Part shown: in pieces, positions 1 through 64,000 of the stretch
Layout of the letters: each line of letters opens with the position of its first letter
Numbering within the stretch: the stretch's first letter is position 1
NCBI RefSeq assembly: GCF_037042905.1
Contig: NC_087245.1
Span: forward strand, 7,566,001 to 7,630,000
Source: Lytechinus pictus
Lineage: Eukaryota
DNA length: 64,000 nt
Direction of reading: 5' to 3'
The notes under the pieces: model-generated
Seen by the model: only the letters and a program-made list of their open reading frames with translations
Told to the model about the DNA's origin: nothing
The model's database searches: none
Position numbers and translations under genes: made by a program

Positions 1-1227
1 TAATACGCATATCACAATGGCATGAATGGCTCAGAATACCCGCATTCAAATTCTCAGGTCATGCGCTTAAAACCCCGGGCTTAAAACACGACAAATGTTG
101 TCAAGGGTCTATGAATACGAATAGAAGAAGTTTCGAGATAGAACCTCTTTGGTCTCGCCCTGTATATAACATTGAAAACCAGTTTGGTATAATAACAATA
201 CTTTCTCTTGTTTAGGCTTGGCGAACAAAAAGCAAGGTGCACCTTCGTAGGATTGTTATGAAGCAAGGCATGAATTTATAGTTACTGCCAAACAAAGGTG
301 TTACGTAATGTGAATGATTTTTTTAAAAGTATTTTTACAAGTATATGTAACAAGCAATAGGTTGGGATTTAGCTTGGATTTCTACTTCCTGTGGAGTTCA
401 TTTCCATAAGCATTGTAGGCCTACATGTTATGAACGTAGTCAATTTCAAGCGGCAGTTATCCAATTTGAAAAGTCAATGGAATAAACGAAAAATATATCT
501 GGAGATTCAACAATACTTCTAAGAGTTTTACCGAACATTGCTAGTAAGACATCTTAAAGACTGTACTTACTTGACTTACATTTAACCCAAGATACCAACA
601 ACAACAACAACAACAGCGTGGTGCATCCGCTGACCTCCTCGCCCAGTAATTCTTTCACAAGTAACTCTTTGGGAATTTACTTTGGATTAATTAAATCGGC
701 CATAATAAGCTAGTTCACAGTTAAGTCATTCCTGTGATGACCTCGAGTTTATAAATTTCCACAGATGATTCAAATTAAACAGAAAATTCCATATTTTGGC
801 ATATAATCTCTGCGTAAACTGTGAAAGAGATTATGTTTCTTGAGTATAGCGTATACATGTATTTTCTTCTTGAACAATTAATTGAATAAATCATTCTTAC
901 ATTGGGGTATCATGGAAGCCACCTTGAGTAAAAAACATCGTATTCTTACATGTCTGGCTTGGCAATAATTCCAATTCATGTATAATTATCTTCTCATGAG
1001 GGAGTTCAGATTTCAATATTAAGCCTCAGTGTTTGGATTTCATTTCACAAATTGTACTATGTCAATCAATCCTCTGGCATTTTTTAGGTCAGTTAGTTCG
1101 GTCTGCAATAATCTTTATCTTTACATTTTCATAATTTATTTGTAAATTGCCTTACTTTGGGAAAGATCTCATCAGATATCAGACATTCTTGCATAAAGGT
1201 CTTTACTGAAATCATTGGATAATCCTG

Positions 1228-1296
1228 AAGATTTGGAGTCTATAAATACTGTGCGCAAGTACTACTTACGCACAGTATTTATAGACTCCGAATCTT
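1228..1296. repeat. 69-bp near-perfect palindrome (34-bp arms, 2 mismatches)
   Basis: AAGATTTGGAGTCTATAAATACTGTGCGCAAGTA c TACTTACGCACAGTATTTATAGACTCCGAATCTT. Confidence 0.9.
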
Positions 1297-1987
1297 AGTA
1301 GGCAAACCAAGCATGAACTCTATGCTATCCAACAGTAGAGTATGGAACAGCAACCCCTCAGCGTTTTATGGATACCTATACCTCAAGTTGGCTCACCTTG
1401 TCTGATCGAGCAGTTTCCTTTCACGGCACCCATTTTACCAAAACTCGAAAAAATATCAATATCTTTATTAAATGCCTTGTTCAATGGCGCAGTCGGGGAT
1501 CGAACCCCAGAATTACATGTGTCTAGTCAGGAGTCCTATATAGTCTACTCTACCAACATGACTTCTATATCAGGCCCTACAACATGTACAATTCAGACGT
1601 ACACTTAGGGTAGACCTATAACGACAAAAGCGGATAAAAGTATCTCGGATGAGTTGCTATTTATTGTTACAGACAAAAAATATTCTGAAATATAGTTTTA
1701 TGTCATGTGTTCTATACGCCCTGGATACTACCACACCAATTCATTAAATAGTGGATTGAAGCTATATCAACACAAGACAAAATCCCAGATACCGCCCTCT
1801 ATGATTTTACACGTAGTGGGAAATTACAGAGAACCGTGGAATTATGTCGAAAAGCAATCGACAAAAACAGTGGACAATTTGCACTTCCAGGGTTTTCCCA
1901 TTTTATTCCATTTCCGTTTTATTTATTCATTTAGTTATTCATGTATTTATTTATCTAGTTCTTTTCTTTCTTTCTACGTTCCCCTAC

Positions 1988-2036
<49 letters not shown>

Positions 2037-2040
<4 letters not shown>

Positions 2041-4127
2041 ACAAAAAAAGTAAGTCCCCCCTAAATCAAATTGCTGTAACTTTTGAACAGAATTATTTTG
2101 ATATATGATATTTCGTAGGTGGTTTTCTACACTCATTAAGCAACTCCTAAGAAAAGATGAGATTGATCGGTTGAGTCATGCATGAGAAATTAAAGATTGA
2201 ATTAAAAATGACCATTTTTGAAAGTCACAAGAGTCGTTTTTCAGATTGTGCAAATACAATGTTGGGCAAAAGTTGTTGTTAGGTGAATTTTATGGTGTTA
2301 ATGCTGTTTTATATCCATCATTTAGCCACTCCAAACACAATTTTGATATCGTATGTTCATGGTTGATTGAGCACAATATTGCAGGGGTCGCAGAAGCGGG
2401 TGGGGGGGGGGGCGGGGGGCCCCACTTTTTTCCAAAAACATTTGCAAAAATGTAAAAATGATTACGATTGTGATTTTTTGCATGGTCAGCCCCCCCCCCC
2501 CCCCCTTTGGCTAAGTCCCTCCCCCACACTTTGAAAACCGTTCCGCGGCCCTTGTATTGTGACGTATCATCATAGGAGTTTTTGGCAGTATCCTCTACAA
2601 CTTGTTAGGTCATATTAAAATTTGAAAATGTTGGTGTCTCCCCAGATTATACGCCCCTCCCCCATTTTTAAATTCTGGATCCACCCCTGATTTGTCCATA
2701 AATTAAACTGATCATGAGAAATTGTTAGGAAAAGAATACATTTATGCAGTAAAAAGAGTATTTATTCCTAAGTTTTCGAATGTGCTCGCTCAACCATGAA
2801 AATGTTAAAAGTTCGGAAAGTGTGTGGTGATAGAAATGATAGATGATAAAAACAACAGCAATTAAAGTCACATTTGAAACCGAATTCGCCCCCAATATTC
2901 ACCTTATTACCCTTTAAAATGAGTCTGTGACATTGAAAATACCCATTTTCCCACTTTGATGCGTGCTCACTCATCCATGAAAAAACAAATCGATTTCATT
3001 TTTGCACAGAATTCTGCCCATAGGTTGATAAACATGACTCCCAAATGACATTGCTAAAGACAGCCTTGATAAAAAGTTCCACCATATTGAATAAGGGGTT
3101 ACTTATTCTTAAACATATGCACCCATAATGTACACAAGTCTATGAGAGAGGAAGTCAAAATTTTAACAAATATGAAATAAGGGTTTGTTTCATGGACGGT
3201 TTTTGTTACTTCTGCCAACAGTTATTTCATGAAACTTTGCACATGGCTTCAGAGTAACACTATCCAAAAGGCGCGCACACCAAAATAACAATTCGATACG
3301 GCCCAGAGTGGGGCCAAGGCCTTGAACTTTCTTCTCATTTGCATAATTTTCGAATAGTGTGTGCTCACTGATGCATTAAACGTCGGGATTTTCATAAAAA
3401 TCAAATCAAATGAACCATGCAAGGAGGTTTGTGACAGATATCCATATTTACAAATGGCATTTTTTCCAATAACGTAAAAAAGAGCTAATCACATTCCACA
3501 TGTTCATTCAAGCGTGAATGTTTAATTAAACGCCTTTGAATCATTGAAGCATGTTAATTGGTCATGAACATAACGAAAAACTTTATAAAGGATCAGTTTC
3601 AGTTACCAAAATGAAACAATACTTGCCTATGATATTTGAAAATCGCATTTTTTTGTTTTCAATAAATGTTCATTGAACCGTGAAACGATGAATATTGTTG
3701 AAGATACTCTTCCCAAAAATAACTGTCATCATATTCTATCATTTTATTGATAAAAATGTGTAAAAAATCCAATTGTGGCAAATTTGGACTTGTGTTTATT
3801 CAACCGTGAAATTTAGCCAAAAAATTGTATCGTCTTTTAGAAAGTACCTTTTACAAGCCTTCTGACTATTTTTCATGATGAGAATGTGGAATCAGTTCCA
3901 ATAAAATGGAATCAAAGTCATGATATTTGGCTTGTGACTTTTGAAAAGTGACATTTTTGCCTTCTGACGGTGCTCACTGAAGCATGACGTAAAATACGTC
4001 CATAACATTTACTCAGATGGTAGCTTATAAAATTACCTACACGCTCATGTAAAAATATATCAAAAACTCGCATTGGTTCGGAAATTATTGATGTTTGTTC
4101 AAGGGGGGACTTACTTTTTTTGTTGTG
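2037..4127. mobile_element. 2.1-kb non-autonomous TIR element inserted in (TA)n (Tc1/mariner-like)
   Basis: Perfect 26-bp TIR CACAACAAAAAAAGTAAGTCCCCCCT; TA on both sides; no coding capacity; nested G/C-tract MITE at about 2382-2553. Confidence 0.85.
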
Positions 4128-4385
4128 TATATATAGGGATGGGAGGGGACCTGGCATTGTACGCACTGCCACACCCCCCCCCCCTCCGCCACTGGTGAAT
4201 CCCTGATCCTAACAGGGGGCTCAAAGTACAATCATGATATACCGAACAAAAATAATGTGTTCATTGACATATAGCAACGAACCTGTCTAATCGCATAGCC
4301 ACTAATTGAAAGTGGCTTTTACTTTGGAAGCCCCCATGACATGGCCTTCATAAGCTGGAGTGATCTGAAATCTGATACATCTACC

Positions 4386-4609
4386 CATTGGCGGCGGAAG
4401 CCAAGAAATTTAGGGGGGACCACCAAAATTTTTTGACAAGCCAAAAAAAAAGGTTATATATCAACCAAAATTTTAGGGGGACCGACAAAAAAATTTGACA
4501 AGCAAAAAAAAAAAAAAAAAAAAAGTCATCAACGAAAAATTAAGGGGGGGGGATCGCCCCCCACCTCAAATTTAGGGGGGGACACGTCCCCCCGCTTCCG
4601 CCGCCTATG
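4386..4609. mobile_element. hAT-type MITE
   Basis: TIR CATTGGCGGCGGAAGC / GCTTCCGCCGCCTATG; exact 8-bp TSD CATCTACC. Confidence 0.9.
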
Positions 4610-4974
4610 CATCTACCGGACCAAACTTTTCTGCTTGTTATTACAATATTATGTCTGTTGTTGTGGTTTGAATTGTGCCTTCGTTATGAAAACCGAATAG
4701 AATAGGTTTTTCATATAGCTTAAATAGTTATTGTTCAAGCCAATGAAAAATTCAACATGTCTTTTCTTTGTCATTCATCAGTGTTTGCTAATTTCGGACT
4801 TGACAATTTACTGCCGTTTGCCACCGTACAGAATAGTAAACGAATTCCCCCGGATGAATATTGTCTTCAGGCAGCGATTAACATTTCCTTGGAAAGTAGA
4901 GCATTTCGTGACACTTGTAGTCAGATCCGACAACTTTCTTAGATTTTGATCGGTTGATTATGACTGTTATGTCC

Positions 4975-5175
4975 GCCTCACAACCGGGAGGTCGGGGGTT
5001 CAAACCCCGGCCGCGTCAGACCAAAAGACGTTAAAAGATGGGAGTTGCTGCTACCCTGTTTGGCGTTCAACGATTAAAGGGATAGAGCCTCGTCGATCTG
5101 GCGCTGGACAGGAGCTGCCGGGCCCACGATCAATTGGGCAAAATGAATTTTCGGAGTATTTCATTTCATGTCTAT
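4975..5175 (+). mobile_element. tRNA-derived SINE, 5'-truncated
   Basis: B-box GGTTCAAACCCC with T-arm pairing, followed by a SINE-like body and (ATTTC)n tail. Confidence 0.65.
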
Positions 5176-5306
5176 AGTCCTTTTATGAAACGCTCCCATG
5201 GCGAGCAGGTGCTCTTTAGAAATTTTTAAGGTACATTTAGAGCAAACATTCTGGAGAGTACGGTGACAATAGGCGACAAGTTACCGATCCCACACCTGCT
5301 CCACCT

Positions 5307-6062
5307 CCCGGGGGGGGGGGGGGGGGGCACTCAGTATATAATGCATAGTGGGTATGTGCCGCGGAGGGGACCCCCATTTTCACACTCAAATTTCCGTTCC
5401 AAGGCATAGCATTTTTGTCTTATTGAGAAAAAGAACAAAGAAAGCCGCTCCAAAGCATAGCATTTTCTTCATATCGAGAAAAAAGAAGAAAGATATCCGC
5501 TCCAAAGCTTCGCATATTTTCCGTTACGCCGTTCCGGTCGCATTGATCTGCTTCGATGAGCCGCAATTTTGGTGAAAAGCGGCCGGAGAGCGATGTCCGA
5601 CCATCGCATCTGCGCTAGCGCAGCCGGCGCCCGTGCGCCGTGCTAGCTGCATGCATGTTAGTCCTTTGCCAGGACTGTTCTACTTTTCAGTTGATCAATA
5701 ACACAATCCTCGACCTCTACGCCCGAAATGAAAACAGCCACACGATTTTGAGGGGCGTGAAAGAGGGGATAGCGCGATCACTGGAGATGGCGCGCAGGGG
5801 AGAATAAAGGAAGGGGAGAGAAATAACAAGTACACCGACGTCTAGAATCTAGACTACATGCATGTATGCCCGTTCCATTGGGATGCACACGCAGGCGACC
5901 CGTTCCAAGGACCCCCGTTTTCACAAACATTTGTAGTTCCGAAGCCCGTTCCGAGGACCCTCCTTTTTACAATAAGCCCGCTCCAAGGCCCCCGTTTTTT
6001 GTCTCGCCCGCGGCACACCCCCACCACATTTTTGGTCGAGTGCCCCTCCCCCCCCCCCCGGG
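5307..6062. mobile_element. 756-bp non-autonomous hAT-type element just upstream of ADA
   Basis: Termini CCCGGG(G)n...GCACTC inverted; exact 8-bp TSD CTCCACCT (5299-5306, 6063-6070). Confidence 0.9.
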
Positions 6063-6354
6063 CTCCACCTCCCTGTTATGAACTTGTACTAAGCCTACTA
6101 GCTGGCCTTTCACATTGTATAGTCATATGTAGTCATATATAATATAGGAAGTTTAAACAGTACGTGGTAGGGCATCTTATAATTGACCTTTGAGCAGAGC
6201 CGCTGCTGTAAGACTAAAAGATCTCAGTCTACATGTGGGAATGCGTTACTAAAACATTGCCATCCATGATTGTGTGCATTACTCAGTGTAGAAGAGCTTG
6301 ATGAGTGCAAGACTGAATACTGGGATCTGTGATAATTAATATCTTAGTAAGGAC

Positions 6355-6393
6355 ATGGCACAATCAACATTCACAGATAGAACATTTCCAAAG
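6355..6393 (+). CDS. ADA: ADA exon 1 (MAQSTFTDRTFPK)
   Basis: ATG...CCA AAG|gtaggt; resembles the vertebrate ADA N-terminus (MAQ...PK); phase 0 matches exon 2. Confidence 0.85.
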
Positions 6394-9300
6394 GTAGGTT
6401 AGCCTATACATTATATCGTGACTTGCGTTGAATATTATCCATCCTGCTTGGAGTCCGTCAGGGTATACTCCGTTCAGGGACCTTCAAGGTTTCGCAACCT
6501 TTAGCCCATAGACACGGAATCTTTTCTCACTCAACTTCGCGTTCTCCTTTTATAAGATTGGCTTTCCAAAGAATAAGCGAGCAAATCAATGAAGCGCTTT
6601 GCGCCCGCTTTGCGGTATGCGGTTCATCTGGCTAATCATTTTTTTTTTCGGAAGGGGGGGGGGGCAAGATTTGTCCCAACTGAAGAGCAAAAGTAGCTAC
6701 CATTAGAAATAATAATTGTATTATTATTATTATTATTATCATCATTATTATTTATTGTTATTATTATTATTATCATCATTATCATTATTTTTTTTACTAT
6801 TATTAGTATTACTAATAATATGCTAACACGTTGCAGCTACTATACTCAAGACACCCGCCACCAATATGAACTTTAAAACTCACAAATCTCTTGCTTAGTG
6901 ATGAATTCTCATCAAACCTATGCACCAATATTCTGGGTTTTTTTTTCTTTTAATTATTAAAACCCATTTATCTAGTGGTTTGAAATTATTATTCAGTGAA
7001 TGCTTAAAGTGTTCTCTGTCGAACAGACAGTGGTGTCAAACTATAACAACATTTATGTTGGCAAATAAAAAAGTCACTTGGACAGTTGTAGTGGCAGATA
7101 ACCGCGTCTGAAGTACAGTACAACTGTTTACTCCTCCTATTCAACGTTGCCATATCTCTATCATACCTCGTTCATGTCGTTATTATAATCACTTGCTGAA
7201 TAACGTTCTTCTTCATGCATGGACCATGGATGCATGGACAATGTCACCATGCATTCAACATGACTTTCACTCAAGACATGTTGATCTTAATATCAAATAT
7301 CACGATTTTTTCAACCTTTTTATTTATTCATAATTATTTTTTAAATCAACGTGACTCTTTCAAAACTAGTTCTCAACTAGAGCCGCTTTAAAAGGATTGT
7401 TATCTGTTGCTAAATGACACGTTATTAGCAATCATTATCACAATGGTTATTTCCTGGTTTAGAAGGTTTAAAGTGTACTGCAATCATTCTGTGTTAAATC
7501 TGGGAGGACATAAATGTATTCTAAGGTGGTAGCGATACTATGATGCTAATTATTGCTATCAAAGGGTCAATTTTTTTCGAAATCAGTAAGCCCAACGTTA
7601 TCATACACTTATAAATTGGTTAAACGCACATGATGCAGTTATGTGAGTCAGGGAGTTGAGAGGAAACTCAATGGCCCTTATTCTGAAGTCAGGTTTAACT
7701 TAGAACAGCTAACTCTGTGCTAAAATTATAGGGAGCCAGAATTTCAAGAATTATGTTTATAATGTATATTTTTTATGTTTACTATTTAATGTCCTTTTGC
7801 TTTCACAATGAAGAAAAATACTTCAGTTATAATTCCCAGACAATTATGAACAATTTTGCTGTCACATGAGTTAGTTATTTGAATGACACTGTAAGGGATT
7901 TGTGCTCCAATTGACTCTCCATATTTAAACCACAACTTTAAACCCAAGTTCAGAATAAGGGCCCATGTGTGAATAATCTTTGATATCTCCGAACTATCGT
8001 ACTGGCGGGGTCACCAATGTGGCGCGGTACCACTCACCGCCCCCCCCCCCACACACACCTTTGCATTTACTATTCCCGTTCATGCCCCTGCCCTTATCCT
8101 AAATCCACCTCTGCTTATGGGGAGTGAGTGTTCTAAAGGCATGTTCACTACCATTTCCTAAGACAATGACTGAGGGAAAATGTAAACCGAAAACAAAGAC
8201 TGGTGAAGATCTTAATTGAGTGCCTCAGAGTTTATCCATCAAGATTTCCTGCATCGTTGTTTGTCTAGTCACATCTATCTTTCTATTCACCTTTAACGGT
8301 TGATTCTCTGTAAATATAGGAAGGTGCGCTCTTTGGGCGAAGGGTGGATTGAGCAATAGGGAAAATAGACTAAAGTTCACATTTCACTTATTCATGTATT
8401 CTTCTTTTTATGACAGAGAGAAACTCAGAGATCAAAGGGGGGGGGACGGTCCCCTTTATTTTGCCTCAAAATATGATACGGGTTTAAGAGCAAAGGTGAA
8501 AGCGAGGGCACGCTGAATAATTTGAAAGGATTTTTTTGCGATGCGACTCCCTATTTATGAGAGTATAAAGAGTTAAGGTAACCGTATATTGTTTGGTTGA
8601 ATATCGACATATCAGAGAGGATAAAGAGGTGGAGCATATTAACCGTTATGACTGTAGGAAAGAACGAGTGTTAGGGTTAGATAAACTTCGAATAAGCAAT
8701 GAATGTTTGGGCCTATCTTCTATGGTTTCCTATACACTCTTAAAATGTTGGGAAACATACTGTTAAAACAATAATTTGTTAAAATTTTATCAAATTCTGG
8801 TGGGTGTTTCATAAGGCTGTTCGTAAGATAAGAACGACTTAAAGAACGACTGGTGATCTTTTCTTTTGGTAAATGGTATACACCATAGGCGATGGTTTAG
8901 CTCGTAAGAAATGATCACCAGTCGTTCTTAAAGTCGCTCTTAACTTACGAACAGCTTTTTGAAACGGCCCCTGGGTAGTTTTAAACCAATAATATATACC
9001 CAGAGTTGGATAAATAAAAAAATTAACCAATTGTTGTGTGGACAGTATGTTGCCCAAAATTTTAAGAGTGTAGACCTAAAGAATCGATTATTGCAATTAA
9101 ACCATCAGAGTTCCAAGGAGACGGTTTTACAATTTGTGAGAGACACAATGAGGATTGATGCCTTGCCAAAGGATGCTTTTTGTCGATTTGATCTTGAACC
9201 TGGCTCGAAACCACTTACAATGTCAGATGAGCTGTTCCAATCCCATTTTTTCAAATCAATGTGGACATACATTATTTTTATGCCATTTAACATTTCATGA

Positions 9301-12002
9301 CTTTGGCAGGCCTTACCAAGGCATAATTCAATGTAATCTTAAGATATGAATTATCTGAATAATATAATATGTTAATTCCGCATTGTGAATTGTCGAGTTT
9401 ATTTTTTTGTGCACTTGCGTTTTCGTGTGTTTTCAAGAGAGATTATTCCCACTTCCTGGATATCATATTTTTAAAGGCAAGCAAGAGAAACATGTTATTT
9501 CCGAGCCAGATCATTGGGATGTCATGTGACTTGAAAACTTTCATGTTTTACCTTTGATCTGTGTAGCCAGTCGTACATGTTTCCTTGTTCATTTTTATGA
9601 TGTTGAATTTTTATTTTTTATTATCTATTTATTAATATTTCACCATGGTAACTCATTCAACAATAGTTGATCTTCCATGAGGCCCTGGATAACTATATAC
9701 AATTAAAAACAATGATGATAATACATATATACAATCATCAAGTCATAAGATATTGTTAAATACATATAAAGTAACAACAGCATTATATCAATTAATACAT
9801 ACAAAATGAATAGATCAGTATAGAAAAACAATTTCTGAAAGGGGATTGTTATGTTGATCGGCCTAGACAAGATTGAGGAAATGTCTTTTTACAGTTTGAA
9901 ATTATTTAGGTTGTAACATTCTTAATACTATGGGGAGACTATTCCATAGAACGCAGCCATCATAACATAAGCACTTTTATAATAATCTGTGTGAAATTTA
10001 ACTCAAACTAAATCATGATGAGCACTTTGTCGAGTATTTACATTATAAACTTTAGACATTTTTTTGAAAACATTTTTGAAACAATCTGCTGAAAAGTCAT
10101 TAAGACATTTATAAAAAAATATATATACACAATATACACCTTAAATATTCTACTCTTTTCTTAAAAGGCATCCATCTGACGAGAAAAAAAAATATTAGAG
10201 GGGGTGTATATATTACAGTTCAAAATAAGCCTTGCTGCCCTCTTTTGCAATTTAGTCAACTTATCAATTTGACCTAAATACAAATTCCCCAAATTTCACA
10301 ACGGTAATCCGTTTGTGTTTGAATAAAACTTCATTGATGATTCATCAACTTTTGATGTGACTCTTATATGATCATGACAAGTCATTCAAATACTTTTCTA
10401 CATACACTGTAAAAAATAATATTGGGCATTTTTTTTTACCACCACGAGGGTAATTACCGGGGGTAATTATGTGGACAACCAATTTTGGGCAGTATTTTAC
10501 CTAATGCGGGAAGCATATTGTCCAGTAAGGTTAAAAAAATAAGCAGCAATTACTTTAGAATGGGAAAAATGTTCACCACACTGGATAAATAAAAATACCC
10601 AAAGAAATGCCCAATGATGGGCATTTAAAACTATTACACTTTTCAATAGCAATACTTTCATACTTTATAGAAATGAAAATATCTTTTAATACGCTAAGTC
10701 TTTTCTTACTGCCAATGATCATATATTTAGTTTTATCAACACTTAAACACAGCTTATTTTACCTATCCACATAGCGATATCATCAAAGTCATTCTGAAGT
10801 TTTTCTTGAATTTCATAAATAGATGTAGCACTTACGTAGAGGGTATTATCATCAGCGTACACGAACGTAGCTATGGAAGAATGATCTTACATTGTCGATA
10901 TTAAAGGAGAATGAAACCCTTGAAACCAGCTGAATCCATATCAAAGAGAAAAATCAAAGAAACATATTGTTGAAAGTTTGAGGAAGATTGAATGAATAAT
11001 AAGAAAGTTATGAGCATTCGAATATTGAGATCACTAGTGCCATGTAGATCCTCCCAACGGCAATGCGACCAAGATCTGTGATATCACACACGTACAACTC
11101 CCTCATTACTTTAGTACTTATTTCACTTATATTCTCACTTTTATAGAGTCTATCACAAGGTGAGGTGTTCTCTTTATGAGATGACAAGTACAGAGGTTTC
11201 ACAACATTATATCATTGATGAATCGTTTGTCATATGATTAGAATGAGCAAAAAGAGATGTTTTGGGGTATATTTTCAGTGTCCAAATGGGAGAGTTGTAC
11301 GTGTGTGACATCACAGATCTTGGTCGCATTGCCAATGGGAGGATCTCCATAGCATTAGTGATCTCGACATTCAAATGCTCATAACTCTTTTATTGCTAGT
11401 CCTATTTTTCTCAAAGTTTTGTTGATCTTATTCTTTGATTTTTCTGCTTTCACAAAAGCTAACTTGCTCCAAGAGTTTCATTCTCCTTTAATTACCATAG
11501 GTTAAGAGTATATAATTTACGTGAATTTCGCACCCCCCCCCCCCAGCCGCCATTCCTCCACACAATCTATTATTTCAAAATATATTATATATATATATAT
11601 ATATTGTAAAGAAATGGATGAAGAGAACAATGGTAGGCGTAGCTTAAATCAAGGTTCCCCAGAGCTATCTACCCTTTGGAAAAATTGGTGATGCCGAAAA
11701 AATGTCTCTGCCGGGAATCGAACCCGGGCCCCCAGCTTTGAACGCCGGTGCCTTAACCACTAGACCACAGAGACGGGTTAGTGGCTAGGGCGACCCCGAT
11801 CCGATTGACCGTCAGATAGACAGATTTTCGACACTATACCAATTATAATTTCCTTTGTCGGGTGAAGGTGGGTTTCGAACAATGACAAGCCGCCATGCTT
11901 CAGCTGGATCAAAGCTATTGCTTTGATACAGTACACGTAAGGGAGAACGTATACAAATGTGTAAAGTTATACATGTACAACAGCTTTGGCAACTCTTTTA
12001 TT

Positions 12003-12037
<35 letters not shown>

Positions 12038-15000
12038 ACAAACAACGATCAAGCCAGTCGGTTGCTAACATTATTCATTCATTGGTCCAATATTGTTGCC
12101 GTCTGAATTCACAATTTTTCATATTTTGATTGAGCGTAACAAGTGAAATAAAAATGCACTTTTGACTGACTATCGACATACATCTAATTCATTTCTTGAA
12201 GAAATGCACCAATTACCTGTTAGAATTACAAATGCGTATAACGTTTGTCACTAAATTTGCTGATTTCGTTTGCTTACCGAAATCATTATACGAGCTATAA
12301 CAAAATTTAATACCTCCTTGATTCATATAACAAAATGCTATCACTATCCAACCGAGAAGCCAGGATTTGATTTTTGAGGGGACGGTAAGTGTACGCGAAG
12401 CGTGCCAACACTTACAGCTCCCTAGGGGGGGGGGGGGGTGCAGGGAGGGTTTTTGGATATCTCATCAAATTTAAATCAAAAGAAGACGTCTCTTGCGTCT
12501 CTATTACCCTTATCAACTGGAATTGAACTGACTTAATGTGATTAAAAAATCTTGTTTTCGAAAGAAATAATGAGCGCTCCAAAATGGGAAAAGATTGAGG
12601 AATTTGAAATAATTTTTCTTACCGCGCAAAGCGCGGACACTAAAACGTTGATAAAAATTGAGAACAGAAGTGGTATACAATGTTTACCTTGGTCACATCA
12701 GATTTGTTTGCAAAAACTTTAGCCACATCAAATTCTTTACCTCGCAAAACAGAGTAGAAGACGGGTAGGCCTATATGCAGGGAGAAAATATTCCTTTCCG
12801 CGAATGACGTTGAAGCTCTGAATTTTCGAATTTTTTCTGAAACCTTAACCTACTCTAATTTTGATATTTCTTAGATCATAATAACTCTGCTACGAAAAAA
12901 GTTCAAGAGTTCAATTTGTGAAAGGAATGATGCTAGAAGAGGAACTTTTCCATTCCTATGCACGCGAACAGTAACCTCTGTGTTTTATTTTGTAAGAAAA
13001 AAATTGTGTAATTTCGCTCAATATTAAGCGCTTCCCTTTGTATGATTTAGATAATTTCAGTGACATTCAAAATTTCAAATTAATGGTGCATAACGAAACG
13101 GGAGGTGGATATGCAGCAATATAGAATAAACTAAAGTTTCATCGTAAATACTTTTTCATATAGCACGGGAATGCCTCCCCCTTTGAGCAGATACTTTGCA
13201 AAAAATTACTTGCTGAAAAGAGGAAGATATAGCGTTGGGGACTCGGAGAGTGACGGTGTTTACCCGCTCCGAAAAGAAGAGCCGAAATTTTGTGTCAATG
13301 CGATTTAAAAAAATATTTTCATATTCTTTTCACTTTATAATATCTGGCAAGAATATACGATTCCTATGACCGGGAGGGGAAAAACGTGTGGGAAAGGCAT
13401 TTTAGATATTTTTTCCCGCGCGGAGTGCGGAAGCAAAATTTTGTATGAAGAGAGAAAAGAACGCCTCGTTAAGGTTTTTATTCTTTTGACAAAAAGAAAA
13501 AGAAAAAAACAATAAAGCTATACCCATCTCCTCCTTTCACTCTTCGCTTTGTTCTTTTTCTCCTTTTCCCTTTCTTTTTTTCTTTTGGGGGGCAGTTTTT
13601 TTTTGGGGGAGGCGACTTCCCCCCACCGCCCCCTGGCTACGCGCCTGTCTCTATCATGCACAACCCATATCTGAAGAACAGGTTGCGGAATATTATTGAC
13701 GGTAAAGTTCGAATTTTATTCGTGATTTCTTCAAATCAAATGGAACTCGCATTTGGCCGAAGTTAACTTTGCAAAAGAATATTTAAAATGTGGAATTTAT
13801 GGTCTCAAGATGTCTTGAATAGAAAACATTATTCTCTTTAATCAGCTCGTTTCAATTCAATTTCGTAGTAATATGCTTATCATATAGAATGAAAAATGAA
13901 TTAGATTTTCGTTGACCAAATCAATATGTTTTTTTCAACTTCAGGTAGAACTTCATCTTCATCTTGATGGTGGAATTCGGCCAGCCACAATCTGGGAGAT
14001 TTCAAAGTAAGTATTTATTCATGACACAGAATCATTTAATTATTTCCTTTTAAACCTCAGGTAAAACTTCATCTTCACATTGAAGGAGCCATTTGATCTT
14101 CAACAATATGGGAGATTTCACAGTAAGTATTCCCGCAAATAAGTTATCAAACTGTCTTAAAATGCCGTTTGCTTACTTCTCTTTTATAGCGTGCACACAT
14201 TTTGCGTGCATCATAATTAAATGTTTTATATCATAGAATGCATTAGCAAAAAATAATAACTCTAGATTTATAAAGTTATACCTTACTTATCTTCAAATTT
14301 AAAAACTACATATACATATTTCATTCTGCTCACTGGCAGTCACGAATCTAGGTGTAAAAAATAGTTGGCTATACGCCCCCTCTTTTATGTTTTGGTTTGT
14401 TTGTTTTGCTTATAAAAAAAACTGTACGGCGAATGGACCCGTGAGTCATTTGCGAATCACATAATTTTCTAAGTGCCCCTGTAATCATGTTAGGTATGCC
14501 CCCCCCCCCTATTGCTAATGTTAATAATGATAATAGTTACCCAGGGATGCCACTTTAGTTCCGAAAACTTCTCACAGTGGGTCCTGCTATTACGTTCTTT
14601 ATCAAATAATTTCATCCGTGTTAATGGCTATACCTATTCCATTCTCTCTACCAATAGCTTTTGTTCTCTTTCAACGGCAGTCTGTCTATCCTGTGGAATC
14701 AAACTTGGAAGCAAAGAATTGAACTCAGTGACGTAACGAATCAAAACTTTTGAGGGGGCCAGATGAGGCGGATGGAGCAAAAGTTTAATAAAGAAGCGAG
14801 CGAGCAACAAATTGCCGTTTTAATACAAAAAATACAAAAATACATTTTTTGATAGCTTTTGTCATAATATTCAGAAAATGATATCATATTTCACACTTTC
14901 CTTTTCTTTTCTTTTCCCTTTTTTTTTTGGGGGGCGTAAAATTTTTTGTGGTCATAGTCCCGCAATCTTCAGGGTTCAAATTTTTTCCATAAGTAATACC

Positions 15001-18000
15001 ATGGGAAAATCTTTCAAATATTTTATTATTTAACAAATTTCATTAAAAATGTATTTGTCATGAATTTTCATTATATCATAATCAGATATAATGATTATCA
15101 TAATAAAATTTGAAGGATATGTATGTTTTTTAATAGAAATTGAATTGCAGTGATTTTGTCGCCTAGGTTAAATTATGTGTGCGAAGAAGTCTCGTGTTTG
15201 CGATGTTGAATTATTTCGTTTTACCAATCATTGCTTATGCTTTTTTCTTTTTTTTTGTCTTGTGTTTCTCATTGTATGCTTATATACTTTTAACTGTAAT
15301 TCTTTGATATTCATCAAATTATATGTGTGCATTAATATTCAAAGTGCTATCTATCTTCATATCTTAGTGAAAAGAGCATTCATCGACTTCTCGTTTTTTA
15401 TAGTCCGTAACATGTACATAGTTGATTTCTTATTCCCTCTGCCTCTCGTCAACTAATCTTGTTGCAATAGATTTATATTCAAATTGGATGTTGTATAATT
15501 ACGTTTGTACTTTCTGAAACTTAATAATATATATACGAAAATATCATATAATTTAAATGATTTAGATGATGAGAAGACGATGCCCCATTTTCTCTAATAC
15601 TTACCGTTAAAGAGCGGAAGACTTTGCACTTAAAAGAGAAGATTTTACTGACAAAATAAAAGAATCATTCTGTAAATTGGTATGACAGTAAATGTTCCGC
15701 AAGACAACAGAACGGGTCTATTAAAAAAAGCGTTATGACTAAAATTACACGATTCTGATTGGTTAAAAATTAAGAAGCAGTTGAGTGCAACTCTGTTTCC
15801 CGGCTTTGTTTGTCAACGTGCCCCTGATCAGCTCATTTTCCTACCTGCATACTCACATAATCAGGTCATTTCATCATGTCGTTTATTCCCAAACTCTATA
15901 CAAAGTCCTCTGACCACCGTTATTTATTAGAAATCAAAGTTTGCCATCGTTTTTTGTTTGTTTCCATGGTAACAGGAAGCGTGGTATCAGTGTCGGCTGC
16001 TCATCGTTGGAAGAGCTTGAAAAGGACCTTGTGGAATGGAAAACGGGAGATCTTAGCACATTCCTATCAGAGTTTAATAGATTTATGCCAGTTTTCATGT
16101 AAGTCTCTGTATTGTGAGTATATACATGATATAAGGATGATTGTTAAAAAAAATACGAAAGAAAAGCATTTAGAAATAATAATAATAGCAATTATAAGAC
16201 AACTACAGTGATAAAGTTAATGATAATGATAATGAATGATTCTACAGTATAATGAATAAAAAGAAATGACCAAATATTAAGTCAAAATCAAAGAATGTCT
16301 AATGACAACATTAAGTTCTGAGACCAGTTAAATGGCCATGGATCCTATACATTGCCACATGCATTAACAATTTTTTTTCAAAATGTTTCTATCAAGGATT
16401 TCAAACTCAAGATAAATACAAACAAAATTGACAAATCCTCGTTTCATATCAATAACAAAATACAAAAATATTTACAAAAAAAAACTGAAGCAAAAAATGA
16501 TTGAATGAAATACCTTTAAAAAATATATATATGTATTTAAAATGAACTGAGCCCCGACCCTCTGTTGTAACCTAATAATATATATAATTAATATTGAAAG
16601 ATTTGCAGAAAAAATTAACAAATTATTGTTCCACCCCCAATATATTTTACATTAAGCTGGTACATAGAATTAAAAATAAACGTACATTGACATATACATT
16701 TTCCGGTGATCAGGAGCGCACAGACACAATCTTAATGATGGGCATTGTTGTCTCATGAAGATGTAGACATACTACTGAAAAGAAAAAAAGAGGTGATAGA
16801 ACTTTTTAAAATCACATTAAGAACTTAATTCATTAAAAATACTGATTTTGAGCGACTTTCAATATTACTTTGATGAATAGGTGTAATTATTGTTGTATTT
16901 CGTGTAATGGAATTATCGTTATTGTCTGTCTTGATACTGTATTCTCAGAGGGGACCTGCAATCAATAAAGCGCATCAGTTATGAACTCTGTGAGGACATG
17001 TCTAAGGAAGGGGCGGTCTACTTCGAGGCTCGTTACAGTCCTCATCTCTTCTCAAACTTACCAAGGGTAAAGAACTTTTTCAATGTACCTGAAGGTGACG
17101 TAACACCACGTGATGTCGTCCGAGTAGTCAACGAAGGTATCCGAGAAGGATCAAAAGACTTCGGCCTTCAGGCCCGGACAGTATTATGCATGATTCGTGA
17201 CAAACCAGGTAAGGATCCAGGTGGGTTTTTCATAAAGCTGTTCGTAAGTTAAGAGCGACCTTAAGAACGACTGGTGATCCTTTCTTGTGGTAAATGGTAT
17301 ATTGGCGACGGTTTAGCGCGTCAGAAAGGATCATCAGTCGTTCTTAAAGTCGCTCTTAACTTACGAACAGCTTTATGAAACGGCCCCCAGTGGTTCCAAA
17401 ATTGTGATAAATATAAAGGTCTCAAGTATTTACTTTAAAAAAAACCTTTTGCAAAATTTTGGAGCATAAAAATTTAGGAGGGATTAATTTGAAACACTCT
17501 TTGTAAAACTTTCAATGCCATGAAAAATCAGTAGAATTAATTTTCACGACTTCCCTTTTATTTAATTGGATTTTACGGATCTTGCACAGATAAGATATAG
17601 TTTTTTTAATTGGTACTTAATTATTGGTGTTCTCTCTTGCTATATAATTCATATTACTCTGTTTGTCTCCCTAGAATGGTCTGCTGAAGTTCTTGAATTG
17701 TGCAAAGAGTTCCATAACGATACAGTCGTTGGTATTGACCTAGCCAACAATGAAATGCTTGAACTTTACACACAACATATAGAAGGTTTCAAGGTAAATC
17801 CAACTGCCCCCCAGTCAATTCCTTCCTTTTTCCCATTCTCCCTATATATCAGAAAAGGACTTTAATGGGTATGGTTAAAGTAGGACTAAATCTTTTGATC
17901 ACGGATTGACATTTGTTTGGTTGTTTGCCTGGTACCACATCTTGTTTTAAAGGTTACAAATCCAATATATAGTGATATATTAGATCTGTATATAATTAAA

Positions 18001-21000
18001 GTATTAAAATGAAAATCAAATCTGTAAATTTAAGGTAATACATTCATCCGTCTTCCACAATTAAAACTCAAAACTTATCTCACCAGGGCCTGCAGTTTTA
18101 CAAGCTTGCTTTTATGGAGGTCCCACTCCCATCATATTTCTTTGACTTGAATTAAGCGTTTCCTTTATCACTCGAATGATAATTGTATCATTATATTGTG
18201 CTATTTGTATACCTCTCAGTTGTCTATAATTTAATGCTTATGCATTAGTGTTGCTGCTTTTTATTTAAATCAAATGTCAATGAGAAATATGAAAATAAAT
18301 GAAATGAAATCAAACTTACGATCATGACCAGTGACTGATCCCTCCTTCTTTTTACTTTTCTCTTGTTTTTCCTTCTAGATCAGACCATTTAATGAACTTT
18401 TACAGTCGTTACATTGTCATTACCTCTGTTTGATAATATTGTGCTTTGTATATATTTTTGTGTGTGTCAGGACCATGATGTAAAGCAGCCTCGGCTGATC
18501 ATGTTTTATCTTTATCCTGAATAAATATGTTAGAATGAAAAATGAAATAAAATAGAAATAAATGTCCCGTTTGTAGGTCAAGCTTATAAAAATTCACCTC
18601 ACGCTTTGGGTTCTCAATAATTATTTATTTTTGTATATATCTTGTCTAATAAAATCATCATGAAACTCTTTAGTTTTTTTCAGATCGGAATATCGATTTT
18701 TTTTTTGGGGGGGGGGTCTGCTTGCGCTTTGAACACGCATGTTGTTAAATTAAATATTCATCCTGGTGAGAATCACGAAAACTGCTCAAATGTTCTAAAG
18801 TCGAAATCGCCAAATATTTCAATTCAGGTTTCGCACTCGTAATCACCAAACTATTATTTAACTATAGTGCATCTCTAACCTTGTGTTTGTCTAACTCGTG
18901 ATTTTTGCGTGTCGCGTTTACTCTTCCGAGGGCTGATCGGTGCCAGAAATGACTGAAAAATGACAAGGATACTAAAATTATCATTTCATGAACTCAATTA
19001 TTCTCTTATTAGGGAGCCAAGACGGCTGGTATACATCGTACATGCCATGCCGGTGAGATGGGACCAGCTAGTAGTGTACAAACTGCCATTGAAATTCTTG
19101 AAGCTGAAAGGATTGGTCACGGTTATCACATCTTTGATGATGAGAGCGTCGTGAAGGTAAATATGTGTCTTTATCATTTATAATCATGATGATAGTGAAC
19201 CCTATAGACTTTTCATTCACGACGCGAAATCTTGAATGCACACGCACGTCTAGGTAGTCCATCCTGCGTCGTCAATCATTTCACAACCGTTCTGTCATTT
19301 TACCTTTTAGCCAAATTGGCGTTGCGACAACTTGTCAAGTTGTGTTGCATTGGGCTCAACACAAAATCTTGTTGTTATGTTCTTATATGTATGAATGAAA
19401 TTTTGTCATTATTAATTTTTGGTTATTTCACTGTTAGCTCGCTAAGGAAAAGTCTATTCATTTTGAGGTATGTCCAACTTCAAGTACTCGAACGGGAGCG
19501 CTCGAAGATGATTTTGACAACCATTGCGCTAAAAGGTACAGATAACATTTTACGTTTAAAGGGATGGTCCAGGCTGAAATATTTATATTTCAATAAATAT
19601 AAAATTCACAGAGCAAAATTCTGAAAATTTGATCAAAATCGGATAACAAATAACGAAGTTATTGAATTTTAAAGATTTGCATTATTCCGGTGAAACAGTT
19701 CTAGGCAATGTCTTCATGAATATTCATCAGGTGGGCTGATGATGTCATATCCCCACTTGTTCTTTTGTATTTTATTATATGAAATTAGGTTTATTAAAAA
19801 AAAATCTTCCAAGAACTAAAACAATTGGATTGACAACTGATAAAGTGCATTGGTTATTTATTGCCGTAACTTATTTCATCATAATGGAGACACATCATTT
19901 ACACATGTATATGAAAAAAATAAATCAAATATGATTTCATGTATATATAACGTAAGTGGGGATATGACATCATCCGCCCACCTACTGAATATTCATGATG
20001 ATGTAAATATAAATATTTTCACAAAATATTGATAAACTTTAAAATTCAATAATTGTCCGATTTTGATGACATTTTCAGCATTTTGCCCAGTGAATTTAAC
20101 TCCTTATTTAGATATACATGTAGATATTTTCGGCCCGGATCATCCCTTTAAGCCTTTTGGCAAAGCCAGAATACACACGTATTCACTCGATTAATTGTGT
20201 TGTGCAGTGGAAGAATATCATCATGGGAAATAGTTTAGAAGGGTGAGAAAAATAGAATTATTAAATAGTTTTGTATATATGGGGGTGGTGGTGGTGGTCG
20301 TCGTCGTCGTCGTGATGACGATCATGAAGATGATGAAGGTGGTGATAATGATGATGAAGGTGGTGATGATGATTGATGGTGATGATGATGATTGATGGTG
20401 ATGATGATGATGATGATGATGAATGATGATGTTCATCATCATGTAGTGATAATGATTATGATGATGATGCAGGGCTGTTAATGGTGGTACTGCATGTGGT
20501 GGTGGTGTTATGGCTGACTCGTGTTGATGATATTAATGATGAAGTTGATGTGACCATAATGACAATGATGATGACAATTATAAAGGTCATGGTAGCAGTG
20601 GTGGGAGACAAAAGGATGAATAGCGACAGAAGATGGTGGCGGTGAAATAAAGTTTAATATATTTCTTTCTCTATTTTTCCCCATTCGCAATGTTAGGTTC
20701 CTCAACGAAGGTATGAATATATCAATAAATACAGATGATCCAACGTTGTTTGGTGCGACACTCACAAGAGAGTTTAGTATTGCTCGTAATCATTTCGGCA
20801 TGGATGACAGAGCCTTAGCATTGATGGTGAGAACAATAAAAACATGTCATATGCGGGAAGTAACGTGGGTTGGATGTGGTTACTTTGGTTAAATCGTACT
20901 TCTGTATGTTCTGCAATATATATTTCCTCTCGTTTGACAAGAAGGGTAGGATGTCCCTTCATTAGGTCTTGTGCCATCCAGGAGGCCTATTGATTTTTTT

Positions 21001-21462
21001 TCTTTTTAGACCTTCTTAACTTTGTTTTTCATTGCCTATAAACCTATATCATATAAACTGAGAAACTGAGGAAACACCATCTTCCAATCCCAGATATTCT
21101 GTTTTATCTCCAGAAACAAATACTTTTTTAAATTCTAATCAACAAAGATCATACGTGGGGTCGTGAATATATTCATCCAGCACATCCTTTTCATGATGAT
21201 TTTCCCCCAAATGTGCTTTAATCGAACACAACACATATTTTTTATCGTTTGTTTACAATGTGTGCAATTTATTGTTAAAAGAAAGAAATTAACCGATGAA
21301 CAATAAAGGTATCTTCCATCGATGAGTTATGAGATGATAATATCTATGTAACTGTGTATTTCTTTGCAGACTCTAAATGCAGCACGAGCCAGTTTTTTAC
21401 CCGACGATCAAAAAGCAGAAATGATCCAGAGTCTCAAAGTCAAGTTCAAGGAGATTTTATAA
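6355..21462 (+). CDS. ADA: Adenosine deaminase, 9 coding exons joined (6355-6393, 13945-14006, 15976-16098, 16949-17208, 17675-17793, 19013-19156, 19438-19535, 20697-20826, 21370-21462); 1068 nt, 355 aa
   Basis: All introns are GT-AG, phases are consistent and the spliced frame is open from ATG to TAA. Motifs: PKVELHLHLDG, EARYSPH, VVGIDLA, CHAGE, RIGHGYH, HFEVCPTSS, SINTDDP, NAARASFLP. Confidence 0.96.
7672..7964. mobile_element. PIF/Harbinger-like MITE
   Basis: TIR GGCCCTTATTCTGAA / TTCAGAATAAGGGCC; TSD not clean. Confidence 0.7.
8735..9070. mobile_element. CACT-terminal MITE with TA flanks (relatives at about 10405, 21800 and 28780-29307)
   Basis: ta|CACTCTTAAAA...TTTTAAGAGTG|ta. Confidence 0.8.
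8800..8970. mobile_element. Fold-back Harbinger-like MITE nested in the CACT element
   Basis: Long inverted arms (TTTCATAAxGCTGTTCGTAAG...); 3-bp TSD CTG. Confidence 0.8.
9620..10300 (-). mobile_element. Degenerate 3' fragment of an L2/CR1-group LINE in ADA intron 1
   Basis: Minus-strand translation fragments IDKLTKLQKRAARLI and GCVLWNSLP match the ORF2 C-terminal pattern; boundaries approximate. Confidence 0.75.
10905..11487. mobile_element. 583-bp TTAA-target MITE (Kolobok-like), copy in ADA intron 1
   Basis: ttaa|AGGAGAATGAAAC...GTTTCATTCTCCT|ttaa; near-identical copies at 55373 and 62552. Confidence 0.92.
11697..11702 (-). terminator. Pol III-type T6 terminator immediately after the tRNA-like gene
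   Basis: AAAAAA on + strand directly adjacent to the discriminator base. Confidence 0.55.
11703..11774 (-). tRNA. 72-nt tRNA-like cloverleaf, anticodon TCA by canonical numbering (opal-suppressor-like; probably derived from tRNA-Glu and carried by a repeat)
   Basis: Minus strand: GTCTCTG TG GTCT AGTGGTTA AGGC A CCGGC GTTCAAA GCTGG GGGC CCGGG TTCGATT CCCGG CAGAGAC A, then TTTTTT. All four stems pair; A and B boxes present; G32 is atypical. Confidence 0.6.
13945..14006 (+). CDS. ADA: ADA exon 2a (VELHLHLDGGIRPATIWEIS), Zn-binding HxH
   Basis: ttcag|GTA...AA|gtaagt, 62 nt. Confidence 0.95.
14061..14122 (+). pseudogene. Tandem duplicate of ADA exon 2 (exon 2b; VKLHLHIEGAI*SSTIWEIS) with in-frame TGA
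   Basis: Same length (62 nt) and phases as exon 2a, 47/62 nt identical; intact ctcag acceptor and gtaagt donor; TGA at 14094-14096. Confidence 0.9.
15976..16098 (+). CDS. ADA: ADA exon 3 (KRGISVGCSSLEELEKDLVEWKTGDLSTFLSEFNRFMPVF)
   Basis: aacag|G...AT|gtaagt, 123 nt, phase 2-2. Confidence 0.92.
16949..17208 (+). CDS. ADA: ADA exon 4 (GDLQSIKRISYELCED...EARYSPH...LCMIRDKP)
   Basis: ctcag|A...G|gtaagg, 260 nt; overlaps ORF 16998..17252. Confidence 0.95.
17221..17387. mobile_element. Fold-back Harbinger-like MITE (family of 8800-8970, also about 50781-50941 and 57963-58123)
   Basis: Near-perfect inverted arms; TSD CAG; starts 12 nt after the ADA exon 4 donor. Confidence 0.88.
17675..17793 (+). 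CDS. ADA: ADA exon 5 (WSAEVLELCKEFHNDTVVGIDLANNE...FK)
   Basis: cctag|AA...AAG|gtaaat, 119 nt. Confidence 0.93.
18050..18560 (+). mobile_element. Two probable LINE 3'-end remnants in ADA intron 5
   Basis: Each has a stem-loop-like block followed by AATAAA and a short tandem tail such as (AAATG)n, at about 18295-18310 and 18520-18560. Confidence 0.4.
19013..19156 (+). CDS. ADA: ADA exon 6 (GAKTAGIHRTCHAGE...ERIGHGYHIFDDESVVK)
   Basis: attag|GGA...AAG|gtaaat, 144 nt; carries HAGE and GHG catalytic motifs. Confidence 0.95.
19438..19535 (+). CDS. ADA: ADA exon 7 (LAKEKSIHFEVCPTSSTRTGALEDDFDNHCAK)
   Basis: gttag|CTC...AG|gtacag, 98 nt; EVCPTSS motif. Confidence 0.93.
19560..20147. mobile_element. 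588-bp TTAA-target MITE (second Kolobok-like family)
   Basis: ttaa|AGGGATGGTCCAGGCTGAAA...TTTCGGCCCGGATCATCCCT|ttaa with long imperfect inverted arms. Confidence 0.88.
20281..20645. repeat. (GAT/GGT/GTC)n trinucleotide microsatellite complex in ADA intron 7
   Basis: Visible triplet runs. Confidence 0.9.
20697..20826 (+). CDS. ADA: ADA exon 8 (FLNEGMNISINTDDPTLFG...ALALM)
   Basis: gttag|G...ATG|gtgaga, 130 nt; NTDDP motif. Confidence 0.95.
21370..21462 (+). CDS. ADA: ADA exon 9, terminal (TLNAARASFLPDDQKAEMIQSLKVKFKEIL*)
   Basis: tgcag|ACT...TAA, 93 nt. Confidence 0.93.
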   Translation, partial: TLNAARASFLPDDQKAEMIQSLKVKFKEIL

Positions 21463-22136
21463 GTACTGTTCTATCAATGCTTAGGATTATCAATATTCTT
21501 CCGGGATGGAAACCATGGTAACATGATCATAAATTACTCAATTATATTTTGATGTAAATAACAATTTTTTGTGGATTTTTCTCCTACCAAAAAATATTCC
21601 TATTCTATTGCCTTCAAGACAGTGATGCCACTAAAACGCCTTTTTTTTTACTCGAATCGACTGTAGCTGTATGGTTTCATATTGGTCGGGGTGCTGGCTT
21701 CCAAAATTAATGCACAATATGTCAAGGGCTTTATTGTTCTGTTATGATTTTGTATAAAAAAAACAGCACCCGACCGAAATATGTTTATAATTAAGAACAC
21801 TCTGAAAATATTTGGTAAAAAAAGATCCATGAGGGTAATTATGTTTCCAACTAACATTGGGTATTTCTCTTGGGCATTTTCATTTATCCAGTGTGAAGAA
21901 AATTTTGCCCATTCTAAAATAATTGCTGCTTATTTTTTTAACTTTACCATGCTTACTGGACAATATGCTTCCCGCATTGTGGAAAATATTGCCCCAAAAT
22001 GGTTGGACACATAATTACCCTCGTGCTGGTTAAAATTTTACCCAATATTTTTTATATTGAACTCGAAATGTAGATTTTATGGCCATAATAATGTTATATA
22101 TAATATGATACAATATAAGATATTTAATGATGAGCC

Positions 22137-25100
22137 TTGATTGATTGATTGATTGATTTTATTTGGCAAGTCACCATAACATATATACAGTAGCATTAAA
22201 ACAACAGGCTTGCACAGGATGACCCACGAAAGCTCGAAAGCTTATTTCCAGTGGGGTCCTCAATATACAGAATTAAGATAATAAAATGTTAAAATTATAC
22301 TATTTACATATTAAAAATGAAGAAAAAAATCAGAATTTACTATTACCAATAAATAAGATATATAGACAATAAATAAGATATATACAAGAATATAACGAAG
22401 AAGAAGAAGAAAAGAAGGAGAAGGAAGAGGAGGAACAGAAGAAGAGAGGGGACGAGGAGTAGAAGGAGACGGAAGAAACTGATAACGAAGGGAAATAAAT
22501 AAGGAGAAGAACAACAGCATAAACGTGACGACAATAACAACAAGAAGAGGAGAATAGGAAGAAATACAAGAAATAGAAAGAATAGAAGAAAGGACATATC
22601 GAAGCTTCAATCAAACTATGTAAAATACATAATAATACCTAGTAGAGAAGAGAAAAGAACTAGGTCAGTATTCAGGCTAAATCAACCGTACAACATATCA
22701 TTTGCATCTTCTTTTTGACTCTCAAGTGAAAGATATTCTTTCAATTTCCTCTTAAAATGCAAAAAGTTTCCTATTTCCTTTATATCATTGGGAAGGGAAT
22801 TCCAATGTTTTATAGCATTGTAATAAAATGAGTTACCAATACTACCTACCCTTTCTGGTAAGCAAAAATTGAAATGGCTGTTTCTTGTATTATAGTTATG
22901 TATTTCGGTAACTAGATTAAAGTTTGATCCAATGTAATGATTCGATCTATTGTGATAGATTTTATGCACGTGGTGCAAAATAAGCTGTTTTGATCTTTTG
23001 TTGACTTCAAGAAAACCTGCTCCAGAGAGTTCGGTGTAGCCAACATGGGTTCTGGGACCAGAACAGCTAATGAATCTAACCATTTTATTCTGTATAATTT
23101 TCAACTTCTTTTTATCGAGTTCGCTTATGCCACTAAACCAAGCAGGGTTGGCATAGTCAAATAAACTCTGAATAAGAGCAAAACAGAGAATACGCCTTGC
23201 TTTTTGATCCATACAACTTTGATACCTGTACAAAAATTTCAAACGGGCATTCGCCCTTTTTACGATTGATTCTACTAAAGATGAAAATGAAAGGGAGCTA
23301 GTCAACTCAATGCCTAAATACTTTACAGATTCTTTCCTATGAATTATCTTATTATTGTATGATACTTCAAATTCAAATGAAGTTTTATGATTACTTTTAG
23401 AACAAAACAGAATGCTTTCGGTTTTGCCTAAGTGTAACGATAATCTATTATCAGTCATCCAATCGACACATGTAGACAGCTGTTCGCTAAGTTTTTCCTC
23501 AACAAATTTTGGGTTGGCATTTGAACAAAGTAGTACGCTATCATCTGCATACAATAATAATTTACAGTCAGCTTTTAAACAAATAGACATTTCATTGATA
23601 TAAGTTGAAAATAGGATTGGGCCTAAAATACTTCCCTGTGGAACTCCACACGTTATAGGCATAATTTTGGAACAAATATCGCGAATAGCCACTACTTGAT
23701 GTCGATTCGACAAGTAGGATTTGAACCATGCTACAGTAGCCTGGTTAAAACCCATTATTTGTAATTTTTTCAATAAGATGCCGTGATTAACTGTATCAAA
23801 TGCTTTTTGAAGATCTAGGAGTACCATCCCAACGAATTGTCCCTTAGACATATTTGTTCTCAGATAATCAGTCAAGTGAATAAGGCATGTCTCAGTCGAA
23901 TAGTCATGTCGAAAACCTGACTGATATTCGTAAATCATATCATTTTCTTTAAAATATTTTTCGATCTGAACACATACCGCCTTTTCTAGAATTTTGGATA
24001 CTATGCTTAAAACACTGATAGGTCTATAGTTTTCAACAGCAGTTTTATCTTTCTTCTTATGAATAGGAGTTACTTTTGCAATTTTCATATCCTCTGGGAA
24101 AGTGCTAGTAAAGATAGATAGATTTATTAAGAAATTTAATGGTTTGTACAAACTCTTTGCTCCTTCTTTTAGAAATTTAGCAGGTATCAAATCTAACCCA
24201 GTGCTTTTTGATACATTTAATTTACGCAACTCATTAAAAATGAATTGATCACTAACAGGTAATAATTCAAATTTATCTTGGCTTATACCCTTTTTTTCAT
24301 AAAATTTACGAATGTTTTCACTGTCTGCACTGAAAATGTCTTTGCAAGATGGAAGTTTATCTACCAACGTAGCTGCGACATTTGTAAAATAGGAATTGAA
24401 TTCATTGGAAATAGTTATCTTATCATGACATAATTCTCCGTCAATTGAAACGACTAATTCTTGGTCCTTTCCATTTTTCTTTTTTAATCCCAAACTTTTT
24501 AGATTCTGCCAAAGTCTTTTAGAATCATTTTTATTTTCTTCTATTTTATTTTGTAGGTATTCTAATTTGGCCTTTTTCACCTCTCTTTGAACCATATTTC
24601 TTAATTTCTTGTATCTTTTGGAAAGCGTGTCATAATCCTGATCGCTTAGATTTTTCTTCATTTTTTTATACGCCACATTTCTTTCTCGAATAAGAGAAAT
24701 AATATCTTTAGTCATCCAGTTTTCTGATCTCTGTTTAATTCTAATCCGTTTTTGAGGCGCTATCATATTCAACGTTGAAATAAAAGTATTTTGAAAAACT
24801 GACCAAGCCTTATTTACGTCAGTGCATTGGGTTAAATCTGACCAATCAACGGCAGACAGTTTAAGATTGAAAGATTCTTCGCTATATTTTTTCAACGATC
24901 TGATATCAGTGGTTCTGTGAACACCTATAGCCAGCCTAATTTTCTTTCGTGTACAGAAAGTAAAAGAATGGTCACTTATACCAAGATCAATAACACCACT
25001 TTGACTTATTTTTTGTTCGTTATTACAAATCACATGGTCCAATAAAGAAGAACATGTGTGAGTGACACGGGTTGCATCTTTGATGAGTTGGCTAAATCCA

Positions 25101-25800
25101 TGAAGACTCAATAAGTCAGTATATTTTTTAGCCAGTGGAGATTTCTGAAAAAGACAAACATTCATATCGCCTAAAAGTATAATTTCATCATCTTTCTTTA
25201 ATATATCGAGAATATTTGACATCTTCTCAATAAATTGATTGCTTTTCGGAGGCCTATAAATGACGCCAGCAATAATTGGTTTTGATCTTGGTAGAAGCAA
25301 ATTAATCCACAGTGATTCAGAATCACCTGTACTTAAAACATCTATGATATTGAATGCAATATCATTTCGGACATAAAAACATACACCACCCCCAGAGCCT
25401 GATAATCTATCATTGCGTATTACTTTGTATCCATCTATATTGATTTCTTCATCGTTCACCGAGTTATTTAGCCATGTTTCTGTGAAAGCAATGACTGCAA
25501 GATTCTTTCTCTTAAAAAGAATTCGAAGTTCTGAAATTTTTGGAAGAATAGATCTAACATTTAGATGTACAAAGTGAAGGCCTTTTACAGCAAATATGTT
25601 TTCAAAATCTTGATAAAGTAAACTTGAATCCTTCGAGTTTTTTTGTTGTAAATTTGGCTCTGGAATGTTTTCGGGTACCCGAATTTCTTTCTCACAGTTT
25701 ACAATAGTATTATTGTAGTCGTCAAATAAAGATTCACAGAAAGATGGTAAAAAACAGCCTTTCATTTTCATTGAGTAAGAAAGAGCAATGTGTCTGCTAC
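22137..25800 (-). mobile_element. Young LINE retrotransposon, 5'-truncated (no ORF1 seen), with 3' UTR stem-loop, AATAAA and (ATCA)n tail
   Basis: (TTGA)n then TTTATT at 22137-22163 on +; stem-loop at about 22218-22261; no TSD found; 5' boundary approximate. Confidence 0.88.
22682..25771 (-). CDS. LINE ORF2: AP endonuclease + reverse transcriptase (L2/CR1 group, Crack/Daphne-like), 1029 aa
   Basis: EN motifs NVRS, FTETWL, GGGV, YRPP, GDMN, LDH, SDH; RT motifs QSGFR, LDLQKAFDTV, GVPQGSILGP, YADD, KYLG; no stops. Confidence 0.96.
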   Translation of the reverse strand: MKMKGCFLPSFCESLFDDYNNTIVNCEKEIRVPENIPEPNLQQKNSKDSSLLYQDFENIFAVKGLHFVHLNVRSILPKISELRILFKRKNLAVIAFTETWLNNSVNDEEINIDGYKVIRNDRLSGSGGGVCFYVRNDIAFNIIDVLSTGDSESLWINLLLPRSKPIIAGVIYRPPKSNQFIEKMSNILDILKKDDEIILLGDMNVCLFQKSPLAKKYTDLLSLHGFSQLIKDATRVTHTCSSLLDHVICNNEQKISQSGVIDLGISDHSFTFCTRKKIRLAIGVHRTTDIRSLKKYSEESFNLKLSAVDWSDLTQCTDVNKAWSVFQNTFISTLNMIAPQKRIRIKQRSENWMTKDIISLIRERNVAYKKMKKNLSDQDYDTLSKRYKKLRNMVQREVKKAKLEYLQNKIEENKNDSKRLWQNLKSLGLKKKNGKDQELVVSIDGELCHDKITISNEFNSYFTNVAATLVDKLPSCKDIFSADSENIRKFYEKKGISQDKFELLPVSDQFIFNELRKLNVSKSTGLDLIPAKFLKEGAKSLYKPLNFLINLSIFTSTFPEDMKIAKVTPIHKKKDKTAVENYRPISVLSIVSKILEKAVCVQIEKYFKENDMIYEYQSGFRHDYSTETCLIHLTDYLRTNMSKGQFVGMVLLDLQKAFDTVNHGILLKKLQIMGFNQATVAWFKSYLSNRHQVVAIRDICSKIMPITCGVPQGSILGPILFSTYINEMSICLKADCKLLLYADDSVLLCSNANPKFVEEKLSEQLSTCVDWMTDNRLSLHLGKTESILFCSKSNHKTSFEFEVSYNNKIIHRKESVKYLGIELTSSLSFSSLVESIVKRANARLKFLYRYQSCMDQKARRILCFALIQSLFDYANPAWFSGISELDKKKLKIIQNKMVRFISCSGPRTHVGYTELSGAGFLEVNKRSKQLILHHVHKIYHNRSNHYIGSNFNLVTEIHNYNTRNSHFNFCLPERVGSIGNSFYYNAIKHWNSLPNDIKEIGNFLHFKRKLKEYLSLESQKEDANDMLYG

Positions 25801-26039
25801 ATATTAGGTATATATATTCAATATACAGTTGGAATAGATTTCCATTTTATCCAAAAATACACTTAGAAATTAAAATTGTATTGCATTATTCAGAGTCTGT
25901 TCGCTGACGGTGTCATGTAATAAAAATTATATCTTTCTCATGTTTTTCTGTCTTTATTACAACCAAGTGACAGTCGGGATGGATGATAAATTTCAACGTC
26001 TTTCTCAAAATTCACTGTAAAATGAATTGTACCATGTGA

Positions 26040-26385
26040 TGGGGCGTCATGGCCATGTTGTTACGACTCTCGTCTTTCAATTAGCGGGACGTGGGTTCGA
26101 TTCCTAACCATGGCATGTTTTCCTTCAGCATGAAATTCATCCACATTGTGCTGCATCAACCCATGCAGGTGAGGTGAATGGGTGCCCGACAGGATTAATT
26201 TTTTGAATTCACTAAGCGCCCTAGCAGCTGGAGCTGAAGCCGGGGTAATATATAGTGCACCATCGAATAGGTAACTAGATAATCGGCGCCTCATAAATGG
26301 TATATATTACTATTATCAAATTATTATCATTATTATCAGTATTATTATTAATATCATTATTATCATTTCTATCATTATCGTTTAT
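26040..26385 (+). mobile_element. tRNA-derived SINE with (ATT)n tail
   Basis: B-box GGTTCGATTCC; body shared with 28809-29105 (TCCTTCAGCA...ATCCACATTGTGCTGCA...GGTGAATGGGT). Confidence 0.8.
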
Positions 26386-26946
26386 GCATTTTTCGCTGCT
26401 TTTGCGTAACCATGGTAACGGCTGTAATCGTACATTGTGTTTGAAACTTTAGTTCACGATTCACGTCGTTTTTAGTTACTTATTGTGATAAAGAATTTTT
26501 AGAGATGATTAATTTTCTAAGATGATGTACCGGGCAAGGCATGCATGTCCTCGTTGACTAAAAAAATGTCGAGATTTGTCGTGATTTAATGGAATTATAA
26601 GAGCCCCAGTGTACCAATTTCATGTTTACTTTAATTTCTTTTCATGTTACCATATCTTGGTGAGTAGTCTTCGTTTTTATGTATGGTGATTTTTACCAAA
26701 ATGTATTTTATGTTTTACTTTTAAAAAGCAGCTGCCAAATAAAATGATAATCATTTTTATGCTATATATTTGCCTGTGACTACATTGTATTATTATTTGA
26801 ATGACCAAAATAAATTCAATTATGTTGTAAAAATGTGAAGTAGCATTTTTCAAAAAAGGATCCTGATAATATTTTAAGAGATTAAGAGGAGAAAGCGACT
26901 GGACTGTGAGCGTGGTGAGATAAAGCGATGACAATGGAAGAGTAAT

Positions 26947-28280
26947 TGGCTTAGGGGATGGGTGGAGACAGTGACGAGGGATTGGCTTAGGAGAGGAGGT
27001 AGAGGGTGGAGGGATGAAGAGATGAGGTTTGGCTTAGGGGAGGAGGTAGAGGGTGGAGGGATAAAGTGATGAGGTTTGGCTTAGGGCAGGAGGTAGAGGG
27101 TGGAGGGATAAAGTGATGAGGTTTGGCTTAGGGCAGGAGGTAGAGGGTGGAGGGATAAAGTGATGAGGTTTGGCTTAGGGGAGGAGGTAGAGGGTGGGGG
27201 AATAAAGTGATGAGGTTTGGCTTATGGGAGGAGGTAGAGGGTGGAGGGATAAAGTGATGAGGTTTGGCTTAGGGGAGGAGGTAGAGGATGGAGGGATAAA
27301 GTGATGAGGTTTGGCTTAGGGGAGGAGGTAGAGGGTGGAGGGATAAAGTGATGAGGTTAGGCTTAGGGGAGGAGGTAGAGGGTGGAGGGATAAAGTGATG
27401 AGGTTTGGCTTAGGGGAGGAGGTAGAGGGTGGAGGGATAAAGTGATGAGGTTTGGCTTAGGGGAGGAGGTAGAGGATGGAGGGATAAAGTGATGAGGTTT
27501 GGCTTAGGGGAGGAGGTAGAGGGTGGAGGGATAAAGTGATGAGGTTTGGCTTAGGGGAGAGGGTGGAGGGATAAAGTGATGAGGTTTGGCATAGGGGAGG
27601 AGGTAGAGGGTGGAGAGATAAAGTAATGAGGTTAGGCTTAGGGGAGGAGGTAGAGGGTGGAGGGATAAAGTGATGAGGTTTGGCTTAGGGGAGGAGGTAG
27701 AGGGTGGAGGGATAAAGTGATGAGGTTTGGCTTAGGGGAGGAGGTAGAGGGTGGAGGGATAAAGTGATGAGGTTTAGCATAGGGGAGGAGGTAGAGGGTG
27801 GAGAGATAAAGTGATGAGGTTTGGCTTAGGGGAGGAGGTAGAGGGTGGAGGGATAAAGTGATGAGGTTTGGCTTCGGGGAGGAGGTAGAGGGTGGAGGGA
27901 TAAAGAGATGAGGGTTTGGCTTAGGGGAGGAGGTAGAGGGTGGAGAGATAGTGATAAGGGCTTGGCTTAGGGGGAGGAGTTGGATGGTTGAGAGTTAAAA
28001 ACGATGAGGGGTGGCTTATTGGAGGCATGGGGGTGGAAAGCGATGGTGATGGGATGGCTTTGGGAGTATAGTGGGGATGGAGAGATGAAGTGATGAGGGA
28101 GTGGCCTCAGGGATGGTGGGTAGAAAAAAAAGCGAAAAGGCGGTGATTTGGGAGAGAGTGAGTGGGTGGAGAAATGAAGCGATGAATGATTGTCTAAATA
28201 GATATAGAGATGAGCGATGAGGGGTGGCTTCGAGGAGAAGTGGGAGGGTGGGTAAATAGAGCGATGGGGGAGTGGCATAG
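26947..28280 (+). repeat. 47-bp G-rich minisatellite, about 20 clean copies with degenerate flanks
   Basis: Unit GGCTTAGGGGAGGAGGTAGAGGGTGGAGGGATAAAGTGATGAGGTTT; starts at 27031, 27078, etc. Confidence 0.95.
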
Positions 28281-28808
28281 GGAAAAATGGAGCGATAACG
28301 TTTATAGGATACTAACTGCAGTATTCGTCATTAAAACAATTTATATCCGTCAGAATAGATTTGCGAGTGAGTGAAAGGCCTGAAAAGCGACAATAGAGAG
28401 AGGGTGAGACTAATATTCCCGAAATATACACCCCAAAAAAAGAGAGAGAGGGAGAGTGGGGGAGAAAAGAAATCATCTCACAAACTGTCCTACCTCTATC
28501 CTATCTACATGTACATCATCTTCTAGATAGCTCCCGTTGATTCCTCCGCCCTCACCAGCAATTCGGATGACGTATTTCGAGCTTCTGAAGGCCACGAACT
28601 TTCTATTAATGCCGTGGTCACGATGAAGTATTTCGAAATCGAGACACAAAGTTTTGAAAATAATATATATATTATCCCAGAATCGACTATAAAAAAAAAA
28701 CTTTTTAAAGAAAAGTTATGATGAAATCCGATGATATTTTTATTTCCATCAAGGTTTTTTCTTAAAACAAAGCCCGAGTACTCTCTAAAAAAGGGTTTAC
28801 CCAATATT

Positions 28809-29105
28809 GGAGCGTGGTGGCCCAGTGGATAAGTCTCCTGACTTTGAAACAGAGGGTCGTGGGATCGAATCCCAGTCACGGCGTAGTTTCCTTCAGCAAG
28901 TAATTCATCCACATTGTGCTGCACTCAACCCAGGTGAGGTGAATGGGTACCTGGCAGTGATTTATTACTTAAAATGCGTGTGCGCTGTAATCTTAGTAAT
29001 TACGGCTGCCAAGCTACAGCTGGGATAATAATATCCAAGTCCTTTAAAAGCGCACAGAGACATTATTCATAATGTGATATGCGCTATACAAGAACTGTAT
29101 ATTCA
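28809..29105 (+). mobile_element. tRNA-derived SINE nested in a CACT-type MITE
   Basis: A-box TGGCCCAGTGG, B-box GGATCGAATCCC; same family as 26040. Confidence 0.82.
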
Positions 29106-30155
29106 ATGGGAACATGCATATTTGTTGGGAAAATTTTATGCAATGTTGCGCGTTGAAATAGCTCAATATGAGGAAAAAAATACACAGCAAACATGCAAGT
29201 TCCCTTTCTACCCAATATTGGGTAACATTTTACTACTATACTTCACATTATTCATGTATTGTTATATTTTACCTCACAAATAATATCAATCAATCAATTA
29301 GAGTGTAAGAAAAATCTTTGATTTAAAGTTATTTTATGATATTTGAATCAATTCTTGATTCGAATAAAAAACATTATAAAACAAAAAGACAGAGATATTG
29401 AAAAGAAATAGTTCATGAAAATTCACGGGGCTCAGTGGATAAGTCTCCGGACAATGAAGCCAGAGGTCTGAAGTCAGTCGATTTACCACACAGCAACACT
29501 CGCGTCCTTTGGCAATTAATTAAGGCGTTAATTTACATAGGCCTATGCTATTCGATCTCTATCAAATAGTGTGGTAAATACGATAGGAAGTGAATTCTCG
29601 AATGCTTAATTGAGCACCAAATTAAAGTACTTAAGTTGAGGTAATAATATTAGAAATTAACATAGGTCCTAACATGTTAAGCAGCTAGGGCCCGCTGGCA
29701 GAACAGTCTTTTCACAGAACAGTGAAGTGGCTACGCTGGCCTTATGGCGTTTAATATTATTACTTAGCCTATATTGTTATAATTATTATTATTATTATCA
29801 TCATCATCATCATCATTTTTATGATTTTAATAACCCCCCCCCCAAAAAAAAATGAATAAATAATAATAACAATAATAATAAATGAATAAGAATAAAAATA
29901 ATGATAATAATATTAGTAATAATAATAAATATTTAAATTCAAAATAAGCCTAATAATAATAATATAAAACGTTCAGACAGTGGTATGATCAATGAAGGCT
30001 CAATTATGTTTCTTTATGTTATGTTTCAATGAAGAGCAAATATGCCAAATATGGACTATTCATGAGTAAAGTGACATGGCTATGGGATGGCTGCATGGGC
30101 AACCTCCACATAATTATTTTATCAGTATTTTATTTGTATTTTTGAACGAAATATT

Positions 30156-30184
30156 TGCTGCCATCTACAGCCCAGCCCGCCAAA
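30156..30184 (+). promoter_or_regulatory. Putative CHRAC1 proximal promoter with E2F-like CCCGCCAAA (30176-30184) and YY1-like GCCATCT
   Basis: Motif matches 50-80 bp upstream of the ATG; function inferred. Confidence 0.4.
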
Positions 30185-30236
30185 TTCGATACTCGGACTC
30201 TGTAGCTGTCGAGTTTCTGTGCTTTGGCTTTGCAGA

Positions 30237-30356
30237 ATGTCTCAAAACAAGAATTCTACGCTTCTTCCTGCCCTCCGGATAAGGACAATCATGAAAAGCT
30301 CCCCAGAAATTAGTGCGATCAGTCAAGAATCACTCTATTTGATCACAAAAGCAACG
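30237..30356 (+). CDS. CHRAC1: CHRAC1 (histone-fold CHRAC15) exon 1 only: MSQNKNSTLLPALRIRTIMKSSPEISAISQESLYLITKAT
   Basis: Matches the CHRAC1 pattern LPxxRIRxIMKSSPExSxIxQExLxLxxKAT; ends ACG|gtaagt, phase 0. Shorter than the ORF-track cutoff in this frame. Confidence 0.88.
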
Positions 30357-30678
30357 GTAAGTCAGAATTTTATGTAAACTTAACGCTAGACGATAAGGCT
30401 TAGATGCCGTTGTCGCTAGTCCTAGTCCCGTCTACTCTTTTTGGTGCAGTAATTTCTAGTTCTACTGAGCCTGAGGCGCTTCGGCCTCTGTCTCTGACGA
30501 CTTTGTTTGTTATATTGTTTGTTTCGAATTCCGACGAACCTTTTTAGCTCCACTCACCAATTTTGGCCTACTGAGATCGAAGTTCTAACTCGATCTGTAC
30601 ACACTCACACGTATTGCGCACTCCTAGTAGTAGTACCAATCACTCTAGGCGACACCCCAATACTAGGCACGGCCGTAG

Positions 30679-30694
30679 TCACTAGATGGCGCTG
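30679..30694 (+). promoter_or_regulatory. CTCF-like motif CACTAGATGGCGCTG
   Basis: Close match to the CTCF core consensus CCACYAGRKGGCRS; motif only. Confidence 0.35.
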
Positions 30695-32456
30695 TCGCGG
30701 AAGTGCTCAAAATTTGTACGCAAGCTTCGTTCGCATGTCAATCATTGCAATCGCATAGCGATGCGATATCGTCAAAATTAAGCCCCTGTTAGCGCGGATG
30801 TGTATGATATTTTCTCTTTGTGATTGTCCTCCCGTGCGATGAAAAATATGTCATCGTATTGCACAGGACTCTCGCGAGCTACCGATACCATTTTCGTGCC
30901 CCAAATTCCATGAAATCTTCCGAAAATAAACATGAAAGTGTCGGTAAGTCGAAAATGTCTTGAGTTGCTTTCAATTCTTACCTTATTTAGTTGTATTTCT
31001 TGTAAAATGGGTCTCGAAGGGTTCCGGATTTTCCGTTGATTGTGAAACTTGAGTTGATTTCCTTTCTGTGTATTGCAGTGAAATTGCAGCGCGGGGAATC
31101 GCAAGGGCTGGGGAAGCCCTTCTCAGTGAGGTTTGCAAGCTGAGCTGTCCTTGAATTTGGTCGAATTTCGAGCCATTTTAATCGCGCGCGGGATGATTAA
31201 TTTACATCATAATAGAGATTAAGATTACGTCACGTACGTGCGTACCTGTGATACACACAGAAATGAAATTGAACTTGAATCACACGGAATCACAGTCAAG
31301 AAATGCTTTGTTTTCTTCGTTTGCTGAATGATTTCCTGAATTTAAAATCATGAATAAACACCAGAGTAATGACATGAATAAGATAATCATGGTCATATTT
31401 GAGAAATAACTAAATATTTTCTGAAAACGAGTGAAGATGATGGGGCAGTGATGTGCATGCACTGGAAAATGAACATTCACTGTCGGTGTCAGTGCCGTGG
31501 TGTCAGTGTTTTACTGCCAATACTGGCTTTACTTTTGCCAACTACCGGTAGATTAAAAACTCATTTATTGATATGTTTATTGCAATTTTTGAATAAATGG
31601 TAATACAAAGTGGGAAAAAAAAGATAAATGAAGATAAAAATAATTTTGACTAAAAACTTGTCATGCCATCACCCCCCCCCCCTAAAAAAAATACCCACTA
31701 TCTTGAATGACTCAGGTAATTTAATTTGTATTGAAAAAAATAAACAATTGTATTTATGCATTTTATATTTCTGATTCTTTCTGCCAGAATACCAGATGCC
31801 ATCATGAATAACCTCACCACCAGGTTGAACTCCTAAACATCTTGATGATGACTATCTCCCGAGATATATCTTGCCTTCTTGAGATTGGAAGTTTTAAGTT
31901 CAAGTCAGAGCGACCTAAGGCCCTACTACCAAGAAGAATCCAGATTTACATAAAAACAAATCCCACGAAAGATACAAACTGATTTTACTATTAATGTGTA
32001 GTGTGTGTGTGAGACACTGTTTGTGTTTATTTTGATGAGGATCTCCTGTCTCTTTTTATTATTTCATTGACTGAATGAATGATCAATACCTAAAAGTGAG
32101 AACTGATTTTTGAGGAGAGTAGATAAGTGTATGGTTTTGAGTGAATTTGAGTAACTTTTGTTTTTATTACCGGTATTTTTTTCATCATTATTATTATTTT
32201 GCCTTTTATTACATATTTTCAGTTTATTTAACATTAAGTTTAAGTAACCAAACTTGATCAAAGTGTTCAATTTTTGGGATAGAATTTTGTAATTTCATTT
32301 ATCAGGTAATAAAACTGAGTTTGGTAAATCTAAAAAAGGACACTAAAAATATGAACACTTGGAGATGCTCACTAAGATGAGGAAAAAACATGAAAGGAAC
32401 TGGAACTTAAGTGGATGTTATAGCATGCCTTTCGAAGATCTCCAAGCACCTGGAAT

Positions 32457-32701
32457 CATAGGCGGTGGAAGTGGGGGGGGGACGTATCCCACTAAATTTT
32501 AGGTGGGGAGGGGACGACCCCCCCCCCCCCCCTCAATTTTTTGTTGATAACCTTTTTTTTTTTTTTTTTTGGCTTGTCAATTTTCACTTTTGTTTCCTGT
32601 GTCCCCCCCCCCCCCAAGATTTTTGGTCACTATTTTTTTTTTTTTTTTGTCAAAAAGTTTTGGCGGTTCCCCCCTAAAATTTTTGGCTTCCGCCGCCAAT
32701 G
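32457..32701. mobile_element. hAT-type MITE, inverted relative of 4386-4609
   Basis: Same TIRs; TSD CCTGGAAT/CCAGGAAT. Confidence 0.85.
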
Positions 32702-33441
32702 CCAGGAATGGTGATGTTCAACTGAGAGTCGCTGAAGTGGAACTTGTTGCAGAGAATGATTATTCCAGGACAAGTTAGATGATATTACCCAGCCCATACA
32801 TCACAACAATGGAAGGGAGACAATATACCCCTGTACTACGTGAAGTATCATATTATCTTCAGGTTGGTTTGGAAAGTAATAATAGTCCTCTAGTCAATAT
32901 TAACGTCTGTCCAACATAATGGTACTATCGAGCAATTTGGGGGTTCAATCACAAACAGCAAAAGTTTAGTAAATTGACACTAGTAAGATAATTAAACAAA
33001 TATAATACAGCCAAACTGTCTGACCCCTTACTTGACTACTGACTTAACTACTTATTAAAAAATGACAAGTGATGCTTAGGCCCTTTGTAACCATTGTATT
33101 GGGCAGACTTTGAAGCAGATGACTAGAATTCATACTTTCATGATGATGAAGGAAGATCAAAAGAATTATTACAATTTAGCAAATATGAAATTAGAACACT
33201 GTCATGGTTATAAAAAATAATGAATTTCTATCAAGTAAAATGACAATACAATATAAGAAATAATTGCAATCAAGTAATTTCATTTGCAAAAGATATTTTC
33301 CATAATTTAATAACCAAATTTCTCAAGATAATATTCTTCTGCACAGAAGTGTATGACACGCTCAGTGTAAATCATGCTGTTTATAAATCTCTAGGAAACC
33401 TTTTTTTTCAAAATGAAAATACATGTAAACTTAATAAAAAC

Positions 33442-33636
33442 CAGGGGTGGATCCAGGATTTATCCTGGGGGGGGCACATTTTCATGATGAAAATTTGTCA
33501 AGCAAAAAAAGGGCCTTGCTTTCCGGGGGGGGCATACTTTGGTGAAAATGGCATATTTTCATTACAAATCTCGACTGAAGCTCTCTAAGGGGGGGGGGGG
33601 GTGAGCCAGATGTGCCCTCCCCCAGATCCACCAGTG
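33442..33636. mobile_element. hAT-type MITE
   Basis: CAGGGGTGGATCC...GATCCACCAGTG; TSD ATAAAAAC/ATAAAAAT. Confidence 0.75.
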
Positions 33637-34554
33637 ATAAAAATCAACATTTGTGAAAGATGGCATACGTACCTTATACTGAAATGGTAAATTCAATGCA
33701 TAAGTCTACAAAATGAAACTGACATGTTTGAATAAATTGCTTATTTTTGTTTCTAGAAAGAATTCATTAATAACAGCTTAGAGTTATTGAGAAAACATCA
33801 GGCAAACATAACATTCTGATATGCAATAACTAAATCTGTTTTAAATATGCTTTGTTTATGTCAAAGGCTTTATCGAAATAAGATTATGCTATAATTTATA
33901 AATTACTGCATTTTGGAGCCCATTAAAATTCAAAATGAATCATATAGGGCAGTGCCACACCTTATTCACTAAAATAAAGGAGGGGTGCAGCTGAAAAATC
34001 TCATCAGCAGGGGCAATAATTTTCACCGCCATTTCAATAGTACTATTAGATATCCTGAAAACACATAATTAAAATAAAATTAACTTTCTCTCAGGAAGTG
34101 CCCCTGTATACTATTACAGCCCTTGACCAGTATATTCTCTCAAGAGGTTCAATAATTCCTTCTCTTCCCTTAATTGTGAGTCGGTTCGGGTGCGAATGTG
34201 TCTGAAAAAAATGATAAGCCAAAAAAAAAAGATCATTAGTAAAAATTGTAGAGTGAACAGAACATATCATTAAAAAAAAATGACAAGCAAAAACAAAGAT
34301 TGATCTGGCATTGGAAAATAAAAGGAAATTAATGAACACCGCCCCCCCCCCCCCCCCCCCCCCCCCGCTTCAACATTTTTTGTTGTTTGCTTCTCCTGCT
34401 TACAACTTTATAACTTTACCTGATACACCATATATGGACCTTTCAAAACTTTTGGCTCCATTATCATGACTTTGCCACTGTTCAAGTATTATTTATTTGA
34501 AACCAATGCTAAGACTATAAGGTGAAATGAAATTATATAAAGAAAAAAAAAATT

Positions 34555-35079
34555 CACAAAGTATAAAATCATAATGATGTAGGTCATGTTGAAATTAGAC
34601 CCTGGACTGGACTCAAAATTAGATCAAGTGTAGTGTAGACCAAATGTAGATTACACAAAGTGTAGACCAAATGGCAATTAAAAAAAATTAGACCAACTGG
34701 ACATTTCGCAAAATGAGGATTAGACCAAGTGTAGACCAAATGGGTTTAGCCCATTTGGCATTAGACTAAATGAGAAGTGGGCAAACTGCATGTAGACCAA
34801 ACGAATATATACATATTTCACACTGTGGAACTGCATGATATAAAGCCAATTTTATGTACCGGTATTTGACAAAGTAAAAAAATTGTAATTATGTAGGTTA
34901 TGCTGAAATTAGACCAACTGGACATTTCGCTAAATGAGAATTAGACCAAGTGTAGTGTAGACCAAATGGCAATTCAGTAGACCAAATGGGTTTAGCCCAT
35001 TTGGCATTAGACTAAATGACAAGTGGGCAAACTGCATGTAGACCAAATGAACATACACCATGTACACATATTTCACACT
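34555..35079 (+). repeat. Duplicated block built from short TAGACCAA(A) subrepeats
   Basis: About 34680-34823 recurs at about 34905-35079. Confidence 0.75.
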
Positions 35080-35337
35080 TCGGACTGATAAAGAGAGCCG
35101 TAGCAGACGACGGAGATGCGTACATGATCTGCGTCCGCAAATAACGTGCACGCATGTATGTACTAACATGAAAAACAGCATATGGGACGATCTTACAAAA
35201 AATTGCACATGCGGGGCTATTGGAGAGTCACAGCAGATGACGGCTAGCAGACGCCGATGGGCGCGCGCATTTAGCGAGCACATCGTGATCGTTTTAACTA
35301 TCGATAGTACGTACAGTGTATTAAAAAGGTACCGCGA

Positions 35338-38300
35338 TGTCTATGGCTTTTTCGGACCATGTTGGTGCTATGAATTTCCTTTTTTTTACAGTTTAAATGA
35401 ATTTTACGTAAGTTTTAAGTGGTTTCACATGATAAATTAGATATTAAGGAATATTTTGATATCATTCTCTCGACAACAAACACATTTTGAAATTCTTGTT
35501 GTCCTGCCTACCAATACTTAGTGTATGTGAACAAAAAAATAAAACTCATTGAATCTCCTTGAAACCAGTACCATTGGAAAGAGCATAAAAAATACATGTA
35601 AAATAATGCCAAGATCATCACCCAAGGTCAAGGATTAGTGAAATAATGGTACTTTAATGATTACCAAAATGCTCGTTTTTGGTCTCCCTTAACTACACGC
35701 ATCAATGGAGGGTTGTGTGACCGTTAGTGACCAATCTGATGTGAAAATGGTGTTCAATTTGAAAGAATGCAACTTTTTTGTTTTTTTACATATCCTAATG
35801 GAACGAAAAACCTTTGGAAGAATGAAGGATAGAAAATAACATCCAAATATAAAATAGCAAATTTTGATTAATCAATAATTAATTAATCAACCACCAAATC
35901 ATGCATATATTAATGGCAACGGCAGCCATTTTATTTTCTGACATATCGATGGAAAATCATATAAAATCAATAACAAGTCGTTACAGGCTGAAACTTTGCA
36001 TAAATCATCCATTATATAAGTTCTACAATATGACAATTTGTTGTAAATTTTATTTCCTTTTAGAGCTCTATTTCCATTAGTTTGAGAATATTCAAGTCAA
36101 AAAAAGACTTTAAAAAACTAAAAGAAAATAATGAAAGTCGTCAATACATGGCTCAAAGAAGGAAACAGATCTAAAGAAAGGGAAATTGAAATGTTCATGT
36201 CTCAGACTATTAAATAAATGGATCTACTTACAATTCTCATTTATCTGTTGAATACATTGCCCTTTAGTCTTTAAATGTTTCAAGGGATTTTATTATGACA
36301 AGGTGAGATCTTCACAGAGGAAGTCCGCAGCTAGGGCAAACTTTGGCATATCATAGTCTTCAGCATCGTCTTCGTATGTCTCCCCTTCTCCCCAATACGC
36401 TACTTGGTAAGTATCTCCTCTCTTCAGGTCCTCAATCTTTCCGTAGTACAAAGTCCTTTGCTGCGTGTCATTGTCATACCAAATATGGCATATCTCATGT
36501 CCAATCACCCTACCGGTCAATATTTCAGACATTGAATTCACAACCTCTTCTCCAAACTCCTTAAACTCAGTATGAAGGTTGGCCAAGCTACAATCTTTGA
36601 TTTTCCTTTCCAACTTCTTACGATTCACTTGGTTCCTTTTTTGCAGTTTATCATTCATTCGTTTTGCAATTTCTGTCTTGATCTCATGTGTTCTCCTTCT
36701 TCTATTTGTGTTCCGTTTCCTGGCTAGGGTTGTTGCAAGCCCAATAACCTTTCTCTTTTTTTCTCCTTGCAGGTTATCCAGATAGTCAACCACATTATTT
36801 TTGACCGCCTTGATCCGTGCAGACAGAAAACACAATGTGGCATTCGGGGCATGCTCCTTTGCGGCACTGAACATGCCCATTACACTCTCCGCATCTATAT
36901 TATGACAGCGTGCAGATTCAGTTTCTTTTCTAAGTGTTTCAGTTACATTGAGAGTGAAATAACGGGCATACTGGCGTTGGAGAACTTCAACAGTTTTCAA
37001 AAGGCACGCTTTCATCATTGAGTTGAAGAGCTCGGGATCTACTGGTGGCCTTTGCAATGACTTTAACATGGCATCTTCAGCAAGCAAATTTCCAAAGAAA
37101 TCAGTCTTGGTGGTGAGTGTAGCTGAAGGATCCTGTGAAAACTCTTTCAACTGGGCCAGCACCTCCTTCACTACTTCGATCCCATCTATGTGGTTCACGT
37201 CTGACTCGCTGGACTGGTAAAACTTCTGCATCCACGGGCCTGACAGGAGCTTGCCGAGAAGGCCAAGAACGTGAAGTTCCACTTTAGCCACTGGAGTTGA
37301 ATAGTCATGGAGCAGAGCCTTGAGAAGACCACCACATGTTACCGGTGTTTCAGTAAGGAGTTTCATGAAGAAATCTTCATGATGGTGGAGCTGCTCACTG
37401 ATGTGGAACATAACGTGTAGCCTATTTCCCCTGTAACGTGGGAGCAGACCCTTTGGAAGACCGGCGCTCTCTAGTGCACTGACGAAACCTTTGGGATCAC
37501 CGCGGCTATCCTTGTACCTGAATTTGTTAAAACTCAGAATTAACTGGTGGGCGATGCAGTCTGTTCCAAACAACTTCTTCCCAAGATTGCTGGGTTCGTT
37601 AGCCTTGAGAGCAGACCGAGTAGAGCTGGCTATGGTGTCCAAGGGATGAAGATGGCAATTCAATTCGTTGAGATGTTTGCCCCAGTCAAGTTCAATTTGT
37701 CGAATTGTGGCATGGTTGACAGCAGCACGATCTGTTAAAGTATTTGATACGTGATTTATTATTTTTTGGCGTGTTAGAGTGAAGTCTGTGCTGTAAAATT
37801 GACAGTAAACATTACTAAGATGATCTACAGTGTTATTGATGTGCATTGCATAATCTGCTGCCATGCCACCAGGTAACTGGTCAACAGCGAGGATGTAACA
37901 TTTCTCCTGGCTTGTGATGTGAATGCTGTTGATGTGTACACCTTCCTGAGTTGTGGCATCGAAGGCAATAGTGAGATCCTCCTGGTCGACCAGCACTTCG
38001 GAACTAAGGAGATCAGAGACAATGCCGAGCTCTCGTGCCATCAGTTCCACAGTGTTTCTATGAGGAACATCGGGGATGTCAATACCAAATCTCTTCCCAG
38101 TCTTCTTAATCAAGGTGGGGATGCTTGATGTGGGAACATTGTTTACAACATGGTCATAAACGCTCATTCGCATCTCATCACTGTACGTCTTGCCTTCCTT
38201 TTGAAACTGAACCGCTGATCCAACTTCCAATGATTCTTCGGTTATAAGAATATCATTCTCTAATTTCTGAACATTATGTCTCAACTCCTGTAATTTCTTC

Positions 38301-41163
38301 TTCAAGTCATTGCATTCAGACACACTTTGCATTCTTGTTTCTACAATCGCAGACTTTGTCTTTAGGCAAGCCCGCTTGTGTCTCCTTTGGGCATTTTTTG
38401 ATCTCTTTTTGTATTTATTCATTTCCTCTTGTACTTCTAGAGCGACTTGAGCTTTTGCCTCCTTTATTTGCCGGTTCTTTCGGGCAATAGTTTGGTTGAG
38501 TCGCTTGATTTTGTTTATCTGTTGATAATTGACAAGACTTCTTAGGGTCGATACTTTCAACTTATATCTCTCCTTCATTTCGGATTTTGATTGTGTAACA
38601 AATTGTAATCGCTCTTTCAGTTTACGTTTTCTGGGTGTTGCAGGCTGCTTGCGCTTCGAAGAGCGAATGGATGATGGAGAATGTAAAGGTCCAGCTGTTG
38701 AATTTAACAAGAAATAAATACAAGTGTCTTTACAGTCCCAGTATAAAAGTATATGACATGTTTTAACAAAATTAGAAATGTGAAATATAGAATACAGCAT
38801 TTGTAGTATTCATTTTGGTAAATGCTATTTTGAAAGTGTATTTATATACTACAATATTGTGCAAAAATAAAAGTACTAGTAGGTGAATTGATGTCGGTTA
38901 TCAATTAAAGATAAGTGTTTTTGATCATTTTTTATTTTATGTCATTTGTGCATTTTCAATTAAAGTGAAGATGAAAATTACAATTTTAAAATCATATTAT
39001 CATAGCATGGGAAAGAATAATATAATGTGTGTAGTATGTTCATTCTACTTACAATCTGCAGAACCTGAATGTCCAGGTAGGCTCACATCATCGTCTTTCA
39101 CTGGTGTCTGAGCTTCCTCTGTCACATTGTGTGGCTGTTCAGATGATGAGACCATAGGCTCATCATGATGAACTTGTGATTCTGGAAAGATTAATGATTG
39201 TATTAAATGTTAAAGGGAAGGAACTAATCTAATTTTTTTTTCCAAATTACTGGTGGGCATTATCATAAATACAGATATGAGGTTTAGAGGTGAATCATCT
39301 ATTTAATAACTTGTTCATTTTCAAAATATAAATATTTTGTTTGTTTCTTTCATTTTATTTTGTCTTTTGAATTTATGTCTTCTCAACTTTCTCTACTGAA
39401 ATAATTATTTTATTTACCGGTACTCTCTGATGGTTCTGGTAAGTCAGGTAGTGGTGCACACACTTCAGGCATTTGAAGTACAAATGGTTCACAGCAAGTA
39501 GCTTTAAATCTGTTCATGACACTCTCTGATGTACTGTCCGAGTACTTTTTCATCTTTTTCATAAGTGCATTCATTTCAGCTTGGATGTTCTTGCATGAAT
39601 AATGCTCAGTTATGATCCTCATGGCTTTGGCTCGACTCTTATCATTCTCAAGATAGATGCGATGCACATGCCCCTTCTTCAAGTCTTCCGAGTTGCCTGG
39701 TAAATCAGCAAAATTGTTGTTCAGGTACTCACGCCTCTTGCCTGGCTGTTTTGAGAGTGCCCCCAATCGTTCCTTACCAGGTGGAGGCATGATTGACCTA
39801 AAATAAAAAAATAAAAAATAATGGAATTGACTGAATATCAGTTCACAAGTAAAAAAAAAAATAAACCTCTTTCAGTGGCATATGCAGGAATCTTTAAGGG
39901 GGGGGGTTCAAGCTGAATGAAAATGTTGACAACAAAAAAAAATTAAAAAAAGGACTTCACAACCAATTTTAGGTCATCGTTTTCTACCCCAAAAAAAATT
40001 GACAAGCAAAATATTTTTTTTTTGGGGGGGGGTATAAATTTTTTTTTTAAGCCCCCCCCCCCCTGGATATGAAATCAAGTACATGTACACTCCTGTTGCA
40101 ACAGCCCCCGCCCCCCCAAAAAAAAAAAAAAAATTAAGTACTTTTAAAACTTGTCTTAGAGTTAGACTTAACTCAGAGTTAAAATTAATCTCAATTTTGT
40201 CATTTTTGAATTTGATAAGCAGATAATCTAAGAAAAATATAGCCTACCAAGAGAGATTTAAAATTTAGGGATATAAAAAAATTGATAGATATATTTCTAA
40301 ATATAGATCTAGAATATATCAAATTTAGCTTAAAATAAATTTAGCTCGAGAAATTCGGTGAAGAAAAGAAAGTTCAACCGTGTGAACAAGCAGCAGGATT
40401 CATGTTCTCATCAGCGGGCGGCAGCCACTTCAACGCCAGCGCGGGCCCAGGAAAATCGGCCGGGTATCGCTTACACACACACACACCCCCGCTGCACGCG
40501 TCTCGGTCAATCTTGAAATTTAGACTCGGAACACGGTGCAAGTTTCGGAGCGAAAAAATATTGTTTCGGTAAAAAAATCACTTAGATATTTCACACACAG
40601 TTCAATCGATAAATATGCTAACGAGACATATAAATTTCTAAAGGGTACTCACGTTATTTCATCAAAATGCCTGGCCTCGAAATTGTCCTCAAACTTCAGA
40701 CAGTTGTATCTCTGGTTCTGTTCGGCTGACGAAAAAATTTCCACATGTGTTGCGATCGGAATTTCCCCACGATAATATCGATATCCAATTGATGATGTAA
40801 GAGCCAAAAATAACAGTGCTACGGCAATTTGAACGCACCCCTGTCATGCATACAATGGATATCGAGCGAAGCGTACGGCGATACCAAAGCAGTGCGCCGC
40901 TGAGGCTTGGATTGTCACGTACCTACCAGTGAGGCTGAGTTACCCGTGCTAATAAACTGGGACTCCACTCACGCGCATTTGGGCCGCCCTAGCTTAGAAC
41001 TAAGCAATATTATCTAGAAATTGTTACATTGTAGTCATTAAATATGTTCTATTAAATAAATTGATAATGTTTAATCGGTACTCACCGGTTCTTTTGTTGC
41101 ATTTTCAGACCATTTCTCACAATTCTTCGTAAATATTTGCGGCAAATTTTGTCGCCATAGACA
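35338..41163 (-). mobile_element. DNA transposon carrying the transposase; ends unresolved
   Basis: Outer candidate: 10-bp inverted pair TGTCTATGGC (35338-35347) / GCCATAGACA (41154-41163), no TSD. Inner candidate: CTTAGT (about 35517) / ACTAAG (about 41004) flanked by CAATA. Confidence 0.5.
36293..39790 (-). CDS. Spliced DDE transposase, hAT-like (exons 39790-39418, 39181-39053, 38694-36293; 967 aa) with C-terminal Spindlin/Tudor-like domain
   Basis: Two GT-AG phase-1 introns join ORFs 39410..39790 and 36293..38800 in frame. Motifs: IAFDATT (D1), TLTDRAAVN (D2), NCHLH (CxxH), GNRLH, HNIDAESVMG (E); N-terminal coiled-coil/basic region. Confidence 0.85.
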
Positions 41164-41429
41164 GCTTAGCATCCATCTTTATTGATAAATGGAGCGCCCT
41201 TTATGATAGTTGTTAATGCCGCGGAGAAATCGTTAGGCATTTTGGCCTGTGTTCAAGGCGTTCTTTCTGTTTTATTTTTTATATTGAAGATTGTGCATTT
41301 GTTGAATAGCGCCGTCTACGTCAGGTATGAGATCGAGTGTATAAATACACTCTTCCAAAATAATTATGATTCCGACCTGGCGCTGTTTAACTTCAATCTC
41401 TTTCACCTAAATTAGCGATGAATGCTAGC

Positions 41430-42185
41430 ATTATAAAATATATATTATTAACGTCTGACGAAAAGAATAACCAACCGATCAGCTGACGAGAACGCGAATC
41501 ACGTGATCTTCATATCAGCTTCGATCGCGAGTCAGAAGAGAAGAGCAGCTGCCCAGAAAATCAGGAAAAAGCCGTGAAAATGTAAGTTCCCCTTCATTTC
41601 TTTCATTTTTTGTTGTTGCTAACGATGCATTTACACTATAAAATTATAATTTAAATAAGAGAAAGGAATATAGCTTGTACTTGTGATATAATATATAAAT
41701 ATCCTGTTCTCAGAGATTTCTAACCAAAAATACTACTGATGTCGCCTATGAGGTCCATACATGTAATATGTAATGTTGGACCTCATTGGTACTAGGAGTG
41801 GTACCAATGAGGTCCAAACATTACATGTATGGACCTCAGTCATAGGCGACATAAGTGATAAAACCGGTTAGACATTGCCGTTTCTATTTGCACACAAGGA
41901 CTTTGGCAAATGTACGCCTTAATACAAATTGGATGGTAAAAATTCTGGTATAAATTAGTTCTTAACATCTTAAATAATCTATTACAATGGTTAAAAGTTA
42001 ATGGATTGAGGTTAAAACCGTTAAACTTACATTTTCAGTCTTTTTTCTTGAATTCTTGGTGAGCGTTCCAAACGCTGTGGGGACTGATCAACTCCGATGT
42101 GATTCACGTACTGGTCAGCTGATCTGATCGGTCAGGTGATCGGTTGGTTATCTTTTTGTCAGACGTTCATAATTTATATTACAAT
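41430..42185. mobile_element. Fold-back element with about 55-bp imperfect terminal inverted repeats and an internal 110-bp hairpin (41741-41850)
   Basis: AACGTCTGACGAAAAGAATAACCAACCGATCAGCTGAC vs GTCAGGTGATCGGTTGGTTATCTTTTTGTCAGACGTT. Confidence 0.7.
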
Positions 42186-42499
42186 ATATCAATTTTCAGT
42201 ATCTTGATTTCAAGCATCAGTATTTGCAGGGAAAAGTCATTATCGATTGGAATCAGTGGCAGATCGGGGGGGGGGGGGGGGGGATGGTTCAGCATTTCTG
42301 GCCCGTTCCACCTTTTGAGATTCATAGTCAATATTTTGGATGTAAAAAAAAATATGTCGTTCGTACAAAGTTATGTCCCCCCCCCCCACCTCCTTATGAG
42401 AATCACAGCAATATTTGTAATGGGGATATTTTGTTCATATTCTTTGCTCTTTTTTGTCCTTTTCTTTTTTACTACTCAAATTTGTTTTACTTTGAACAA

Positions 42500-43410
42500 C
42501 ATGACTTTCTATATTTAATGACAAACTTTTTTAGGGGGGGTGGGGGCTTGCCAAATATAACGCGCGACAAGATGACCTTCTTTTTTTAGTGACAACTTTT
42601 TTTTTATTTGTCAAATTTTACGAGAGACAAAATGACCTTCGATCATTATTAGTTAAACCTTTTTTTTGGGGGGGGGGGTAGGGGGCTCGCCAAATAGTGA
42701 CACACTTTTTTTGTAAAATTTTACGCTAGAAAAAATGATCTTCAATCATTATCAGTTACCTTTCATTTGTTTTTTTTTTAGGGGGGGGGGCTTGTCAAAT
42801 TTTACGTGGGACAAATGACCTTCATTTTTTAGTGATTTTTTTTTATACTAGACAAATTTTAAGAGGAACAAAATGGCCTTCAATCATTTTTAGTTAAAAC
42901 CTTTTTTTTTGGGGGGGGGCTTGCCAAATATTTCACAAACAAAATGAACTTCAATTTTAGTGACCATCTTTTTATTACTTTTAAAATTTCACGCAGGACA
43001 AAATGACCTTCACTTTTTTTTAATGTTATGTTATATCGAGATTTTATACCTGACTGCTAAACAAGCACGAATGCCTGTGAGCAAGCAACCAGGGGACCGA
43101 CGGCTTAAGGTCCTCTCCGAGGGACCTGGTAATGAGGATAAATGCCTTACCAAAGGGCACTAGCGCACCACTTGGGAATCGAACCCGGGTCACCGGAATC
43201 CGAAACCCCCGCTCTACCGACTGAGCTATCGCGCCTCCGATATGTTAACATTGGGGGGGGGGGGGCTTGCCAAATATAACAAAATGACAGTCTTTTATTT
43301 TTAGTAACCATCTTTTTTGTTTTACTTGTCAAATCTTACGCGAGACAAAATGACAATTTTTCTGTGATAACCTTTTTTTGGGGGGTTGTCAAATTTTACT
43401 TGAGAAAATG
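42500..43410 (+). repeat. Degenerate tandem array (GGGGCTTGxCAAAT...GACAAAATGACCTTC) interrupted by a SINE
   Basis: Motifs recur at roughly 50-130 bp spacing. Confidence 0.7.
43022..43239 (-). mobile_element. tRNA-derived SINE (V-domain-like body)
   Basis: Minus strand GGCGCGATAGCTCAGTCGGTAGAGC...GGTTCGATTCCC then GGACCTTAAGCCGTCGGTCCC; (ATAAC)n tail. Confidence 0.8.
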
Positions 43411-43747
43411 CACCCCCCTACTTTGGAAAATCGAAGATTAAGATCATGAGTATAGCCTACATCTCAGAGGCGTAAACAGATGGGGGCATGGCTGGCCATC
43501 CCCCGAGTGGATTTCACCTGAAAAAAAACATGATAAGAGCAAAGGAAGGAAGAAAGAAAGAAAGAAAGAAAAAATGAAAGAAAGAAGGAACGAAAGGAAA
43601 TGTAAAATGGAAGGAAAGTCATGTGAGAACAAATAATCCCGGGGGGGGGGGGGCTACTCAGATAATAAAAAAATCTGCCATCTGTAATTAAATTGGATTA
43701 GTTAATATCCAGAGGTCCCAGGGCTACCAACATACATGTAGCGCGGG

Positions 43748-43933
43748 CAGTGGCGTACCTAGGATTTTCCACAGGGGGGCAAAATCGGCCGCCAAAAAAT
43801 TTGACAAGCAAAAAAAAAAAAAAAAAAAAAGGTCTTCAAGCTCGTCAGGGGAGGGGGGGCAGAGATACGTAATTTGCATGGGTTTGTGACTCATCGGGGG
43901 GGGGGGCAGACTGCCCCCCTAGGTACGCTAGTG
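43748..43933. mobile_element. hAT-type MITE
   Basis: CAGTGGCGTACCTAGG...CCTAGGTACGCTAGTG; TSD degenerate. Confidence 0.65.
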
Positions 43934-46647
43934 CTCGGGACTTACATTACGTAACTATTATCTTCCACACGCGACATGTGCTATGCCCCCTCTTATATAC
44001 CCCTGTTATGCCCCTGCACAGACTCGTCTACATTGATTTCGATATTTAAGCGTCATTATAAAATTATAGCAAAAAGAACGCCTTGATTAAAGGCCATTAC
44101 CCCTAGAGACTCGCGAGCGTCATGTGACAACTCGCCCTGGATTTGCATGTACAGGATCCTATGGCGACAACAGCCATCGCAAGAGTTGGCCAGAAGAGGC
44201 GATGAAAACACAAAATTTTGAAAGAAAAGAACCCGTGAGTACCCATTTTACATTATAATTAAGAAATTAGTATATAATGAATAAGTTAGACCTAAATTTA
44301 GGCCGTAATTTATATGAATTTGCTGGAAATTCAAGGCCAAAACGTACCAGTCTGGCGTCGACTTTTCCAACACGCGTTGGAATAGCGGTGTAGCCCCAGA
44401 GTGGTATTGCGAGGTTAGTATTAGTATACTAACCTCGCACCACGCAGGCGCGGATCCAAGATTTTGTGGGGAGGGGGGCCCAAATTTGACCTGATTTTTG
44501 GCGCCCATGTGTACTTTTCAAAAAATGGCGCCCCCTCCCTCCCGGCCAGGCTAAATTAAATGTAACTTAAATGCCTTGAATGTATTTTGAATTATCTTAT
44601 TACATAATCACGTTAAAAAAAGGCAATTAAAGACCACTTTTTTATGTGTTCTTGAAAAAAAAATCCATGAATATATAATGTAGTATCAATGGGAGCGCGA
44701 AGCGCGAGCGATTTTGGGGGGTCTCAATTTGGTTTAACTTCTCACCACTCATTCAATGAACAAGGTTATGATATAACCTTGTTCTCAGTTGTATCTCCAT
44801 GTGTGGCAAAATAAGGATGGCAATGTTTGGCTTATCTTCTCTTTTTCTTTGGGACAAATTGATTTTTTTACACTGACAGTTTACATTACACCTATTTGTC
44901 ATACAACTCAGCCCTTAAGTAAATTTGATTCTTTAAATTATTTTTTTCTTAATTAAAAATAGAGATAAAAAATGAAAATTTTCTTGCCATATTATTTACC
45001 ACCAATAGAGGGCGTATACAAAAATATGCCCAAAATTAACGTTTTTGAGCGCTCTAGTGAATACAAAAATTATTCCCAAGTTTCTAATGAAAAAATAAAT
45101 TGCAACTGTATTAAAATTAGTAATTTTGGTCACAAAAGTGATATTTTAATCATTTTTTAAAGTGTGTGCTCTGTACAGCATTGGCATGCCATAGTCCAAC
45201 CTGTAGATTCCCCACAGGCAGGGTGGTTGCAGTGAACAAGTGCTTCTCACCAGAGTAGGCCCTACTTGAATATTGTGTGAACGGGAGCTGTAGTTTCTTT
45301 ACTAGTTGTTTAGAATAGCCCTCATTAATATCAGTGATAACCTCTTGGGAATAATGCAATCTCGAAGCAATCGACTCAATCTCCTCATCAGTGGCGAAGC
45401 TGTGATTTATTCAGCAGGGTTGCACGGGGGGGGGGGGGGCTTGTTAAACTTTTGTAGAGGGCACCAAGATAAAAAAATAAAAATAAAATGGGGGGTAGAA
45501 GTTGAAGAAATTCTGAAATTATATTTTTTTAAACACATTGAGGTATCTCACAAGGTCTAAATAAATAATGATAACGCGAAGCGCGATATATTTGACATAA
45601 TATTTGGAAAATAATATTATATTTCACCATAATCCCTTTCCTTTTCTCTCTTTTTTTTCTTGGTCGTGATTTTTTTTTTTTTTTTTTTGGGGGGGACAAA
45701 ACGCCCATGTCCTAACAGTCATTTCCTAGCTTTACTTTATAAACAATATTAATGTGCAATAATCTCATAAGCCCTATGCGAGATAAAAAAAATAATTAAA
45801 TTTCATGTATTTTGACCTGAAAATTGAACATTCTGGGCAATGTTTGTGAACCTGAACAAGATGCGTATGTAACTAGATAATTACTACGAGCGCGAAGCGC
45901 GAGGAGAAATTTTTAATGTGCGTTCTGACCTGGTCGAAAAGGGACCTGTTAAGGAAGTTTTGCAGTTAGCCATTAAGACGATACATATTTCAACGATTAA
46001 ATAATGCGAGCGCGAAGCGCGAGCTGAACATTTATGATATTCCAACCTAAAAAAATAGATTTCAAACCCCCAACGGGACACTCGATTCATGTTTTGTCAC
46101 TCATGAAAAATGATGGGTAGTTTTTGGTATCTTCCTACATTAATAATGCGAGCGCAAAGCGCGAGCAGAAAATTTTTGATGTTCTGATCTAAAACTGGAT
46201 AATTTTAGCACCTTTTTAATAAGATCAAGATGCGTATCTCAATAAACATGCATGCACGTGTTTTAGAGTTAGACAGAATTTGGGCATTCTGAATACATTT
46301 CATTTTTCATCATGAAAATCAATAATGCGAGCGCGGATCGCGAGCTGGAAATAATATTTGAAATTCCGATATGAAATGGGTCAACTTAAGCAATATTTAA
46401 AGCACTGTGTATATAGGGGAATTGTGAAGTGAATGTGGAAAATACTTAATAAATGATTCGAGCGCGAAGCGCGAGCTGATATTTTATTATTATTTTAAAC
46501 TAGGATCGAGACATTTTAGGCCTAAGGACATTTTGTCATATAAAAATGATGCCTATCTTCTATTCCTCTTCCTAAAACGTGTCGATACTTTTTTCTGAAA
46601 AAGGGACAATTTAGTTATGAATTCATAAAAAATTTTATTTCATATTT

Positions 46648-47467
46648 GAAGAGTTTAGTTGCAAAAGGGGTTAGGTCTACTTTGGACCATTCCGAGAAAA
46701 AACATGTTTTTTATTCACACTTATTGCAATAGTCTTATGAGAAACTAAATTGTCATGATGTACTACCCTATCATGTGAACATAAAATTGGGTATAAAAGA
46801 AATCTACCTGTCTTCAATTTTTTTCTATATATCTTTAAAAAAATTATCATTGTGGACCTAACCCCTTTTGCAACTAAACTGAAATGAATCCAATCTCTTT
46901 TGATTAAAAAAGTGATTTTTCTTTGCCACTTTCATTCACATTTTCATTTGAATTTCAAATTTTCTTTCGTTTCATCAGAGTGACTAAAAATTTAGAGGTT
47001 TAGAGACAGAAAACAATAAAATTTATGAAAAATGGCCCTTACCCATTTTGACAAATGAGTTCTTCAGAAGAGTTTTTTTGCAAAAGGGGTTAGGTCCACT
47101 CCAAGAAAATCATTTTTTAATTCTCCCATATTGCAATATTCTTATGCGAAACTGAATTTTCATGATACCCTTCCATGAGAACATGAAATTGGGTATAAAA
47201 GAAATCTACCTGTCTTCATATATTTTATGATATACTTTTCCCAAAAAATTATGTTTGGACCTAACCCCTTTTGCAACTAAACTGAAATGGACCTAACCCC
47301 TTTTGAAAAAAAGTGGCTTTTCTTTGCCATTTTAGTTCTTTTTTTTAATAGGAATTTCAACTTTTCTTTGGTATCATCTCATAGAGCTACTAAAAATCTA
47401 TACATTGAGACATAAAAATCAAATTTGATGAAAAATGGACCTAACCCCTTTTGCAAGTGAGCTCTTC
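46648..47467. mobile_element. Head-to-tail dimer of a 400-420 bp TIR element with 4-bp ATTT TSD (Sola-like)
   Basis: attt|GAAGAGTTTAGTTGCAAAAGGGGTTAGGTC...GACCTAACCCCTTTTGCAAGTGAGCTCTTC|attt; internal junction TTCTTC a GAAGAG at about 47060-47072. Confidence 0.8.
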
Positions 47468-47968
47468 ATTTATTAATCTAATAAGCCTAATGAGTGCGTG
47501 AAATCTGTTGACAGTGCATGAGGCTTGAAAAACTGGATATTTTATATTTTTTGTAATCATGAACAGCATTCATGGGTTGATACATTTATAGCAAATAATG
47601 CGAGCGCAAATCGCGATCCAAAATTTTTAAATGGGGGGGGGGGAATTCAAGTAGTTTGTTATAGAATATATAGGTACATTGACGTACCGTGGGTCACGGC
47701 ATTGGGGGGGGGGCACCACCACAAATTTGGTGTCACTTAGGGAGCGCGCTCAGTTGCCAGGTATGCTGACCTAATAGAGAAATTTTAAGGACATGCAATG
47801 CCATTGAACGGATAAGTATCTCACTGATTAAATAATGCGAGCGCGAAGCGCGAGCTGAAAATTTTTGATATTCAGACCAAAAAGAGACATTATAAGCAAA
47901 TTGTTTGTAATCGTGATACGTACCTGTCTCGCTAAACAAACAATGCGAGCGCGAAGTGCGAGCTGTAA

Positions 47969-48926
47969 TTTTTGTCTCACCTGCATAGCAGAGTGAGACT
48001 ATAGGCGCCGCTTTTCCGACGGCGGCGGCGGCGTCAACACCAAATCTTAACCTGAGGTTAAGTTTTTGAAATGACAGCATAACTTAGAAAGTATATGGAC
48101 CTAGTTCATGAAACTTGGCCATAAGGTTAATCAAGTATTACTGAACATCCTGCCTGAGTTTCATGTCACATGACCAAGGTCAAAGGTCATTTAGGGTCAA
48201 TGAACTTAGACCATGTTGGGGGAATCAACATCAAAATCTTAACCTAAGGTTAAGTTTTTGAAATGTCATCATAACTTAGAAAATATATGGACCTAGTTCA
48301 TGAAACTTATACATAAGGTTAATCAAGTATCACTGAACATCCTGCATGAGTTTCACGTCACATAACCAAGGTCAAAGGTCATTTAGGGTCAATGAACTTT
48401 GGCCAAATTGGGGGTATCTGTTGAATTACCATCATAACTTTGAAAGTTTATGGATCTGATTCTTGAAACTTGGACATAATAGTAATCAAGTATTACTGAA
48501 CATCCTGTGCAAGTTTCAGGTCACATGATCAAGGTCAAAGGTCATTTAGGGTCAATGAACTTTGGCCAAATTGGGGTATTTGTTGAATTACAGCCATAAA
48601 TTTGAAAGTGTGTTGGTCTAGTTCATAAAACTTGGACATAAGAGTAATCAGGTATCACTGAACATCCTGTGCGAGTTTCAGGTCACATGATCAAGGTCAA
48701 AGGTCATGTAAGGTCAAAGAACTTTGGCCACGTTGCTGGTACATGTATTTGTTGAATTGCCATCATATCTCTTTAAGTGTATTGGTCTAGTTCATAAAAC
48801 GTGGAAATAAGAGTAACCAAGTATCACTGAACATCTTGTGCGAGTCATAGTAGTTTTCAAAATCAGCACTGCTGCTATATTGAATCGCGTGATGCAGGTG
48901 AGACGGCCAGAGGCATTCCACTTGTT
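47969..48926 (+). mobile_element. Helentron/DINE-1-like non-autonomous element with internal 162-192 bp tandem repeats (copies at about 54565 and 61744)
   Basis: Inserted in a T-run; subterminal inverted repeats GTCTCACCTGC (47974-47984) / GCAGGTGAGAC (48894-48904); (GGC)n microsatellite; about 5 core repeats. Confidence 0.8.
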
Positions 48927-51679
48927 GTATGTATTGACCCCCAAACAAGGACATTTTAAGGACTATATTTTAGGTATCCATTAAGAGTAAAAATATCTCA
49001 GCATAGTCATCTAATGATAGTGGCATCCTTTGCTGATTTTGTTAGAATTACATCTAAACGTATGAAGCACTTTTTGTAGTCATAGTAATCATAATTATCA
49101 TACGCATCTCACTAATCAAATACTGCGAGCGCGAAGCGCGAGCTAAAAATTTATGAAATTCAGACCTGAAGAGGGGCATTCTAAGGCTTGTTTGTAGGAA
49201 TTCACTAAGTCCTTACGTATTTCACTAACCAAATGATGCGAGCGCGAAGCGCGAGCTAAACATTTTTGATATTCAGATTAAAAAAATTGACATTTTAAGA
49301 ACTGATTTTAGGAATTCATGAAGAGCAGACATCTCACCAATCAACTAATGCGAACGTTAGCACGGACAGGAAATGTTTTATATTAAGTCCCTAAAATTGG
49401 GCAATCACTTTAAGTAGTCATGAAAAAGAAGCAAATGTCACTACATAAAACAATAATAACTCGAAATGCGAGGAAATATATTTGGTGTATATTGGTTTAA
49501 AAACGGGAGGTTTTAGTACAACAGGATTATACATCTCGTTAAACAGTCTATGCGAGCACCAGGAACAATGAAGACATAGGCCCTGAGCAAACTGTTTCAT
49601 AAAGTCATGAAAAAATGCTTCTTATGTAATAACATTATAATAAACAATAATTTCTTTTTTTTTTGGGGGGGGGGACGTGCCCCCCATGCCCCCTGGTAGT
49701 TAAGCCACTGTATAGGTATACAGAAATCACCAATAAAAATGCGAGCGCACAGCGCTAGCTCATAGGCCTTCATTTTTGACAATCGAGACACCTGAAAAGG
49801 AATATTTTGAGAATCTTATAGAAAATACACAAAGATAATAGGTAGGCCAACAACATTTCAAAGTTTCGCTTAATTTCACAAACCAGTTATATTCACATCC
49901 TTGTCGGTATACAAATGAGGAGACTGATGACATCACTCACTCACTACTTCTTTTTGTATTTTAGTATATGAAATATGAAATATTCAATTTTTCTCCGTTG
50001 TCGTGTGAAACAACGATTAATTCCTCCCTGAACATGAGCAATTAGCATTGTTTAATACTAAATGGTTCAATCAAGTTGGTTCATATTGTAAAATCTGTAA
50101 AAAATGAAATATTGTATAATTCTAACAATAAAAAACAAAGGAATTAGTGAGTGAGGGACATTATCGACTGTCTCATTTGCATCTCACTGTTTTGTGAAAA
50201 ATAAGCAAAATTTTAAAATGTCATAATTTTCTTATTTTAAAAATCTGATTTTGATGAAATTTTCAGCATAAAGCTTGTTTGATTTTTCTCTATTTATTCA
50301 AATCAACATTTTTTTTGGGGGGGTGGACTTGTCCTTTACATGACGAAAACCTTTCATTTGAAAACACTATACCCCAGATTCCCTCAATCAATTCTCTTCT
50401 CCAAGTACGACAAACCATAACTGCCCCAAGCAAGCAATTTAAGTATCAAAACACCTGTTTCTGGTCCGAAGATAACACAACAGCCCGAGCAAAGCATGCC
50501 GTCATTTTAATTCACTTACTTTCCTTATTTCGAGGTCGATTTTCTTCGTTCGAACTTGAAAATGGACTAACATTGGATTTCTGAATACAATATGCATTTG
50601 AAAACGTGATTAAATATCGAATACAATAATTTCATTCCGAAGGTCCTACTACAGGCAGAGAAGTCTTACGTAATAGCACAGCTGTTGTTTATCATTTCGT
50701 CCTTGGCTCAACGCTCATAATCTGGCCTGTGGAGGTAAAATTGAGACAGCGGGGATTACCTGGCCTAGCGGGATTGATCAGGCGGGTGTTTCATAAAGCT
50801 GTTCGTAAATAAAAAGCGACTGGTGATCCTGTCTTGCGGTAAATGGTACACACCATTGGCGAAGATCTAGCGCGCGAGAAAGGATCACCAGTCGTTCTTA
50901 AAGTCGCTCTTAACTTACGAGCAGCTTTATGAAACGGCCCCCTGGGCTTGGAAATGATTTTGGGATTTACAAACGCAAAATGGGGTATAGAACCGCAGTT
51001 TGCAATCTGAACTGCGGTCTTTCTCCAAACGGGGGTTTGACGTAATGAAGAAATGAATGCGAGCGCGAAGCGCTAGCTGAAAACTTTTTAAATGATGAAA
51101 TGAAAAGGACATTTTCAGTTGTTAGATTAGAATATAAAATATTTTCAGCTTGTGCTTCTCGTTCGCATAAAAAAAAAACTGAAGTCGGGATGCGTATATA
51201 ACTGAACAGTGATGCGAGCGCGTAGCGCGAGCTCAATTTTTTTATGTACTGACTTAGGAAGGACTCTTTTAAGGTATAATTCCTGTTTTAAAAGTCTTTC
51301 CTTTTTCTCTTCGTCTTTTTTTTCTTTTTCTTTCCTTTTTTTGCGCCACCATGGGGGGGGGCAAAAACTTTGCCCCCTGGATCGGCCTATGTATATTGAC
51401 TTGAAAAACACTAACATTTTAAGGACTTATGTACGTGTGATCGATGGAGAGGATATACACCTCACTAATCAAATATTGCGAGCGCGTAGCGCCAGCTGAA
51501 TTTGATATTTACCCCTTTTCTGACCCTGAACAGGATACCTATCTTGCCAAACAAACTTCAAACTCGAGCACATTGATTTTTGTCTATTATCGTAAAAACG
51601 GGATATTTTAAATCAGCCGCATTAATTTAACCTTTTTGGGCAGGAAATAAATTTCACTATAAACAGACAATACGAGCAA

Positions 51680-53918
51680 TGTTGCGCCCCTGGTCGAACA
51701 TGAATTTGCATGGATCCCCTAAGTTCAAGGTCAATTTGGCGCCCTTGGTTGAACATGAATTTGGCGCCATGTAAAATATCACTTTGCCCTCCCCCTTCTG
51801 AAACATGTATTTGTCGCCTTATGGTCAAACATCAAATTAGCGCTTCCCTAGTTCGAACATCAATTTGGCGCCCCGCTAGTTTGAACATCAATTCGGCGCT
51901 CCCCTAGTTCGAACATCAATTTGGCGCCCCGCCCAGTTCAAACATCAATTTGGTGCCCCCATCTAGTTCGAAAATTAATTCGCCCCCTCCCCCTTGTTCA
52001 AACATCATTTCGGCGCCCCATAGTTCGAACGTCATTTTGGCGCCGCCTAGTTTTAACATCAATTTGGCGCCCCAAGTTCGAATAGCAATTCGGCGCCCCC
52101 TAGTTCGAACATCAATTTGGCGACCCTAGTTCGAACATTCAATCGGCGTCCCCCTACGTCGAACATCTATTTGGCCTTCCTAGTTCGAATATCAATTCGG
52201 CGCCCCCTAGTTCAAACATCAATGTGGTACCCCTAGTTCGAACATCGATTCGGCGCCCCCCCCTAATTCGAGTATCAATTCGGCGCCCCTACATGTAGGT
52301 CGATCATCAATTGATCATCAATTTGCCCCCCCCCCCCCCCCCCGTTCGAACATCATTTTGGCATCCTTCGAACTGAATTTGGCTTCCCTAGTACGAAAAT
52401 CATTTCGCCCCCTAGCTCGAGTATCAATTTGGCGCCCCCCTAATTCAAGTATCAATTCGGCGCCCCTACATGTAGGTCGATCATCAATTTGCCCCCCCCC
52501 CCCGTTCGAACGTCAATTCGACCCCCAGTTCGAACATCATTTTGGCATCCCTTCGAACTGAATTTGGCTTCCCTAGTACGAAAATCATTTCGCCCCCTAG
52601 CTCGAGTATCAATTTGGCACCCCCCTAGTTCGAACATCAATTCGGCGCCCCCCTAGTTTGAGTATCAGTTTGGCGCCCCCCTAGCTCGAACATCGATTCG
52701 CCCCCTCCCCCCTAGTTCGAGTATCAATTTGGCGCCCCCAGTTCGAACATCATTTTAACATCCCTTCGAACATCATTTTGGCGCCCTCCTTGATCGAATA
52801 TCAATTCGGCGCCCCTACATGTAGGTCCAACATCAATTTGGCGCCCCATAGTTCGAGTATCAATTTGGCGCCCCCTAGTTCCAACATCAATTATGAGCCC
52901 CCCTAGTTCGAGTATCAATTTGGCGTCCCCCTAGTTCGAACATCGATTCGGCCCCCTCCCCCCTAGTTCGAGTATCAATTTGGCGCCCCCAGTTCGAACA
53001 TCATTTTAACATCCCTTCGAACATCATTTCGGCGCCCTTCTAGTTCGAATATCAATTCGGCGCCCCTACATGTAGGTCCAACATCAATTTGGCGCCCCAT
53101 AGTTCGAGTATCAATTTGGCGCCCCCTAATTCCAACATCAATTCTGAGCCCCCCCCCCCCTAGTTCGAGTATCAATTTGGCGTCCCCCTAGTTCGAACAT
53201 CGATTCGGCCCCCTCCCTAGTTCGAGTATCAATTTGGCGCCCCCAGTTCGAACATCATTTTAACATCCCTTCGAACATCATTTCGGCGCCCTTCTAGTTC
53301 GAATATCAATTCGGCGCCCCCACATGTAGGTCCAACATCAATTTGGCGCCCCTAGTTCGAATATCATTTCGGCCCCCCTAGCTCGAGTATCAATTTGGCG
53401 CCCCCTAGTTCCAACATCAATTCTGAGCCCCCCTAGTTCGAGTATCAATTTGGCGTCCCCCTAGTTCCAACATCGATTCGGCCCCTCCCCCCTCCCCCTA
53501 GTTCGAGTATCAATCTGGTGCCCCCAGTTCGAACATCATTTTGACATTCATTCGAACATCATTTCGGCGCCCTTTTGGTTCGAACATCATTTTCTTTCCT
53601 CCTCTTCCTCTTTTTTTCTTCTCGTCCTTCCCCTCTTTCTCTCCCCTTTATTTCTTTTCTTTCCCCCCTTTCTCTCTCTTTTTTTTCTCTTCTTTCCTCC
53701 CTCTTCGAACATTCAATCGGCGTCCCCCTACGTCGAACATCTATTTGGCCTTCCTAGTTCGAATATCAATTCGGCGCCCCCTAGTTCAAACATCAATGTG
53801 GTACCCCTAGTTCGAACATCGATTCGGCGCCCCCCCTAATTCGAGTATCAATTCGGCGCCCCTACATGTAGGTCGATCATCAATTTGCCCCCCCCCCCGT
53901 TCGAACGTCAATTCGACC
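51680..53918 (+). repeat. 27-33 bp minisatellite CTAGTTCGAACATCAATTTGGCGCCCC with about 250-bp higher-order repeats (second copy about 58863-61098)
   Basis: Directly visible; ORFs 52724 and 52975 repeat at a 251-bp offset. Confidence 0.95.
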
Positions 53919-55372
53919 CTTTGCCATTTTAGTTCTTTTTTTTAATAGGAATTTCAACTTTTCTTTGGTATCATCTCATAGAGCTACTAAAAATCTATAC
54001 ATTGAGACATAAAAATCAAATTTGATGAAAAATGGACCTAACCCCTTTTGCAAGTGAGCTCTTCATTTATTAATCTAATAAGCCTAATGAGTGCGTGAAA
54101 TCTGTTGACAGTGCATGAGGCTTGAAAAACTGGATATTTTATATTTTTTGTAATCATGAACAGCATTCATGGGTTGATACATTTATAGCAAATAATGCGA
54201 GCGCAAATCGCGATCCAAAATTTTTAAATGGGGGGGGGGAATTCAAGTAGTTTGTTATAGAATATATAGGTACATTGACGTACCGTGGGTCACGGCATTG
54301 GGGGGGGGGCACCACCACAAATTTGGTGTCACTTAGGGAGCGCGCTCAGTTGCCAGGTATGCTGACCTAATAGAGAAATTTTAAGGACATGCAATGCCAT
54401 TGAACGGATAAGTATCTCACTGATTAAATAATGCGAGCGCGAAGCGCGAGCTGAAAATTTTTGATATTCAGACCAAAAAGAGACATTATAAGCAAATTGT
54501 TTGTAATCGTGATACGTACCTGTCTCGCTAAACAAACAATGCGAGCGCGAAGTGCGAGCTGTAATTTTTGTCTCACCTGCATAGCAGAGTGAGACTATAG
54601 GCGCCGCTTTTCCGACGGCGGCGGCGGCGTCAACACCAAATCTTAACCTGAGGTTAAGTTTTTGAAATGACAGCATAACTTAGAAAGTATATGGACCTAG
54701 TTCATGAAACTTGGCCATAAGGTTAATCAAGTATTACTGAACATCCTGCCTGAGTTTCATGTCACATGACCAAGGTCAAAGGTCATTTAGGGTCAATGAA
54801 CTTAGACCATGTTGGGGGAATCAACATCAAAATCTTAACCTAAGGTTAAGTTTTTGAAATGTCATCATAACTTAGAAAATATATGGACCTAGTTCATGAA
54901 ACTTATACATAAGGTTAATCAAGTATCACTGAACATCCTGCATGAGTTTCACGTCACATAACCAAGGTCAAAGGTCATTTAGGGTCAATGAACTTTGGCC
55001 AAATTGGGGGTATCTGTTGAATTACCATCATAACTTTGAAAGTTTATGGATCTGATTCTTGAAACTTGGACATAATAGTAATCAAGTATTACTGAACATC
55101 CTGTGCAAGTTTCAGGTCACATGATCAAGGTCAAAGGTCATTTAGGGTCAATGAACTTTGGCCAAATTGGGGTATTTGTTGAATTACAGCCATAAATTTG
55201 AAAGTGTGTTGGTCTAGTTCATAAAACTTGGACATAAGAGTAATCAGGTATCACTGAACATCCTGTGCGAGTTTCAGGTCACATGATCAAGGTCAAAGGT
55301 CATGTAAGGTCAAAGAACTTTGGCCACGTTGCTGGTACATGTATTTGTTGAATTGCCATCATATCTCTTTAA

Positions 55373-55955
55373 AGGAGAATGAAACCCTTGAAACCAGCTG
55401 AATCCATATCAAAGAGAAAAATCAAAGAAACATATTGTTGAAAGTTTGAGGAAGATTGAATGAATAATAAGAAAGTTATGAGCATTTGAATATTGAGATC
55501 ACTAGTGCCATGTAGATCCTCCCATCGGCAATGCGACCAAGATCTATGATATCACACACGTACAACTCCCTCATTACTTTAGTACTTATTTCACTTATAT
55601 TCTCACTTTTATAGAGTATATCACAAGGTGAGGTGTTCTCTTTATGAGATGACAAGTACAGAGGTTTCACAACATTATATCATTGATGAATCGTTTGTCA
55701 TATGATTAGAATGAGCAAAAAGAGATGTTTTGGGGTATATTTTCAGTGTCCAAATGGGAGAGTTGTACGTGTGTGACATCACAGATCTTGATCGCATTGC
55801 CAATGGGAGGATCTCCATAGCATTAGTGATCTCGACATTCAAATGCTCATAACTCTTTTATTGCTAGTCCTATTTTACTCAAAGTTTTGTTGATCTTATT
55901 CTTTGATTTTTCTGCTTTCACAAAAGCTAACTTGCTCCAAGAGTTTCATTCTCCT
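55373..55955. mobile_element. 583-bp TTAA MITE in unit 2
   Basis: TTAA on both sides; unit 1 has the empty site (single TTAA at 48773-48776). Confidence 0.95.
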
Positions 55956-58900
55956 TTAAGTGTATTGGTCTAGTTCATAAAACGTGGAAATAAGAGTAAC
56001 CAAGTATCACTGAACATCTTGTGCGAGTCATAGTAGTTTTCAAAATCAGCACTGCTGCTATATTGAATCGCGTGATGCAGGTGAGACGGCCAGAGGCATT
56101 CCACTTGTTGTATGTATTGACCCCCAAACAAGGACATTTTAAGGACTATATTTTAGGTATCCATTAAGAGTAAAAATATCTCAGCATAGTCATCTAATGA
56201 TAGTGGCATCCTTTGCTGATTTTGTTAGAATTACATCTAAACGTATGAAGCACTTTTTGTAGTCATAGTAATCATAATTATCATACGCATCTCACTAATC
56301 AAATACTGCGAGCGCGAAGCGCGAGCTAAAAATTTATGAAATTCAGACCTGAAGAGGGGCATTCTAAGGCTTGTTTGTAGGAATTCACTAAGTCCTTACG
56401 TATTTCACTAACCAAATGATGCGAGCGCGAAGCGCGAGCTAAACATTTTTGATATTCAGATTAAAAAAATTGACATTTTAAGAACTGATTTTAGGAATTC
56501 ATGAAGAGCAGACATCTCACCAATCAACTAATGCGAACGTTAGCACGGACAGGAAATGTTTTATATTAAGTCCCTAAAATTGGGCAATCACTTTAAGTAG
56601 TCATGAAAAAGAAGCAAATGTCACTACATAAAACAATAATAACTCGAAATGCGAGGAAATATATTTGGTGTATATTGGTTTAAAAACGGGAGGTTTTAGT
56701 ACAACAGGATTATACATCTCGTTAAACAGTCTATGCGAGCACCAGGAACAATGAAGACATAGGCCCTGAGCAAACTGTTTCATAAAGTCATGAAAAAATG
56801 CTTCTTATGTAATAACATTATAATAAACAATAATTTCTTTTTTTTGGGGGGGGGGGACGTGCCCCCCATGCCCCCTGGTAGTTAAGCCACTGTATAGGTA
56901 TACAGAAATCACCAATAAAAATGCGAGCGCACAGCGCTAGCTCATAGGCCTTCATTTTTGACAATCGAGACACCTGAAAAGGAATATTTTGAGAATCTTA
57001 TAGAAAATACACAAAGATAATAGGTAGGCCAACAACATTTCAAAGTTTCGCTTAATTTCACAAACCAGTTATATTCACATCCTTGTCGGTATACAAATGA
57101 GGAGACTGATGACATCACTCACTCACTACTTCTTTTTGTATTTTAGTATATGAAATATGAAATATTCAATTTTTCTCCGTTGTCGTGTGAAACAACGATT
57201 AATTCCTCCCTGAACATGAGCAATTAGCATTGTTTAATACTAAATGGTTCAATCAAGTTGGTTCATATTGTAAAATCTGTAAAAAATGAAATATTGTATA
57301 ATTCTAACAATAAAAAACAAAGGAATTAGTGAGTGAGGGACATTATCGACTGTCTCATTTGCATCTCACTGTTTTGTGAAAAATAAGCAAAATTTTAAAA
57401 TGTCATAATTTTCTTATTTTAAAAATCTGATTTTGATGAAATTTTCAGCATAAAGCTTGTTTGATTTTTCTCTATTTATTCAAATCAACATTTTTTTTGG
57501 GGGGGTGGACTTGTCCTTTACATGACGAAAACCTTTCATTTGAAAACACTATACCCCAGATTCCCTCAATCAATTCTCTTCTCCAAGTACGACAAACCAT
57601 AACTGCCCCAAGCAAGCAATTTAAGTATCAAAACACCTGTTTCTGGTCCGAAGATAACACAACAGCCCGAGCAAAGCATGCCGTCATTTTAATTCACTTA
57701 CTTTCCTTATTTCGAGGTCGATTTTCTTCGTTCGAACTTGAAAATGGACTAACATTGGATTTCTGAATACAATATGCATTTGAAAACGTGATTAAATATC
57801 GAATACAATAATTTCATTCCGAAGGTCCTACTACAGGCAGAGAAGTCTTACGTAATAGCACAGCTGTTGTTTATCATTTCGTCCTTGGCTCAACGCTCAT
57901 AATCTGGCCTGTGGAGGTAAAATTGAGACAGCGGGGATTACCTGGCCTAGCGGGATTGATCAGGCGGGTGTTTCATAAAGCTGTTCGTAAATAAAAAGCG
58001 ACTGGTGATCCTGTCTTGCGGTAAATGGTACACACCATTGGCGAAGATCTAGCGCGCGAGAAAGGATCACCAGTCGTTCTTAAAGTCGCTCTTAACTTAC
58101 GAGCAGCTTTATGAAACGGCCCCCTGGGCTTGGAAATGATTTTGGGATTTACAAACGCAAAATGGGGTATAGAACCGCAGTTTGCAATCTGAACTGCGGT
58201 CTTTCTCCAAACGGGGGTTTGACGTAATGAAGAAATGAATGCGAGCGCGAAGCGCTAGCTGAAAACTTTTTAAATGATGAAATGAAAAGGACATTTTCAG
58301 TTGTTAGATTAGAATATAAAATATTTTCAGCTTGTGCTTCTCGTTCGCATAAAAAAAAAACTGAAGTCGGGATGCGTATATAACTGAACAGTGATGCGAG
58401 CGCGTAGCGCGAGCTCAATTTTTTTATGTACTGACTTAGGAAGGACTCTTTTAAGGTATAATTCCTGTTTTAAAAGTCTTTCCTTTTTCTCTTCGTCTTT
58501 TTTTTCTTTTTCTTTCCTTTTTTTGCGCCACCATGGGGGGGGGGCAAAAACTTTGCCCCCTGGATCGGCCTATGTATATTGACTTGAAAAACACTAACAT
58601 TTTAAGGACTTATGTACGTGTGATCGATGGAGAGGATATACACCTCACTAATCAAATATTGCGAGCGCGTAGCGCCAGCTGAATTTGATATTTACCCCTT
58701 TTCTGACCCTGAACAGGATACCTATCTTGCCAAACAAACTTCAAACTCGAGCACATTGATTTTTGTCTATTATCGTAAAAACGGGATATTTTAAATCAGC
58801 CGCATTAATTTAACCTTTTTGGGCAGGAAATAAATTTCACTATAAACAGACAATACGAGCAATGTTGCGCCCCTGGTCGAACATGAATTTGCATGGATCC

Positions 58901-61900
58901 CCTAAGTTCAAGGTCAATTTGGCGCCCTTGGTTGAACATGAATTTGGCGCCATGTAAAATATCACTTTGCCCTCCCCCTTCTGAAACATGTATTTGTCGC
59001 CTTATGGTCAAACATCAAATTAGCGCTTCCCTAGTTCGAACATCAATTTGGCGCCCCGCTAGTTTGAACATCAATTCGGCGCTCTCCTAGTTCGAACATC
59101 AATTTGGCGCCCCGCCCAGTTCAAACATCAATTTGGTGCCCCCATCTAGTTCGAAAATTAATTCGCCCCCTCCCCCTTGTTCAAACATCATTTCGGCGCC
59201 CCATAGTTCGAACGTCATTTTGGCGCCGCCTAGTTCTAACATCAATTTGGCGCCCCAAGTTCGAATAGCAATTCGGCGCCCCCTAGTTCGAACATCAATT
59301 TGGCGACCCTAGTTCGAACATTCAATCGGCGTCCCCCTACGTCGAACATCTATTTGGCCTTCCTAGTTCGAATATCAATTCGGCGCCCCCTAGTTCAAAC
59401 ATCAATGTGGTACCCCTAGTTCGAACATCGATTCGGCGCCCCCCCCTAATTCGAGTATCAATTCGGCGCCCCTACATGTAGGTCGATCATCAATTGATCA
59501 TCAATTTGCCCCCCCCCCCCCCGTTCGAACATCATTTTGGCATCCCTTCGAACTGAATTTGGCTTCCCTAGTACGAAAATCATTTCGCCCCCTAGCTCGA
59601 GTATCAATTTGGCGCCCCCCTAATTCAAGTATCAATTCGGCGCCCCTACATGTAGGTCGATCATCAATTTGCCCCCCCCCCCCGTTCGAACGTCAATTCG
59701 ACCCCCAGTTCGAACATCATTTTGGCATCCCTTCGAACTGAATTTGGCTTCCCTAGTACGAAAATCATTTCGCCCCCTAGCTCGAGTATCAATTTGGCAC
59801 CCCCCTAGTTCGAACATCAATTCGGCGCCCCCCTAGTTTGAGTATCAGTTTGGCGCCCCCCTAGCTCGAACATCGATTCGCCCCCTCCCCCCTAGTTCGA
59901 GTATCAATTTGGCGCCCCCAGTTCGAACATCATTTTAACATCCCTTCGAACATCATTTTGGCGCCCTCCTTGATCGAATATCAATTCGGCGCCCCTACAT
60001 GTAGGTCCAACATCAATTTGGCGCCCCATAGTTCGAGTATCAATTTGGCGCCCCCTAGTTCCAACATCAATTCTGAGCCCCCCTAGTTCGAGTATCAATT
60101 TGGCGTCCCCCTAGTTCGAACATCGATTCGGCCCCCTCCCCCCTAGTTCGAGTATCAATTTGGCGCCCCCAGTTCGAACATCATTTTAACATCCCTTCGA
60201 ACATCATTTCGGCGCCCTTCTAGTTCGAATATCAATTCGGCGCCCCTACATGTAGGTCCAACATCAATTTGGCGCCCCATAGTTCGAGTATCAATTTGGC
60301 GCCCCCTAATTCCAACATCAATTCTGAGCCCCCCCCCCCCTAGTTCGAGTATCAATTTGGCGTCCCCCTAGTTCGAACATCGATTCGGCCCCCTCCCTAG
60401 TTCGAGTATCAATTTGGCGCCCCCAGTTCGAACATCATTTTAACATCCCTTCGAACATCATTTCGGCGCCCTTCTAGTTCGAATATCAATTCGGCGCCCC
60501 CACATGTAGGTCCAACATCAATTTGGCGCCCCTAGTTCGAATATCATTTCGGCCCCCCTAGCTCGAGTATCAATTTGGCGCCCCCTAGTTCCAACATCAA
60601 TTCTGAGCCCCCCTAGTTCGAGTATCAATTTGGCGTCCCCCTAGTTCCAACATCGATTCGGCCCCTCCCCCCTCCCCCTAGTTCGAGTATCAATCTGGTG
60701 CCCCCAGTTCGAACATCATTTTGACATTCATTCGAACATCATTTCGGCGCCCTTTTGGTTCGAACATCATTTTCTTTCCTCCTCTTCCTCTTTTTTTCTT
60801 CTCGTCCTTCCCCTCTTTCTCTCCCCTTTATTTCTTTTCTTTCCCCCCTTTCTCTCTCTTTTTTTTCTCTTCTTTCCTCCCTCTTCGAACATTCAATCGG
60901 CGTCCCCCTACGTCGAACATCTATTTGGCCTTCCTAGTTCGAATATCAATTCGGCGCCCCCTAGTTCAAACATCAATGTGGTACCCCTAGTTCGAACATC
61001 GATTCGGCGCCCCCCCTAATTCGAGTATCAATTCGGCGCCCCTACATGTAGGTCGATCATCAATTTGCCCCCCCCCCCGTTCGAACGTCAATTCGACCCT
61101 TTGCCATTTTAGTTCTTTTTTTTAATAGGAATTTCAACTTTTCTTTGGTATCATCTCATAGAGCTACTAAAAATCTATACATTGAGACATAAAAATCAAA
61201 TTTGATGAAAAATGGACCTAACCCCTTTTGCAAGTGAGCTCTTCATTTATTAATCTAATAAGCCTAATGAGTGCGTGAAATCTGTTGACAGTGCATGAGG
61301 CTTGAAAAACTGGATATTTTATATTTTTTGTAATCATGAACAGCATTCATGGGTTGATACATTTATAGCAAATAATGCGAGCGCAAATCGCGATCCAAAA
61401 TTTTTAAATGGGGGGGGGGAATTCAAGTAGTTTGTTATAGAATATATAGGTACATTGACGTACCGTGGGTCACGGCATTGGGGGGGGGCACCACCACAAA
61501 TTTGGTGTCACTTAGGGAGCGCGCTCAGTTGCCAGGTATGCTGACCTAATAGAGAAATTTTAAGGACATGCAATGCCATTGAACGGATAAGTATCTCACT
61601 GATTAAATAATGCGAGCGCGAAGCGCGAGCTGAAAATTTTTGATATTCAGACCAAAAAGAGACATTATAAGCAAATTGTTTGTAATCGTGATACGTACCT
61701 GTCTCGCTAAACAAACAATGCGAGCGCGAAGTGCGAGCTGTAATTTTTGTCTCACCTGCATAGCAGAGTGAGACTATAGGCGCCGCTTTTCCGACGGCGG
61801 CGGCGGCGTCAACACCAAATCTTAACCTGAGGTTAAGTTTTTGAAATGACAGCATAACTTAGAAAGTATATGGACCTAGTTCATGAAACTTGGCCATAAG

Positions 61901-62551
61901 GTTAATCAAGTATTACTGAACATCCTGCCTGAGTTTCATGTCACATGACCAAGGTCAAAGGTCATTTAGGGTCAATGAACTTAGACCATGTTGGGGGAAT
62001 CAACATCAAAATCTTAACCTAAGGTTAAGTTTTTGAAATGTCATCATAACTTAGAAAATATATGGACCTAGTTCATGAAACTTATACATAAGGTTAATCA
62101 AGTATCACTGAACATCCTGCATGAGTTTCACGTCACATAACCAAGGTCAAAGGTCATTTAGGGTCAATGAACTTTGGCCAAATTGGGGGTATCTGTTGAA
62201 TTACCATCATAACTTTGAAAGTTTATGGATCTGATTCTTGAAACTTGGACATAATAGTAATCAAGTATTACTGAACATCCTGTGCAAGTTTCAGGTCACA
62301 TGATCAAGGTCAAAGGTCATTTAGGGTCAATGAACTTTGGCCAAATTGGGGTATTTGTTGAATTACAGCCATAAATTTGAAAGTGTGTTGGTCTAGTTCA
62401 TAAAACTTGGACATAAGAGTAATCAGGTATCACTGAACATCCTGTGCGAGTTTCAGGTCACATGATCAAGGTCAAAGGTCATGTAAGGTCAAAGAACTTT
62501 GGCCACGTTGCTGGTACATGTATTTGTTGAATTGCCATCATATCTCTTTAA

Positions 62552-63124
62552 AGGAGAATGAAACCCTTGAAACCAGCTGAATCCATATCAAAGAGAAAAA
62601 TCAAAGAAACATATTGTTGAAAGTTTGAGGAAGATTGAATGAATAATAAGAAAGTTATGAGCATTTGAATATTGAGATCACTAGTGCCATGTAGATCCTC
62701 CCATCGGCAATGCGACCAAGATCTATGATATCACACACGTACAACTCCCTCATTACTTTAGTACTTATTTCACTTATATTCTCACTTTTATAGAGTATAT
62801 CACAAGGTGAGGTGTTCTCTTTATGAGATGACAAGTACAGAGGTTTCACAACATTATATCATTGATGAATCGTTTGTCATATGATTAGAATGAGCAAAAA
62901 GAGATGTTTTGGGGTATATTTTCAGTGTCCAAATGGGAGAGTTGTACGTGTGTGACATCACAGATCTTGATCGCATTGCCAATGGGAGGATCTCCATAGC
63001 ATTAGTGATCTCGACATTCAAATGCTCATAACTCTTTTATTGCTAGTCCTAATTTACTCAAAGTTTTGTTGATCTTATTCTTTGATTTTTCTGCTTTCAC
63101 AAAAGCTAACTTGCTCCAAGAGTT
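62552..63124. mobile_element. Same TTAA MITE in unit 3, right terminus deleted
   Basis: 46-bp deletion removes TCATTCTCCT, the TTAA and 32 bp of flank. Confidence 0.93.
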
Positions 63125-64000
63125 AAGAGTAACCAAGTATCACTGAACATCTTGTGCGAGTCATAGTAGTTTTCAAAATCAGCACTGCTGCTATATTGAA
63201 TCGCGTGATGCAGGTGAGACGGCCAGAGGCATTCCACTTGTTGTATGTATTGACCCCCAAACAAGGACATTTTAAGGACTATATTTTAGGTATCCATTAA
63301 GAGTAAAAATATCTCAGCATAGTCATCTAATGATAGTGGCATCCTTTGCTGATTTTGTTAGAATTACATCTAAACGTATGAAGCACTTTTTGTAGTCATA
63401 GTAATCATAATTATCATACGCATCTCACTAATCAAATACTGCGAGCGCGAAGCGCGAGCTAAAAATTTATGAAATTCAGACCTGAAGAGGGGCATTCTAA
63501 GGCTTGTTTGTAGGAATTCACTAAGTCCTTACGTATTTCACTAACCAAATGATGCGAGCGCGAAGCGCGAGCTAAACATTTTTGATATTCAGATTAAAAA
63601 AATTGACATTTTAAGAACTGATTTTAGGAATTCATGAAGAGCAGACATCTCACCAATCAACTAATGCGAACGTTAGCACGGACAGGAAATGTTTTATATT
63701 AAGTCCCTAAAATTGGGCAATCACTTTAAGTAGTCATGAAAAAGAAGCAAATGTCACTACATAAAACAATAATAACTCGAAATGCGAGGAAATATATTTG
63801 GTGTATATTGGTTTAAAAACGGGAGGTTTTAGTACAACAGGATTATACATCTCGTTAAACAGTCTATGCGAGCACCAGGAACAATGAAGACATAGGCCCT
63901 GAGCAAACTGTTTCATAAAGTCATGAAAAAATGCTTCTTATGTAATAACATTATAATAAACAATAATTTCTTTTTTTTGGGGGGGGGGGGGGACGTGCCC

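What the first reader, a model, noticed from the sequence alone, without database searches (positions are those of the whole stretch)
11697..11774. Complete tRNA cloverleaf with a TCA anticodon and its own Pol III terminator inside ADA intron 1
Seen: all four stems pair, the anticodon loop is 7 nt (GTTCAAA) with U33 and anticodon TCA, and T6 follows the discriminator directly. The other tRNA-derived SINE heads in the window run on into SINE bodies instead. It has a 4-nt variable loop and 7/5 fold, so it is not tRNA-Sec. D and T arms resemble tRNA-Glu, and G32 is non-standard. It sits in a 400-bp (TA)n-flanked insert, so it may be multicopy. Inference: a mobile element may be spreading an opal-suppressor-like tRNA or a tRNA mimic.
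Basis: partly seen in the sequence, partly recalled or inferred. Interest (0 to 1): 0.7.

Follow-up and report, generated by a model that had tools for sequence, protein, structure and literature searches.

The report
Self-masking tRNA mimic in mobile repeat
The stop-codon-reading "tRNA gene" is real as a sequence, but it is one part of a very abundant 405-base mobile repeat whose own upstream arm is predicted to pair with and hide it, so it is most likely a transposon part derived from a glycine tRNA and not a working stop-codon suppressor.

Summary
Observation confirmed: a 72-nt, 7/5 cloverleaf with UCA anticodon, G32, A73 and T6 lies on the minus strand (11774-11703), antisense in ADA intron 1 (Rfam 60.9 bits). 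It is not tRNA-Sec.

It is one module of a 405-bp unit (11605-12009) set in a TA microsatellite. In an independent DNA run, depth over the unit is thousands of times that of the unique flank. Head-to-tail junctions appear in 3 of 3 DNA runs laid, inverted joints in one: the pattern of non-autonomous Penelope-type elements. UCA is the dominant form, as expected from a recent burst.

The body scores closer to tRNA-Gly than tRNA-Glu, and UCC to UCA is one change. The 5' flank is a decayed antisense copy of the tRNA lacking the anticodon arm. In the predicted fold 41 of 72 tRNA bases are masked, the anticodon hairpin sticks out and the tRNA's 5' end forms the tip. Selection for that rod was tested and not shown. 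RNA-seq shows no tRNA-sized product, but the library could not show one.

The parts
11605..12009 (-). One 405-bp unit of a high-copy repeat that also forms head-to-tail multimers; here a monomer inside a TA microsatellite
   Evidence: depth in run X3 0.32-1.2 million over 11622-11995 against 67-79 at 11534-11577; loose ends behind 12009 read back into the unit's start in X3 (49 contigs), X9 (1) and X15 (1). Junctions.
11703..11774 (-). tRNA-like cloverleaf, 72 nt, 7/5 fold, 4-nt variable loop, UCA anticodon (11741-11739), G32 (11743), A73; intact A and B boxes; probable tRNA-Gly(UCC) derivative
   Evidence: isotype profile scores Gly 15.0, Glu 2.9, Asp 1.7, His -9.7 bits
11697..11702 (-). T6 run directly behind the discriminator (Pol III terminator-like); a second T5 lies at about 11684-11680
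11775..11853 (-). 5' flank that is a decayed antisense copy of the tRNA (D arm, variable loop, T arm, 3' acceptor strand) and of its T6 trailer, with a 19-nt gap opposite the anticodon arm
   Evidence: Strand-neutral alignment; predicted helices, most with pair probability 0.88-1.0 and 0.65-0.7 next to the tip; 41 of 72 tRNA bases pair with this arm; shuffling 11775-11830 costs about 27 kcal/mol
11854..11894 (-). Outer arm predicted to pair weakly with 11636-11674, extending the rod
   Evidence: but shuffling 11861-11895 changes the energy little (z -1.5; 7 of 60 shuffles as good)
11896..12009 (-). A+T-rich 5' part of the unit with short local hairpins (11947-11954/11931-11938; palindrome 11904-11931); carries many of the family's common variants
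11586..11604 (.). Left TA microsatellite flank
12006..12035 (.). Right TA microsatellite flank, (AT)15; its first four bases are also the unit's end
6355..13944 (+). Host context: candidate ADA exon 1 (6355-6393) and intron 1 (6394-13944); the repeat lies antisense to ADA

Best explanation
The cloverleaf is a captured tRNA gene, most likely tRNA-Gly(UCC) with C36 changed to A, that became the core of a short non-autonomous retroelement. SHOWN: the unit is highly repeated, forms head-to-tail multimers and inverted joints, sits in (TA)n, codes for nothing, and carries an antisense copy of its own tRNA upstream. INFERRED: long transcripts of tandem copies (read-through or host Pol II) are copied by a Penelope-like reverse transcriptase and endonuclease that prefers (TA)n. 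The antisense arm arose as an inverted copy joined at the element's 5' end, of the kind Penelope-like elements make, and the enzyme skipped the anticodon hairpin. In the long RNA the cloverleaf is masked in a rod. The intact A and B boxes and T6 may still give a short Pol III RNA, but this is unlikely to be charged or to read UGA. The UCA anticodon is a passenger change amplified with the master copy.
For: Copy number: (X3: 6254 contigs laid on 631 bases; unit depth about 4,000-18,000 times the unique flank; single long contigs have depth 53-96). The tool warns that this is no copy number, so 'thousands' is an inference; 20 of 24 listed runs hold the stretch or part of it. Tandem junctions in 3 of 3 DNA runs; 7 of the 15 joint rows shown are opposite-strand, all in X3. 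Youth: this copy differs from the family majority at only 3 of the 23 variant rows listed in the unit. Craig et al. 2021 (PMC8557442): Naiads prefer (TA)n, form partial tandems and adjacent inverted 5' copies, and lack hammerheads; non-autonomous Chlamys form multicopy head-to-tail insertions. Gly origin: profile score 15.0 against 2.9 bits for Glu, with leave-one-out 52 of 59 correct; G1 in 12 of 13 Gly against 5 of 35 Glu, A38 in 12 of 13 against 1 of 35; a diverged RNA piece reads UCC (6 reads). Non-canonical: G32 in 0 of 60 real tRNAs; best identity 53 of 72. Masking: unit z -7.05 on the tRNA strand; forcing the cloverleaf costs 23 kcal/mol. RNA depth is smooth across the unit, with no start or end pile-up.
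Against: No autonomous partner was found or could be sought (no genome held). The empty site was not seen: my lay stopped at 12010 and the tool skips the TA run. T6 directly behind the tRNA would end Pol III transcription, so the promoter of the 405-nt template is unexplained. All 21 cloverleaf pairs are intact although the sequence is far from any real tRNA compared, and the tRNA plus its 3' flank hold only 2 of 21 variant rows tested (p 0.0014; tRNA alone 1 of 21, p 0.09). That hints at constraint on the cloverleaf, which a pure passenger would not need. The rows are not independent, and only 40 of 110 were shown.
Confidence: 0.6

Rival explanations
1. 'Retrozyme without a ribozyme': the cloverleaf is kept as a processing signal. 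Host RNase P cuts multimeric transcripts at the tRNA's 5' end to give unit-length monomers. Each monomer then folds into the rod, which brings its two ends together at the tip and hides the cloverleaf from further cutting, giving a stable linear or circular template for a Penelope-like enzyme. This is compatible with the best explanation but claims a selected function for both cloverleaf and rod.
For: The rod's tip loop is tRNA bases 1-6, so the RNase P site lies at the tip. Unit size and tandem form match animal retrozymes (150-450 bp, PMC7229834), with no hammerhead core on either strand. Plant retrozyme and viroid circles block their ribozyme by a complementary strand (PMC7229834 Discussion). 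The cloverleaf is fully paired and poor in common variants. Folding is better on the tRNA strand (z -7.05 against -4.47).
Against: No excess of G.U over A.C between the arms in 4 of 4 alignments (7:7, 13:11, 6:9, 13:11). Variants are not significantly milder than random changes (p 0.10, n 13; p 0.20, n 10 for the 5' arm); 4 of the 7 listed variants at paired sites of the rod break their pair. The antisense arm is transcribed first, which would mask the cloverleaf before RNase P could act. An inversion at the tRNA's 5' end gives the same geometry without selection. No read start or end pile-up, though that library is a weak test.
Confidence: 0.17
2. DNA-level element: a foldback, MITE- or Helitron-like repeat, or a satellite monomer, that moves or amplifies as DNA and happens to contain a tRNA gene.
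For: The unit also folds well as single-stranded DNA (z -4.8 and -3.5). The arm mismatches show no RNA-strand bias. TA flanks fit TA-targeting DNA transposons (own knowledge).
Against: The unit's ends are not inverted repeats beyond A+T-rich chance matches with the TA runs. The inverted arms are internal. Head-to-tail multimers with truncated junctions and inversions at many different points fit retrotransposition better.
Confidence: 0.15
3. Working or leaky opal suppressor: some copies are transcribed by Pol III from a start within about 10 nt of the tRNA, matured, charged (probably with glycine) and read UGA.
For: Intact A box, B box, all stems, U33, A37 and T6. UCA is the only form in the contigs spanning the anticodon in X9 and X15. 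With a leader of 9 nt or less the acceptor stem is predicted to form (probability 0.99-1.0). Some Naiads in clams and spiders have in-frame UGA codons (PMC8557442), though read as selenocysteine through SECIS.
Against: G32 in 0 of 60 real tRNAs; U2-A71 where 12 of 13 Gly tRNAs have C2. C36, recalled as a glycyl-tRNA synthetase identity base, is lost. Thousands of active UGA suppressor genes should be harmful (inference). Leaders of 12 nt or more abolish the acceptor stem. A diverged copy reads UCC. tRNA-like repeats with stop anticodons are a known false signal: all predicted Sup-CTA genes in some rust fungi come from Helenus (PMC10886601).
Confidence: 0.05

Closest known systems
Non-autonomous Penelope-like elements (Naiad, Chlamys/MRC1; Craig et al. 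2021, PMC8557442; passages, section 6 and one supplementary file searched)
   Same: (TA)n target, head-to-tail copies, inverted joints, no hammerhead, no ORF
   Different: The passages read describe no tRNA module (the word tRNA occurs once in the main text, about tRNA-Sec). No sea-urchin name was found in the one supplementary file held. Sequence shared with an autonomous partner was not testable here.
Animal non-LTR retrozymes (Cervera and de la Pena 2020, PMC7229834, passages and Discussion; Li, Clavereau and Pollet 2026, bioRxiv 10.64898/2026.07.22.740005, part 1 of 5 and a term search)
   Same: Short non-coding unit of 150-450 bp, monomers to multimers, strongly self-paired RNA predicted, Penelope-like elements as likely mobilisers
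   Different: No hammerhead, which defines retrozymes; a tRNA cloverleaf with Pol III boxes instead. No circular RNA shown.
Helenus / TRIMp3 (Kojima 2024, PMC10886601; abstract and part 1 of 2 of Results)
   Same: Non-autonomous retroelement with an internal tRNA-like sequence that inflates tRNA counts, including false suppressor tRNAs
   Different: Helenus has two LTRs with a primer-binding site and polypurine tract between them and 4-5 bp target duplications. Here units join directly and sit in (TA)n. Echinoderms are not among the six phyla listed.
tRNA-derived SINEs and other tRNA-derived repeats (tRNAscan-SE 2.0 paper, PMC8450103, passages)
   Same: High-scoring tRNA look-alike, high copy number, shared flanks, anticodon that disagrees with the body
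   Different: The tRNA is internal (bases 236-307 of 405), keeps its acceptor stem and is followed by T6 instead of a SINE body and tail
Eukaryotic tRNA-Sec (Santesmasses et al. 2017, PMC5330540, passages)
   Same: UCA anticodon only
   Different: 72 nt against 90-101; 7/5 against 9/4; no variable arm; A73 against G73; thousands of copies against normally one

Membership tests
Eukaryotic tRNA-Sec | UCA anticodon | tested here: met
Eukaryotic tRNA-Sec | 9/4 fold, 90-101 nt, long variable arm (PMC5330540) | tested here: not met
   7/5 fold, 72 nt, 4-nt variable loop
Eukaryotic tRNA-Sec | G73 discriminator | tested here: not met
   A73
Translating tRNA / natural opal suppressor | Complete cloverleaf, A and B boxes, T-run terminator | tested here: met
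Translating tRNA / natural opal suppressor | Pyrimidine at position 32 | tested here: not met
   G32; 0 of 60 comparison tRNAs have G there
Translating tRNA / natural opal suppressor | Few loci, flanks not shared as a repeat unit | tested here: not met
   The whole 405-bp unit is high-copy
Translating tRNA / natural opal suppressor | Mature CCA-added, aminoacylated RNA that reads UGA | not testable with these tools
   The only raw RNA laid was a cDNA RNA-seq library (X22), which would miss a 75-nt tRNA
tRNA-derived SINE | tRNA head at the 5' end running on into a body and tail | tested here: not met
   tRNA internal, T6 directly behind it
Non-autonomous Penelope-like element | Insertion in microsatellite, (TA)n for Naiads | tested here: met
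   for this one copy
Non-autonomous Penelope-like element | Head-to-tail copies and inverted joints | tested here: met
   tandem junction in 3 of 3 DNA runs; opposite-strand joints in X3
Non-autonomous Penelope-like element | End sequence shared with an autonomous RT/GIY-YIG family | not testable with these tools
   No genome held; the only RT found in the window is LINE-type and shares no sequence with the unit
Non-LTR retrozyme | Tandem unit of 150-450 bp | tested here: met
   405 bp with tandem junctions
Non-LTR retrozyme | Type I hammerhead ribozyme in each unit | tested here: not met
   No CUGAN[GA]A core on either strand, junction included (motif recalled); no ribozyme family in Rfam at E up to 1
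Non-LTR retrozyme | Abundant monomer-length circular RNA | not testable with these tools
   Junction reads cannot tell circles from tandem genomic copies
Helenus / TRIMp3 | Two LTRs with primer-binding site and polypurine tract between them; 4-5 bp target duplication | tested here: not met
   Single unit here; units join with no spacer in the tandem junctions; flanks are TA runs
MITE / foldback DNA element | Terminal inverted repeats | tested here: not met
   Only TA-run-driven matches at the ends; the inverted arms are internal

The most novel reading that the evidence does not exclude
A ribozyme-free counterpart of retrozymes: a Penelope-mobilised repeat that uses a tRNA cloverleaf as a host RNase P cutting site to make unit-length RNA, then hides that cloverleaf with its own antisense arm so that the cut ends meet at the tip of a viroid-like rod, with only a UCA anticodon hairpin exposed.
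Probability: 0.17. Interest if true: 0.75.

Novelty: new variant of a known kind. Interest (0 to 1): 0.35.

Why it matters
Most likely it matters as a caution and as a new repeat design: thousands of high-scoring 'UGA-reading tRNA' or 'tRNA-Sec' calls in this genome would be one transposon family. If the cloverleaf proves to be a processing signal, it would show that a Penelope-dependent element can swap its hammerhead ribozyme for a tRNA mimic cut by host enzymes, and give a simple test system for how such elements make their templates. If even a fraction of copies gave a charged UCA tRNA, an animal would carry a natural opal suppressor spread by a transposon; I put that at about 1 in 20.

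Tried and rejected
Whole-genome search and file: none held, so copy number, anticodon census, empty sites and the autonomous partner could not be read from an assembly. Exact tRNA patterns found 0 matches in metagenome, viral and prokaryote collections. The window holds no second copy of the unit. Look-ups of earlier notes by sequence and by nearby place returned nothing. tRNA-Sec rejected on fold, length and A73. Hammerhead rejected. No ORF above 62 codons in a head-to-tail dimer. Selection on the rod: G.U against A.C test negative in 4 of 4 alignments; variant-energy test not significant (21 of the 23 listed rows in the unit were used, two rare rows at 11948 and 11950 left out; 13 fell in the range scored). 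The whole-arm alignment score was only at the edge of the shuffles (88.5 against a maximum of 89.5 in 200; 2 of 4 settings above all shuffles), so only the inner arm is secure. Runs X9 and X15 carry other organism codes, but with 33 and 22 contigs they may hold traces of the same animal's DNA; I did not count them as other species. Three ARAGORN 'SeC(tca)' calls among the metagenome loci appear to belong to an unrelated 73-nt SINE-like family with variable loops and were left out, with all 39 of 101 distinct hits not 72 nt long and 2 poorly paired ones. ENSURE (PMC12807605, passages) gave nothing on this element. Ten literature searches listed no paper describing a tRNA-bearing tandem repeat of this kind in sea urchins. 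Repbase, Dfam and most subscription papers are not covered, so it may be catalogued there.

Full report
1. Observation. The window holds a complete tRNA fold on the minus strand, 11774 to 11703. Rfam's tRNA model scores it 60.9 bits over the full model. All 21 stem pairs form, two of them G.U. The variable loop has 4 nt, the anticodon loop is G32 U33 U34 C35 A36 A37 A38, the discriminator is A, and T6 follows at once. ARAGORN found nothing in 50 of 50 shuffled windows. ADA exons lie on the plus strand, with a candidate exon 1 at 6355-6393 and exon 2 from 13945. The tRNA is therefore in intron 1, antisense to ADA. Earlier notes name the animal as a Lytechinus sea urchin; I did not check that.

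2. It is not tRNA-Sec. Eukaryotic tRNA-Sec is 90-101 nt with a 9/4 fold, a variable arm and G73, and ARAGORN's Sec calls in animals are mostly false (PMC5330540, passages). This sequence shares only the anticodon.

3. It is part of a high-copy 405-bp unit. No genome is held, so I used sequencing runs. 20 of 24 listed runs hold the insert or part of it. I laid 4 of the 24 on 11380-12010. In DNA run X3, from a sample other than the best holder's, summed depth is 0.32-1.2 million over 11622-11995 and 67-79 over the unique flank 11534-11577; single long contigs have depth 53-96. The tool says this is no copy number, and overlapping contigs inflate it, so I infer only 'thousands of copies'. Earlier notes give about two thousand from an assembly (not checked here). 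In 3 of 3 DNA runs the loose ends behind 12009 read straight into the unit's first bases, so units of 11605-12009 form head-to-tail multimers. 7 of the 15 joint rows shown (of 52) are opposite-strand joints at scattered points. The unit ends in ATAT and sits between two TA runs, so no target duplication can be read. This copy differs from the majority at 3 of the 23 variant rows listed in the unit, which suggests a young family.

4. The anticodon among copies. None of the 40 best-supported variant rows (of 110) falls in 11708-11777. The contigs that span the anticodon in X9 (11662-11834, depth 177 of about 180) and X15 (11658-11777) have no difference from the window. So UCA is the dominant form; contigs drop rare variants, and 70 rows were not shown. 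One diverged transcribed piece (6 reads) keeps G32 but reads UCC; two diverged DNA pieces shown keep UCA. The tRNA holds 1 of 21 tested rows (p 0.09), and the tRNA with its 3' flank 2 of 21 (p 0.0014). Linked variants make these p-values too small.

5. Parent tRNA. A pattern from the D and T arms fetched 130 loci, giving 101 distinct matches, 62 of them 72 nt, 60 well paired. Best identity is 53 of 72, tied between a Glu(UUC) and a Gly(UCC) gene. Scoring only the positions outside the pattern and the anticodon gives Gly 15.0, Glu 2.9, Asp 1.7 and His -9.7 bits; leave-one-out classed 52 of 59 correctly. G1 and A38 are Gly-like. G32 occurs in 0 of 60. UCC to UCA is one change, UUC to UCA two. 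The set is small, pattern-selected and not from the host, and the score is below 12 of 13 true Gly scores, so Gly is favoured, not proven.

6. A built-in antisense arm. The unit folds far better than shuffles on the tRNA strand (-142.2 against -102.4 kcal/mol, z -7.05, 0 of 100 shuffles as good) and less so on the other strand (z -4.47). These folds used 11606-12009; one search used the full unit and gave the same energy. The cause is the 5' flank, 11775 to about 11853, a decayed antisense copy of the D arm, T arm, 3' acceptor strand and T6 trailer, with a 19-nt gap opposite the anticodon arm. In the predicted fold 41 of 72 tRNA bases pair with this arm, the anticodon hairpin stays (probability about 1.0), and tRNA bases 1-6 form the tip loop. 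Forcing the cloverleaf costs 23 kcal/mol. In short transcripts the acceptor stem survives a leader of up to 9-10 nt and is lost from 12 nt. These are predictions without modified bases or proteins. Tests for selection on the rod were negative: no excess of G.U over A.C, and variants no milder than random (p 0.10 and 0.20).

7. Expression. About a quarter of RNA run X22 was read. Depth runs smoothly at about 180-490 reads per direction across the unit, with no peak on the tRNA and no place where many molecules begin or end. Both directions are equal, so the strand is unknown. The neighbouring repeat, at similar DNA depth, has higher RNA depth (up to about 1,590 per direction). This fits copies carried in longer transcripts. 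It says nothing about a mature tRNA, which such a library would miss.

8. Mechanism. Shown: high copy number, tandem and inverted junctions, TA context, no coding frame and no hammerhead core, antisense arm. Inferred: mobilisation by a Penelope-like element. Naiads prefer (TA)n, form partial tandems and adjacent inverted 5' copies and lack hammerheads; non-autonomous Chlamys form head-to-tail runs (PMC8557442). An inverted copy joined at the 5' end of a tRNA-headed ancestor, with the enzyme skipping the anticodon hairpin, would give the arm seen here. Unexplained: T6 would stop Pol III after about 80 nt, so the 405-nt template needs another promoter or read-through; and the cloverleaf is better kept than a passenger needs. 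The second point keeps alive the bolder model, in which RNase P cuts multimers at the tRNA's 5' end and the rod then joins and protects the ends, as blocked ribozymes do in plant retrozyme circles (PMC7229834). RNase P's action on tRNA-like folds is recalled, not tested.

9. Comparison. It works most like a non-autonomous Penelope-type repeat or an animal retrozyme. It is not a retrozyme (no hammerhead), not Helenus (no LTR pair, primer site or polypurine tract; PMC10886601), not a standard SINE (tRNA internal and terminated) and not a MITE (no terminal inverted repeats). Membership of the Penelope group lacks the decisive link to an autonomous partner. Repeats that mimic tRNAs with odd anticodons are well known (PMC8450103; PMC10886601). 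Ten searches listed no description of this element; repeat databases and closed supplements were not visible.

10. Earlier notes. The scan met this repeat at least seven times on other pieces of this genome. The Penelope and retrozyme framing and three of the papers came from those notes, so my agreement with them is not independent. I tested copy number, tandem form and inversion from runs. I differ from one note on the parent (Gly rather than Glu). The few lines shown of each note do not mention the antisense arm inside the unit.

11. Verdict. A real sequence feature, and an ordinary kind of false suppressor signal, in a repeat of somewhat unusual design. Best explanation 0.6, processing-signal model 0.17, DNA element 0.15, working suppressor 0.05. 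Interest 0.35.

Noticed in passing
window 10901-11491: A 591-bp repeat about 99% identical to 55369-55959 and 62548-63124 ends about 110 bp left of the unit. It holds an inverted repeat (about 11035-11080 with 11310-11365, seen by eye), and its end is very high-copy in DNA and RNA runs.
   Followed up: partly
window 47322-64000: A tandem duplication with period about 7.18 kb, over 99% identical, each copy holding a 28-bp-based minisatellite and 162/192-bp repeats. It may be a real segmental array or an assembly artefact.
   Followed up: no
window 22685-25846, minus strand: An open 1054-codon LINE-type frame with endonuclease and reverse transcriptase domains, just past the last ADA exon found; apparently a young copy.
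   Followed up: partly
window 36296-38809 and 39413-39871, minus strand: Open frames of 838 and 153 codons with no Pfam match at E 0.001 and only chance-level matches at E up to 1; possibly an unclassified transposon gene.
   Followed up: partly
window 26970-27979: A strongly G-skewed 47-bp minisatellite, 21.6 copies, 93% matches.
   Followed up: no
window 4996, 26093, 28861 (+) and 43186 (-): Four tRNA-derived SINE-like heads; those at 26093 and 28861 share the same body start. ARAGORN calls the one at 43163-43234 tRNA-Arg(tcg) although its stems are broken.
   Followed up: partly
run X22 laid on window 11690 and 11707: About 45-48% of RNA reads carry other letters at 11690 and 11707, against 11% and 0.8% of DNA depth in X3. 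A few diverged copies, or another individual's subfamily, dominate the RNA. The 11707 change keeps the acceptor pair as U.G.
   Followed up: no
run X9 laid on window 11948-11950: X9's main variant here (59% of depth) is at about 0.1% in X3 for two of the three positions, so the DNA in X9 may come from another population or species with its own subfamily but an identical tRNA.
   Followed up: no
L001, L003-L005, L015 and about 30 more loci from two metagenome assemblies: An unrelated 73-nt tRNA-headed SINE-like family with variable anticodon loops, some read by ARAGORN as tca: another case of stop-like anticodons arising in repeats.
   Followed up: no

Follow-up and report, generated by a model that had tools for sequence, protein, structure and literature searches.

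Mutually exclusive tandem exons are a known kind of gene structure. Described cases include intron 2 of Tpm1 and exons 4a/4b of OGDH, and passages of a human survey (PMC5740500) and of PMC7969005 give about 50 nt between donor and branch point as the steric threshold. We analysed a window of 64,000 nucleotides from the sea urchin Lytechinus pictus (contig NC_087245.1, positions 7,566,001 to 7,630,000), in which exon 2 of the adenosine deaminase (ADA) gene is found twice. The pair resembles the known cases in that the copies are adjacent homologues of equal length and phase with a predicted donor-to-branch distance below 50 nt, in that their length is not a multiple of three, which makes the inclusion of both non-productive, and in that they differ at a ligand-contacting residue. 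What sets it apart is that it codes for the metal-binding strand of an enzyme of purine salvage, appears to be young and lineage-limited, and has a broken copy in one species but not in its sister. The same pair is already implicit in the RefSeq models of L. variegatus. To our knowledge, a duplicated exon 2 is not known in vertebrate ADA, and our literature search found neither a description of an exon 2 duplication in ADA nor relevant work on Lytechinus adenosine deaminase. We consider it likely that the two copies, 2a and 2b, are mutually exclusive exons for an Asp-type and a Glu-type enzyme, and that 2b, which carries two species-specific lesions, is dead in L. pictus. The features are listed in Table 1.

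Table 1. Features of the L. pictus ADA locus (positions are those of the window).
Feature	Position	Strand	Evidence
ADA exon 1, coding part	6355-6393	+	RNA reads and contig joined to 2a; model P0135
Exon 2a, live copy, HLHLDG, first two metal-binding His	13945-14006	+	RNA reads and contigs; models P0135 and P0136
Spacer intron between 2a and 2b, 54 nt	14007-14060	+	Sequence; predicted branch A 14039
Exon 2b, duplicate copy, HLHIEG, broken in L. pictus	14061-14122	+	Repeat alignment; open in organism B; L. variegatus isoform X2
Derived G>A in 2b, Glu>Lys in VELH	14064	+	Organism B contigs and 2a read G
Derived CGA>TGA stop in 2b at conserved Arg, codon 25/355	14094-14096	+	Organism B contigs read C at 14094
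Exon 3, common downstream acceptor	15976-16098	+	3/4 X15 reads and one sample X2 contig from 2a
Exon 4, constitutive, ADA-type FEARYSP motif	16949-17208	+	Motif; model P0135
Exons 5-9	17675-17793, 19013-19156, 19438-19535, 20697-20826, 21370-21462	+	HAGE, RIGHG and NTDD catalytic motifs

Both copies are 62 nt long, have phases 0 and 2, CAG acceptors and GTAAGT donors, and align without an indel. They lie in a direct repeat of 91 nt with 78% identity and a spacing of 116 nt, which a local blastn recovers with an E value of 2e-16. An earlier note on this DNA, made from the sequence alone, had described a tandem duplicate of the same length and phases with a 54-nt gap and strong splice sites, and its description is borne out. 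This applies equally to the 15 differences between the copies, which fall at codon positions 1 (6), 2 (1) and 3 (8) exactly as claimed; three of the ten changed whole codons are synonymous. The translation of 2b, VKLHLHIEGAI*SSTIWEIS, contains the HLHIEG motif, the E-to-K exchange in VELH and the TGA at the Arg codon that the note had reported. The adjacent homologous exons, their equal length and phase and their own splice sites are all kept in a related organism, which we call organism B. The donor of 2b equals that of 2a at 9/9 nt; outside the splice signals, the alignment of the flanks does not rise above shuffles (P 0.35), and local RNA structure likewise stays within the range of shuffles (spacer z 0.57, 2b z -0.13). 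A third copy of exon 2 was absent from the genome, the DNA search giving one match and the protein search two (2a and 2b).

A motif scan predicts a candidate branch A within TTAAT, 33 nt from the 2a donor. As the spacer of 54 nt puts any branch point less than 50 nt from that donor, the joining of 2a to 2b is predicted to be sterically blocked. If it did occur, the joined sequence reads K and then an immediate TAA, so the stop on double inclusion (AAG TAA) that had been pointed out beforehand is present. With double inclusion either blocked or stopped at once, exon 1 would splice to 2a or to 2b, and steric exclusion would keep the two apart.

When read through 2a, the nine coding exons of the gene give an open frame of 355 aa, and 9/9 exons match the L. 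pictus isoform X2 model P0135. The single open frame contains HxHLDG, ExRYSP, HAGE, GHG and NTDD, as does mammalian ADA1 (ELHxHLDG, ExRYSP, HAGE, GHG and NTDD in PDB 1a4l, 3iar and 9vlv), and a tree places the 2a form within an echinoid orthologue group with support of 100/99. Between 2b and exon 3 there is also a 75-nt in-frame cassette exon (AG...GTAACG, 14658-14732, +). The L. pictus model X1 (P0133) includes this exon, by which 25 residues would be added behind helix 1. It overlaps or adjoins a low-copy repeat and is absent from the three reads joining 2a to exon 3. An ADA paralogue with the motif HIHLDG and about 50% identity in exon 4 is located 23 Mb away (G000:C1:30,953,185-30,960,556); it has a single exon 2 within the 40 kb examined. 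In its relatives P0001-P0003 and P0009 the N-terminus is longer by 50-100 residues, perhaps as a targeting peptide.

A search from the echinoid-like orthologue P0004 led to a cluster of six Lytechinus models. Two of them are the L. variegatus isoforms X1 (XP_041479343.1, P0136) and X2 (XP_041479353.1, P0017), both of 355 aa, which share 349/355 residues, the six exchanges being L20I, D21E, G23A, P26S, A27S and K34Q. X1 has the residues of 2a and X2 those of an open 2b. L. variegatus thus keeps both copies as annotated isoforms, and the L. pictus locus has the same exon pair; unlike X2, L. pictus 2b has Lys and a stop, these two lesions being its only departures from the exon-2 residues of that isoform. 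Both isoforms come from automatic RefSeq annotation only; NCBI builds such variant models from aligned transcripts. Of the L. pictus models, the two in this cluster (P0133 and P0135) and P0047 were examined; all use 2a (3/3), and none uses 2b.

Organism B allowed us to polarise the lesions. It is represented by DNA samples X10 and X13 from two studies, with one contig each spanning both exons. Its 2b differs from that of the window at 2/62 sites, where it has G (14064) and C (14094), and is open, with Glu in VELH and Arg at the position of the TGA; its residues equal those of L. variegatus isoform X2. Its 2a shows one silent difference from the window, and the intronic differences listed leave AG and GT intact. 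Each contig has 15-17 differences in all, 6-7 of them unplaced; these would lie in the terminal 30 nt, outside the exons, because no listed difference comes closer to an end than 33. As both lesion sites in organism B have the state of 2a, both lesions are derived in the lineage of the window. The question raised in the earlier note, whether the TGA is CGA elsewhere, is therefore answered by CGA in samples X10 and X13 and by Arg in L. variegatus X2; Arg occupies this position in 5/5 orthologue exons shown. Together with the Glu of organism B and the annotated open isoform of L. variegatus, this upholds the note's suggestion of a recently killed alternative exon.

For L. pictus itself, 2b is covered by the assembly and one further sample of the same organism (sample X2), which are possibly related to each other and both carry the TGA. 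The TGA and Lys might accordingly be a segregating allele, other L. pictus individuals having an open 2b. We regard this as very improbable, since two separate lesions would have to sit on one 62-nt haplotype, sample X2 equals the window over 13978-14190, and no 2b model was found among the L. pictus proteins seen.

The earlier note had read the split over codon positions as a sign of a period under coding constraint. When 2a is simulated as constrained and 2b as neutral, at least eight differences at position 3 and at most one at position 2 are reached with P = 0.02, for a statistic chosen post hoc, and a non-synonymous count as low as observed with P between 0.11 and 0.30. Taken by itself the split says little about constraint, as the count at position 3 is also raised by silent changes on a 2a that is still constrained; the reading holds once outgroups are added. 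The exon of the Strongylocentrotus purpuratus cluster (P0138, P0018) has L, D and P as in 2a, and A, S and Q as in 2b, which implies three amino-acid changes on each copy (A>G, S>A and Q>K on 2a; L>I, D>E and P>S on 2b). A simulated neutral 2b acquires about 11 amino-acid changes and has three or fewer with P between 0.011 and 0.012, whereas a constrained 2b acquires about 3-5; these simulations were set to 7-9 third-position differences under a simple substitution model with no indels or CpG effect. Three changes on each copy would thus imply that purifying selection acted on both after the duplication. The dN/dS between the copies, another check proposed in the note, is 0.19 without the two recent sites (dS 0.64-0.72); the unpolarised dN/dS tests are not significant.

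These results also bear on the possibility that 2b was never useful, was left open in L. variegatus by chance, and that the X2 model reflects leaky splicing. The unpolarised tests (P 0.11-0.30) are compatible with this, a neutral copy at such divergence remains free of stops in about 61-69% of simulations, and the exon was picked because it looked intact. Still, we think a copy without any past use improbable: it would have had to collect three amino-acid changes instead of about 11 (P of about 0.01) and no indel, to keep its donor at 9/9 nt and the AG and GT in both organisms while the other flanks decayed, and to appear by accident in a full-length annotated isoform.

The timing of the events can be estimated from the same comparison. 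Non-coding sequence differs between organism B and the window at 12-14 of 187 sites (6.4-7.5% divergence). With a dS about ten times this value, the exon pair is far older than the lesions, and 2b was therefore open and free of indels, with its splice signals kept, for most of its life. Neutrality predicts 2.0-2.3 changes per lineage in 62 nt; the lineage of the window has two and that of organism B none, the latter having a probability of 0.10-0.14 under neutrality, which is not significant alone. It would appear that selection on 2b lapsed in the L. pictus lineage, the two transitions in 62 nt equalling the neutral expectation. Both copies share L and S against I and A in S. purpuratus. This would fit a duplication within the Lytechinus line or close to it, and we infer a young, lineage-limited pair. 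A 50%-representative protein search added no closer orthologue.

RNA of L. pictus points to the use of 2a. In sample X15, all four reads on the pair (4/4, probably two fragments) lie on 2a and none on 2b, with loose ends in exon 1 (four) and exon 3 (three). Sample X2 shows spliced contigs at 2a only, and one unbranched contig that runs through 2b at a depth of about 4 of intronic RNA or DNA, with no branch at 14060 or 14122 in contigs that drop rare forms. By an arithmetic estimate, the bin depths of samples X16 and X17 fit about two and one further reads on 2a alone; over 6000-17400, where RNA is swamped by repeats, only bin depths were used. Some 36-nt matches at the 2a acceptor had six differences and were treated as chance. 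The count of junction reads that the earlier note had proposed, made here without NMD inhibition, therefore shows the junction of 2a to exon 3 and 0/4 reads on 2b, and no 2b junction read was present in the L. pictus RNA examined, at a tiny depth that is still compatible with low-level inclusion.

According to another suggestion of the earlier note, 2b could be a poison exon, whose stop at codon 25 would lower the amount of ADA through NMD. Its splice sites are intact, the stop precedes seven downstream junctions (exons 3-9), and as NMD targets are rare in steady-state RNA, 0/4 reads says little. However, the stop is young and not conserved (CGA in organism B, Arg in P0017), the number of substitutions is that of neutral decay, and sample X2 has no branch at either end of 2b. 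As no read or contig includes 2b, albeit at low depth, the suggestion finds no support here, and we judge a regulatory role of this kind to be quite improbable. A lapsed alternative exon remains the preferred reading.

The note had further considered that the UGA might be recoded. A possible agent is found in intron 1, where a tRNA-like gene with the anticodon TCA (11703-11774, -) lies in a heavily transcribed unit and has an anticodon-arm pattern with 1,965 matches in the genome; it might allow the UGA to be read through. We nevertheless find this hardly credible. The TGA arose from a conserved Arg codon by a CpG-type change, and it is accompanied by a second damaging change, which lies beside the metal ligands. 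The aligned orthologue exons have Arg at this position and not Cys or Sec, no SECIS element was found in the window at the Rfam gathering score, and no RNA with 2b was seen. The tRNA-like part itself has a short variable arm and G32; it belongs to a mobile repeat that is young, and a predicted rod fold (z -6.6) would bury it. The in-frame UGA of 2b is thus best understood as decay and not as recoding.

The unit that contains this gene is a mobile element of 405 bp, found in ADA intron 1 at 11612-12000 of the window between (TA)n tracts. It has about 2,000 copies and occurs both dispersed and in tandem arrays, at 97-100% identity. A run of six T follows the tRNA cloverleaf, and tRNA calls across 30 overlapping loci give TCA in 83/84. 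RNA from one strand of the unit reaches a depth of up to about 44,000, which by arithmetic estimate corresponds to about 0.9% of the letters of sample X15. A ribozyme search of the unit gave no Rfam match except tRNA. A second, weaker tRNA-like call (Arg, TCG; 43163-43234, -) is made by ARAGORN and receives no score from Rfam. The ADA introns also contain MITE-like inverted repeats (8794-8971 and 17215-17390; 10885-11507; 19602-20097; 10483-10602 with 21870-21998), on which reads from other copies fall on both strands. Downstream of ADA, a putative remnant of a LINE-like reverse transcriptase was noted by eye at about 22900-24000 (-). The GC skew reaches +0.61 at 26001-28000 and -0.36 at 52001-54000, probably because of simple repeats.

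What the enzyme encoded by 2b would do can be approached through the residue that follows the HxHL motif. In ADA, this Asp contacts the ribose hydroxyls. Passages of PMC6239307 name Asp19 among the key ligand-binding residues of mammalian ADA. Mammalian chains (PDB 1a4l, 3iar, 9vlv and others) read ELHVHLDG on strand 1 and EVRYSP, while PDB 3ou8 reads ELHLHLEG and PDB 3rys ELHLHIEG, the latter with the same eight residues as open 2b. We take 3ou8/3pan/3pao/3pbm and 3rys to be adenine deaminases, their PDB label being adenosine deaminase, and 3ou8 is presumably linked to Pa0148. Open 2b therefore resembles ADA-fold adenine deaminases in its HLHLEG/HLHIEG-type strand 1. Unlike in these enzymes, the urchin EARYSP lies in a constitutive exon, so that 2b alters only one of two sites. 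On strand 3, the two chains 3ou8 and 3rys have, in place of ExR(Y/F)xP, an E..DP feature that acts at purine N9 (EPFFDP in 3ou8, EIMMDP in 3rys), whereas L. variegatus X2 (P0017) reads YFEARYSPH, with no DPQ. The 2b form thus has HxH[LI]EG on strand 1 and lacks E..DP on strand 3.

Among 147 proteins collected, the site after HxH is Asp in 124, Glu in 10, Ala in 3 and Gly in 1, with nine lacking the motif. As carriers of Glu include three Diadema orthologues, P0004, an Asterias paralogue and spider and Caenorhabditis proteins, that is, animal ADA-like proteins, HxH[LI]EG is not diagnostic of adenine deaminase. Glu is combined with an ADA-type strand 3 in 26/292 proteins and with E..DP in none, in a set that was gathered with ADA-type queries. 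In a tree of 24 chosen proteins built without exon 2, P0004 and the Diadema proteins (Glu) group with those of Lytechinus and S. purpuratus (Asp) with support of 100/99. Sea-star ADA paralogues (P0022, P0037, P0144, P0024, P0146, P0147) have Ala in Acanthaster and Patiria and Glu in Asterias, a variation at the equivalent of Asp19 suggesting repeated tuning in echinoderms. The 2b peptide alone gave no PDB match and no candidate among long proteins, and NCBIfam returned only weak deaminase-family scores for it that did not separate ADA from adenine deaminase.

Asp and Glu thus toggle within animal ADAs. A tuned nucleoside preference of the 2b isoform is plausible; a complete change to adenine finds no support, and we regard a conversion of the isoform into an adenine deaminase as doubtful. 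The specificity-switching exon for adenine proposed in the earlier note is at odds with the strand 3, which stays ADA-type FEARYSP, and with the Glu of the Diadema orthologues. To judge from these motifs, the Glu isoform would most likely still be a nucleoside deaminase with altered contacts in the ribose pocket, and not an adenine deaminase. The broader proposal that the substrate preference of Lytechinus ADA was switched by splicing, with 2b favouring deoxyadenosine, methylthioadenosine or adenine, and that this switch was lost in one species, is in our opinion unlikely; if true, the loss would make the two urchins, both of them laboratory models, a natural knockout pair.

New at this locus are the loss of 2b in one species and the evidence of past constraint, from which we infer a past function of 2b. 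As the L. variegatus isoforms share all but six residues, they offer a ready pair for determining the effect of Asp versus Glu on ADA specificity, at a site where the ADA-like proteins of echinoderms vary between D, E and A. The locus may thus present a clean and datable case in which a mutually exclusive exon for the metal-binding strand of a core enzyme arose, diverged and then died in one species.
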